Of a stretch of 64,000 nucleotides of DNA, positions 1-64,000 are shown in pieces. This stretch comes from Macrostomum hystrix. Its lineage: Eukaryota; Animalia; Platyhelminthes. Each line of letters begins with the position of its first letter. Positions within the stretch are counted from its first letter, which is position 1. Under the pieces are notes generated by a model that did no database searches, was not told the DNA's origin, and saw only the letters and a list, made by a program, of their open reading frames with translations. The stretch lies in the NCBI GenBank assembly GCA_950097015.1, contig CATNEN010000011.1, forward strand, positions 3,906,001 to 3,970,000. The letters run 5' to 3'. Both the position numbers and the translations under genes were made by a program.

Positions 1-520
1 GCTGGAGACCATGGGCTTCGAAAACGTCACAGCCGAGGAGCAGCGACTGATGGCAGACGATCAAGGCCACACTGAAGGTGTTCAAAGGCAATTTTACCAG
101 GTAATTTATTCTTTACTACTGCAACCGTGGTCTGTAGCAGCACACGCCTGGGCTGACCGGCTGGCTGCGTCGAAAATTCCTCCACCTAGAATCGGGTCAC
201 GCGAGGAACGAGTGGCTAAAGCGCAGCACAAGCTGACGCAGTATTTGCTCAAGATCGTTTTCCTGCGCCATGACCAGGCACTGCCGCAGAGGGCTCACAT
301 ATGGCCGTCGATTCGGTCCCTACGCAGTGCGATGGATACGGCCAGGGCCATCACGGCCATGGAAACGGTTGCTGACAGACTATGGCGGGCTCTGAGTACC
401 GGCGACAAGCAAGCCTTCAGGACTCTGCTAAACATTGAGGTTTGCTGGATCCTCATCCAGCTAGGCTGGATACATTACGAGGAGCCACCACCACAGTTTG
501 AATTTAGAAAAAAGGACTGA
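1..520 (+). CDS. 3' part of an unidentified coding sequence (open from the window edge)
   Basis: Frame stays open from the first bases to TGA at 518-520, with GC-balanced coding-like composition followed by an abrupt AT-rich tail. No family motif recognised. Confidence 0.4.
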   Translation, partial: LETMGFENVTAEEQRLMADDQGHTEGVQRQFYQVIYSLLLQPWSVAAHAWADRLAASKIPPPRIGSREERVAKAQHKLTQYLLKIVFLRHDQALPQRAHIWPSIRSLRSAMDTARAITAMETVADRLWRALSTGDKQAFRTLLNIEVCWILIQLGWIHYEEPPPQFEFRKKD

Positions 521-759
521 CTAAATGCTTTTATAAATTCTTTGTGTGTATGCTTTATGGACATTTATTTTTGTGTGTTTCTACTTATCTTCACCATACT
601 TTGTATCTGCGAGTGTTAATTGTTTTTGTTAACATGTTTTTGAAGAACTTTTTGCTATGTGTTTTGCTAATAATCCTTCGCTTATTATTCAGCATTATTA
701 GTAAGAGGAGGCAGCTATAGTAGGCTAATTTGAATTTGTGCTAAAATATGTTACGTATA

Positions 760-1404
760 GGGTAATGTATCATCAACCAAACAAGAATGTGTATTTTTTT
801 AACTTCAAACCTAAGCTACAGATTTTCTATTTAAGATATGATGATAAATCAAAAGCCAAGTTATAGAAAACAGTTACATCTTTCTAAAAAGTATCTGCTT
901 TTGCTATTTTGACAAATAGAAAAAATGTTATTCCTGCTTTTTATCTAAAACAGAACAATGATTTTCATGTATCTTCAAACCAAACAGCGAATTTGATGTT
1001 TGGTTTTACTATTTGAGTGAGTGGTTTAATCTTATTTTTAAGGAGTGATCTATCATGAATTATGTCATTTGAAAGCATTTTTTCATGCTCTATAAATAAC
1101 TACATTTATGGTCATTTAATTGGCAAGCAACCGCATACAATCTTCGTCTAAAGTACATACTGAAAAAATGTTGTTAAAAAGTATGCTTTTGCAATAAAAA
1201 TTTCTACTGAAACATCAATATCTTTTTTTCCTCTTAATACTTCATTGCACATCATGCCTCAGCTTGTAGATAATTTCTTCAACTTTCAAATTAGTTGTTC
1301 TGTGAAACACAATAGCTTGTTTCTGTCTTGCGCGAGACCAAGGAAGGAGTCAAAATTCTTGTTTGGTTTTGAAGATACACTGTTCGGTTGATGATACATT
1401 ACCC
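760..1404. mobile_element. ~645-bp MITE-like element with ~25-bp terminal inverted repeats flanked by TA
   Basis: TA|GGGTAATGTATCATCAACCAAACA at 760 and TGTTCGGTTGATGATACATTACCC|TA ending 1404 (one mismatch). Subterminal inverted motif GTATCTTCAAACCAAACA at ~968 and ~1355-1379. Confidence 0.7.
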
Positions 1405-3991
1405 TATGCTTATAATATTTGACCTATTCAATTTGTTTAAAATGTAAAAATATACTGTGTATACATTCAGCGAATTTGGGAAAATTACTATAAATAGAGA
1501 CAGAAGGGACTGGAAATAGCTAACCGTTTCGTGCCCATTATTAGATATTAGGCCTAGGCCTACGATAGGTTGCTAATAAATTGCAGTTTACTATAGTTTT
1601 TATGATCTATATATCTAAAATAGTTGTTTAGTTGAAGTTTGTTTATGACTAGATTTTATGAAAAAGATTAAATCAAGTCTAATTTTAACTATTTTTAGCA
1701 CAAATGAAAAATAATTAGGCCCTAGGCCTACCAACAAACAAATTAATAAAACATAAGCTTAGGCCTATTCACAAAGCTAAGCTGAAAAATTAGCCTAGTC
1801 ATTGAAATTAGGCATAACTGAAAATATATAGGCCTAGCTCTGATATTCAATAAAAACGTTTGACAGCTTGGAGTTAGCATAAGCAAGCCTAGCCCTAGAT
1901 GATTGATGTAGGCCCCTATGTGCTGTGGGAGTGTGACGTGTTGGATTGGCTAATTAGGCATACACAATCATTGAAATGCAAGTAGTATAGCACATTGCCT
2001 AGGACAGCATCACCAACAGTACAGATACAGAATATTCAGATAGGGTGGCAAGCCTGGGTCACTCGAAAAATTAAGTCAAGTTATTTAATGCTTCAGTTTT
2101 CTTACACTAGCCTACAGGTATTTATTGCTTCTTATCTCCATATGTAAATATTTGTTATATGTTATCTTTAGAGGCATAATTAGTTAAAACAGAACATCCT
2201 TGAGTTTTAAAAAGTTCAAGAACATGAGCTTATATAGCGAAACGTTTCCTGGTCACTTAGTCATCTGCTTTGCAAATACAGTGCTTTTGTGAAATGAACG
2301 CACGCACCTAACTTATTCGTCATTCTGCTTTCTATTTTATTCTATTTAATATTAGATAGTAGTACACTTATATTTTTTTCGTAATTTGACATAATCTATA
2401 TACGTGATTAAACATTGCAGCTTTTTATAAAACGTAAACAGTTGTTAATCTAGCCTAGCTTAAAAATTTACGGATATATAAAATTAAAAAATAGTGTTCG
2501 CTTTCTTAGAACATAGTAAGAAAGCCACCTGTTGATCCAATTGTGTGCTAGCAGATATAGTTAAGTTAGGCCTAACGTTAACAATATTCAGTACTATGAA
2601 TTTTTATAGAAGCCATTGTTTTTTAAGCGAAATATATCCATGTTAACAGCGAAGTGACTTTACATTTTCAAAGCAAACAAGGCGCTATACTAGGGGCCTA
2701 TATTGGAATGCTATAAAAACTTTACTTGTAATGTATACTATTGCTATTGCATTTGCATGGCAGATTGGCAGCCTTACCAGTTAAGCCCTAGGCTTAACAA
2801 TAATCTAAAAGAATTCATTTGTATAGGTTAAATGGTTTATAAAATAAAATTAAAATCTAACAACACTGATAAAGTATCTGACTGCCTCTCTTTTTTTGCT
2901 GCCTAATTCTAATGCACAAAAATAATTAAATTTGCAATTTGTTTTAGCTTGTTGTATTATAGATCATAATAAAGTAAAATGGCATTTGGATGGTTTGAAA
3001 TCCTTGAAATTTTGCCTAGTGACGTTTCCATAGACCATAGAAAAGATACAAAAAAGAGAAAATGTGTTTTTAATCACATTCCAAAATTGCAGTCAAAAGT
3101 CACTCCACTTGCTGTTATTTAGTTGTCATCAAATAATAAAATGTGAACCTTATATGATGTGTAAATGATAGTGAATCAAAGGTACAGGGGTTTTAGTGTT
3201 TTAGTTATTGTTTAGAACTGTTCTTCAAAAAAGGACCCTCTATACTCTATCCACTTTGGTTTATCATTTACAATTATTTATATACATTTCTACAATCAGC
3301 CATGTAAGTTATTGTAAACCACAGTGGATACAGATGTTTTTTTTGACAAATTTTGTATCACTTTATATAAAGTAGGGTTGGCCTAACAGCTTTTGTGGGT
3401 ACACCAAATATAGCATAATCATACTAGTTAACTGTGACATCTGTACAATTTTTTTAACAATCTAACAATATATAGCATGTTACATCATGCTATGCAACAA
3501 AAATGGGCAATTATAGTTGTCACACACAGTCATAGTGTGGTATGCAAATTGCCTATTTAAGTTTTAAGTTTAAAGTTTTTTGTATCTAACTAGCACATTA
3601 CTGAAATTTTTCTTGCATACATAGGTATATTTCATTTTTTGGTAGCTTCTGTCATACACAACGCATGATCCTAGCTACAGATCATTATGAATATAGTTTC
3701 TTTTGCTGGAGTCTCACACATGGTTGAGAAATTAAACTATGCTATCAGTTGTACTATTCTTAGACAGTGCAATATATATCAGTAAAAGTATTAAATTGAA
3801 GGCTATCAAAAATTTCTTGGTGGATATAATAATGATATCAAGTATTATATATTTCTTGGTTTCCAATAAAACATCTTTATATAATATAAAGAGTTCAAAA
3901 TTGATGCTGAGCACAAATTGAATTTTTATCGTATTACATTTAATTGTCAGTGCTATTTAGTTTGTAACTTTTATGTTTTGTGTAGCTAAAA

Positions 3992-4263
3992 CATACATGC
4001 GCAACACCCGGCCGAACCGGCCGGGTGAAATGTGGGCCAAGCAAGGTAAGTCGCAAAAACCAATTGACCAAGCGCAAAAAAATCAAAGGGGGGACCAAGG
4101 GACAAAAAAGGAAGGCGTGAAGAAAAGGAAAAGGGGGAGAGAAAAAGAGAGCAAATGAGAGCAAACTAAGTCGTAAATAGAGCAATGAAATGAACTAAGT
4201 CGCAAATGAGAGCAAAAACTAAGTCGCACGGCCGGCTAAGATTTGGGAGGTTGCGCATGTATG
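3992..4263. mobile_element. 272-bp hAT-like MITE with 8-bp target-site duplication
   Basis: TIRs CATACATGCGCAACACCC / GGGAGGTTGCGCATGTATG. Perfect AGCTAAAA at 3984-3991 and 4264-4271. Internal AACTAAGTCG repeats. Confidence 0.85.
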
Positions 4264-4927
4264 AGCTAAAATATATATTAAATCTATGTTTATTAACAAT
4301 CCCTGTGTCAGTAATAATTTTGCTTAAAGTTATAACAAAAAACAAACTTGATTGGGGTTGATAGAAAATGTTTTATTGCTTTAATGCTTAATTGTTGGCT
4401 CGTGTCCCTTATTTTTTAGCAAATATTAACATTTTTTAATTTTATTTCAGCTCAGCTTTTGAATGTGAAGCATGTGCAGCATCATTGAATAGCTGATATT
4501 ATCTATCTTCATTTGTACTCTTGTCTACAAATCAGATAGATTCAAGTAGACTAAAAGAAAAGAAAAATGAGGTGAGTTTTTTCCCACAGAATCATTTTTT
4601 AACTTATTAATTCTTCATTTAATTTTGACACAGATTTTCCTAAATAAGTGCACATGGTACTGAGTATATTTACATATTAAACTTGAACACAACTTAAACT
4701 TAAACTTTTCTGTCTTGTTAAAAAAAACGAATTTAGCTAAGCACTGTTCTTGAGACTAAAAAACAATTCTTTAATCTGACAGCATTGATGCCAAAGCTGC
4801 TGGTGGCAGCAGTCGGGCCTTCTCCGTTCAGCCTGCAACAGCTGACTCGCCAACTTCAGCTTCTCAGCCGTCAGCAGCAGCAGCAGCAGCAGCTTCCACA
4901 TCTGGCGAATCCAAGCCCATATCAGCC

Positions 4928-7900
4928 ATGCCGCACTACACAGTCACTGGCGCATCACAGGCCGATAATCGCCTGCGTCAATTCGCTCACAATCTGTTTC
5001 TATTTCGTAGAAAATCTGCCGACGCATTGGAGACCGCGTCAATGCCGCCGACTGCTGGCGGGGCGGAGGCCTCAGCGGCTGGTAGGCGGCGGCTGGCTGT
5101 GAGCACGAAGTCCTGGCGCGATATGAAAGCTAAGAGTACCAGAAGGTCAGTGCTAATTTTCTTAGACTTGTTCTTTACTATGTTAATTAGCTTTTTGTTA
5201 TTTAAGATGTCTTGCTTAATTATCTAGTTAGATTGTGCTCAAATCTATTCGTTACTTTTCTTCTAGGATAATTATGCTTAGCTATCCAGTTAAATTGTGC
5301 TCAAATCAAATCGCTACTTTTTTTCTAGGATATCCAGTTAGATTGTGCTCAAATCAAATCGTTACTTTTCTTCTAGGATAATTATGCGTAGCTATCCAGT
5401 TAGATTGTGCTCAAATCAAATCGTTACTTTTTTCTAGGATATCCAGTTACATTGTGCTCAAATTAAATCGTTACTTTTCTTCTTGGATAATTACGCTCAA
5501 CTATGTAGTTAGATTGTGCTCAAATCAAATCGTTACTTATTGTATAGCTAGGATGCAATGCTCCAACAGATTGTCATCCAACTCATTTTAGATACAAACG
5601 GTTGGTATTTAAAAATGGCGAATGCAACATCTCGCACTATAATATCAAGAAGAGAAAGCGCAGATTTCTAGCAGATATTTTCACCACATTGGTTGATATC
5701 AAATGGCGCTACGCTCTACTACTGTTTACCGTGGGTTTCATAGCCAGCTGGCTATTCTTCTCCCTGTTCTGGTGGCTAATTTGTTTCTCGCACGGAGATT
5801 TGGATAATCCTAGGCCGGATAAGTTTGTGCCCTGCGTGGAGAATGTGAAAGGCTTCACGGATGCTCTGCTGTTTTCTATTGAAACTCAACACACGATTGG
5901 CTATGGCTATCGATACCCATCCGATCGTTGCCCGGAAGCCGTCCTCATGGTTATGGTGCAGAGCTGCTTCGGTGTCATCATTCAGGTAAGACTGATAGAA
6001 AATTATGTTTTTTTAATAATCAAACTCTGGGTTTGAAAATCTCATGGTGGGATTTAGAGTTGAAGATCTTGTGGTGAGATTTTGAATTTAGAGATCTCGT
6101 GGTGGGATTTTGAATTCAGAGATCTCACGATGAGATTTGGAATTTAGAGATCTTACGATGAGATTTGAAATTTAGAGATCTCACGATGAGATTTGAAATT
6201 TAGAGATCGCACGATGAGATTTGGAATAAAAAAGTCTCATAAATAGATTTTGAAGCTACAGATCTCAGGGTGAGATTTTGAAGCTACAGATCTCGGTATG
6301 AGATTTTGAAGCTACAGATCTCAGGGTGAGATTTTGAAGCTACAGATATCGGTATGAGATTTTGAAGCTACAGATCTCCAGGTCTTATAAAAAATTTTGT
6401 ATAACAAATAAGTATGAAATTTACAACTGATAGGTCTAAAGTTCGAGTCTCAGTTCCTGGGAAGCAATTTGTGTCGCTGGGGTAGAAATTTTAGTTAAAT
6501 TGGCAGTGTCCATGGACTGCACAGCTGTACACAGCATTTCTCCTGAATCATGAATGCATCATTGGAGAGGTTGTAGCCTAGTGGTTAGGGCGTCGGACTC
6601 ACGACTTGAAGGTCGGGGGTTCGATTCCCGACTCCCCTGAACAATTTGTGTTCTTTAGCAAGACACTTAACTCTGCATTGCTTCAGTTCACCAAGCTGTT
6701 AAATGGGTACCAGCATCAGCTGGGATAATTGAAGGTGGGTGTGGCGTCCCCCCAGTCCATGGACTGAGGGGCTGTACGCAGCCTTCAGATGCGCCGCGCA
6801 TTAGCTGCGGCTGTGCTGTTGGCAGCTCATCTGGCCTAATTGAGGCAGGTGTAATCAATTATTATTAATTATAATTATGAATGCAGGCTCTGATGACAGG
6901 TCTAGTCTTTGCCAAGCTGTCGCGTCCCAAGAAGCGCGCCGAGACGCTGATGTTCAGCAAGAATGCAGTCATTTGCAAGCGCGACGGCCAGATGGTGCTG
7001 CTGTTCCGCGTCGGCGACATGCGGAAATCTCAGCTATTAGAGGCTCACGTTAGGGGGATTTTAATAAAAAAGCGAATCACCAAGGAGGGCGAGGTCCTGC
7101 CTTTAGAACAATTCGACATTGATCTGGGCTACGGCGAAGGTTTTGACCGACTGTTTCTAGTCTGGCCAATCATTGTGGAGCACAAGATTGACAAGGACTC
7201 GCCGTTCTACGAAATTTCTTGCAACGATTTGCTTTCGGAACAGTTCGAATTGATTGTCATTCTTGAAGGCATCATTGAATCCACTGGAATGACTACTCAG
7301 GTGACTGATTATGAGTTCTAGTTTATTCTAGTCTAGAGTTTGGGATTTCTAGTTTATTCTAGTCTAGAGTTTGGGATTTCTAGTTTATTCTAGTCTAGAG
7401 TTTGGGATTTCTAGTTTATTCTAGTCTAGAGTTTGGGATTTCTAGTTTATTCTTGTCTAGAGTTTGGGATTTCTAGTTTATTCTAGTCTAGAGTTTGGGA
7501 TTTCTAGTTTATTCTAGTCTAGAGTTTGGGATTTCTAGTTTATTCTAGTCTAGAGTTTGGGATTTCTAGTTTATTCTAGTCTAGAGTTTGGGATTTCTAG
7601 TTTATTCTAGTCTAGAGTTTGGGATTTCTAATTTATTCTTGTCTAGAGTTTAGGATTTCTAGTTTATTCTAGTCTAGAGTTTAGGACTTCTAATCTAGTC
7701 TAGAGTTTAGGACTTCTAATTTATTCTAGTCTAGAGTTTTGGATTTCTAGTTTATTCTAGTCTAGAGTTTAGGATTTCTAGTTTATGCTAGTCAGGCAGG
7801 GCTCATGAATTCAGGTCAGGAGGTCAGGAGTTCGATTCCCGACTGCTCTGAAAAATTTCATTCCCTGCTTACTGTTTGCAGGCCCGATCGAGCTACTTGC

Positions 7901-8289
7901 CATCTGAGATTCGCTGGGGTCACAGATTTGAGCGGCTAATCACCTACCAGAAGGACAACGGAGAGTATCAGATTAATTACGAAAAATTTCACGCTACCCG
8001 AGAGATCCCCAGATTTCCCCGGTGTTCGGCTAGGGATTTGGCCGAACTGGGCGAGGAGAATTTCCCAGATCAGGGGCTAATTGAGGACGACCAATACTCA
8101 CTGGCTAGCAGAACAGTCACCAGTGCTACTAACCTGCACGCCATCTTGCCCGCGAGTAGATTTTTAACTCGAGGAGCCGGCGAATCCGAGACCGCACCTC
8201 TGCAGCAGAGGAAACCTGCGGCTGCTGCTGCTGCTGCGTCTTCAACCAGCGGCTATTCCGATTTCGCCTGCCCTGTTTCGCTCGCCTGA
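4928..8289 (+). CDS. Inward-rectifier potassium channel (Kir/Irk family), 4 coding exons, ~477 aa
   Basis: Exons 4928-5145, 5592-5985, 6887-7300, 7882-8289 join in phase with GT-AG introns. Motifs RLVFKNGECN, DIFTTLVDIKWR, ETQHTIGYG, AKLSRPKKRAET, LEGIIESTG, ARSSYLPSEIRWGHRF. Probable 5' UTR exon 4451-4571. Confidence 0.95.
5222..5545. repeat. Intronic tandem repeat (~45-60 bp units)
   Basis: Recurrent AGTTAGATTGTGCTCAAATCAAATCGTTACTTTT unit, about 6 copies, in Kir intron 1. Confidence 0.85.
6036..6380. repeat. Intronic ~28-bp minisatellite
   Basis: GAGATTTTGAATTTAGAGATCTCACGAT-like units grading into GAGATTTTGAAGCTACAGATCTC units, in Kir intron 2. Confidence 0.85.
6564..6878 (+). mobile_element. 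tRNA-derived SINE family A, full-length copy
   Basis: A box TAGCCTAGTGG, B box GGTTCGATTCC, CORE-like middle (CTTTAGCAAGACACTTAACTC...GCTGTTAAATGGGTACC), palindrome CAGTCCATGGACTG, (AAT/TAT)n tail. At least six related copies in the window. Confidence 0.9.
7318..7790. repeat. 31-bp minisatellite filling Kir intron 3
   Basis: GTTTATTCTAGTCTAGAGTTTGGGATTTCTA, about 15 copies. Confidence 0.95.
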
Positions 8290-10354
8290 AGAAAATTATC
8301 CGATTTTTTACCGCAATCTTTCGCTTTTTTAAAAAACAATTGAAATTTAAACAACGAATTAAAACAAATTTTACTAGAAATTCGCTATAGTGCATTAGGT
8401 TTATAGTTATTCTATTTGATTTGTAACCGCTTTTTAATTTATCTTACGCTCTTCCAATCAGTACAATTATCTTGTTTTGTCGGCAAGTCAATTAGCATGG
8501 CGTCCTGTTTTGAATTTTTCGTTTAACTAACAATCTCTTGTTTATAAAATCTACTCATTCGTATTGTTATTTAGGCTCGCTGATTCCGAGTTTCTGATTT
8601 CTGATTTTAAATTATTGTACATCTTCATTCAGAATTTCAGAATGCCGATTCCGGATCGCCAAATCCTCAATCCGAAATAATAAATCCTGAATCAAAATTC
8701 CTAAATCCTGAATTCGAACTCAAATCTACTCATAAATTTTGACATGTGAATTCAGAAGTTAGGAAAGCTAATTTAAATTAAAATTTCTAATGAAAATTAA
8801 TATCCAAATCTCAAATCTATGAGTATGACTTTTGATACTAAAAGTACTTAGCTAGTAGTTTACTTTTACTTTGCACTTTTAATTAGCTAGTTTTTATAAT
8901 CAAATTTTATCGATATATATTTCTGATATTTCAGTATTTTATAATACTTTTTGTTCAGCTTATTTCGCCAAATCCAGCACAAACCCAAAGTTAATTCGAT
9001 TCTTAAAAAGAAATAGTACATTTTTAATTTAGCCTAATCTCCATTCCGCTATTGTATTGCTGTATTTCCTAGCTAACCAGATATGCCAAGTAAAGAATTT
9101 AGTATTTCTTGTTTTCATATAATATTTTTTCTAGCCTTGTCTATTTTTACAAAATGATTAACCAGTACAAATGGACTCATCTGTCTGAATCAACTGGGCC
9201 TTTATGTGCATGTAGAAATTCATATCAAATCCATTAAAAAATAAACATTCACACTATCTATATTATTTGGCATGCGTGTTCGGTATCTGTACATCATTTG
9301 TAAAATTTAATTATTCATTTGTTGCATAATTATTTTTCTCTGCTATTCCTATTGGCTAACGAAGACTAGTCACGTGACTTTGGAGATGAGGTGGGTGTAT
9401 TTCCCAAAAGGATTTTCTAAAAATAGACACATAATAGTAATGAATCTCATGTGTTTAGCCAGTGGCACAGCTGCAGCTATGCAAAGGCGCTTTTAAAGGT
9501 TTTGTTGTGTACAGCAAATTAGTCCACGGACTGGGGAGTACTGATGTTTTAAATACCACGGAAACTATGTCGTTAATTAAGTCGTTGTGGATTAATTTCG
9601 TACATGCGTGTACCAAGTAAATCATTACTATGCCTGTATAGATTATCTACTGTTTGTTTCAGCTTAATATCTAAGAACAAGTTTCACCCTAGAGTATTAA
9701 GCTCTTCAATTCTGTCTGTCTTTCTTTCCTGTCATTGGTTTCTGCTTTAGAGCAATTAATTCCTGCCTAGGCTAGTTCCACACAAAACAAATAGTCTTAC
9801 ACAATTAATTAGCTACATTCTTTCTGTAGCTGCGTGCAATTCAAGCTAGTTCCTTTCACTTGGCACTGGAATCAGCTGGTTTGACTGCAATCTATTTTTT
9901 AAGTATTGTATACTTAAGACTCGCTTGACAGCCTCAGTACAGTGTATTTTATTTGCCTTGTATTGAAGGCTGCATTATTATTCTTCCGATTCAGGCGTAA
10001 TTCAACCGTGTTTTGTGTTTTATTAACAGATTTTCTTGCTCTGAAAGTAATTGACAGACACCAAGTAAAGCACTTAGTAATAAGGAGAGCTGAACGTCCA
10101 TAATAATGTGTCAATTAATTGCTGAAGTCAGACCAACACGGACTGGCAAGAGCTTCTAGATTAGCTGTGCACTACTTCAAGTAGCGTGGTTAACAAGCGT
10201 GTCACAGTTTTGTGAGTTCTTGTGTGTGTGCGTGTGTGTGCTGGTAGCTCGCGAGGAGACATGGCTGGTGGCGCAGTGCCTGGGACAGAATTAGGCGAGG
10301 AGAGGACTAGGTGATGATGGACGCACGCAGAATGAATGACGGTGAGGTTCTGGC

Positions 10355-10540
10355 GCATCGTCGAGATATTCAGCTATTCTTGTCGAAGACCCTGGTGACA
10401 AGGACAGCCAACATTGCTGTGTAAAAACATCTTTACATGTTAGTTTTTTGCCACAAGACACCCCGACGAAAATCGTTGAATATCTCGATGGTGCCGATGT
10501 TTTCCGATTCTCGAAGTCGTTTCATCGGATAGAACAGAGA
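10355..10540. mobile_element. MITE-like element, family C
   Basis: Inverted repeats GCATCGTCGAGATATTCAGC... and ...GTTGAATATCTCGATGGTGC. Same family at 54900-55150 and a half copy at ~50113-50190. Confidence 0.7.
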
Positions 10541-11480
10541 AATCTAGCTTTCGCTCTGGATTTTTATGGCGATTAGTTGAATATATTTTGAGAGGTACAG
10601 AAAAAAAGAACAACAGTGGCTCTTAGAAATTCCCCGAGCTCTTTATGCTGTTAAGTGAATCCGAAAGACAGAGCGGCGACTTACAAGAGAGAAACTAGAC
10701 TAGTTCTTTTGTGCATTCATTTTATGAAAGCCAAATTCACAATTAAAAGAGTTAAAAGGTTGCGAATTAAGCAAAGTTCAACTAAAAATAATAGCACAAC
10801 TTGGCTCGCGTCTTGAGTTTAAACAATGCTTTAAAGCGTTTTATCTTAAAATACGAACTCTGGACCGTTCGCTGAATTAAACTCAATCTAGGCCACTGCA
10901 GAACACTCCAAAATTATCTTCTGTTGCATGCGATCGTACAACTAATCAAAATGGCACGCGGGACAGACGTTGAATTTCCAGCTGTAACTGCAGGTGTGTT
11001 TGAGCAGGCAGGTGAGTAGTTATAAAATTTGTGAGACGTGCACAGCTAAATGCTTTTAGAACCGTGTGGACTGTGAGAGCTTGAGAACAGGTCTGTTTAG
11101 AGAAAAAAAGTGAGCAAACACGCACACGGGTATAGAAAACAATCTCAACCGACTTTGGACACTGTAGCCATTCTCAATTCTTTGCCGAGATGATGATGCC
11201 TGCGTCTGCCAGGGGGTTTGGAGAGAAGCAATTGCACTCAGAGAGACTCAGCGCCAATGGCATTATTCTATTGTATATTGTGCTCTCGGACCAAGGCGGA
11301 AGCCAAAACAGACAGGAGAATAGAGGGCTTTAGAGACGGACTGCTAGGTAGAAAATAATACTACCTAAAGCCCTTCTCTATCACAATTCAACTTGGAAAA
11401 GAATTAAGAGAGCAATTCTGAGCACAGTCGGCAGGTCGGCCTGCAGGGTTTGAGATTGTCGTCTCTGAGTTGTGCTGAGT

Positions 11481-12140
11481 ATGCCAAATAGAGATAGTAC
11501 GGTTCACTTCAACGAACCGTTGAACGATGGCGACACAGCAACGACTGCATCGCAGCTGCAACAACGGCATCAGCGACCACACACCGCAGCAGCGCCGTCG
11601 TCTGGGGCGCCTTTCCTCGACGCCCGCGGCAACCGGACTCAGCCGAGCAGGGACGAGCCGGCGAAACCCACGACGCCCTCCAGCACCACAATGACCGGAC
11701 TGCGGCCGAGGAAGAAGCGAAAGAAGCGACGACCGAAAACTGCCATCGGAATCGAACAGCAGCATCAGCCAGCAGGCCTGACAGCCGGCACGCAAGCTGG
11801 TGCAGCATCAGCAGCAGCAGCAGCAGCAGCAGCTGCGGCATCGGCCAATGGCGGAAGCGAGCCAAATTTTCCCACTTTAAATCCGCGCGTTTTTCACCAA
11901 CTGCGCAGCTTTTTAACGCCGGAGAGTTTGAAGAAGACAAAATTCTACTCGGACAGAGAAGAGAAAATGACCCGACGAAGAGAGGAGCTGGACGAGCAGC
12001 AGAACCGACTGCGGCAGCGCATTGGTGGCTTCTACCAGAGGCTGGACAGTTTCATTGCCGAGACCAACGCCGCCGCCCAGTGGGAACCGGAAGACAAACG
12101 GAAGCAGAAAAGTCTGCTGGACGACTTGGACAATTTGTGA
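11481..12140 (+). CDS. Single-exon ~219-aa protein of unknown function (low-complexity N-terminus, basic cluster, C-terminal coiled coil)
   Basis: ATG at 11481, GC-rich codons like neighbouring genes, RPRKKRKKRRPK cluster, poly-Ala, helical C-terminus EEKMTRRREELDEQQNRLRQR. Confidence 0.6.
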   Translation: MPNRDSTVHFNEPLNDGDTATTASQLQQRHQRPHTAAAPSSGAPFLDARGNRTQPSRDEPAKPTTPSSTTMTGLRPRKKRKKRRPKTAIGIEQQHQPAGLTAGTQAGAASAAAAAAAAAASANGGSEPNFPTLNPRVFHQLRSFLTPESLKKTKFYSDREEKMTRRREELDEQQNRLRQRIGGFYQRLDSFIAETNAAAQWEPEDKRKQKSLLDDLDNL

Positions 12141-12194
12141 CCGCTGCAGTTTCTGTACTGAGCTCAAGGACCGCTTGGAGTTGAAAATATGGTA

Positions 12195-12400
12195 AACTAC
12201 GTTTCTTAGAAAGTTCAGTAGGCTGATTTTCGCCGAAAAAGAATATAAAATCGATTTTTCACAAAAACATCTTACTAAAAATCTATGAAGCGATAAACTA
12301 GAAAACAACAAAACAAGCTAAAGTTGAGCATAATTTGATCTAATTACAATAAAACATCGGGCGAAAACCAGCCTACGAAACATTTTCTAAGAAATGTTTA
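12195..12400. mobile_element. ~200-bp element with ~40-bp imperfect inverted repeats
   Basis: CGTTTCTTAGAAAGTTCAGTAGGCTGATTTTCGCC versus GGCGAAAACCAGCCTACGAAACATTTTCTAAGAAATG. Confidence 0.55.
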
Positions 12401-13254
12401 AGAGTTTGCCGTCCTACTTCTAGTGGTCCTAGACTGAACTATCGGATTACCATTCAAAAATTATGTAGGGGACGCAACACTCAAGAATTTATAGGTAACA
12501 CTACAGGCTTGAGCACTATAGCCAAGAGCTTCAGAAAAAAATTTTAATCTCTAAATTTTTCCCGTTCTGCATGCAATTCTCCCAATTCAATTGACCCGTT
12601 AGCACACTCGCACGCAGGTACCGTACTCAGGTGTGTACATCCGGCCTGAAATTCTCATCGTCAAGCAGTGTACTTTTTAAAAAGCCGTCGGTCCTAAGTC
12701 CTAACCCGAATTGTTAGGTTATCGATCGGTCTAGAAGTTTCGTCTATGGCTGAAACCATGCTTCTATAATACACAGTATGACCGGGCATAAGTATACACA
12801 CTGATCAGTAAACGAGTAACAACGTAAAATTGAATAATTGTTAGAGCCAATTTACCGATAAAAAGTGTACCAGCGGGTGCCAAAAGCAGTCTGCTTTGTA
12901 CCTTTAGATTGCACGAGTGTTACGTCGTCCTATATAATGGTTATATGGAACAATGTTTTCAAAAACGTCGGTTTTAAAATCAGATCAGAATTCTTTTCTT
13001 TGTCTGATAACCCCTGAAAATTGCAGTAATTCGTTATTTGTTGCAGTTTTAAGCAAGGTTAATAATTTTTTATTTTTATAAATAATTTGCCACTTGCCAC
13101 TGAAGTCTTTTATTTAATGTTTCTATAAATATAATTAGATAACAAGATTAACAAATGAATGAAACCACCACCTGTATACTTCTTAAATCACTTGGAGTTG
13201 TTTTATAACAGCTTCTTGTAACTTCAGCATTTCGATTTGTTTATAAGAGAGTAG

Positions 13255-15155
13255 TTCTCTGGCGATTCTATGATTACAGTTTTCCGGCGACTCTCTGATT
13301 ACAGTTTTCTGGCGATTCTGTGATTACTGTTTTCAGGCGACTCTATGATTACTGTTTTCTGGTGACTCTCTGATTACAGTTTTCCGGCGACTCTCTGATT
13401 ACAGTTCTCTGGCGATTCTATGATTACAGTTTTCTGGCGACTCTCTGATTACAGTTTTCCGGCGACTCTCTGATTACGGTTCTCTGGCGATTCTGTGATT
13501 ACTGTTTTCAGGCGACTCTCTGATTACAGTTTTCTGGCGACTCTCTGATTACAGTTTTCTGGTGACTCTCTGATTACAGTTTTCCGGCGACTCTCTGATT
13601 ACAGTTCTCTGGCGATTCTGTGATTACTGTTTTCAGGCGACTCTCTGATTACAGTTTTCTGGCGACTCTCTGATTACAGTTTTCTGGTGACTCTCTGATT
13701 ACAGTTTTCCGGCGACTCTCTGATTACAGTTTTCTGGCGATTCTGTGATTACTGTTTTCAGGCGACTCTATGATTACTGTTTTCTGGTGACTCTCTGATT
13801 ACAGTTTTCCGGCGACTCTCTGATTACAGTTCTCTGGCGATTCTATGATTACAGTTTTCTGGCGACTCTCTGATTACAGTTTTCCGGCGACTCTCTGATT
13901 ACAGTTTTCTGGCGATTCTGTGATTACTGTTTTCAGGCGACTCTCTGATTACAGTTTTCTGGCGACTCTCTGATTACAGTTTTCTGGTGACTCTCTGATT
14001 ACAGTTTTCCGGCGACTCTCTGATTACAGTTCTCTGGCGATTCTGTGATTACTGTTTTCAGGCGACTCTCTGATTACAGTTTTCTGGCGACTCTCTGATT
14101 ACAGTTTTCTGGTGACTCTCTGATTACAGTTTTCCGGCGACTCTCTGATTACAGTTTTCTGGCGATTCTGTGATTACTGTTTTCAGGCGACTCTATGATT
14201 ACTGTTTTCTGGTGACTCTCTGATTACAGTTTTCCGGCGACTCTCTGATTACAGTTCTCTGGCGATTCTATGATTACAGTTTTCTGGCGACTCTCTGATT
14301 ACAGTTTTCCGGCGACTCTGATTACAGTTCTCTGGCGATTCTGTGATTACTGTTTTCAGGCGACTCTCTGATTACAGTTTTCTGGCGACTCTCTGATTAC
14401 AGTTTTCTGGTGACTCTCTGATTACAGTTTTCCGGCGACTCTCTGATTACAGTTCTCTGGCGATTCTGTGATTACTGTTTTCAGGCGACTCTCTGATTAC
14501 AGTTTTCTGGCGACTCTCTGATTACAGTTTTCTGGTGACTCTCTGATTACAGTTTTCTAGCGATTCTGTGATTACTGTTTTCAGGCGACTCTCTAATTAC
14601 AGTTTTAAGGCAATTCTCTGATTACAGTTTTCTGGCGATTCTGTGATTACTGTTTTCAGGCGACTCTCTGATTACAGTTTTCTGGCGACTCTCTGATTAC
14701 AGTTTTCTGGCGATTCTGTGATTACAGTTTTCTGGCGACTCTCTGATTACAGTTTTCTGGCGACTCTCTGATTACAGTTTTCTGGCGACTCTCTGATTAC
14801 AGTTTTCTGGCGACTCTCTGATTACAGTTTTCTGGCGACTCTCTGATTACAGTTCTCTGGCGACTCTCTAATTACAGTTTTAAGGCAATTCTCTGATTAC
14901 AGTTTTCTGGCGATTCTGTGATTACTGTTTTCTGGCGATTCTATGATTACAGTTTTCTGGCGATTCTCTGATTACAGTTTTCTGGTGACTCTCTGATTAC
15001 AGTTTTCTGGTGACTCTCTGATTACAGTTTTCTGGCGACTCTCTGATTACAGCTTTCAGGTGATTCTCTGATTACAGTTTTCTGGCGACTCTCTGATTAA
15101 AGTTTTCTGGTGACTCTCTGATTACAGTTTTCTGGCGACTCTCTGATTACAGTTG
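13255..15155. repeat. 25-bp satellite with 425-bp higher-order repeat
   Basis: Unit TTTTCTGGCGACTCTCTGATTACAG. The variant pattern recurs at 425-bp spacing (13321/13746/14171). Confidence 0.95.
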
Positions 15156-15829
15156 TAAGTTTCAGTTAAGCCAAAAAGTCTAAAGACACTAGTAATTAGA
15201 TTCCAAAAGAAAAAAATGAAATACTGAGTAAAAGGCAAATTTATTACTAAAAAAATAGTTGACTTTCGAGCTTGCAGGTCGCACAACAGTTACAAAAAAA
15301 GATTTTTTTCGCTATTAAATAAACTGGAAATCAGGTTTTAGAATATGATCCAATACAAATCCGATTAAATAAAAACTTCTGGCAAACCCAAAACAATTAT
15401 GAGACTAAAATACAAAACTGAAATGCTGCTTCATCTATTATATAGCTCTTGTCTAAGCTGGGGTTTTTGACAAGTTTTGACAAACATGGAAATTTGTGAA
15501 GCTCAGACAGAAACCAAATTAGAATTGCAAATTAAGAAAAAATGCATCAGCTAGGTAAAATATACAGGTGTTATAATTACCTTTCGCCTCGACATAAAAG
15601 CTAAAAACAAGTAGGGTCAAAACAGACCTTTCAGTAGAGAATGACGGGGTGACAAGTGGCATATGAGCATATGATCACATGAGTGATGACAGGAATTTCA
15701 TAGTGGCAACAATGGAACCAAACTGGCAAACAGTTCTTGGGGCGGAATCCAGGTTAGTAAACAATAAACTGATCAACAAATCACACAATAGTCTAAACCG
15801 CAAAATAATCATAATTCCAAGTTGATCTC

Positions 15830-16280
15830 AGATCCCAAAAACCACCAAATATCCCTGATCCCAAAACGATAAATTACTCAAGATCCTTAATATGCCAAAA
15901 ATCCCAGATCCAAAACTCCCAAAACATCCCAGATCCTAAAACTCTTAAAAAATCCCAAATCTCAAAAACTAAAAAGATCTCAGATTCCTAAAACCAAAAA
16001 ATCCCAGATCCCAAAACTCAAAAAATCCCAGATCCTAATAACTTCAAAAACTAGAAATCTTAAATCTCCAAAAAATCCCAAATCCGTAATCTAAAAAAAT
16101 CCCAGATCCTAAAACTCCAAAAATGTCTGATTCCTGAACCCCTGATCCTAGAGCTAAAAATAACCCGGATTCCCAAACGCAAGATATTTAAAGATACCTA
16201 AACCACAAAAAATCCCAGATCCCCAAACAACAAAATACTCTGAGATACCTGAAACCCAGAAAAAATCTTAGATTCTCGAA
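15830..16280. repeat. Degenerate AAAATCCCAGATCC-type tandem repeat
   Basis: Recurrent AAATCCCAGATCC cores with variable A/C spacers just 3' of DNMT3. Confidence 0.7.
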
Positions 16281-16336
16281 ACTTTGCATAAAAAAGAAAT
16301 ATTGTAAGAATGAATCCTTGGATACGCAAATTAGAT

Positions 16337-19300
16337 TTATTCCTTCTTAGCGCAGGCATCATCGGCAGTCTGTCGCACGGAGAACCAGTGACGCAGAGGT
16401 CTCAGCAGGTGGGCCACCACTGGAAGGCACCAGCTTCTGCCCAACAGTTTCCGCCTGGCCAGATCGCCGAGGCCATAGTCGGTGTAGTGCTGAGGAAAGC
16501 CAAATAGGCGCTCGAGTTCCGTTGTCCACAGGGCGTCGGGTAGGCCGGTGGCTGCGGCTACTGGCAGGGCGCCGCCGCGACCGCGACCGCTGCCGCTTTT
16601 CGTCGTGACGCAGCCGACGCTGGAGTGGATGGCGGTTCGGCCGCTGCGCGGATCGATGCAGCTGGCCAGGTGGCGACGTTGGCGGCTGCGAATTTTATGC
16701 GCTATTTTGAATTATTGGCTTCATAATCATGAGAATAATAATTGCAGGAGACCTCTTAGCTAGCGAGGAGGAAAATTTGTCCATTCCGCTGATTCCTGAG
16801 CACACTCTCACACAGGTGTGTATTCATTACGCCTGCCCTAATTGGGTGGCCAGATGTGCTACTGACAGCAAAGCCGCGCGGCGACGCAGAAGGCTGCGTA
16901 CGGCTGTTCAGTCCATGGACTGGGGAGACGCCACACCCATCCCTCAATTACCCCAGCTACACCAGTACTCATTTAGCAGCCGGGTGAACTGAAGCAATGC
17001 AGGGGTTACGTGTCTAGAATAAAGGACACAAATCGAGAGTTCGACGCTATAACCACATGGCTACAACCTCCTGTGCCGCCTGTGAGTGTACACTCTCACT
17101 GTGCCTTTGAGGTTGGCCCTCTAGGGCGGAAATTGCACGACAAGCCCCCAAGCCTTCTCTCCGAGGCTCATCGTGGAATCGAAATTTTAATTCGTTACTT
17201 TTATGTTTCGCTAGATTTTTTATAGTTTTTTAAGAAACGGGTTTTTCTAGTTCTTCAAAAGTCAAAACTACAGCATTTTGACGCACTCTGAAATCAATAC
17301 AAAATGGAACTCACCCGGAGCTTCCGTCAGCAGCTCCGGCATCGGCGCAGTCCACAACGTCAGCAGCCAATTCGGCCGCTATGCCACCAGCGGTGCGCAG
17401 CATGCCGGGCAGGTTGCCCCAGAACAGGCGGGCGCGCCGCTGCGCCGAGAAGATCGAGGCGTCGAGACGGACGGGCTCGCGGCATAGGAATCTGGAGTGG
17501 CGATGGGATAAACTGGGGATATTTTAATCAGCAATGGTCACAGAATTGGATCATAGTGTGCTCAGTGCGACAGAATGGGATATTTGTGTGCGGAAGGTGA
17601 CAGAATGGGATATTTGTTCTGAAGGTAACAGAATGGGATATTTGTGTGCGGAAGGTGACAGAATGGGATATTTGTGTTCTGAAGGTAACAGAATGGGATA
17701 TTTGTGTGCGGAAGGTGACAGAATGGGATATTTGTGTTCTGAAGGTAACAGAATGGGATATTTGTGTGCGGAAGGTGACAGAATGGGATATTTGTGTGCG
17801 GAATGTGACAGAATGGGATATTTGTGTTCTGAAGGTGACAGAATGGGATATTTGTGTGCGGAAGGTGACAGAATGGGATATTTGTGTGCGGAAGGTGACA
17901 GAATGGGATATTTGTGTGCGGAAGGTGACAGAATGGGATATTTGTGTGCGGAAGGTGACAGAATGGGATATTTGTGTGCGGAAGGTGACAGAATGGGATA
18001 TTTGTGTTCTGAAGGTAACAGAATGGGATATTTGTGTTCTGAAGGTAACAGAATGGGATATTTGTGTGCGGAAGGTGACAGAATGGGATATTTGTGTTCT
18101 GAAGGTAACAGAATGGGATATTTGTGTGCGGAAGGTGACAGAATGGGATATTTGTGTGTGGAATGTGACAGAATGGGATATTTGTGTTCTGAAGGTAACA
18201 GAATGGGATATTTGTGTTCTGAAGGTAACAGAATGGGATATTTGTGTGCGGAAGGTGACAGAATGGGATATTTGTGTGCGGAAGGTGACAGAATGGGATA
18301 TTTGTGTGCGGAAGGTGACAGAATGGGATATCTGTGTGCGGAAGGTGACAGAATGGGATATTTGTGTGCGGAAGGTGACAGAATGGGATATTTGTTTGCT
18401 GAAGGAGACAGAATGGCATATTTGTGTCCTTAAGGTGACGGAATGGGATATTTGTATGTTGAGGGTGTCAAAATGGGATATTTGTGTCCTTAAGGTGACA
18501 GAATGGGACATTTGTGCGCTGAAGGTGACAGAATAGGATATTCGTCTTGTGTAAACCTGCCAATCATCACCTTGATATGTAATCACGATCCTCTCGACGC
18601 ATGCTGGCCACATTTTCGAACAGCCAGAACAGGCTGGGCTGATCCGATCCTCGACTCCTGCCAATGCGACGCAGCAGTTCCAGGATTCGATGGAACTCAA
18701 AGAATAGCAGACCGGACTGGGAGCCGATGCCCTGTCTGAAATGGGATAAAGGATCTAACTGATGGAACTGGCTAAAATATCCACATCAGATGATATTTGA
18801 TCAGGGGTCGGCAAACTTATTAACTAGCGGGCCAAAGAGAGAAACTTAAAGACGACAGCGGGCCGCATCTCAGGAGAGACGAGACACTGGAGAGATGAGA
18901 TACGGGAGAGATGAGACACGGGAGAGATGAGACACGGGAGAGATGAGACACGGGAGAGACGAGACACGGGAGAGATAAGACATGGGAGAGACGAGACACG
19001 GGAGAGATGAGACATGGGAGAGACGAGACATGGGAGAGACGAGACACGGGAGAGATGAGACATGGGAGATACGAGACACGGGAGAGACGAGACACGGGAG
19101 AGATGAGACACAGGAGAGATGAGACACGGGAGAGATGAGACAGGGAGAGATGAGACAGGGGAGACATGAGACACGGGAGAGACGATACTGAGGAAATATG
19201 GAGCAGAATACCGTAAGTGTTATGGGCCTGATTTAGGAGCCTCGAGGGCCGCATCTTTGCCGCGGGCCGGAGTTGGCCGAAACCGAATTAGAGAATATAC

Positions 19301-22300
19301 TACGAGCTTTGCATCCTGTTAAATAATAAAAAAAATCCTACATTTGATTTAAACAGAGTCCTCATAGACAAACCTTGTCAGGGGATTTAAAACCCCAAAA
19401 AGTATAGAAATCATATCACACGATAAAAAGTCAAAGTACAAAGCCAGACTGAAATTCATACTATAAGTTACCGTTAAAAAAGCCGCCATTAACATCGGGC
19501 GGATAAAATCACCACAGATTTAGCCGCTACACAAAAATGAGGACCACTCACTCACCTGTTTGGATTGGCTCCAGACAGTTCGTTGCATGGCGAACCGCCA
19601 ATCAGCAAATCGATGGGCATCAGCGATTTCAGTTGATCGGCGCCCAATTCGAAAATATTTCCAAGCTGTTGCACTCTGTCGCCATGGTTACAGGCGACCA
19701 CTCGAATCGCTTCCGGATCAATCTCGGAAGCGAAATAGGCGCCAACCGATAAGCCGGCGGAGTCCAGGCACAGCAGACCCGAGGCAATGCCGTCAAACAG
19801 CGACAGAACGCGCAGCGGTCGCTTTGCCTGGCGCACAGTCAGCGGGATTTCAACGGTGGCAGGCAGATGATGAGGACTCGAAGGCGCTGGTGGCAGCTCC
19901 TCTTCGGGTTCCGTTTGACTAAAATAAAAAAAATATTATGAACAGTAGCGCGGGGGTCGGTGGCAGAGCGGTCTAACGCGTTTGCCTCTCGCACCAAGGT
20001 CCCTGAGTTCGATTCCGCGGCGAGGCCACATTCATTTGGGTCGCAGCCGCGGAGAGAAGGCTTGGGGACCTGATGTGCAATTTATGCCCATGAGGGCCAA
20101 CCTCAAAGGCACAGTGAAAGTGTACAATGCCTGACGATGAGAAACTCAGGGCAGATGTACACACCTGTGTGAGAGTGTGACTGAGTACAGTACAGTATCT
20201 GCGCGTGTGTGCGTGTGTGCTCAAGAGTCAACCAAATGGGCAGAATTGCCTCCTCGCTGGGTGCTGGTCTAGTGTCACCAAAATGATGGGCCATTGCCCG
20301 CAGCCCTCCTGCAAGTATTATTATACAGTAGCGCTTAACTGGTTATTAGTAATCTGTATCTGAATCCCATCATCTGAAAATCATATTTTTTAATTATCTC
20401 TTTGTGCTAATCCATCAATTCCATTCCAATTCCTATTTCATCGATACTGCTGTTTTATCAACATATCTATCAAACTTATTTCCCTCATTCATCTTACTTC
20501 TAAATATTCATTAATTTATTTCTCATAATCTATCATTTCCATTAATGAACAATCCTGTTTCCCTAGCTATTAACGTAATTCATCAATCCCATCTTATAAT
20601 CTATCAATACCATCCCATAATCCATTAATAACATCCCATAATCCACAAATTCCATCCCATAATCTATCAAAACTATCCATAATCTATCAATTCTATAACA
20701 GAATCTATCAATACCATCCATAATCTATCAATACCATCCCATAATCCATCAATACCATCCCAGAGTCAGTCAATCCTATTTCCAAAGTGCATTAATCCCA
20801 AAATCAGAGCTTACCAGTACAGGCGGCGGCGCCAGTCAGTCCTGGGCTGAATAAGTCTCTCAGTTCGCAATTGGCACAGGTAGCACAGCCAGTCGCTGTC
20901 GCTAATGACTCGCTGCCAAGCTTCTTGCCCCAGTAGCAGAGTTAAACAGGCTTGGCAGAAGCAGCGACCGCAATCTGCAGAGCCGCACATAGCCTGCTTT
21001 GCAAATGATTTGAGTTGAAATGAGATTTAGTAACACTAATTTCAATCATATTCATATAGGTTCTTCCATGAGGATCCTATAAACTATTTTATACTTTTTT
21101 AATGAAATACGTCCCTTTTTATTTATGTCTAATAATTTATGTCTAATAATCTCCGTTAGTTTTAGAACTATTGATTCTTATGAATCGAACTGCGACCTCA
21201 CAGATTTTTTCCCATTTCACTCCCTAAGATTCTCCCTTTTACTTTCCCTAAGGTTCTTCCCGTTCCACTCCCATCGATTTTTCCCATTCCATTTCCGTAG
21301 ATTCTTCCCATCCCACTCCCATAGATACTTCCCATCCCACTCGCATAGATTCTTCCTATTCCATTCCCATAGATTCTTCCCATTCCACTCCCATAGATTC
21401 TTCCCAGTCCACTCCCTATAGATTTTTCCCATTCCATTCCCATAGATTCTTCCCATTCGATTCCCATAGATTCTTACCATTCCACTCCCATAGATTCTTC
21501 CCATTCCATTCCCATAGATTCTTACCATTCCACTCCCATAGATTCTTCCCATTCCATTCCCATAGATTCTTCCCATTCCACTATTATAGATTCTTCCCAT
21601 TCCACTCCCCATAGATTCTTCCCATCCCACTCCCATAGATTCTTCCCATTCCACTCCCATAGATTCTTCCCATTCGATTCCCATAGATTCTTACCATTCT
21701 ACTCCCATAGATTCTTCCCATTCCATTCCCATAGATTTTTCCCATTCCACTCCCATAGTTTCTTCCCATTCCATTCCCATAGATTTTTCCCATTCCACTC
21801 CCATAGTTTCTTCCCATTCCATTCCCATAGATTCTTCCCATTCCACTATTATATATTCTTCCCATTCCACTCCCCATAGATTCTTCCCATCCCACTCCCA
21901 TAGATTCTTCCCATTCCACTCCCATAGATTCTTCCCAGTCCACTCCCTATAGATTTTTCCCATTCCATTCCCATAGATTCTTCCCATTCGATTCCCATAG
22001 ATTCTTACCATTCTACTCCCATAGATTCTTCCCATTCCATTCCCATAGATTTTTCCCATTCCACTCCCATAGTTTCTTCCCATTCCATTCCCATAGATTC
22101 TTCCCATTCCACTATTATAGATTCTTCCCATTCCACTCCCCATAGATTCTTCCCATCCCACTCCCATAGATTCTTCCCATTCCATTCCCCTAGATTACTC
22201 CCATTCCACTCCGCTAGACTTTTCCCATTCTTATCTCCTAGACTTTTCTCATTCCACTCCTTTAGATTCTTTCCATTCCAACCCCACATCATCTTCGCAT

Positions 22301-24682
22301 TCCGAACCCGATGCCAGATATTATAATCCAGACTCCACTACCTAATTCCCTTGTTGGCACGGAAGCTAAAGTATCTCACCTGGTTGCCGGGCCTACCGCA
22401 CACTGAGCAGTACATAAACCAGCCATCGTCACCAACTGAGAAGCAAACAGCCAGGTAATAATCCAAGCACGGCTTGCACATTGAACCTCGAAACACCGGA
22501 TGCTCTGATAACTGTACTAAATCGCTACCCAAAACGCCGCAGGCCAAGCAGAGGCTGTTTAATGACAACGAACCGTTGCTAATGTCAACAAACACAGACA
22601 TCAGCGTCGGCGTGACAGTGCGGGGCGTTGAGAATCTGCCAAACTTTGACGACTGGCTGTAGGATGAGGCGTCATCGCGAAAGTCATCAGTATCTTGATG
22701 GTTTTCGTGATCTTCGTCTTCGTCTGTGCAGATTTATGTTTAAAAAAATATATAATTAGTAAGATATAATTAAAGAGAGCATCAGATGACGTTAGTTTTA
22801 TAACTGCGCAAAACTCACCGCTGTAGACTAGACGTAGGCCTTCACTTTCGGCTACCGCTTTCAGTGATCGCTTGTGCTGTCTGCAATGCAATAAGCAATG
22901 ATTATTGTTTACTATTTAATTCTCATCGAATCTCGTGTTTATTTCTATTTGTACTGAAAAAATCAAAGCACTCATAAATCTCTACTAAAGGAAAGCATCC
23001 TCAGAGTATCCTTGGAGCAATGACCTTATGATTAACACAGCAGTGACCTTATGATTAACACAGCAATGACCTTATGATTAACACAGCAATTACCGTATGA
23101 TTAACACAGCAATTACCGTATGATTAACACAGCAATTACCGTATGATTAACACAGCAATTACCGTATGATTAACACAGCAATGACCTTATGATTAACACA
23201 GCAATGACCTTATGATTAACACAGCAATTACCGTATGATTAACACAGCAATTACCGTATGATTAACACAGCAATGACCTTATGATTAACACAGCAATGAG
23301 GCTCAAATCCATGAGACCATGAGGCCAGACAATGACGACAACTATTTTGAAAGACAGAGCAATTACTTAGCACCAACCGCATGTCCAAACTAACCGATAG
23401 ATATCCACCAGACAGTCAATAACCCAGTCGGATAGAGGCGGTCGTCTCTTCAGTCTAGCCGCCTCGTCTTCAGTGGTCAGCCTCGCAAGTTGGTCACCGA
23501 CGGTGGCGCCATCCGCTAATTGTTTGTCGACGTCTTGATCATCGCCGCTTCGTCTTTCAATAAGCTCCAGCCTGAGTCTGCGCATTCCCCTAGCCAGTAG
23601 GGCATTGCGGCAGGACGCTGCCGCCGCCAGACTCTCCGGATTGTCTATGGGCTGAAGTCCGGCGGCGGGCAGTTCCGAGACTTTGCCCTCGGCCAGCCAC
23701 AGGAGCCAGCGCATTCCGGTTCTTGCCGGACGAAGGTGACAACGACGACCGGAGACAACTAAGGCCGGGTAGGACTGCGGGTCGGTGCGGTTTGGAATTC
23801 CGTGTTTCAACAATAATAATTGATTACAGCTGCATCTAAAGGCGGCGTCTGGCTGTTCAGTCCATGGACTGGTAAGAAGCCACACCCATTTAACAGCTGC
23901 GTGAACTGAAGCAATTCAGATTTAAGTGTCTTTCTAAATGAAACAAATAGTTCCCGTGGAGTCGGGAATCGAACCCCCGACCTTTAAGTCGTGACAGTGA
24001 CGCTCTAACTCAAATCTCAAAGAATTCCAGTTCCTGATCTTGAAAAATCCTAACTTTTTTATCCCATTCTCACCTGACCTTGCCATCTGGCCCATACCAG
24101 CCGACCAATGTCATCATTTTCCAATGGTTCGTCTGGATCTTGTTCATCCTTGTCCACTGATCTGATGTCGCCTTCTTCATCTGCCGAACTATTGTCAGTG
24201 CGAATGTGACGCTCCTTGGGGTCAATGGAGGAGGCTGGTTTAGCGGGCAGCAGAATGCTGCAGTCTGGGCGCAATTTTGCAAGCTTTTCAGTTGTTGACT
24301 CGCCAACGCAAGCCGCAGCTGCGGAGCTGAGCTTCGGCTGGGATTCTTGCCTCATCGAGTGAGATATATCTGTTAGGATAACACGCGGCTGAGAATTAAT
24401 CTTTGGTTTGGCGTGAATCTTTGCCTTGTCAGTAGGATTATCAGATTTATCAACGCTATCATAAGAGTCATCGTCATCACTAGATTGGTCAGTGCTATTT
24501 TCACAATAATTGGTTTGCAGGTTTGATCTTGGTCTTGGCCTTTTGATTGGCGGTTTCAAAGAGTTAGCTTGAGCAGGCTTGGATATTCGAGGAGGTTGAG
24601 GTTGCTGTTCTAGCACTGGTGACTGCTTGTCAACAGTAGCAGCTCTGCGCTTGTTAAGCTTCACACTGTCATATAGAGACAT
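16337..24682 (-). CDS. DNMT3: DNA (cytosine-5) methyltransferase 3, PWWP-ADD-MTase, 9 coding exons, ~875 aa
   Basis: Exons (5' to 3'): 24682-24074, 23774-23395, 22880-22819, 22723-22380, 20993-20815, 19918-19556, 18735-18571, 17491-17315, 16685-16337. All GT-AG and in phase (2628 nt). PWWP (GRLVWAR...RWLLWLAEGKVS); ADD (CLACG...HPVFRGSMCKPC...YCSVCG...CGSADCGRCFCQAC...WLCYLC); MTase VLSLFDGIASG, SEID, DLLIGGSPCN, FWLFENV, RARLFWGNLPGM, ELERLFGFPQHYTD, LLGRSW. Confidence 0.95.
16797..17180 (-). mobile_element. SINE-A copy nested inside a SINE-B copy (last DNMT3 intron)
   Basis: SINE-B tail (GAGCACACTCTCACACAGGTGTGTA) at ~16798-16822, SINE-A reverse complement ~16823-17075, SINE-B resumes at GTGTACACTCTCACTGTGCCTTTGAGG ~17086-17180. 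Confidence 0.75.
17565..18535. repeat. 30-bp minisatellite in DNMT3 intron
   Basis: GAATGGGATATTTGTGTGCGGAAGGTGACA, about 32 copies, with two alternating variants. Confidence 0.97.
18802..19285. mobile_element. hAT/Charlie-like MITE with an internal 16-bp minisatellite
   Basis: Left end CAGGGGTCGGCAAAC; degenerate right end GTTGGCCGAAACCG; GCGGGCCG subterminal motifs; (GGGAGAGATGAGACAC)n at ~18880-19185. Confidence 0.7.
19948..20232 (+). mobile_element. tRNA-derived SINE family B, full-length copy
   Basis: A box TGGCAGAGCGG, B box GAGTTCGATTCC, GAGGGCCAACC, long hairpin GTGTACAATGCCTGA...TCAGGGCAGATGTACAC, GT-rich tail. Other copies at ~12600, 17086, 33545, 35320, 37245, 51200. Confidence 0.85.
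20565..20765. repeat. ~21-bp degenerate minisatellite (DNMT3 intron)
   Basis: ATAATCTATCAATACCATCCC-like units. Confidence 0.75.
21235..22290. repeat. ~24-bp pyrimidine-rich minisatellite (DNMT3 intron)
   Basis: TTCTTCCCATTCCACTCCCATAGA-like units, about 40 copies, with block duplications. Confidence 0.95.
23020..23300. repeat. 23-bp minisatellite (DNMT3 intron)
   Basis: ATGACCTTATGATTAACACAGCA and ATTACCGTATGATTAACACAGCA variants, about 12 copies. Confidence 0.95.
23810..24010 (-). mobile_element. SINE-A copy filling most of the intron that splits the DNMT3 PWWP domain
   Basis: Reverse complement of tRNA head (GGGAATCGAACCCCCGACC), CORE-like block, CAGTCCATGGACTG, tail. Confidence 0.85.
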
Positions 24683-27566
24683 GATGCTATTTTTGCTACT
24701 TATATTTTCTAGTCTAGTTTGAACAGAGTGTTGAGGTCTGAAATAATGCATTTTTTGTTCAGCCTGTCACTTATATAGTATGAAAATTAGATGCTTGTAG
24801 TCAAAATAGTCAATTTATTTACTTTAAACTATTATTTAAATTCAAATAAAAAACTAAGTGTTGTATACATTGTTGCATACTGTGACATCTCCTAGATTTA
24901 AACTACCATGTTGTAGGTCTATTGCAATGGTTGGCAAACATATTAGTACACAGGCCACAGAGAGAACATAAAAGACTCAAGTGAGCTGTATTATCTATAG
25001 GAATTTGAGAAAGGGGAAAGATGAGATGCAGGATAGATGACACAGGGAAAGCGAAGGGAAACACAAGAAGGATGAGGAAGGATAAAAAAGGTGTTGGAAT
25101 TGGCAATAGGCCAGATTCAAAAGCTTTGAGGGCCATATCAGGCTCATGAACCAGAGTTTGCTAACCCTTGATCTATTGCATAGTTTATTTTACTGTGACC
25201 AATACATAATTAGGATTGCTAGATAAATAAATAATAAATAAATAAATAAAACATTACACATTTGTATTTTTAATATACAAATAATAGCTTATCTAGGCAA
25301 CAAAGAAGCTTTAAATCTCGACAGCTTTTACACATTTACAATACTTGGATAATTTAGATAATTAACTTAATTACCATGCTTATAGAATTATGAAATGGAA
25401 TTTATTTAGAATAGCTAATGCTTTTTTAAAAGCTTTTCCTGTGGACAACTTAGTAAAATGACCATGCCAAAAATGTAATTTGAAAATTTTTTAAACACCA
25501 AATGTTGCATAGTTAGTATGATAGCAATTTTAATGGTAGGACTACCAAGCCATATTGCGGCCTATTTATATACCAATGGGGGGAATTGCCCCCCAAAAAA
25601 ACTTTTTGGCAGCGCTCAAATACAAATGGCATTGGGTGGTGATTGATTCATTTACAGAATAGGTAGGTTGTCCTATTTTTGAGCTGAACTTTTTATTTAG
25701 GCTTAATCAATGAAATAGGAGAAATTTGCATCTGGATTTTTATTGTGGCCTAGTTCCATCTTTTGTAGCCTTTGAATGTCTAACAGTCTGTCTAGATAAA
25801 GGTAGGTGTCCACCAAAAATAGAGATAATTTTAAATAGAGTATATTTTTCTGACATGTTGATACATTTTGAAGGCCATATTGAGGGGCAATGCAAAATTG
25901 TATAAGGATATAAAATCTTTGCACTTGTAGAAAAAAATCTGACCTATGGCCAGAAGTATTGAATATCTTGATGGTTTGAACAGCTGGCAACTTGATTATT
26001 GTTCCAGAAGATGTGCAACAAAAGTTGGCCAGTGTTTTCAGTTCTATGTGCTTATATTGCTTTGTTCAGGTGCAACAAAATGTCAGTTCTACTATTAATG
26101 TATTATTGGCACACATTTTCATTTTACAGACATACTATGTTGTTACACTACCCTGTCCCTAGTACATAAAAAAGAATGTGTACAGTGTAGACTGTGATCC
26201 CAAATATGGTCTTAATTAAAATGTGTTATGTAATAGGAATTTTAACCACCAGGTTGATAGACATTGGTTGAGTGGCTGGCTAATGAAAGTATAATTTGAT
26301 GATATTGCAAAGAAAAATGTAAATAAATTAATATCTATCATATTAGTTTCTAATATTTCTAAATTTCTAAAAACAAAGTTTCTTTTTGTACCTAGACTCA
26401 ATTGAGTGGGAAGTATGGAAGTCATTGACAATTTTATTTATCTTTTTGGCTTTTTTGAATTAAAATTTATTTTAGCAATGTAAAAATGCCTAAAGGTATT
26501 ATGTAATTTTATATAAAGAATATGCAAAGATATAATTATAAGAGGTAGGTTATGGACCTCAGGGCCTAAGCTAAGGTATAAAATAAAGTAAGTTAAGCAA
26601 AAAGCTTGGCACTTAAATTTTTGGCTGGATATTATAGACTATAGAGTATGAATGATTAACAGATGTTATCTTTCACTAATCACCATATTATGATTAGATT
26701 GAACAATTTGCATAATTTATAGTGTGCAAAAAACTGTCCCTCTGCTCGTCTTACTACTCAGAAGTGCCAGAAAGATAGGAACAGAATTATGCAAAGCAAA
26801 AAACTTATAAATGTATAAATTGTAAACGATAGTTAAAAAAGGAAGCAAGAATTATAATGCGATACGTAGAATTAATTATTTGTTTGCTTGCTGCAAGCGT
26901 GAAACTCGCCCCTTGAGTACGCTCAAGTAAAGTTTAAACTTAATCGCAAGTTAATATCATGAAATTTAAAACAAAAGATGCCTTTAATTTATTAAAAGCA
27001 GCTATAATATATCAAAATCACAGTTAATAAAATGAATGAAAAAAGTATACACAGCGTTTGGCTTTTCTTTAAAAACCTCTAAGTATATGCGGAGTGCTTT
27101 CATTTTTAACCTGTACATCGCTCCTAGATTACAATTAAATAGAGCACGTGCTTCGCTTTGCGGACGACAACAAAAGAGGATCAACATGTTCAGCCGTTTG
27201 GCTTTCAGGATTTATATGATGAGTGGTTTGTGGTACATCTAAAAAAAACAAAATAAATAGTTTTAGCTAGGTTTTCTTTAACTAAACATCAGCTGTCCTA
27301 ACTAAACTGACTCCTGGACCAACTACAGCTTAAGCTTATTGTGGTACTTTATAGCTATAGCTTAACTATTAAACTGTTTCTAAATGTGGCTATTACGCAA
27401 AACAATATCAAGCTAAGTTTTTGCAGTTTTTTATTTTAGTCAAATCTAAATTTAGTCAAATAGTCAAATTTTGTATTTGACTTTTATGAACTAAACTTAA
27501 AGTTTTTATATATAAATCCATTTTAATCAGTTTAGGTTTAAGAAGGTTAAGCAGTTTTTTATTTAA

Positions 27567-29142
27567 ATGGTAGCAGTATGTACCCACTGATCATGTTATT
27601 AATTGTCTTTCTCTGTTTATAATAATAGCTATTCATAAGATTTATTGTGTTTAAACATTGCATGCATTCATTGTATCTTGCAGGATGTGACAGTGCTTGG
27701 AGCTGGAATTGTAGGATGGTCTGTCGCAGCTCAGCTGTTAGACGCCCTGCCAAATTGTCATCTCACAGTTGTCGCCGATCAGTTCGATGAAGAAACTGTA
27801 TCCTGGGTGGCTGCAGGCTCATTTCGAGTTGAAAGCTTCAAAGAATTGTGTCCTAAAAATCCTGAACATGGAAAAAAATGGGCAACTGAATCGTTTGAGC
27901 ATTATCTTGAGCTGGCGGTTTCTGCTCAAGTAAGTTTATCTAGCTAGATCAGTGACTCTAACTTTGGGCGACTGAGAGGTCCTGAGTTTGAATCTCAGTC
28001 TAAGTTCACCCTACGCCTAGCTTTAGAATTAGGACAACATGAGCTGGGGCAGAAATTCTGATCGTGTAATATCTGTTCTCAAATTTGCTTTCTGTCAGGG
28101 AAGCCTTGCTGGTTGTTTGCTTCTGCCGCTAGTTCAAGTTGACGAAGATGCTAACAGATTGCCGCCGGATTATCTCCAGTTGGCTCACTCGGTGAGCAAG
28201 CTCACACCGGAACAGTTGAGCTCGGAGTTTCCGCGTTGGCCAAGCCTGCGCTGCGGTTGGTCATGCGAGACCATCCTGACCGAGTCGCGTCTCTACCTGC
28301 CGTTCCTGCGAACGAGGTTCGGGCTTTTGCACTGAATGTTTCTGAGTATCTTTCTGACATGATTTTCTGTGTCTCGTTTTGATTATCTGGATGGTTTTGA
28401 GATTCTTCGAGTCTGCTTGACATTATCCTCATCTCCTAGATATTATTCAAACCTCCTTGAGACTAATTGAGATTATCCAAAATCTCTCTGAGATTATTCT
28501 AATCCCCATGGGATTATAAATACCACAACTTGATTATTCAAACCTCATGTGGATTATCCTGAATTCTAATTACACACATCTGATCCCATTGCGCACGCTA
28601 ATTTCAGATGCCGCTGCATCAATCTGACAGTCGAGCGCCGTCGTGTCAACGCCCTGACTGACCTGTTAACGAATCGCTGCCGCCTGGTGTTTAACTGCAC
28701 CGGTCTGGGCGCGGCAAAACTAGCCGATGATCCCAGTGTTTATCCCGTTCGCGGCCAGGTTTTTAAAATTCGTGCTCCCTGGGTGAAGCGAGCCGTTGTT
28801 GGGCCAGCCGGGGACACCTACATTTATCCCGGCGCGTCGGATATTGTAACAGTCGGAGGCTGCAGACAATTGGCAAATTGTTCAACTGAAATTAGCGCTG
28901 ATGATTCAACAGCGATTTGGAATCGAGCTATTCGTCTAATGCCATCCATTGGCGGCTCGGAGACCGTCAGACAGCTCGCCGGTCTGAGGCCAGCTCGCAG
29001 TGGCGGCATTCGCGTCGAATCAGACGCCAGCGACACTAGGATTGTGCACTGCTACGGACACGGCGGTAACGGCGTGGCACTCGCCTGGGGCACCGCAGCT
29101 GAGGCCGTCCAAATCGGACTGGAGAATCTCCGCAGAAAATGA
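27567..29142 (+). CDS. D-amino-acid oxidase / D-aspartate oxidase family flavoenzyme, ~335 aa
   Basis: Exons 27567-27575 (tentative MVA), 27684-27929, 28099-28316, 28608-29142 in phase. GAGIVG Rossmann motif, VFNCTGLGA, YPVRGQ, APW, TYIYPG, GGCRQ, GLRP, HCYGHGGNG. Confidence 0.9.
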
Positions 29143-29189
29143 AAATGATTGACAGCTTAGAGAAGGCTGACTTAGATTTGGAAATATTG

Positions 29190-29500
29190 GGGTGGATTAG
29201 GAGACAACAGGGATAGATTCAAAGATACTGGGATGGATTCGGAGATACTGGGATGGATTCTTAGGTACTGGGGTGGATTCTTAGATACTGGGATGGATTC
29301 TTGGGTACAGGGATGGATTCTTAGGTACTGGGATGGATTCTTAGATACTGGGATGGATTCTTGGGTACAGGGATGGATTCTTAGTTACTGGGATGGATTC
29401 ATTGATAACTGGGATGGGTTCATTGATAACTGGGATGGATTCATTGATAATTGGGATGGGTTCATTGATAACTGGGATGGGTTCATTGATAGCTGGAATG
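29190..29500. repeat. 20/21-bp minisatellites 3' of the oxidase
   Basis: GGGATGGATTCTTAGATACT units changing to GGATGGATTCATTGATAACTG units. Confidence 0.9.
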
Positions 29501-29809
29501 ATTTTGCATTTTTATTCAGAAGTGATAATTTTTTCTTGTGAACCTCAGAACTTCTTGCTTCAATTTATTTATGTATTTTTGTTTTTAAAGATGTTTTAAT
29601 AAATATTTTAATCGATGCATTTTGGTTTCAATTCCAGCTAAAACAAGGTTCTTTTCTGAAGCGACGAAACCATGTTTAAATTGTCTATTGTTTCAGTAGT
29701 ACGAAAAGTATTGTATCACGTGTTTCATTGCTTATTTTCGTGATACCGTTTCAGTTCTAACTGAAAATTAGCCGCAATAACGGACAGAAAAGTAGACTTG
29801 TTAGACAGT

Positions 29810-31385
29810 TACCTGTTACCTGTTAGTAGTATTAACCTCTTAGACAGTAGTATTACCTGTTAGACAGTAGTATTGCCTGTTAGACTGTAGTATTACCTGT
29901 TAGACTGTAGTATTATCTGCTAGGCAGAAGTATTACCTGTTAGATAGTAGTATTACCTGTTAGACAGTAGTATTACCTGTTAGACTGTAGTATTATCTGC
30001 TAGGCAGAAGTATTACCTGTTAGATAGTAGTATTACCTGTTAGACAGTAGTATTACCTGTTAGACTGTAGTATTATCTGCTAGGCAGAAGTATTACCTGT
30101 TAGATAGTAGTATTACCTGTTAGACAGTAGTATTACCTGTTAGACAGTAGTATTATCTGCTAGGCAGAAGTATTACCTGTTAGACAGTAGTATTGCCTGT
30201 TAGACAGTAGTATTGCCTGTTAGACAGTAGTATTACCTGTTAGACAGTAGCATTATCTGCTAGGCAGAAGTACTACCTGTTTGACAGTAGTATTGCCTGT
30301 TAGACAGTAGTATTGCCTGTTAGACAGTAGTATTACCTGTTAGACAGTAGTATTGCCTGTTAGACTGTAGTATTACCTGTTAGACTGTAGTATTATCTGC
30401 TAGGCAGAAGTATTACCTGTTAGATAGTAGTATTACCTGTTAGACAGTAGTATTACCTGTTAGACAGTAGTATTATCTGCTAGGCAGAAGTATTACCTGT
30501 TAGATAGTAGTATTACCTGTTAGACAGTAGTATTACCTGTTAGACAGTAGTATTATCTGCTAGGCAGAAGTATTACCTGTTTGACAGTAGTATTGCCTGT
30601 TAGACAGTAGTATTGCCTGTTAGACAGTAGTATTACCTGTTAGACAGTAGCATTATCTGCTAGGTAGAAGTATTACCTGTTAGATAGTAGTATTATCTGC
30701 TAGGCAGAAGTATTACCTGTTAGACAGTAGTATTATCTGCTAGGCAGAAGTATTACCTGTTTGACAGTAGTATTGCCTGTTAGACAGTAGTATTGCCTGT
30801 TTGACCGTAGTATTACCTGTTTGACAGTAGTATTGCCTGTTAGACAGTAGTATTACGTGTTAGACAGTAGTATTACGTGTTAGACAGTAGTATTACGTGT
30901 TAGACAGTAGTATTGCCTGTTAGGCAGTAGTATTGCCTGTTAGACAGTAGTATTATCTGCTAGGCAGAAGTATTACCTGTTTGACAGTAGTATTGCCTGT
31001 TAGACAGTAGTATTGCCTGTTAGACAGTAGTATTACCTGTTAGACAGTAGCATTATCTGCTAGGTAGAAGTATTACCTGTTAGATAGTAGTATTATCTGC
31101 TAGGCAGAAGTATTACCTGTTAGACAGTAGTATTATCTGCTAGGCAGAAGTATTACCTGTTTGACAGTAGTATTGCCTGTTAGACAGTAGTATTGCCTGT
31201 TTGACCGTAGTATTACCTGTTTGACAGTAGTATTGCCTGTTAGACAGTAGTATTACGTGTTAGACAGTAGTATTACGTGTTAGACAGTAGTATTGCCTGT
31301 TAGGCAGTAGTATTGCCTGTTAGACAGTAGTATGACCTGTTAAACTGTAGTATTACATGTTAGACAGTGAGCCTGTTAGACAGTA
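29810..31385. repeat. 20-bp satellite with 400-bp block duplication
   Basis: TAGACAGTAGTATTACCTGT, about 78 copies. The variant string at 30561 recurs at 30961. Confidence 0.97.
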
Positions 31386-32983
31386 AGACTACCAGACAGA
31401 AGGACATACTATTATTACCTTCCTCTTTCAAATTTGGATGAACCAAATGGGTTGCAGTGAAGTTTTCGACGTACAACCGGCTACTGTAAGTTTTAAATTT
31501 TGGGCTAGCTTTGAAGACCTTACACGTTGGCCTTTTAAACAAATAGGTTTCTCGGTGAAGCGGTACTGCTTGCAAATCTTCCACCTTGAAAAGGTTCATT
31601 TTGTCGTGTCGTTTCTAATTGTGCTACTATAAGTAAGCTCTTAAAGGGATGCTGAGAGGAAATAGTCTAATTTCCAAATACAGCTAGGGAAGAAGATTAA
31701 TCAAAAGGAGATCGTATTAAGTAGTCTTCTGATGGTATATTTCTATATGTCGATTCAAGTTCTTAGAAATGCAGGAAATGAAGCTGGGGCAGTTCCCTGG
31801 CAGAGACTATTTTCTGTCATCTATCGTCTGTCTATGGTGTGAAACATTCCCCATCTACCAGAGCCAAACTCGAGTTCCGTTCCTAGCTTTAATGTACAGA
31901 CAAGTAAGCTTCTGATTGGCTGTTATTTTTCTGTCTCTCTCCGCAAAGCTTTGCCTGTCCTTTTGGATTCTCGCTGGTTGAGAAAACACGATCATTATCC
32001 AGCTTTTCTGTCCGTTAACAATCACAATGTACAAGCTTTTGTGTACTGAGTAGCATACTTTTCCTTACTGAATAAATAGTCAAACTGAGGAGATGCAACC
32101 TTAAATTAAGCGCTCAGCTCTGACCAAAGAGGGTTAAATTTCTGCTCTGTTGGCTTTTACTGCTAACTAAATTCATATCTCTCATAGTGGGCAGTACATT
32201 CGGCTATCGCCGACCAAGAGAGCGAGGGGAGCGGGCACACATGGATGCGATTGGTCCTATCGATCGAAAGAAAGCTCGTCGTATTTCATTGGGAATCTCA
32301 CGGTTAATCTCAGAGAGCTAAATCTCGTCCCCTGGTCGCTGTGCATGCAATTAGATTTTTTTTGCTTTGCCTTGGCTGCTGCTACACTCGACTCTAGATG
32401 CTGACACTGGGCTGTATCTTTCGTGGACACTTTTTGAGGACTCAACTATCTGAACCGACTTTCTGTACGTTCGGCCGCCAGCAGTAGACAGAGATGAGAC
32501 ACGGGGAGAGAAAGAGAGAGACTAATTCGTCTCCTTCCCTCTGCCCGCCCACACACTTCAGCTGCCAGTTCCCATCCGACCGTCAAGCCGCTGTGCGTGC
32601 CTAAGCACTTGTGCTCAGACTGCTCAGGCAGGTTTAGGGAGAGAGAAACGAGGAAAGACACGCACAGACATTAGGGAGGAAAGGCTAGACGTGGACGAGA
32701 TCCTATTCGATGATCGAGCTTTCTAGAGAAGGCCAGATTTCTTTATTAAGGCTTTCTTTCCGTTTCTGCATGGCTACCATCTCTGTCCCTCCATCTCGTT
32801 TCTAACCCGCTTCTCTCTTTTCTCCCTCTGTAAGTTGATTTTCCTCTTCCTAAATTCACTCATCGTTGGACATATTTGCAAGACTCCAGATTTTACGTTG
32901 CTCAATCCTGCAGGTTCTGAGAATTCAGAGTCCAATGCATTTCTTCTCATCTAAATAGGTCTAAAGCCACAAAGCCCAGCAAA

Positions 32984-35900
32984 ATGGTTCTGGAGAATGT
33001 CAATGTGCCAGGACTAATCTCCGTGCTACTGTTCTATCTGCTAATTTTGATCGTCGGTATATGGGCCGGGCGAAAGACCAAAGGCAGAGGCGACACCGAA
33101 GAGGTCATGGTGGCAGATAGAAGCATCGGCTTAACTGTCGGTATCTTTACAATGACCGGTGAGTGTTAAATACTGCACCCTGCATTCAAACTGTGCATTT
33201 CTTATAGTGAGGAAGTCTGCAATTGAAAACAAAACCTTTGCTTCAGCCACATGGGTTGGCGGCGGCTACATCAACGGCACGGCTGAGACTGTCTTCAATC
33301 CAGCTATTGGTTTGGTGGGAGCTCAGGCACCGTTCGGCTACGCTTTGAGCCTCATTTTTGGTTCGTTTATTTTTTATATATATTTTTTCTGGAATTCGAT
33401 TTTAATGAACTTTACTTGCTACTGACTGATTGAAAAATATAGGTGAAAGGTGAAAAGCAATAATTAACAGAAGCATGAATTTCCATCTTAGCTCGAAAAT
33501 ATACACCTGCAGTCATCATTTACCATGCTCGATACGAATAAACAGACTAGCGGAGCGATCAAAGTGTTTATCTCTCGCTTTAAAGTCCCAGAGGTCGAAT
33601 CCGCGGCGAGGCCACACTCATTTAAGGCGCAGCGGCGAAGAGATGGCTGAGATGAAATGTATGCCACTGAGGAGCCAAGCCCCAAAGCATTGTGGGAATT
33701 TGTCCTCAGGGTTCAGCGCAATGGCTGCGAGTCGGCTGTCACAAAATGTCTGTCGGTGCACACAGCCCTTCTTGAAAATATAATTCTTCCGTTAAGAGTC
33801 GAAACCACACATACGCACACCTACTGTCCCAAATCACAACAATAACATCACTACGCTCCATGATATTTTGAATCGCACAGGTGGTCTGTTCTTCGCTAAC
33901 AAGATGCGCACCAAGGGCTACATTACCATGCTGGACCCGTTCCAGTACAAGTACGGAGAGCGAATGTGCGGCCTGCTGTTCGTTCCGGCTCTGCTTGGCG
34001 AAGTGTTTTGGTCCGCTGCTATTCTGTCTGCTCTGGGTGAGTTCATGATTAGTCCTGTGTTGCCAGAGTGACTGCAGTGGGGATTAGTGCTGTGTTGCCA
34101 GAGTGACTGCAGTGGGGATTAGTGCTGTGTTGATAGAGGGACTTCCGTTTGTGATGGTAATAGGACGCATTGTGAATTATCATTGTTTATCTTTAGGAGC
34201 AACACTGAAAGTGATTCTAAACATGGACAACACACACGCCGTTATTGCGTCGGCTTGCATCGCATTGGGCTATACCCTGTTTGGCGGACTGTACTCTGTT
34301 GCCTACACTGATGTTGTTCAACTATTCTGCATCTTCTTTGGATTGGTAAGTTGAGTGATAACAGCTAAACTGTCCCTATCTTAATTGCTGTACAAAAATT
34401 TTTACAGCAATGAAATCTGAACTTTTTGAAAATAAACCTTACCTGTTAGTAAAGTAGCCTCAGCGATTGAAAATCAGCCATATTCTTCGACTGCTATCTC
34501 TCCTTTCAAATCAGGAAAATCTAGTTATGGGGTGGTCGAACCAGAAAAAAGTCTAACAGTTGACAAAGCATTGTACTATTTAACACTTGCAGTGGCTTTC
34601 AATTCCGTTCGCGATGATGAACCCTCTGGTGCAGCCCATTGCATCCACGGCGCTTGTGCGCACTGTGAATGGCACTGAGCAAGCCGGTTGGCTTGGTACC
34701 CTGGCTCCACAGGATAGTGCCAATTACATCGACAACATGCTGATGCTAACCTTCGGTGGCATACCCTGGCAAGTGTACTTTCAGCGCGTCCTATCGGCCA
34801 AGACTGCTCGCAATGCGCAATTGTTGTCTTACGTCGCCGCTTTCGGCTGCCTAGTCATGGCGATGCCGTCCGTGCTTATTGGAGCTGTGGCAGCATCGGC
34901 TGGTGAGTCAAATTTAAAAATATTTTTACATTTTAGAGACTACTTGTTTGTTTCTGCTTGTCAGGATCATGCGTGGTTTACTGTTTGCTTAGCAAAATTG
35001 TCTTACTCGTCGGCTGACGAAACTATGTGGCGCCCCCATGTGGTAGTGGCGCCCCCATGTGGTAGTGGCGCCCCCATGTGGTAGTGGCGCCCCCATGTCG
35101 TAGCGGCGCCCCCATGTGGTAGCGGCGCCCCCATGTGGTAGTGGCGCCCCCATGTGGTAGCGGCGCCCCCATGTGATAGTGGCGCCCCCATGTGGTAGTG
35201 GCGCCCTCATGTGGTAGTGGCGCCCATAAAAGGCGCGGCCCCCACCCTTGACAAAAATACAGGTTACGCCACTGGGTACCGGTGGACTGGTAACCAGCGA
35301 TGAGACAACTATTCCGCTGACTCTTGAGAACACACGCACAGCACAGGCACAGGCACAGGCACACACTCACACATATGTACATCACATCGTAAGGCAGTGT
35401 ACACTCTCACTGTGCCTTGGTGGTTGACACTCAACTCATGAACTCAGTGCTAGAGGCAAACGCTTAGACCGCCCTGGCACTCAACCCTCGCGGTCTCGCT
35501 TATACTGTCTTCCTCTCTTTGCCAACTTCATGCATCCAGACTGGCAGAGCACCGCCTACTTCAACATCACCCAGAGCAGCGAGTTTAACAAAGACGAGAT
35601 GAAACTAATTCTGCCCCTGGTCCTGCAGTACCTCTGCCCTCCGGCCATCGCATTTGTTGGCCTCGGTGTTGTCTCAGCCGCCGTTATGTCGTCAGCTGAC
35701 AGTTCAATCCTGTCTGCAGCCTCCATGTTCGCTCGCAATGTGATAAAGCCAATATTCTGGCAGAAGGCTACGGATCATCACATCATTTGGTCGATGCGTG
35801 CTGCCATCGTGGTTGTTGGCATCATCGCCTGCGTTCTTGCTATTAAAATTTCCACCATCTATGGCCTTTGGTTCCTCTGCTCCGACCTAGTCTACGTGGT

Positions 35901-36381
35901 GCTGTTCCCGCAGCTGATCGCCGTGATCTACATCAGCTGGTCGAACACCTACGGCAGCCTGACTGGCTACATTGTCGGCATGTTTCTGCGCATTTCAGCT
36001 GGCGAAGCGCTCATTTTTCTGCCAGCCCTTTTTCGCTATCCGGGCTTCGTCGATGGCCCCGAGTTCTATCAGCGATTCCCTGTGAAGACGTTCAGCATGT
36101 TGGCTTCCTTGGCGGCGGCAACTATTGTCAGCTACGCAACACATCGAGTTTTCACCGACGGCAAGCTGCCCGCCAGCTGGGATGTGTTCCACTGCGTCAT
36201 CCGACCGCCAGAAGAGCCGCCCGTTGTTGAAGCCGCGGAGACTGACAACGTTGATGACGGCATCATGCTGAAGCCGGTCGGCAGTCAGAAGGGCAAGTGG
36301 GAGGCCAGTCTGCAGCCGACAGTCGGCCTGCCTGCACTTGATGAGGAGCCGCAGCCGGTCGAGTCGCTGATAAGCGCCTAA
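32984..36381 (+). CDS. SLC5A7: High-affinity choline transporter (SLC5A7/CHT1-like), 6 exons, ~581 aa
   Basis: Exons 32984-33158, 33247-33360, 33881-34036, 34197-34345, 34593-34902, 35540-36381 in phase (1746 nt). Motifs [72 protein letters not shown]. Confidence 0.95.
35025..35274. repeat. 19-bp GGCGCCCC minisatellite ending in a MITE-like terminus
   Basis: (GTGGCGCCCCCATGTGGTA)n at 35025-35226, followed by CAGGTTACGCCACTG (reverse complement of a CAGTGGCGTA-type TIR) at 35260-35274. Confidence 0.75.
35320..35495 (-). mobile_element. Deleted SINE-B copy
   Basis: Reverse complement of the tail, GGCAGTGTACACTCTCACTGTG, and tRNA head (GAGGCAAACGCTTAGACCGC). Confidence 0.7.
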
Positions 36382-37244
36382 ATCTGAACCGACATGTCAA
36401 TTAGTACTAAAATGGTTTACCCTAAAATGGAATATAAGCGCATTCTCTGATTAAAGCCGCAATTAAAAGAAAAATATGTAGATTGCGTTCTAATCTTTTT
36501 TGTCATAAAATTTAGATTTTTAGACGTGCTTGATTAGGGTGACATATTTATAACTATATTTTATATCATAAGCTTTCTACTAGGTTTTTTATTTTTATAT
36601 TGACAAAGGAATCCTTTTATATTTTGCGAATTTCTCTCGCAGTTGTCGTTTATTTAATACCAACTTGTTCTTAGTCCTTCAGAACAACTATATTTTTTGT
36701 TTTTAAGTGCTTAGCACCAAATATTATATTAAGCTCTAAAGCACCAACTTTGTTTTAATCACTGACGCTATGCATTATTTAAATACGTGCTCGTTTTTCG
36801 TCGTTAAAAACGACTAATATTGGTTGTACTTTTTCATAATTTACACCGCATGACTTTTTAGATGCGAGTAGCAGCACTATTTGCATATTTTCATCCAAAG
36901 GTTGTACCTGAAATGGTTGTAACTTCGAAGATTTGATTTTATTATTTAGTGCTAAACTTTACATGACTTTTGCTAAGCCCGTCAATAGGTTGTCGTCAGC
37001 TTTTAGATTTTGTTTGACAAGTTTTTGCCTAGTTTTCAACGTTGTATGTTCTGTTCTAAAGTTCCTATTCTGTATAGTTTTTAGTTTTTTGATTTGAGTA
37101 AAAATAAATTATTTACTTTTTAGAAAAATATTATAGCGAATAGAAGATTATCGGTTTTGCAAAAAAAATGAAAAATGCGATTAGCGCATAAAACTGGTTT
37201 GGTCGTATGCTGTGTCATTTCTTTTCTAGATAAGTTCGCCTTAT

Positions 37245-37475
37245 TGAGGGTGAGTGGCAGAGCGGTTGACGCATTTGCCTCTCGTACCAAGGTCCCAGAG
37301 CTCGATTCCGCGGCGAGGCCACATTCATTTGGGGCGCCGCCGCGGAGAGAAGGCTTGGGCCGTTGGGGTTTTGTCGTAAAATTTACGCCCTTGAGGGCCA
37401 ACCTTCAAAAGATAGTAAAAGTGTACACTGCCTGACGATGATGAAGTCAGGGCAGATGTACACACCTGTGTGAGC
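37245..37475 (+). mobile_element. SINE-B copy
   Basis: TGGCAGAGCGG ... CTCGATTCCGCGGCGAGGCCACATTCATTTG ... GTGTACACTGCCTGACGATG...TCAGGGCAGATGTACACACCTGTGTG. Confidence 0.85.
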
Positions 37476-38171
37476 GAATTCGAAGAGCTGCTGTGTTCGA
37501 AGCTGCCGCACATTTCGATTTTCACCACAAACAAGTGGTGGAGTCAACATCTCGCTGCATAACTTTCCTAAGAGGGACTCTGCTGCATAGAAGTGGATGT
37601 TAAACAGTTTCGTTTGGCAGTTTTTTTATTCGATGGTTTAAGTGAAATATAAATAGTTTGCAAGCACAGGCTATTGCCTTTGCAAAACCCATTGATACGC
37701 AAACAAGCTACTGACTTGCGTTGTCGCAAATTTTTTCAAGAAAGACAGGCTCTATAAATGGGCATGCTTGTGGTCCCGCTGACTTGCTTGCAACTGCGGA
37801 GTAAAAGCAAGATCAGCCCCAGAATCGTAGACCATATGCTTTACTATCGAACAAACACCATTGGCTTTTGATCGAAGCACTCGACTGAGGTTAGCACACT
37901 TTGCAAGGTTGATTAATGTCAAATAAATGGAGGTGTTCAGCATCCGTCAGCTAATAGAAACTACTGACAGAAGAGAGCGTCTGCAAAAGCAAGTTGCTAG
38001 AGCCTCAGGTCCAACCACGGATACTACAAGTATATACCCTAGATAGTTCACTTCCATGCAATCATTTCAATTGAAAACTTTTTAAGACTTCTTGATGTCT
38101 CGTAGCAAAAGCATATTTTTGTGAAATTATGAGTTCTAAAGTCCTAAGCAGCTGAAGTCGCGCATTAGAAT

Positions 38172-38786
38172 TCAGTCGCCAGCTTCGTACTCGCGCGCCT
38201 GCGGCTGTTGCTCCACCTGGCGTTCGTGCCGCTGCCGCATGTTGCTCACCAGCGATGGCATCAGCAGTTCGAGCCGACTGCGCAGTTTGCGGCCTCCGTT
38301 GCGCCTGGTGAACTCCGTGAACTCCGCGGAGGCGAACTGCGCACCGTTGTCGGAGACCAGCACTCGGGGGATGCCCAGTCTGGCGAAGACCTCGCGGAGC
38401 CGGTCGATCGTGGCCGCTGATGTCGTGCTGTGCCCTTGGAAAACTTCCGGCCACTTGCTGAAAGCGTCTAGGATCACCAGGTAGGTGCGGCCGTTAACCG
38501 GACCGGCAAAGTCCAGATGTAGCCGCGCCCACGGATCTGACGGAAACGGCCACGGTTGAACCAGTGCCTTGGGTGGGTCAGCCTGGTTGAGGGCGCAGAT
38601 CCGGCAGGACTTGACGGCCGCCTCCAGCTGCTTATCCAATCCTGGCCACCAGACATAGCTGCGGGCCAGAGCTCGCATGCGGTTGATGCCTGGGTGCGCC
38701 TGGTGCAGCTCATCCACCCACGCCTTGTCGCAGGGCCGTCGGCACGACGACGCGGGATCCCCACAGCACGCAGCTTTGCTCCACAC
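38172..38786 (-). pseudogene. Ty3/Gypsy-type LTR retrotransposon integrase relic
   Basis: HHCC zinc domain (LHQAHPGI...WWPGLD...CRIC), LHLDFAGP, VDAFSKWPE-like, LVSDNGAQF. The segment with the third catalytic Glu is deleted between EFTRRNGG and RKLRSRLELL. No LTRs seen. Confidence 0.85.
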
Positions 38787-39850
38787 TCAGCTCGTCTCGG
38801 CGCCTTACGAAGTCGAGGGCTTCGCCCCCACACCCCGTTCTCACTCTGCCCCTCGCGGTTAATACTCATGGACCCCAGATATTAAAGATATTTGAAGTGT
38901 TTTATAACTATGATTTGACCTAGAAAATTCAAACAATCGAAACGAGAGAACGCAAATCAATTTGAGAAATTGAGAAATCTCGCACAGTTTTATTTCATTT
39001 CTATTTTTGTCCACGCGAACGGGCTATGCTCAAGTTTCTTTTGCAGAAGAATTTTCAATTCGTCAACCATGCACGAACGGCTCTATACTCAGGGCCATGT
39101 CATGTAAAAGGCAAGCTCTGTGGCATGGTCATGTACTCCTGCTTTCAGGGTGTGATAGAATGACAAAAACCTCAATGTCGACAAGCCTCTTTAGATTGAC
39201 TAGAAAAATGTTTGTTTAATTCTTTGTTCGACTGCATTTCAAGCAAAAGAGCCACATTAAAAGAAATCATGTAAAAATAAAAGCTTGGTTTGTTTATAAA
39301 AACTAAAAAAAATATGGCGATGAGATTAAAAGTTGAGGTTTTTATAGCACCGGATAAAAAAGAGTTCTGTCAACCTCCAATGCGTTCTCAGAAAGCTAAA
39401 ATAGTTCTTATAGTTGATCAAATTTTCTTCTGCTGCGGCATGGGGAACCGACGAGGCCCCACTTGTTCTGTTGAACGCCTTGAGAACGGAAAGTGGGTTA
39501 GCGACAACTCGTTGGACTTTTGAGAGGCATAAAACAATTCAGAGAGAAAGCTTTGGTGCTTGTAGTGCAATTTACTGTGTGTTAAAGGTTTGATGGCCAA
39601 ACCCCCGAACGAGGCTGGAACACATTCATTTGAGCATCATATGAATGTACACCAAACTGAGTCATTCGATAGCAGTCTGGACGAGCCTAATGAATCAGTG
39701 AGCTTACTGGCTGCGACGCTGAGAAAGTCCGGTCAATTATACACGTCAGGTCACAGGTCAGAGAAATGGGCAGAACAAACTCGCCACGGACTGCGGATTC
39801 CCTCTCGCTAGGTAATATTAGCTCGTATTATTTCTAACTATTCTAATTAT

Positions 39851-42800
39851 CTATAATCTAAGAAGTGCCAAGATCGATACAGATACATTGATAATTATAA
39901 TGTTGTCGACAGTGCGCGGCCTAATCTTCGGGAACTGAAACCAAAAGTCGCGACTAAAATGTTTGACATACCACGCAGTTAAAGCAGCGGTCTTCGGTAG
40001 ATGTCGTGGAAAATTTTCAAGTTGCATGGAGGCTACTATAACAGCCTCGATTTCGTCGACGTCACCATCAGATACAGGCTTTTCCAAGCGAGGCGCAACG
40101 CATTGGAAAATGTCCCAGGAGGCAGGCAGAGTCCCGTTAGTGAAGAGTAGATTTGTGATGTAGCTCACACAAACCAGCGTCGTTAGAGATGATAGCATGC
40201 ACAAAGTCATCACTGGAAATCTCTGATACGAGCCTCTGCTAGACTGCTCGACGTAGGCTGGATAGCGAATAAGTGCGGGCAGCCCAATCACAGACTCACC
40301 TGCCGTTAGGCGAAGGGCCATGCTCACAATGTAGCCAGCGAGGCTGCCATAGCTGTTGGACCATTCAATGTAGATGACAGCGAACAACTGGGGAAACAGG
40401 ACAGTATAGGCCAAGTCGAATGATAATTTCCACAGGCCTACAATTGAGGTAACCTTGATTGCAAGAATGCACGCCAGTACAGCCACGACGACAATGGCCA
40501 GACGCATGGACCAGATGACTTGACGATCTGTAGCTGACCGGCAGAAAATCGGCTTATAGACGTTGTGAGCAAACAACGAGCCGGCAGCTAGAAGGGAGCT
40601 GTTAACTGCCGACAAGACAGCGGTAGTAATGACGCCGATACCAATGAAGGTGATTGCAGGCGGGCATATGTGACGGAGAACGAGTGGCAGTATTAACCGT
40701 GCGTCCTTATCGTTGATCGGTCCTCGTTTCGTCTCGTTGTAGAGAGTAGTTTTTTGCCAATCTGGTAAAGTGAATTGGTATGCTACTGGTATGCTTTCAT
40801 CCTCGAGATTGGTTTTGGTCAACAACTAATCTTGACTTTCAGTTAAGAATAGCTTGATTATTAGATGCAGTTTGACTTAACGATAATCGTAGAAGAGCAT
40901 ATAAATCGTAAATTAAGACGATTCGTTTAAGCGATTTGGGAAACACTCCACTATTAACTCACCAGCTGAGACGGCCACAGCGCCAATGAGAACGGACGGC
41001 ACAGCCATAAGGATGCAGCATAACGCTGCAAACAACGACAAAAGCTTCGCATTTCTGGCCGATTCGGAAGAGAGGACTCGCTGAAAGTATGCCTGCCAGG
41101 GAATGCCACCCAGGATGAAAATAAAGATACTCTCGATGTACACAACCGCGTCTGAGACTTTGACCTCGCCTAGCCAGCCTCCGATCTGCTGGACGCCGTA
41201 GGGACCCTCGGGCAATGTGCGAGTGAGCGCGGTAGATGTGATGGGCTTCAACAACGGATTCGCCGCTGCGAAAATCGTTATGAGCCACTGGACAGAAATG
41301 TTTGAGTTAGTTCTAAATGACACTTTTTGTGATGGCTTAAAAGCTTTAGAGTCTATTTTCAAGTTTTATCCGTGTTACTTTTTTCGTGCTTAGGTTACTT
41401 ACCAGTCCAAAGATCATCCAGAAGAGCTGCACAGAATCTGTGTAAAACACAGATTTGAGGCCGCCTAGGATTGTGTGGCTTAGCGTTAGAGCAGTAGACA
41501 GAATTATGGAGTTTGTGCTGCTTAATTTAGTTGTGACGGTCAACGTAGCTCCTGTGAGGAATTCGGCATTAGAAATAAAAACACAATTCATTGATAATTC
41601 ACCCCTGCAAAGTACTATAAGCCACCTAAGCCATCACTCGCTCACCAAATGAAGACAGAATGGAGGCCGACCACAGCAGGTCGCCTAGATATGCAGGTAC
41701 AAACAACAGGCCGCAAATAATTGGCCCATACTTGCGCTGGAACGGGTCCAGCATTGTTACGTAGCGCTGTGCACGCATCTTCTCAGCGAAAAACAGGCCG
41801 CCTATGGAGATGAGGTTTGTTTTGGAATTTTCGTAATTTGTGCATAATTAGCCGCGTGATGTTCAATCTTGATATAAAAAGAAAAATACTGTTAAATAAG
41901 ACAGGCACGAGGATAATAAAAATAGTAAATTTGACGTTGTAGTGAAGGGGGTTCGATATTGGGGAGTGGGGGTGGCGCGATAGCCGCGGCTGTGCTGCCG
42001 GCTGCACAGCCGGCTCAACCGGGTATGGACATAGACACTTGAATAAGTCTTGCGGCACACAAAAGAGGCTAAAAAAACTGACGGGTTGGCCTCTTCAGAG
42101 ATGATTGTGATGGAAGTGGCAGCTGCCACTGCTCGCGCAACATTCTGAATGCAGCTGGGCTCTTGTGATGCAACTGAAATGATTCGGAAATATCTTTTTT
42201 TCGACCATCGCATTCCGCGCAAATCCACTGACTGCTGCTTTGAAGCATTCAGATCATTACTGCGCTTTTAAGCTTCTTCGATTTGGCTTTGGCCATCTGG
42301 CACTAGAGACCGATCATGGTCGCTGACTCGCAGACCTTTTGATCGAATCTCATCGAGGCCCCTTGAATTCAGCTCCAAAAAAGTAGTTTCCCTTGCAACA
42401 AAAAATAACGGCTAGTTACCTTTCTACTAACTGAAAATAGGAAGGAAATTTTACAACTGCACAAAGTTTGAGTGAACTATATCTACTCGTAGTTATATTC
42501 TAGAACCTGTGGGTAACGGCTGATTCATAAGTATTCATAAGTGCCTGATTTAAACCAAGGCTCCGACATTTCCGAATCATTTCAGCTGCATCACAAGGCA
42601 TTTATGAGATGGTTTTTGACCCTTACATCATGAGTACATCAGATTTCAGAAAATAAAGTGCAAACCTACCAGCAACTAGTCCCAGAATATTGCAGAGCAT
42701 AACATGAGCCCACAGAAGGCCTTGATCCGATTTGAAGACAATTGCTGATGCGCCGCAAAAGAATTCTCCCCCAATCCAGGTTGCTGCAGGTTTTTGAAAT

Positions 42801-43063
42801 ATTAATTGAGCAATATGGCTTTGTTTGTACAATTATGCGACTTCTACACATTAGCTTTGTTAAACGGACCTACCAGCCAGGGTAAAAATGCTTGTAAATA
42901 ATCGAAAATCTCTTTTGCCGACAATCATTCTTTTTAAACTATTGTGCTTTTCAAACCAAGTGCTTGTCCAGAGACCGAGCGTCAGAATCAGTACGTAGAA
43001 CAGCACAAACGAGGTAATGTTGGAAAATTCGACGCTGCTTTCTAGCTGCTGTGATCCTACCAT
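39851..43063 (-). CDS. Divergent SLC5A7-like transporter paralog
   Basis: Exons 43063-42874, 42783-42670, 41801-41646, 41551-41403, 41287-40963, then 40761 onward. Same intron phases, and exons 2-4 have the same lengths (114/156/149 nt) as the + strand copy. The 3' end is uncertain (ORF stop at 39851, or a further intron from a GTATGT donor near 39971). Confidence 0.9.
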
Positions 43064-43124
43064 CTGTAAAATGTCGAATGCGACAACGAAATTCATTAGT
43101 CAAAAACTGTGGCTGTAGCAGAAA

Positions 43125-45235
43125 CCGTTGAAATGGCAAAAGGGTGTCCTACGGTCTACCAAATTGCAATAGGGTGTCCTACGGTCAACCAAATGGCAAT
43201 AGTGTGTCCTACAGTCAACCAAATGGCTATAGGGTGTCCTACGGTCTACCAAATTGCAATAGGGTGTCCTACAGTCAACCAAATGGCAAAAGGGTGTCCT
43301 ACGGTCTACCAAATGGCAATAGGGTGTCCTACGGTCAACCAAATGGCAATAGTGTGTCCTACAGTCAACCAAATGGCTATAGGGTGTCCTACGGTCTACC
43401 AAATTGCAATAGGGTGTCCTACAGTCAACCAAATGGCAAAAGGGTGTCCTACGGTCAACCAAAATGGCAATAGTGTGTCCTACAGTCAACCAAATGGCTA
43501 TAGGGTGTCCTACGGTCTACCAAATTGCAATAGGGTGTCCTACGGTCTACCAAATGGCAAAAGGGTGTCCTACGGTCTACCAAATTGCAATAGGGTGTCC
43601 TACGGTCTACCAAATGGCAAAAGGGTGTCCTACGGTCTACCAAATGGCAATAGTGTGTCCTACAGTCAACCAAATGGCAATAGGGTGTCCTACGGTCTAC
43701 CAAATTACAATAGGGTGTCCTACGGTCTACCAAATGGCAAAAGGGTGTCCTACGGTCTACCAAATGGCAATAGTGTGTCCTACAGTCAACCAAATGGCAA
43801 TAGGGTGTCCTACGGTCTACCAAATTGCAATAGGGTGTCCTACGGTCAACCTAATGGCTATAGGGTGTCCTACGGTCTACCAAATGGCAAAAGGGTGTCC
43901 TACGGTCTACCAAATGGCAATAGTGTGTCCTACAGTCAACCAAATGGCAATAGGGTGTCCTACGGTCTACCAAATTGCAATAGGGTGTCCTACGGTCAAC
44001 CAAATGGCAATAGGGTGTCCGACAGTCAACCAAATGGCAAAAGGGTGTCCTACGGTCTACCAAATTGCAATAGGGTGTCCTACGGTCTACCAAATGGCAA
44101 TAGTGTGTCCTACAGTCAACCAAATGGCAATCGGGTGTCCTACGGTCAACCTAATGGCTATAGGGTGTCCTACGGTCAACCAAATGGCCATAGGGTGTCC
44201 TATAAACGGTCAACCAAATGGCCATAGGGTGTCCTACAGTCAACCAAATGGCCATAGGGTGTCCTATAAACGGTCAACCAAATGGCTATAGGGTGTCCTA
44301 CAGTATACCAAATTACAATAGTGTGTCCTACAGTCAACCAAATGGCTATAGGGTGTCCTACTGTCAACCAAATGGCAAAAGGGTGTCCTACGGTCAACCA
44401 AATGGCAATAGTGTGTCCTACAGTCAACCAAATGGCAATAGGGTGTCCTACGGTCTACCAAATGGCAATAGGGTGTCCTACAGTCAACCAAATGGCAATA
44501 GGGTGTCCTACGGTCTACATAAATTGCAATAGGGTGTCCTACGGTCAACCTAATGGCTATAGGGTGTCCTACAGTCAACCAAATGGCAATAGGGTGTCCT
44601 ACGGTCTACCAAATGGCAATAGGGTGTCCTACAGTCAACCAAATGGCAATAGGGTGTCCTACAGTCAACCTAATGGCAATAGTGTGTCCTACAGTCAACC
44701 AAATGGCAATAGGGTGTCCTACGGTCTACCAAATGGCAATAGGGTGTCCTACAGTCAACCAAATGGCAATAGGGTGTCCTACAGTCAACCTAATGGCAAT
44801 AGTGTGTCCTACGGTCAACCGAATGGCAATAGTGTGTCCTACAGTCAACCAAATGGCAATAGGGTGTCCTACGGTCTACCAAATTGCTATTGGGTGTCCT
44901 ACAGTCAACCTAATGGCAATAGTGTGTCCTACAGTCAACCAAATGGCAATAGGGTGTCCTACAGTCAACCTAATGGCAATAGTGTGTCCTACAGTCAACC
45001 AAATGGCAATAGGGTGTCCTACGGTCTACCAAATTGCTATTGGGTGTCCTACGGTCAACCAAATGGTCATAGGGTGTCCTATAAACGGTCAACCAAATGG
45101 CAATAGTGTGTCCTACAGTCAACCAAATGGCAATAGTGTGTCCTACGGTCAACCGAATGGCAATAGGGTGTCCTACAGTCAACCAAATGGCTATAGTGTG
45201 TCCTACAGTCAACTTAATGGCTGGAGTGTCTTCTA
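43125..45235. repeat. 30-bp satellite (~2.1 kb)
   Basis: AGGGTGTCCTACGGTCTACCAAATGGCAAT and variants, about 70 copies, starting ~60 bp upstream of the paralog's ATG. Confidence 0.97.
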
Positions 45236-46049
45236 GTCAGCCTAATGACTCTGGTGTTTTTTAGTCATCCAAATGGCTGGGGTGTCTTCTAGTCATCCAA
45301 ATGGCTGGGGTGTCTTTCAGTCAGTTGTATTACGTGTCCTTCTTACCTTTTCTGATAAAGCTGCGAGTATTCTGTCAATGAAGTAAGCGAAGTACTTGAT
45401 CTTTTTGATCTTACAAAAAACTAATAAAGCTTTGTTTATAAAGTGAGGACTCTTTTAAAAAAACATGCAGTGCAGTCGATCGGCTTTGCCATCTCTAAGC
45501 TTTGCCATAGACATGAGCCTTACCGCTAAGCAAACGAAACTTGCAAGACAAAATAGAGTAACACTTTGTAGGGTTCCTGCTTGATTTTGCGGGCAAAACT
45601 GCTTAAGCAAGGACTTCTATATAATAGCATCTGGACTGGAAACGAGAAATAAATTTCACAATTATTTTACCACATAAGGCCAATGTTTAGCCGAGCACAG
45701 CGGCTCTCCAGAGAAACATATCTACTTAAGCCGTCACACATCTCAAGGCGCCTACATTCCAGGCATGCACATTGAATTTGGTGGAAATCCTATGTTGTGG
45801 AGAGAAATGGAGTCCACTTTTTTCGGAGAAGCATTTCCAATTGATTTCAATGGCGTTTCAAATTGGCATTCCATCGGTCCCCAGCTGTTCACCATAGACA
45901 CTTGTTCCAGAACTGCCACGACTTATGGCCACGTAGTGGCACTAATTTGAATTGGATCAGATTTCCTAGTTGTTTCATTTCATACTCAACGCAGTTTCCT
46001 CAGTTTTCTTTGCCAAGGATTTCTGCGCCATAAAAGCATATCCTTCACT

Positions 46050-46412
46050 ATGGTGAACAAGTGTTCCGCATTCGGTTGCAAGAGCGGCTTCGCTAATAGT
46101 TCAACGCCAGGTACTGTGACATTTCATTGCTATCCACTCAACAACCCGAGTATATTGAAAAAATGGAATAAAGCAAATCCGAGGAAGCCCACGAAGTATT
46201 CTCGTATCTGCTCGCTTCATTTCACCACTGAGGACTTCGTCGAAACAACTCGAGATAGCAATAGCACTCGCAGAGAGAAGAAAGGCCAGCTGACCAATCG
46301 TTATCTGAGGCAAGATGCGGTGCCAACTATCTTTCTTAATGCACCTGCATACCTTTCTTCTGTCCGGCAAGCAGCTCGGAGCACATGCTCTTATAATAGC
46401 ATCATGCTCTGA
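46050..46412 (+). CDS. THAP (C2CH) zinc-finger domain, truncated transposase-like ORF
   Basis: CSAFGC...FHCYP...KKW...RICSLHF...LRQDAVPTIF. The ORF stops (TGA 46410-46412) exactly where the right TIR begins. Confidence 0.85.
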   Translation: MVNKCSAFGCKSGFANSSTPGTVTFHCYPLNNPSILKKWNKANPRKPTKYSRICSLHFTTEDFVETTRDSNSTRREKKGQLTNRYLRQDAVPTIFLNAPAYLSSVRQAARSTCSYNSIML

Positions 46413-46437
46413 TGCTATTATATAGAAGTCCTTGTGC

Positions 46438-47979
46438 TTAAGAAGCGGCCCATCCTCTGCCCGCTGTCGGGCTGGGCCATAGACGAGAGAAAGCGAGCGT
46501 GGGTTGCTGGCGTGATGAAATCGACTTTATATGCCAACTACGTGGCCGTGGGCGAATGTTCAATCAGTACACTGGCTTGCCTATGCCTGATATCGGATTC
46601 AGCAAGGCGCTCGACAACGGCCTGTTGGATGCTCTAGTAAACAATCTTTCTGCTGAATCGAGCAGCGACAATCAACTCCGGGAGCTAACAAGTGATGAAG
46701 TGAGTTAGGATGTGGAGAATGCCTCACCCGTCGTCTCTACCGACGTTGCACCGAGAATCTTGCTGAATCAATTGACACCATGCCGCCAAGGTATCTCGTT
46801 GAGTACATGCGTCTCTAGTTTTCATCCCTGAAAAGGGCAGATGGAGAAGTTTATAGCGTGAGCACGATTGCTGGCTCCCACGCTAGCCTTCATCGTCACT
46901 TCAAAGAGGTTAGGGATTTAGAAGTGATTGGAAATATTGCCTTTTTAGAAGTTTGACAAAACCTAAAAAGCTGCTCTGGCTGCATCCGTGAAGCTGGACA
47001 GACGTATGGCTGAGCAGAATGCTTACCAAGCCATCACGGATGAAGATATGTTGAAGCTCCAAGTGTATTTCGATCGAACTACACCAGTAAAACTACAGGA
47101 GGAGGTTTTCTACAATATGTGTACGCATTTTGGACAACCAACGCTGCTAACCCACGTATAGGAAAGCAGATTAAGATGTACGCCACTAATAACCCATTAA
47201 CTCGTCCTGTTGCTGCCGTGCGCAAGTATATTAGCTTGTTGCCCCCCTAGTGTGAGTGATTTGTTTCCAAGACCTATGCTAAAGTTCTCCTTGGTACAAT
47301 GGTACAGTGCAACGCAAGTGCTCGGTAAAAACACCTGAACGACATGATGGCTCGGATTTCTACAAGAGCGAATCTATCACGGACCAACAAAAATCATTGT
47401 ATCCGTGTAGCTTGTCACGACACTAGCAAACAAGGGCATTTCTGTTAATGAAATTCAATGTGTTACCGGTCACAAGAGGCCAAAGTCGGTTCAGAGGTAC
47501 AGAAAGCGGATCTCGCTAGGAAGAAGCGTCAATTGTCCAATGTTTTGACAATTGATTCCTCACCGCCTGGTCCAATCGTTAAATGAGTCACGAGCGACGT
47601 CCCACTTCAATCTCCTGGTTTTAGCCTGATGGTGGCAACCTAAAAGTATCTGCTGTTAGTAAGTAAGTAAAAGTAAGTAAAAGTAACTGCGAACAAAGGG
47701 AATTTAATGAAGTTTTGCCGACTGCAGTGCTAGAGAAAAATGGATGCCGTGTTCTATTTTTCCTATAAGTGAGTACCTCTACACAATGTACTGTAAAGAC
47801 GGCGTGAATTGCACCACAAGCCTATATTAAATCGTTACTGTTGTCCTCTTTGTAATTTTGCACTTTTAAAGTTTTAAATACAATCATTTTTGCTCACTAC
47901 ATTGCGACGTAGATTTCATTTCGTTTTCTCTCGTCTATGGCCCAGCCCGACAGCGGGCAGAGGATGGGCCGTTTCTTAA
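46438..47979 (+). mobile_element. Crypton-like tyrosine-recombinase DNA transposon (degenerate), TTAA-bounded, ~55-bp inverted repeats
   Basis: TTAA at 46438-46441 and 47976-47979. Inverted repeats GAAGCGGCCCATCCTCTGCCCGCTGTCGGGCTGGGCCATAGACGAGAGAAA differ at one base. Frameshifted YR fragments: RADGEVYSVST...SLHRHFKE, EDMLKL...PVKLQEEVFYNMCTHFG, KMYATNNP..PVAAVRKYI, WYSATQVLGKN, NHCIR, TGHK...VQRY (~46830-47500). Confidence 0.85.
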
Positions 47980-48682
47980 GCAGTCTTGCCCGCAAAATCA
48001 AGCAGAAATTATATACTCGTATTACTGTATACAGTGCGCGTTACAGATGACTCTGAGATGAGCCTCTTGTACGAGATTTGGTCACGATACTCTTGTGAGC
48101 TTGAGGGTCACTGGCAGAGACCCTCCAAGTGCCTTCAGGTACAGATTTGGTGAAATTTTCTCATTGGAAAATGTCGTTGTGACGAAGATAAACGGACAAA
48201 AAATTAACTACATCTTAAGCTGATTATATCTTCTACCAAAATTTCACAGAGGTCCGTCCAGTTGTCCTAAATTTTTAATCACTCTCAACTTGCCGCAGTA
48301 CACTCAACTATCGTCGGCAGTTAAAGATGTAAACTGCACCGCTCTTCATGCATTATTAATAAAGTATCTAAAAGGGCTTTAAATGAGCTAAACATGATCG
48401 GAATAATCTGCTCAGGAGGAACACTGCCGCGGTGGATAGAATGCCAGAGACTTCAGCTAGCATGATGACGGAGTTTCAGAGACGCCAGCTGGCCTACATT
48501 CAAGGCACCGGCGATCAACCGTCTCCAGTGGAGGAAGAGCCGCCGCTTGCAGCTCAGCACGACTGTACGCCCTCCGACGGAAGAAGGAGACAGGCCAATG
48601 AGACAGAAATTGAAGAAAAATGTGAGGCTGTATTGGCATTCTGTAACTCTGTAGTGGCTTTGATGAAACTGTACGACAGAGA

Positions 48683-48935
48683 GTTGTAGCTCGTAGCATA
48701 GTGGTTAGAGCGCCGGACTCACGACTTGAAGGTTGGGGGTTCGTATCTCGGCTCCACTTGAACAATTGGTGCCCTTAAAGCAATTTTGGGTTGCTTCTGT
48801 TCACTTGGCTGTTAAATGGAGACTTAAAGGTGGGGGTACGTTCCCCTGTCCATGGACTGAACAGATGCGCGGTGCAAGAGCTGCGGCTGCAATTGGGGCA
48901 GGTGTAATAAACTATTGTTATCATTATTTTTATAA
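48683..48935 (+). mobile_element. Diverged SINE-A copy
   Basis: TAGCATAGTGGTTAGAGCGCCGGACTCACGACTTGAAGGTTGGGGGTTCG head, GTCCATGGACTG, GGCAGGTGTAAT tail. Confidence 0.8.
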
Positions 48936-49265
48936 TGACGTGTAATTCACGCTTGAATATAATAAGATAGTAAATACGATATTAGATAGATACGATTCAA
49001 ATTACCATAGAAACGGCGCTTTTGCAGAACAGTGAGCGTCAGTAAAACATGTTGCAAACTAATTTGTACGCTTCGTGGGTATCGTCTATCAGGATGTTTT
49101 CTTGTTCGACCTGACATCACAGCCAGGTAACTTATAGAAATTTAGCATCAAAGTGTTCACAAAGTGTCAGTGAGTGGCCTTATCTGGCTTTTGGTCGACA
49201 TTCACCAATGATGCGTCAGTTTTAAGAAAAGAATTGGCCAAAAAATATTCCATCCAATTTCGCAG

Positions 49266-51423
49266 CCCGAAACACCTGCAAGGTACTACTGAGCATGATT
49301 CCCGCTCTGGCAGTAATCAGCCTATTCCTGACTATCGCTGGACTCATCATCATCTGCGTGGGCTTCGCACTGAGCAAGATTGCTATCGTCGAGTTTGTGC
49401 GCCAGCATCAGGATCGAAAGGATGTCACCTTTGACCTGATGTGAGTGGCTATAGGAGACAGCTTATCATAGTGAGTGCTTATCACAATGAGACATAGAAA
49501 TGACAGCACAGCACAGCCGTATCTTTTCAAAAGCGCTTTCTACAGCTGCTGAGAGTCCGCGGACAATGAAGGGCACCATGCCCAACATAATTTCTAACCA
49601 AGCTGATACTGGTGCCCATTGTTGTGCTGAAGCACTAGGTTATTAGTTTATGGCTGAATGACACGGTTACTCAAACATGCGTTTAAATTCGAACTCACGA
49701 CCTCTCAGTCAAAAGCCCAAAGCTTTTAAGTTTCGGGCTACAAGTTTTCTTGAGTGACAGATACGAATTACTTACAGTAGCGAGTAGGCTTTTATTCGCA
49801 TGGCATTTAAACACTTCTGCCACTATAAAACCAAAAACCAGGTGTCCTAACGCAACTAACAGCATCATCGGCATCGTGGTTGGAAGTTTCACATACGCTG
49901 CATTGCACTTTCTGATTAATTGCGTCACATCAGTTGGCCACGTGGGTTGTCGCCGCTTCGCGCTCGCGGCTACGGTGAGTCCACCATGAAATGAGGACCA
50001 AATTAAAGCGCCTTTTAGACCCGAGCTACTAACAGTAGAAAGAAAACAGCTGGGTACTCTATAAAAATTTAGAACAAGGCCTACAATTTCTCACTCTATC
50101 TGATTAAACCACTTCTAGAATCACGAAACATCGGCATCGTCGAGATATTCAACAGTTCTCGTCGGGTGTCTGGTGACAAAAACCATTATTACAGACATAA
50201 CTGTTCTGCTCACAAAATGTCATCATGAAACCATGCCGACTATCGTTTTGAACTTTGGCTTTGAAAAGTTAATTCATCGTAAAGCCTGGAAAATTTCAAT
50301 CCGTATGGCGTTTGATGGACTTTCATGAAAATCGGTCATTCCATTTGGGAGCTATCGGAAGTAGGCAGTGGGTATTTGGAATAACCCCATCGTCTTTCAG
50401 CCACGCTAATGGAGAATACACTCGCATTCTTTTTAACAGTGGTTGGTCATTGACATGCTGGTCATAGCAGGCTGGAGTCTGCTAGGTTGCATCGCCTTTG
50501 TTCCTCTGTTCGCTCATGTGGCCTATGCCAGTCGTTTGCAGCGCGGAGTGATGGAGCTGGATCTTAACCACTACATTACTGTGCTGGTTGTCAATCCTAA
50601 CCTGGTTGTGTCTATTCCGGCAATTGAAGGCGCTGCATACTTGCTACCTGCGGTAAGGATCCTGCGATTCTGAGTCATCAACTAACTAGGAATTTTAAAG
50701 AAGGCTGCAGCCTAGTGGTTAGAGCGGCTGACTCGAGACTGTTAGGTTGGGGGTTTAACACCCGACTCCACTAGAACTATTTATGTCCTTAAGCAACATA
50801 CATAACTCAGTGTTGCTGCATTTCACCCTGCTTTAAAATAGGTACCAGCATTAGCTGGGTAATAGAAGGTTGGGTGTCGCGTCCCTCCAGTCCATGGACT
50901 GAACAACCGTACGCGTCGTTTTGAAGACCCGATTGGGACAGGTGAAATAATAGTTTTATTAAGAATTACAAAGCACATGAACCACTTGACAGCCTCTTTA
51001 ACTCAATACCACAATACCACAATAACAAAGAGCAGTTTGTTAACTGTCAGTAGGCTTTCTAAGTTTGCTGTAGAGAAAACCGTCATTATATGAAACCTTT
51101 CAGTCATTTCCAACGTTCAGTCCGATTCTGGCACTCTTTATTGGCACCTGGATTGTTGCACCAAGTCTTGTGAGTATCTGGGGAAGGGTCGAGTAACTTT
51201 GAGAGTGTACACTGCCTGACGATGAAATATCACATTGCAGGTGCTTCACGCGTTCTGTCTAGCTTTGAATCTCGGAAAACCTCTTCGGGCTGTTCAGGCC
51301 CCTTCAAAATCTTCAGGAAATCGTAGAAAAAACAATGCCTACCGAGGAAAATCAAAGCAGCAGACCGATCAGGCAGTACCGGCTGGTGCAACGGGCGCTG
51401 TTAGTAGCATGGCGTCAAATTGA
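49266..51423 (+). CDS. Four-TM myelin proteolipid (PLP/DM20/M6)-like protein; 5' end uncertain
   Basis: Exons 49266 (or ATG 49295)-49440, 49863-49974, 50440-50652, 51104-51169, 51241-51423 join in phase (~239 aa from 49295). Four hydrophobic segments: IPALAVISLFLTIAGLIIIC; IIGIVVGSFTYAALHFL...CRRFALAAT|W; GWSLLGCIAFVPLF...LDLNHY; LALFIGTWIVAPSLVLHAFCLALN. Confidence 0.65.
50700..50960 (+). mobile_element. Diverged SINE-A copy in an intron of the proteolipid-like gene
   Basis: CAGCCTAGTGGTTAGAGCG head, GGTACCAGCATTAGCTGGG, CAGTCCATGGACTG at 50888. Confidence 0.8.
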
Positions 51424-52089
51424 GACTGAAAGTTGTGTTTTTACTATGAAAAAACTGCTGAAATGTGACACTACATTAAAACTATTTCTAAAATAGTTTT
51501 TTAACTGAGTTGACGTACGAATTTACTGTGTTTTACCGAATAAACTATTTGAAGGGGGCCGCGGCCAATCGGCTGAATGCATTGAATGCATAGCCCAGTT
51601 TGGCCAAGCCAAGACTGAGGACAATTGAGGACTTTTTAGCCTTACTTTGCTAGGCCTACTATAGCTCTGACTAATGATAACTGCCACCATACGAGGTATG
51701 AATATTCATTCACCACAAACAACGCAGGACTGACTGATGAGGCTCCTAGCGGACTGTTTACTTTATTTGATAACAGTGCGTGACTACAATGAATGATCAG
51801 GAAACAGCAGAACCAATATACTATTCTGTTTTACCAGACACTGTTTTACCAACACCGTATCTACAGCAAATAGCTGAGTAATTGATATTTGAGCCAACAT
51901 ACTAATGCCTATTGCCTTTGAGAGTCAATGCGATTCTAATCTACCATTCAATTAATGAGTCTGCCAGACGCAGGCGAGCGACTCAGGAAGTCAGGAAATG
52001 TGCAAACATTGACGCGAATGCTTTTGCCTCTATAAAACCTCAAATCCATGAGCAATACCCGATATGTTTGGTAATTTACTTAATTGAAA

Positions 52090-53427
52090 ATGGAACGGCT
52101 CCTATTGAGTCTAGTTGCATCATTCTTTCTTCTTCCGAATCTGATTATTTACAGAATCGAATGTCAGGAGCAAAAAGGCACAGACTACGAGGCGGAGCTG
52201 CAGAAGTACCTCAGGAACAACATCACTGATTATAGCCCACGAGTGCGACCTCTGCTAGATCCACATCAAGTGATAAATGTGTCGTTTATAGTGTACATCA
52301 GCCAGATCATTGCAGTGGACAGTGCAAGGCAGAGTGTGAAAATCGCCAACATGCTCTATGCCACCTGGTACGAAGAGCGCCTTGTCTGGGATGCTAAAAT
52401 GTTTGGCAACGTTTCTGTAGTGGATTGGGACAGCAATCAGATTTGGTTTCCGGTAATTTTTGTCTACAATGGTATCGGAGACAATCAGCTGCTGAGCCCG
52501 CAGTTTCCAACTTACATCACGTCCGTGTCGCCGAACAGATCGGTGGTGTCAGCTGTCTGGAAGCAGGAGTGGGAGTTCGCTTGTGATTTCGACATGAGAC
52601 GCTTCCCAATGGATCGTCACCAATGTGACATGGAGCTGTTTGTGAATGACCAGGGCCGAGGCGGTAATAAGGTTCTTCCTTGCAGCGGTAACCTATTAAT
52701 TAATTCCTCGTTGCAATACAATGAGCTTGCTGCCTACACTAACAACAGCGAATGGAGAATGCTCAACCTAAGCACTTTCATCAAGTATCGAAATTACGAA
52801 ATGTTTAAGTCTTCGGCATCAGTTCCGATGCCCACATTCGTGATGCGCATGATCATCGAGCGAGTCTCCGCCTACTACATGCTGAACGTGGTGACGCCTC
52901 TGCTGCTGCTGACGCTGCTGCAGGTGCTCGTCTTCTTCGTGCCCGTCGAGTCCGGCGAGAAGCTGGGCTTCGGCATCACCATCATGCTGAGCTACACCGT
53001 GTTCCTGCTGCTGCTGGACGGAATCCTGCCAAAGTCGCAGTCGATGCCAGCCGTGGCCTCCTTCATCACCGCCGCGATGGCACTGTCAACAACGTCGCTT
53101 TTGCTCACGTCTGTCATCATTCGCTTCCACTTCGCTCCGGAGACGTCACCGATGCCGATGTGTCTTCGCTGCGTGTTCGTGAGCGGCCTGGGCCGCCTCC
53201 TGTGCGTTCAGCGACTTAATCAAGACAGGATAACTCCGTCAAAGTCAGGAAACAGTGAGCACGAAGACAAGACAAGCGATGAAGTTGCCGAGAGTGCGAC
53301 TGCGTCAGCATGGAGACAATCTGACTGGAAGGTGGCTGCCGCTGCTCTGGAGAGGCTAATGATCATTCTCGGCTGCCCGGCGTCTGTGGCGATTTTGCTG
53401 GCCTTTGTGATTGTACCTCTGGCTTGA
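52090..53427 (+). CDS. Intronless Cys-loop ligand-gated cation channel subunit, copy 1 (nAChR/5-HT3-like, non-alpha)
   Basis: Signal peptide, RVRP, WYEERLVW, IWFP, C-x13-C loop CDFDMRRFPMDRHQC, EW, M1-M4, GEKLGFGIT. No vicinal cysteines. First ATG is at 52090. Confidence 0.93.
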   Translation: MERLLLSLVASFFLLPNLIIYRIECQEQKGTDYEAELQKYLRNNITDYSPRVRPLLDPHQVINVSFIVYISQIIAVDSARQSVKIANMLYATWYEERLVWDAKMFGNVSVVDWDSNQIWFPVIFVYNGIGDNQLLSPQFPTYITSVSPNRSVVSAVWKQEWEFACDFDMRRFPMDRHQCDMELFVNDQGRGGNKVLPCSGNLLINSSLQYNELAAYTNNSEWRMLNLSTFIKYRNYEMFKSSASVPMPTFVMRMIIERVSAYYMLNVVTPLLLLTLLQVLVFFVPVESGEKLGFGITIMLSYTVFLLLLDGILPKSQSMPAVASFITAAMALSTTSLLLTSVIIRFHFAPETSPMPMCLRCVFVSGLGRLLCVQRLNQDRITPSKSGNSEHEDKTSDEVAESATASAWRQSDWKVAAAALERLMIILGCPASVAILLAFVIVPLA

Positions 53428-54349
53428 AGCTGTGCAGTCTGCTTAGATGATTGTACTGACAAAATTTAGAGACATTTTGACATAAGTTTAATAAATACTT
53501 TTAGCCCAGTGGTTATTGGCTTCGGATACCATGCGGTCAGCAGTCACATCATCAGCTGTGGTACATATGGTGGAGCGGCCCCCATTTCCACGGACTTTAA
53601 ACAGGTACACCGCCTTCTGAAGCTGCGGCAGTGGCTATCTACTCGTATCTGGTCGAAATGGTTCTTTATAAAAAAGGCTTATAAGTATTAATTTTCTAAA
53701 GCACCTGAATACATAAGCAAAACAAGTAATTCGTTTTAGTTTTGATTTGTTATACATGTATAAAAAGTATTTTATTATTGCACCAAAATTCACAAAAACT
53801 AATCATTTGATGGCAGTGTGAAATAAGTTCTTCCAAGTTAGAGAATTTTTAGAGACTTCAACAAATTGGGTTTTGTAATAAAATGAATTTCCTAGCTGGA
53901 GCGTGAGGAATTTAAAGCTAGCGACTATTCACTATTCACCGGGGTCGGTGTCCTACCAAACGTTTCAAAAGCAGGGAAATCTGGAATTAAATAGCGTTAG
54001 AGACTGTGGTAGCGAGCGAAGCGGAATAGATAAGCGATGAGACCCGCGCGTCGTCCTCCGGCCCGGCGAAACTCCCAATGAAAAAATAATAACACAGTAC
54101 GAACACGAAGACTCGAATAAATTGATTGGGAGTGATTTAACAATTTTACTTAAACTGGCCTTATCCGCGCCCTACTCTTCCCGAGAGGCTCCGGTTGTCT
54201 CTGCTTTCAGCGCTGCCCCGACAGATCCTATCGGTTGGCACTCCTTCTGCCTGACGGCGGAGTCTCCGAAGAGAGCACGTACTGACTTCGACAACAAGCG
54301 CCTATCTAGACCACCCTTGTCAGCGGCGCACTCTCAAGACGCGTAGCGC

Positions 54350-54500
54350 CGAAAGCTACCTAACTGAACAAGCGGAGCGTGGTCGGGCGGGGAGAGACAA
54401 AACAAAGTGGACTTGTTTGCACGTGCTTCTCACAGTGTGAGGCGAATTGCGGAGAACGATAAGAGTCACTGCAAAAACACGCATCCTTTTATATAGAGTC
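54350..54500 (-). promoter_or_regulatory. TATA box with downstream initiator-like CAGT and GC-rich leader (possible LTR or promoter fragment)
   Basis: TATATAAAAGG on the minus strand (54495-54485), GCAGT ~15-20 nt downstream, then a structured GC-rich non-coding stretch. No ORF attached. Confidence 0.3.
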
Positions 54501-54899
54501 ATGTTAACCCCAAATTAGGTCGATCGGCGAGGTGGATGCCTGGCTGTAGCTTGAGCCAAGGCGACAAATCACGGTAGACTTGCGACCGCCGTTCTGAGCC
54601 CCGGCTGGTCCGGCCCGGCTTGGCGTGGGTGACTTTTTAGCAAAAAAAACGTGTCTAAAAATAAGTATTGAATAATAACACGGGGAGATAGAAGGGCAAA
54701 CAAGCTGACACTACAGTTTCAATTCCCTAGTCTTTAACTGTAAAAAGACAACGCGTTTTTCCCCTGGGGAAATACGAGTATTTCAAATACCAGCTGCCTG
54801 ATTCACACTAGCTCCCAAACCGAATGGCCCATTTTCGTGAAAGTCTTCCATCTGAATCCACATTTTCCGCCCTTTACGCCTTTCGAAGCCGTCCAAGTC

Positions 54900-55150
54900 A
54901 GCATCGTCGAGATATTCAGCGGTTCTTGTCGGAGTCCTTGGTGACAAGGACAACTAGTATTGCTCTGGATAAACCTATTTGGCGAATATATCAAGGTTCA
55001 AAGATGAAAAAAGACTAACAATGTTTCGTCAATCCAAAACAAGAGCCGACATTATTACATGATTTTGTGAGAAGAAGGTTTTTGCTTCAACTTATAGTTT
55101 ACGCCACAAGACACCACGACTAGAATTGCTGAATATCTCTACGATGCCGA
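54900..55150. mobile_element. MITE-like element, family C
   Basis: GCATCGTCGAGATATTCAGCGGTTCTTGTCGG ... CACGACTAGAATTGCTGAATATCTCTACGATGC inverted pair, homologous to 10355-10540. Confidence 0.75.
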
Positions 55151-55878
55151 TGCTTTGTGATTCTGAAAGTTGTCTCATCGAATAGAGCGTCACTAGCTTC
55201 ATAATTTTTCAATATGACCCCACAGTTATGCAAGTCTAATTCCGATAATAATTCGCAGAAATACAAGTCCTGCCGATTTTTGACGCACAATTCAAACATT
55301 TTCCCATACGAGCACTGGGCGAGAAGGCTTATGAGATTGTTCTAGTTAAAAATTACAATTAAAATACTAAAAATTTAAAGGCATTGTTCTCCAACAAGAA
55401 ATCTCGCAGTTATATTTGACTTACAATCAATGCATTGCCTTCTTTGTAGGAAGAAGCGAAACACCCGTTGAGGTGAAAAAACGAGATTTCGCCTTTTCAG
55501 AGCCATCCTGAGTACAGTAACTGTAGCAAGTCCTTAGGACCTCATTCAAACAAAGAATTCCAACTTCATGCTCTCCGACAGAAATGCATGCAAATCGAAA
55601 ATTAAAAAAAACGAAAGAAACCTGTTCAAATAATCCAAAAGCAGGCGCTCGCGAAGGTAAAAGTGAAAATCATACCTGGCTTGTGTTTGCCCATACTTGA
55701 ATCAACATTGAATGTGCTGTATAAAACTGGTGGGAATTTTTCCAGATGGCTCAAAAGTCACTTAGCAGCACAGTTAATTGCAAAAGAGATTCAGCTAAAA
55801 GAGAAATCCGCCGCAGTCTCAGATTGACATCATCGTGTCAGGATAACTTTCCACTGTCGGTATTACATTCTCGAATAC

Positions 55879-57195
55879 ATGGCTCTTCCAAAAGCGATTC
55901 GATCTAGTTACTTAAACCTAGCTCTGTTGATTCTACTGCAAAATTTGCGCCAACATCAGGCAACAAAGATTGACAACGAAGCGCAACTATTGAAATATCT
56001 CAAGAATAACATCAGCGACTACCGGCCATCATTGCGTCCAGTGCTAAATGCGCAACAGACCATGCGGATTAGCATTATGATGATGCTAGGCCAGATTACT
56101 GCCATCAATAGTGCGAGAAATAGCGCCCGGGTTTATGCCCACATTTACGCCACCTGGTACGAAGAGCGATTGGTCTGGGACCCAGCCAAGTTTGGCAACG
56201 TCCACGTGATTGATTGGGAGATTGATCAGATTTGGTTTCCGGTCATCTTCGTCTACAACGGAATGGGAGACAACCTGTATCTCAAGCAACAGTTTCCCAT
56301 CTTCATCACTTCCGTTTCACCCAACAGATCTGTGGTGTCTGCAATCTGGCGACAGGAATGGGAGTTTGCTTGTCAATTCGACATGAGACGCTTCCCGTTG
56401 GACCGGCACACCTGCGACATGGAGCTGTTCGTAAACGATCAGGGGCGCGGTCCCAATACAATTGTACCAGAGAATAGCGACCTACTTCACCCGGAACTGC
56501 AATATAACGAACTGGCTGCTTACGTTGAAAATAGCGAATGGCGAATGCTGAACCTCAGCACATATGTGCAGTACAAACAGTACCACATTATCAAAGGACT
56601 AGCGCCGGTAGCGATGCCCACATTCGTGATGCGCATGGAGATCGAGCGAGTCTCCGCCTACTACATGCTGAACGTGGTGACGCCTCTGCTGCTGCTGACG
56701 CTGCTCCAGGTGTTCGTCTTCTTCGTGCCCGTCGAGTCCGGCGAGAAGCTGGGCTTCGGCATCACCATCATGCTGAGCTACACCGTGTTCCTGCTGCTGC
56801 TGGACGGAATCCTGCCAAAGTCGCAGTCGATGCCAGCCGTGGCCTCCTTCATCACCGCCGCGATGGCACTGTCAACAACGTCGCTTTTGCTCACGTCTGT
56901 CATCATTCGCTTCCACTTCGCTCCGGAGACGTCACCGATGCCGATGTGTCTTCGCTGCGTGTTCGTGAGCGGCCTGGGCCGCCTCCTGTGCGTTCAGAGA
57001 CTGGTCCGCAATGGGAGGACGCGACCCGAGGTGGACGCTAGCGACTGCGATGCCAAGAAGTCAGTCGATTTGGGCCCGAGACTCTCGGACTGGCAGGTGG
57101 CTGCAGCGGCCTTGGAGCGTTTAACGGTTTTGCTGGGCTGTCCAGCCGCTCTGGTGATGGCGGTTGTATTTTTATTCCTGCCGCTTCGTAAATAG
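55879..57195 (+). CDS. Intronless Cys-loop ligand-gated cation channel subunit, copy 2
   Basis: Cys loop CQFDMRRFPLDRHTC, same architecture as copy 1, 438 aa. Confidence 0.93.
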   Translation: MALPKAIRSSYLNLALLILLQNLRQHQATKIDNEAQLLKYLKNNISDYRPSLRPVLNAQQTMRISIMMMLGQITAINSARNSARVYAHIYATWYEERLVWDPAKFGNVHVIDWEIDQIWFPVIFVYNGMGDNLYLKQQFPIFITSVSPNRSVVSAIWRQEWEFACQFDMRRFPLDRHTCDMELFVNDQGRGPNTIVPENSDLLHPELQYNELAAYVENSEWRMLNLSTYVQYKQYHIIKGLAPVAMPTFVMRMEIERVSAYYMLNVVTPLLLLTLLQVFVFFVPVESGEKLGFGITIMLSYTVFLLLLDGILPKSQSMPAVASFITAAMALSTTSLLLTSVIIRFHFAPETSPMPMCLRCVFVSGLGRLLCVQRLVRNGRTRPEVDASDCDAKKSVDLGPRLSDWQVAAAALERLTVLLGCPAALVMAVVFLFLPLRK

Positions 57196-58369
57196 CTAGC
57201 TAAGCTTGAAGCACTGAAAGACAATTTAGAATTGCCCTTTTTGTGATGAAGCATCTCAACTCGTACTTTTAGTAAAAAGTAATCGTTTTGTAATGTTATC
57301 AGGCAAGCCAACGGAGTATCCTTGAAGCAGGTTTTTATTATCGTGCCTACTTCAAACATTTTTTCAACGCTCTGATGTGATTAAAATGTGCAGAGCAATG
57401 GGACTGCAGTTATTAAGAAACTGACTCTGTCCAATGAGTTGTGCTGTGAGGATGTCATTGTACGAGGGTATTAAAAGGTCATTAATTGTGCTTGGCATAC
57501 CAAAAATAGCAAAAACGTTTTTAGTGGTTTATCTTTGCTGCTGAACATAGCATAGAGGCTTCAGTAGTACATGGCATAAAGCAAAGAATTGCAGTTTTAG
57601 AAGAAATGTACTCATGTACGCACTCCTGGTACTATATACACTTAAATATGCACTATTTGCTATACTAAACGATATATAGTACTATATACTGCTTTATTTA
57701 TTAATTTAGCATAAAGCACCAAGTCCTTGCGGAAGCTTAATTGGATAAAGAATTGCCATAATGACTGACATTTTTACCCAAGTGATTTTGATTGGCAGGC
57801 AATTGTAACTACTTTAGTCAGTCCCTTACTTTGGACATAAGTCACAAGCAATCAGCTAGGCAAAAAAGTTTAACTTCTACAATTGGTTGCCATGGAAACA
57901 GCAGAGAAAGCATCTCAAGCGCAGAGAGTATTGCAGAAAATTTCTGTTCAATCTGTTTCTAATAGGAAGTTTTATTCACAGGAAAATATCTTCATATATT
58001 TGTTTGGTAAAACGATATTATTTGCCTAAAGACTGACGAGAAAAGTTCAGTGAGAGTTAAGAGAATGCATACAGAAAAAAATTGTCCTTTTAAACGATCA
58101 AGATTCGGTTAACTTTGGTCATAAGTACTCGTATAGTTAGCAATTAAATCCCCATTACGGAAATGCAAACGTTTACTCACGCCTATAGAAACAGCCTAAG
58201 CATTATGGATTCCATCATACGAGCCTCTTTGGTGTATGCTCACTTCGATAGATTGACCCTGTTATCTCTTTGTTATCTCATATAATCCCGAATGTATCAT
58301 GCTATCCCATTGATCCCATAGTATCACCATGGTATCGAGTTTGATCCGCCTAATGTCCTTTATAGATAA

Positions 58370-58677
58370 TAATAATAATAATAATTGATTACACCTGCCC
58401 TAATCGGGTCAGATGTGCAGCCGACAGCACAGCCGCAGCTATTGAGGGGCGCATCTGAAGACTGCGTACAGCTGTTCAGTCCATGGACTGGGGGGACGCC
58501 ACACCCACCTTCAATTATCCCAGCTAATGCTGGTACCCATTTAACAGCTGGGTGAACTGAAGCAATGCAGAGTTAAGTGTCTTGCTAAAGGACACAAATT
58601 GTTTAAGTGGAGACGGGAAAGAACCCCCGACCTTCAAGTCGTGAGTCCGACGCCCTAACCACTAGGCTACAACCTCT
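58370..58677 (-). mobile_element. SINE-A, full-length copy
   Basis: Close reverse complement of 6564-6878, including the (AAT)n tail and tRNA head. Confidence 0.9.
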
Positions 58678-59025
58678 CGTCTTCTTCGAGAGACCGTAAA
58701 GACGGTCTCTTACTGCGAAGACTCAATTTATAGATAGACAGACGTTAAAACACGATAAGCTGTATGTTAGTAGAAGCACTAGTTAGACGCATTGTAGGAC
58801 GCGAAATATTGCGTCCATAGAGAGCCATAGAGAGTCATTTTATTTTCATGATGGCTATAATATTTGCCCTTCTTAATGACTATAATCTGGACGCTTCGTT
58901 CTACAATGCTTGTGACACTATTCTGTTTATTTATTCAGTCTCAATTGAAATCCTATCAATGAAGGGACAGCTTAGATAGACTAAAACTTGTTGAAACTGA
59001 CCAGACTGATAGATTGCGCATGCAG

Positions 59026-60366
59026 TCAAATAAAGGGCCTCAGAAGGAAAACAAAGAAGATGGCCACCGTAGCCACGCAGCCAACGATGACCATGAGTCG
59101 TTCCAGTGCGGCAGCAGCCACCTGCCAGTCGGAGCGACTCTCTCGCGGCACTGACGTGTTCTCGCCATCCTTGACGCTTGTCTTGCCATCGCAGTCGCTG
59201 GCGTCCACCTCCGGTCGCGTCCTCCCATTGCGGACCAGTCGATGAACGCACAGGAGGCGGCCCAGGCCGCTCACGAACACGCAGCGAAGACACATCGGCA
59301 TCGGTGACGTCTCCGGAGCGAAGTGGAAGCGAATGATGACAGACGTGAGCAAAAGCGACGTTGTTGACAGTGCCATCGCGGCGGTGATGAAGGAGGCCAC
59401 GGCTGGCATCGACTGCGACTTTGGCAGGATTCCGTCCAGCAGCAGCAGGAACACGGTGTAGCTCAGCATGATGGTGATGCCGAAGCCCAGCTTCTCGCCG
59501 GACTCGACGGGCACGAAGAAGACGAGTACCTGGAGTAGCGTCAGCAGCAGCAGAGGCGTCACCACGTTCAGCATGTAGTAGGCGGAGACTCGCTCGATCT
59601 CCATGCGCATCACGTATGTGGGGATCGCTACTTTAGGCATTTGCTTGAAGAGCTCATAATACCTGTAAACTACGAATGTGCTGAGGTTTAACATTTGCCA
59701 TTCGCTGTTTTCAACGTAAGCTGATAGCTCGTTGTACTCCATTGTGGATGGAATCAGCATGTTGCCCTTCAGCGGCTGAACCATCGCGTTACCTCGGCCC
59801 ATGTCGTTCATGTACAGCTCCATGTCGCAGGTGTGTCGGTCCATTGGGAAGCGTCTCATGTCGAACTGGCAGGAGAAATCCCACTCCTGCTTCCAGTTGG
59901 CGGTCACCACCGTTGTTTTCGGCGAAATCGACGTCAGGTACACAGGAAACTGCGCCTTCAGCTGCTGGTTGTCTCCGATGCCGTTGTAGACCAAAATCAC
60001 GGGGAACCAGATCTGGCCGCTGTCCCAATCGGCGACGTTGACTCCACCGAACTCGGCGGGATCCCACACCAGGCGCTCCTCCTCCCAGTTGGCCGTCATG
60101 AAGGCGGCAATCTTGACACTCTGCTTGGCGCTGTCAATTGAGACAATCTGACTCAGAATGATAGTGACTGACACATTCACGGGCTCTGATGGGTTCAGTC
60201 TGGGCCGCACCATCGGATTAAAGTCGGCGATGTTGTTCTTTAAGTACTTCATCAGCTCGTTTTGATAGTCGCTTTTGGTCGTGTTCTGAGCCTGCCCGAT
60301 GCTGACAGATGCGCAGCAGGTAAGCGCCATCAGCTCTAATAGCTCAAGAAGATTTTTTGCCAGCAT
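59026..60366 (-). CDS. Intronless Cys-loop ligand-gated cation channel subunit, copy 3
   Basis: Cys loop CQFDMRRFPMDRHTC. First ATG at 60366 (alternative 60330). Convergent with copy 2. Confidence 0.93.
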   Translation of the reverse strand: MLAKNLLELLELMALTCCASVSIGQAQNTTKSDYQNELMKYLKNNIADFNPMVRPRLNPSEPVNVSVTIILSQIVSIDSAKQSVKIAAFMTANWEEERLVWDPAEFGGVNVADWDSGQIWFPVILVYNGIGDNQQLKAQFPVYLTSISPKTTVVTANWKQEWDFSCQFDMRRFPMDRHTCDMELYMNDMGRGNAMVQPLKGNMLIPSTMEYNELSAYVENSEWQMLNLSTFVVYRYYELFKQMPKVAIPTYVMRMEIERVSAYYMLNVVTPLLLLTLLQVLVFFVPVESGEKLGFGITIMLSYTVFLLLLDGILPKSQSMPAVASFITAAMALSTTSLLLTSVIIRFHFAPETSPMPMCLRCVFVSGLGRLLCVHRLVRNGRTRPEVDASDCDGKTSVKDGENTSVPRESRSDWQVAAAALERLMVIVGCVATVAIFFVFLLRPFI

Positions 60367-61199
60367 TTTGACGGACAAATTTGTTTCGTTAAGTTGAGTT
60401 TTCTGACAGCCCTCGGCCAAGAATCTTCATGACTTAAATGATGCAAGTTTAGTCCATTGTTCATTGTTTTGTCCGCAAGCTACCAATTTAGCTGAGAGAA
60501 ATGAGTGTAATTTAGGAATTTCATCTCCTACACAAATTGCCCACTTATTCTTGCTTGAGAATCTTCAAGTGCTAGCAACCGGCTGAGATGGGCACTCTGA
60601 CCTGTCAATTTCATCATGCAATCAATCAAAAGTTCAAATTTTTTCTCAAACTCGCTGTATTGATAGCGACGACTCACTGGATAGAATCTCGAAAAATAGC
60701 TTCCTTTTCATTAAAACCGGTGAGTCTTGCTCGATTAAGTTTTCTGTATACCCTACTTGCAGTAGTGTTTTTTGCTGCGTAAACTCTTGTATTATATGGT
60801 AACTTTCCGAGGACGCAATTTAATCGTATGCAATAATTTATTTTCAAATAAACAGCTTTTTCGTATTAGAAACTTACTTCTTTAAGTAGTTACGAGCGAA
60901 CTTTACTTTACGTTTAGCAAAATATTTTTCTAATAATAAAACACTGCCTTTCCCTTTCCAGTGAAAATTGAACTCGTGATCTCAAGGAGTGAGGAAAAGT
61001 GAAGCTAATTAAGGCGAACCTTCAAAGTGAATTGAGTTTTACTGCGCTTGAAATATAATTCGATTAGTGTTCTCGGAATAAGTTGTTTGTATGCTCTGTG
61101 AGATTTGAAAGAAGTGACATACTCAGGACTATACTATACTCATACACATACTATACTCATAGCTTGTGCTCAGAATCAATGATCTCTGCTTTGATCTCG

Positions 61200-61408
61200 C
61201 GGATGTCCTAATTGGCTGGACTGAAGGGACGCCACGCCCATTTTTAGTTACCCCAGCTGATGCTGGCACCCATTGAACAGCTGGATGAACTGAAGCAACA
61301 CAGAGCCAAGTGTCTTGCTAAATGACCAAATTGTTCCACCGGAGTCAGGAATCGAACCCCTGACCTTCAAGTCGCCATTCTGACACCCGAAACACTAGCC
61401 TACAACTG
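61200..61408 (-). mobile_element. Diverged SINE-A copy
   Basis: GGAATCGAACCCCTGACCTTCAAGTC head, GAACTGAAGCAAC...AAGTGTCTTGCTAAA core. Confidence 0.8.
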
Positions 61409-61990
61409 TTGAGCGAGGCCTCGCCGTGGATTCGGTTTATGCATGACCGCATATTTCTTCTATATATTTAGTAAAACATAACATTTTTATAGTTCCGAAT
61501 TTTTTTTCTCGAAAAATCAGTGCTGCTTTCTAGGAAATAGCAGAAATTAGCCCCACCAACAAGGGGAGCATGAATTCACGCCCTCCTGCGAGCTCTTCCC
61601 TCAGGTGGCTGCATCTGCTCCGAAATGAATCGCAGAAAAACCAATAAGAAACAGACCAAGAGAGGACAGGAAAACTGGCAATGAGGCACAGGTGTGCGGC
61701 GACCGGGAAGAGGGTAGAGATGCAAAGCGACAGAGAAGCGCCGATGATAAAATAGAAAGATTTACTATCTAGATTGAAAAGCAAAGCGGGCCGAATTAGG
61801 GAAATTGAGACGGCTAGTAGTAAGAAAATCGACCTAGGTATACACACGACAGCGAGTTTTGTAGTTTGGCAACTATTCTGCCTGCTGCTGCTATTATTGT
61901 TGTTGGCAGCAGACGAAAACGATACAATTAAGGTTTCGCCTATTAATTCCTAGATAAACAATCTGCGAACTGGCAAAGGCTGCAGTTGAA

Positions 61991-63916
61991 ATGTCAGCTG
62001 GAGCCCCAAAGAATACAAAAGTCTCTAACGCTGGCATGGCAACAGCGAGGGTCGCGCCTCAACCAACGGGCCTGTCATCCGACTCCGAATCTGCTCATTG
62101 GGAACAGCTCTCTGCGGTGCAGTACTTTTACCTTTTTAGACCTGAATTGATAGAATAATATCTGACTGTTGATTTATTTGAATTCCAGAGCGCAGCCAGA
62201 GAGTTTCAACGCAGGCTGAGACAGTCGCCGCATCAGAACATTGTTGACATTTTCAAATGCGGCGTCAGAACCTCCGGTTCGAGACCCTGCCTCGGCTGGC
62301 GACGTGACGCTCGGTCGCCATTCACCTGGCTCAGCTATCAGGAGGTGAATCTTTTATGCTCGTTGGCAGTCTTGGAAGTGCTGTGGGGTGGTGGGTGCTA
62401 TTGGGTGGTTGGAGCTGTGGGGTGGTTGGTGCTGTGAGGTGGTTGGTGCTATGGGGTGGTTGGTGCTATGGGGTGGTTGGTGCTATGGGGTGGTTGGTGT
62501 TATGGGGTGGTTGGTGCTATGGGGTGGTTGGTGCTATAGGGTGGTTGGTGCTATGGGGTGGTTGGAGCTGTCGGGTGGTTGGTGCTGTGGGGTGGTGGGG
62601 CCATACAGTGGCTTATGCTGTGGGGTGGTTGGTGCCACGGAGTGGCTGACGCTGTGGGGTGATTGATGCAGTGGTGGTGGGTGCTGAAGGGTGGTTAGTG
62701 CTGTGGGGTGGTGGGGCCATACAGTGGCTTATGCTGTGGGGAGGTTGTTTCTGTGGGGTGGTGGTTGCTTTGGGGTGGTTGATGCTAAACTAATTTGTTG
62801 AATATAAACTTATATTCTGTTGAGCCTTTTAAAATATCGGCTCGAGCCGTAACATAACAAATATCTTATGTCATACATTGTCTGACATAAGATCTAAAAT
62901 AAAAAAAACTATTAACATTTAAACTTTTCTATTTACGAACATTTTTCCGCTATAACCGCAGCTTTTCAACAAGCCTTGTAATATAATTTTTTGTTCTATT
63001 TTTAGAACAAGTCACGGTCATACGTCACGCGATAATGACGTGCTGAAAGTGAATACACGATTCTATTTTTAGCTCATCGATCAAATTCAAGGTCAGTCGA
63101 CGCGTGGTAGAAAATAATGACCGATTTTACTTCTTTCTTAGAATTCTAGTTTATTTGACCCGCGATGCTTCGTGACGAAATTGGGGAGTGTCTAAAAGTA
63201 CAACTCTTCATCTCAAAATATCTGACTACTTCTGACGTGCTGATCTCGAGCAAAAGAGCTTCCAATATCATGCTTAGGCAAGCACGCGGTGCATCATATT
63301 ATGTTACAAAGAAACTTCACGCAGCCGCTACACCGAATAATCTCAAAGGTGCTCAGCCAGGCGCACAGCTTCGGCTCTTACCTGTGCGGTGGCCGGCCGC
63401 GACTCAGCGTGGGCGATCGAGTGGCCATCTTGGCCAACAGAAATCGACCCGAGTGGTCCATAGCCGAGCTCGGCTGCGCCCTGTTCAGCTTGGTTCCCGT
63501 GGCCGTTGTCGAGTGTCCTTCGCTGGCTTCGGGAGACTCATCCACAATGGAGGAATCGTCGCAGCAGCTCGCAGAGCTAGACCGCGCCATCCTAGCAGTC
63601 GGTGGAGTGTCAGCGGTCCTGTTGCTCTGCGACTCGGACGCCAGCGTGCAGCTGAGACGCCTGGCAGCCACGCGCAGTCGAAGCCGCGGCACCGGCCTAC
63701 GCGCTGTCATCGTGTCCACCCAGAAAGGCGACTTTGGCGAGGCGCTGATGTCAAACAATGCGGCGATTGGCGTTGACACTGACGAAGCTGAGGTGGACGG
63801 ATTGGCTGTCATCGACTGGCAGACCGCCCTGCGGCTGGGCAGATCGGCGCCGCTGACACCGGAGCCGGCTGGCCGGGAAGACCTGGCGGCCATCTGCTTC
63901 ACTGGTGGCACGTGCG
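61991..63916 (+). CDS. Long-chain fatty-acid-CoA ligase (ACSL-like, AMP-binding), 5' part; continues past the window
   Basis: Exons 61991-62116 (tentative), 62189-62344 (IVDIFKCGVRTSGSRPCLGWR...FTWLSYQE), 63349-63916 (FGSYL...VAILANRNRPEW...EDLAAICFTGGTCG). Confidence 0.75.
62380..62790. repeat. 17-bp G-rich minisatellite in the ligase intron
   Basis: (TGCTATGGGGTGGTTGG)n with variants. Confidence 0.9.
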
Positions 63917-64000
63917 GTGAGCGACTGACAGGTTTTCTGGCCCTCCTCTGACTCGCAACTGTCCCGATGTCGCAGTAATACAATTTAATAATATTCGCTC

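Follow-up and report, generated by a model that had tools for sequence, protein, structure and literature searches.

Receptors that have been rebuilt for new ligands include the octopus chemotactile receptors and the insect ionotropic receptors. The cephalopod chemotactile receptors (octopus CRT1 and squid CRB1; PDB 8eis, 9e6b and 8eiz) are derived from nicotinic receptors, have a cation-type pore with the GEK motif and a short M3-M4 loop, lack both the loop-B Trp and the loop-C Cys pair, and are encoded by intronless, clustered genes (reviewed in PMC11526382). Expansions of intronless, tandem nicotinic-receptor genes are known also from lophotrochozoans at large, where molluscs and annelids were covered (Jiao et al. 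2019; PMC6896357); in the part of that text covered by our search, flatworms, Platyhelminthes and Schmidtea are not mentioned, and domain-restricted gene conversion is absent from the passages retrieved. Moreover, Alpo4 of Alvinella pompejana (PDB 8bx5) responds to neither acetylcholine nor serotonin, and its orthosteric site, where the aromatic cage is complete (F103, W159, Y199, Y205 and W65), accommodates a sterol-like molecule (PMC10338036).

We report that a 64,000-nucleotide stretch (hereafter the window) of the Macrostomum hystrix genome (Machtx_v2) carries three single-exon genes, here called A, B and C, that encode pLGIC subunits. We consider it probable that these are functional cation-channel subunits of a Macrostomum-restricted, nAChR-derived family that answers a ligand other than acetylcholine. 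The features are as follows (positions in the window):

52031..52038, forward strand: TATAAAAC motif, candidate core promoter of gene A, 59 bp 5' of its ATG (motif match only)
52090..53427, forward strand: gene A, single-exon pLGIC subunit, 445 aa from ATG (ORF, Pfam)
52928..53210, forward strand: 283-bp identical tract, copy in gene A (codon-level alignment; higher-identity region 52821-53216)
55720..55727, forward strand: TATAAAAC motif, 159 bp 5' of the gene B ATG (motif match only)
55818..57475, forward strand: stretch of gene B under RNA-derived contigs (5' UTR, ORF and 3' UTR)
55879..57195, forward strand: gene B, single-exon pLGIC subunit, 438 aa (ORF, Pfam, RNA contigs)
56714..56996, forward strand: 283-bp identical tract, copy in gene B (B and C are 98% identical over 56608-57058)
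57470..57475, forward strand: ATTAAA polyadenylation-type signal of gene B (the last RNA contig ends at 57475)
59026..60366, reverse strand: gene C, single-exon pLGIC subunit, 446 aa from ATG (ORF, Pfam)
59243..59525, reverse strand: 283-bp identical tract, copy in gene C (higher-identity region 59181-59632)

The ATG starts at 52090 and 60366 agree with the initial annotation, and the motifs quoted there were all found in the ORF translations of A, B and C. All three ORFs are uninterrupted, and the Pfam domains PF02931 (Neur_chan_LBD) and PF02932 (Neur_chan_memb) score above cut-off in 3/3. Specifically, gene A, for which the ATG-start ORF was found at locus L003, carries a signal peptide, the Cys-loop and M1-M4 (ligand-binding domain 1.6e-28, transmembrane domain 1e-22), and gene C is convergent with gene B. 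The comparison with RNA contigs covered 5,901 nt holding genes B and C. Contigs from four runs, which are of cDNA type with SMART and Nextera adaptor ends, match gene B; they start at 55818, some lie at 55497-55693, and the intergenic DNA flanking the gene is free of RNA contigs except at repeats. Gene B is thus transcribed at a low level in whole-worm RNA, and no contig specific for gene C was found in the same material. A literature search for the M. lignano gene id gave no mention and hence no tissue information; in situ hybridisation is in regular use for the genus (PMC10468722) and M. lignano is amenable to transgenesis (PMC5173321). Scans for tRNA genes and Rfam families over positions 50000-62000 gave no matches, which leaves a tRNA-derived nature of the interspersed repeat near 58.5 kb unsupported.

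The highest-ranking PDB matches are all nicotinic subunits (alpha7 scores 152 bits, compared with 96 bits for 5-HT3A), and in a tree rooted on a 5-HT3A-like protein the genes form a clade inside nicotinic-like sequences; we therefore assign A, B and C to the nicotinic-receptor family by descent. The family clade has an SH-aLRT value of 99%. Together with its two sister genes the value is 100%, and the stem of this larger group is 2.27 substitutions per site long. A genome-wide count gave 11 family members in M. hystrix, all intact and single-exon. M. lignano has orthologues of part of the family; these are likewise intronless and stand in a syntenic three-gene array (L010-L006-L011 corresponding to Ml_1-Ml_2-Ml_3). 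Word-index protein searches, with one protein or a 13-sequence profile as query, yielded little besides two M. lignano-type proteins, since the candidate list was taken up by low-complexity words, and an exhaustive profile search was used instead. Among 1.84 billion protein representatives this search gave no close relative outside Macrostomum-type proteins: matches above 250 bits, multi-domain models aside, were all traced to M. lignano or presumed to come from there, and the best single-domain match from elsewhere scored 218 bits compared with 618 bits for an M. lignano-type protein. By these searches the clade is restricted to Macrostomum. The M. hystrix genome has at least 151 pLGIC transmembrane-domain matches, approximately 29 of them in open frames of at least 380 aa, and includes at least ~19 other single-exon pLGIC genes as well as many intron-containing canonical nicotinic genes. 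We take the trio to be a lineage-specific form of the nicotinic-like expansions already known from spiralians.

Binding-site residues were mapped using human alpha7 as reference together with an alignment of 86 nicotinic-like and outgroup proteins. In A, B and C, respectively, the loop-D Trp position is M, H and F, the second loop-C Tyr (Tyr198 position) is M, M and I, and the loop-C Cys pair is replaced by MF, II and LF, these positions being hydrophobic in 13/13 family members. The loop-B Trp position is N in all three, within the motif ELFVNDQG in A and B and ELYMNDMG in C, and it is followed by an 11-residue insertion relative to human alpha7. Loop C reads YEMFKSSASVPMP, YHIIKGLAPVAMP and YELFKQMPKVAIP. 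These data bear out the claim made from the letters that the vicinal Cys and the Trp residues of loops B and D are missing, and the vicinal Cys at the tip of loop C that marks alpha subunits is absent from the window genes. The accompanying claim that the whole aromatic box is lacking holds in part, since three of five residues and the disulfide are gone while the loop-A Tyr (Tyr93) and the first loop-C Tyr (Tyr190) are retained. Neither face has the residue set of an acetylcholine-binding subunit, only these two tyrosines being kept: the principal face is missing the cation-pi Trp of loop B, and the complementary face is missing Trp55 of loop D. With two aromatic-box residues in place, the ligand may yet be a small cation. 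An aromatic residue (Trp or Tyr) is missing at the loop-B position in 12 of the 13 family members, and the thirteenth, L011, has Tyr. The other non-aromatic residues at this position among the 86 sequences belong to two sister genes in the same genome, an octopus CRT1-like protein, one unnamed representative and a catfish 5-HT3A-like outgroup; three muscle-beta-type sequences have Tyr. Chance does not account for the missing loop-B Trp.

The rest of the channel is conventional in architecture. The Cys-loop is intact with C-x13-C spacing, C(D/Q)FDMRRFP(M/L)DRH(Q/T)C, and both of its Cys residues are invariant in 13/13 family members. M2 starts SGEKLGFGITIMLSYTVF, and the pore has GEK (-1' Glu), 9' Leu and 13' Val without a motif of the Pro-Ala-Arg type, which predicts a cation-type pore as in the nicotinic/5-HT3 branch. 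The M3-M4 segment is short (~60 residues), as had been noted. An AlphaFold (AF2) model shows a beta-sandwich followed by the M1-M4 helices and finds alpha4beta2, alpha7 and Torpedo receptors as top Foldseek matches; its low confidence (mean pLDDT 64, pTM 0.49) confines its use to fold and helix layout. Taken together, the initial description of nicotinic-derived, intronless, clustered genes with a cation-type pore was borne out by ORFs, Pfam domains, PDB matches and tree.

The 283-bp tract, which spans the end of M1, M2, M3 and the start of the post-M3 helix, is identical at the DNA level in 3/3 genes, and the chance of 283 identical columns is <1e-24. Over M1-M3, pS is 0.01-0.03 within the trio, 0.11-0.14 against a paralogue 0.78 Mb away, 0.33-0.37 against one located on a different contig and 0.5-0.65 against all others. 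The tract has a GC3 of 0.85, whereas the ligand-binding domain has 0.60-0.75. Such identity beside diverged sequence indicates domain-restricted gene conversion. In the ligand-binding domains pS is 0.6-0.85 with omega ~0.15 and synonymous sites are saturated, so these domains are old and have been under long-term purifying selection. Within the trio, the sequence varies most in loops D, F and C, where 18%, 39% and 29% of positions, respectively, are invariant, as compared to 86% in loop A, 80% in the Cys-loop and 87% in the pre-M1 region. Loops C and F are variable in most pLGIC families, and the loop variability of the trio is accordingly weak evidence of ligand diversification. A saturated divergence of the sensor domain beside a DNA-identical pore provides a clean natural case of an ion channel in which concerted evolution is confined to one domain.

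Our data suggest that acetylcholine would not open the A, B and C channels through the canonical site, and that some other ligand would bind the remodelled, more aliphatic pocket and open the channel. The three genes would then represent different sensor domains on one common pore. Co-assembly of A, B and C is possible, given that gene conversion keeps the pore module identical and identical transmembrane faces would make the subunits interchangeable; the mosaic pattern likewise suggests that the three may stay interchangeable within one pentamer.

As to their origin, A, B and C lack introns although the genome has an average of 4.8 per gene, and retroposition, which had been thought probable, is plausible at most. 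In the flanks examined its marks were not found: there is no A-run within 400 bp downstream of each stop that could be a poly(A) remnant, a repeat scan of positions 49000-63000 gave no direct repeat flanking any of the three genes, and the homology among the three units ends at the ORF borders. With dS saturated, the duplications are older than such traces could last. That A, B and C are decaying, functionless retrocopies would agree with their lack of introns, with the low RNA level of gene B and with the lack of a specific signal for gene C; it is nevertheless barely credible, as complete frames are kept in 11/11 family members despite saturated synonymous sites, omega is ~0.15 and orthologues are kept in M. 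lignano. We likewise regard it as very improbable, if slightly less so, that assembly or polishing has produced the 283-bp identity artificially. The assembly is based on PacBio CLR reads with arrow polishing and five pilon rounds; short reads that map to several places can make near-identical paralogous tracts uniform during polishing, and this may have slightly inflated the perfect identity. Polishing, however, removes few differences and cannot create a tract amid neighbours diverged by 25-35%. Moreover, the stepwise rise of synonymous divergence with genomic distance (0.02, 0.12, 0.35) and the raised GC3 of the tract are biological signatures, and contigs from wild-worm RNA that join B-specific sequence to the tract show just one or two differences.

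Two further explanations take the genes as functional. Non-agonist-binding subunits are normal within heteromeric nicotinic receptors, which counts against a ligand other than acetylcholine, and A, B and C might be structural or accessory subunits of acetylcholine-gated heteromers, comparable to vertebrate beta1, alpha5 and beta3. The absent alpha signature, the conserved gating elements (Cys-loop, pre-M1 and M2-M3) and pore, and the supply of intron-containing canonical genes as possible partners are in keeping with this, but known accessory subunits retain a loop-B aromatic (Tyr in mammalian beta1), whereas here the complementary-face Trp is gone as well and the branch from canonical subunits is very long. 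Three old, divergent ligand-binding domains under purifying selection are also hard to reconcile with a place-filling role, and we judge this explanation improbable. Somewhat less improbable, but still unlikely, is a narrower version of the preferred explanation, namely that the proteins are environmental chemoreceptors, the flatworm counterpart of the cephalopod receptors, acting in epidermal or head sensory cells on external, possibly hydrophobic ligands. Aliphatic residues in place of the Cys pair and one Tyr, the concentration of variation in pocket loops and an intronless, clustered arrangement as in other chemoreceptor families (PMC11526382) speak for it, as does a loop-B Trp loss convergent with that of the octopus CRT1 lineage; convergence follows from the fact that the octopus receptor's molluscan relatives keep the Trp. 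On the other hand, selection is purifying overall and not diversifying (omega ~0.15, with saturated dS precluding site-level tests), and the family is small (11 genes) with an order partly conserved between two Macrostomum species, unlike repertoires of fast turnover. The very low whole-worm expression is compatible with few sensory cells or with marginal use.

The preferred explanation, channel subunits answering a ligand other than acetylcholine, may finally be set against the known receptors. The trio shares with the cephalopod receptors every feature listed at the outset, i.e. nicotinic derivation, pore, short M3-M4 loop, missing loop-B Trp and loop-C Cys pair, and intronless, clustered genes. 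The flatworm proteins, however, retain the Tyr of loop A as well as the first Tyr of loop C, and have the post-loop-B insertion. The octopus CRT1 orthologue P0010 (467 bits to CRT1, ~21% identity to the window proteins) groups with Haliotis, Lottia and Sinanodonta and not with the flatworm clade; by this placement the window genes lie outside the cephalopod receptor clade and are not orthologous to it. The initial annotation had proposed an independent lineage. The Trp loss is indeed independent of that in octopus, and the phylogeny yields a Macrostomum-only clade inside nicotinic-like sequences. Deep independence is not claimed, because the AU test did not reject (p 0.75) a constrained tree in which the flatworm clade is joined to the divergent molluscan clade that includes the CRT1 orthologue, and this tree scored 11 lnL units better; a deep sister relation of the two groups may thus hold, and long branches may contribute to this score. 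The separation of the two clades in a free quick tree is, by the same test, unreliable.

With the lophotrochozoan expansions the genes share an intronless, tandem arrangement and the presence of many pLGIC genes in one genome, while the sampled molluscan members retain the loop-B Trp, unlike the trio. Alpo4, like the Macrostomum family, is a nicotinic-like orphan from a spiralian and has no Cys pair in loop C; it is a distant match (E 2e-25), and the Macrostomum family lacks three of the five cage positions. The closest solved structure by sequence is human alpha7, the best PDB match of gene C (E 2.9e-43, aligned residues 50-392). The trio has the same fold, Cys-loop and pore pattern (GEK, 9' Leu) and the same Tyr residues in loop A and at the first loop-C site. 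It differs from alpha7 in lacking the Cys pair and the Trp residues of loops B and D, in a longer loop C and in an intracellular loop that is ~90 residues shorter. A second, convergent origin of chemoreceptors from nicotinic receptors, in which old, divergent sensor domains for non-cholinergic, perhaps environmental ligands would each sit on a common pore kept by conversion with subunit compatibility maintained, is a speculative and rather doubtful extension of these comparisons. If the channels are gated by a ligand other than acetylcholine, the flatworm case would join the few neurotransmitter receptors that have been rebuilt for new ligands.

We report that A, B and C form a real, intact gene cluster that is expressed at least in part; it encodes orphan cation-channel subunits of nicotinic descent, members of a family restricted to Macrostomum. 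The three genes are uninterrupted open reading frames, counted from the first ATG:

52090-53427, forward strand, gene A
55879-57195, forward strand, gene B
59026-60366, reverse strand, gene C

Each encodes a hydrophobic signal-like N-terminal segment, a Cys-loop of the C-x13-C form and four predicted transmembrane helices, and each has both Pfam domains of neurotransmitter-gated channels, the ligand-binding and the transmembrane one; the M3-M4 segment is short, as the initial annotation had it, at approximately 60 residues. A and B run in the same direction and C converges with B, and the unit-to-unit homology ends at the ORF borders. A TATAAAAC motif is present upstream of A and of B, and AATAAA or ATTAAA signals are present downstream of all three genes. 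Elsewhere in the window, an imperfect tandem repeat (62371-62785; spacings of 17, 50-51 and 116 nt) lies directly upstream of a GC-rich region that opens an unrelated ORF (63289-63951).

Among solved proteins, human alpha7 is the nearest (E 2.9e-43), and Foldseek with an AlphaFold model of modest quality (pLDDT 64) ranked nicotinic receptors first. The agonist-site residues were read from the alpha7 alignment and from an alignment of 86 sequences. In A, B and C, respectively, the loop-D Trp position is occupied by M, H and F, the loop-C Cys pair by MF, II and LF, and the second loop-C Tyr position by M, M and I, and the cation-pi Trp of loop B is N in all three. The claim that the aromatic box is absent holds for these positions, but two of the five aromatics, the loop-A Tyr and the first loop-C Tyr, are retained. 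Relative to alpha7 the proteins carry an 11-residue insertion past loop B, and loop C is longer by four residues. The pore was correctly described at the outset as keeping -1' Glu (GEK), 9' Leu and 13' Val; with Asp at 19', the sequence pattern is that of a cation-type pore.

In the ligand-binding domain, comparison of A, B, C and the paralogues L004 and L005 gave saturated proportional differences at synonymous sites (0.63-0.80) and differences of 0.19-0.30 at non-synonymous sites, with omega approximately 0.15 where it could be estimated; all five genes are old and evolve under purifying selection. Few positions in the pocket loops, and many in the coupling elements, are the same in A, B and C (loop D, 18%; loop C, 29%; insertion plus loop F, 39%; loop A, 86%; Cys-loop, 80%; pre-M1, 87%; M1-M3, 99%).

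The M1-M3 region includes 283 consecutive bases that are DNA-identical in the three genes, a figure to be read knowing that short-read polishing of the assembly could have removed a few true differences:

52928-53210, copy of the tract in A
56714-56996, copy of the tract in B
59243-59525, copy of the tract in C

High identity around the tract spans 396-451 bp, and the flanks are just 60-75% identical; the probability of such identity by chance is <1e-24, even with synonymous sites alone. The pS value in M1-M3 climbs with genomic distance, from 0.01-0.03 within the trio to 0.11-0.14 against L004 (0.78 Mb away), 0.33-0.37 against L005 (on another contig) and 0.5-0.65 against the remaining family members. 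GC3 is 0.85-0.86 in the tract; the ligand-binding domains of these genes have 0.60-0.75, and M1-M3 of unconverted relatives has 0.64-0.75. The simplest reading of these data is repeated, probably GC-biased gene conversion limited to the pore module. Pore-restricted gene conversion is the most distinctive trait of the cluster; in a related array of M. lignano the M1-M3 region has merely ordinary conservation.

A six-frame search of the M. hystrix assembly (220,453,370 bases in 42 contigs) identified 11 full-length single-exon family members with 44-100% identity to C. Four are on the contig of the window (A, B, C and L004), one is on contig 37 and six are on contig 39, four of these in a 12-kb array. 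Every member (11/11 in the 86-sequence alignment) has lost the Cys pair and the Trp of loops B and D, and one, L011, has Tyr at both Trp positions. Outside this genome, only four family proteins emerged from 1.84 billion representatives in an exhaustive profile search, among them one that clusters with M. lignano PAA92206.1, a UniRef fragment from M. lignano and one that shares 93% identity with an uncalled ORF of the M. lignano contig described below. The next single-domain matches, "alpha-10-like" proteins of corals, amphioxus and sea star, scored approximately 200 bits versus 618 bits. The gene for PAA92206.1 is intronless and is flanked by two intronless paralogues on the M. lignano contig NIVC01000059.1, both complete pLGIC ORFs absent from the annotation:

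7863-9188, uncalled intronless ORF
12783-14105, uncalled intronless ORF

The order of the M. lignano genes matches that of the contig 39 array (L010-L006-L011), and hence the family and the array are older than the split between the two species. For the subclade of A, B, C, L004 and L005 no counterpart in M. lignano was found, an absence that carries no information, since each 50% cluster is represented by a single sequence in the library and family members are missing from the annotation of M. lignano. The sister group of the family, a tandem pair of intronless pLGIC genes (L012 and L013), is present on contig 38 of the M. hystrix assembly (829259-832186). In L013, Arg replaces the -1' Glu (PSRK versus SGEK), a change that may alter charge selectivity; the L012 ORF begins within the ligand-binding domain, and this gene may be truncated.

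The initial annotation proposed a lineage independent of, and parallel to, the cephalopod chemotactile receptors. A maximum likelihood tree (LG+C20, quick search) recovers the flatworm family as a clade (99% SH-aLRT), which joins its sister pair of intronless genes, L012 and L013, with 100% support on a very long stem. The Octopus vulgaris protein P0010, which scores 467 bits to CRT1 and is an orthologue of that chemotactile receptor, falls in this tree with sequences from Haliotis, Lottia and Sinanodonta. All sampled molluscan relatives of P0010 keep the loop-B Trp, which is absent in P0010 and in the whole flatworm clade; its loss is independent in the two lineages, and to this extent the proposal stands. 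Deep independence is not claimed, since a constrained tree joining the flatworm and octopus-containing groups was not rejected (p-AU 0.75; 11 lnL units better). The two groups may represent one old divergent spiralian branch, or their union may reflect long-branch attraction.

According to the published annotation, M. hystrix genes have a mean of 4.8 introns, and the canonical nicotinic genes in this genome match exon by exon. At least 151 pLGIC transmembrane-domain matches are present genome-wide, approximately 29 within open frames of ≥380 aa, and no fewer than 19 pLGIC genes, spread over several separate clades, have a single exon; this is a large repertoire of a kind similar to the expansions in molluscs. 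Retroposition, put forward for molluscs (PMC6896357), is a reasonable origin of the intronless genes. The examined flanks of A, B and C showed neither a poly(A) remnant nor a direct repeat bordering a gene, and such marks are not expected now given the time elapsed.

Contigs of four public M. hystrix runs were placed on window positions 55300-61200 (genes B and C). Adaptor ends of the SMART template-switch and Nextera types are present in two of the runs and match the SMART-Seq RNA libraries that the M. hystrix genome study (PMC10468722) made from single worms. Contigs on gene B, at low depth, cover 55818-57475, stop at the ATTAAA signal and show zero to few differences; one wild worm differs at 12 of 571 bases, and every difference other than that at 56713 falls in the B-specific domain. 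Gene C has contigs solely on the shared tract, and intergenic DNA within the interval has none except on repeats, plus some upstream signal at 55497-55693. Three contigs from the two SMART-Seq runs exit the shared near-identical region into sequence unlike B, so at least one further paralogue with this region is probably transcribed.

The published Macrostomum spliced leader, which precedes diverse sequences in RNA contigs, is also matched in the window, next to a short interspersed repeat (79-85% identity) that is abundant in RNA contigs:

58693-58730, forward strand, matching nt 1-38 of the spliced leader, then diverging
58484-58680, interspersed repeat
61217-61406, interspersed repeat
50702-50914, interspersed repeat, inverted

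RNA contig depth at the 38-nt match exceeds 10,000, with the cDNA adaptor before it and many different sequences after it. Rfam gave nothing at this position, which looks like a spliced-leader fragment or pseudo-copy beside the repeat and is not an obvious SL RNA gene. ARAGORN predicted no tRNA in the repeat, and a tRNA-SINE origin is unproven.

With both Trp and the disulfide lost, canonical acetylcholine binding on either face would be unlikely under established nicotinic-receptor pharmacology, and we consider gating of A, B and C by a non-cholinergic ligand the most likely reading, and a probable one. A specifically chemosensory role, as initially suggested by analogy with the octopus receptors, is possible but unsupported, and we hold it to be unlikely. 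The three proteins may instead serve as accessory subunits in cholinergic heteromers, a possibility that we rate as improbable. Set against the intronless expansions of molluscs and annelids, the cephalopod chemotactile receptors and Alpo4, an orphan receptor of Alvinella pompejana, the cluster is a lineage-specific variation and no new kind of system.
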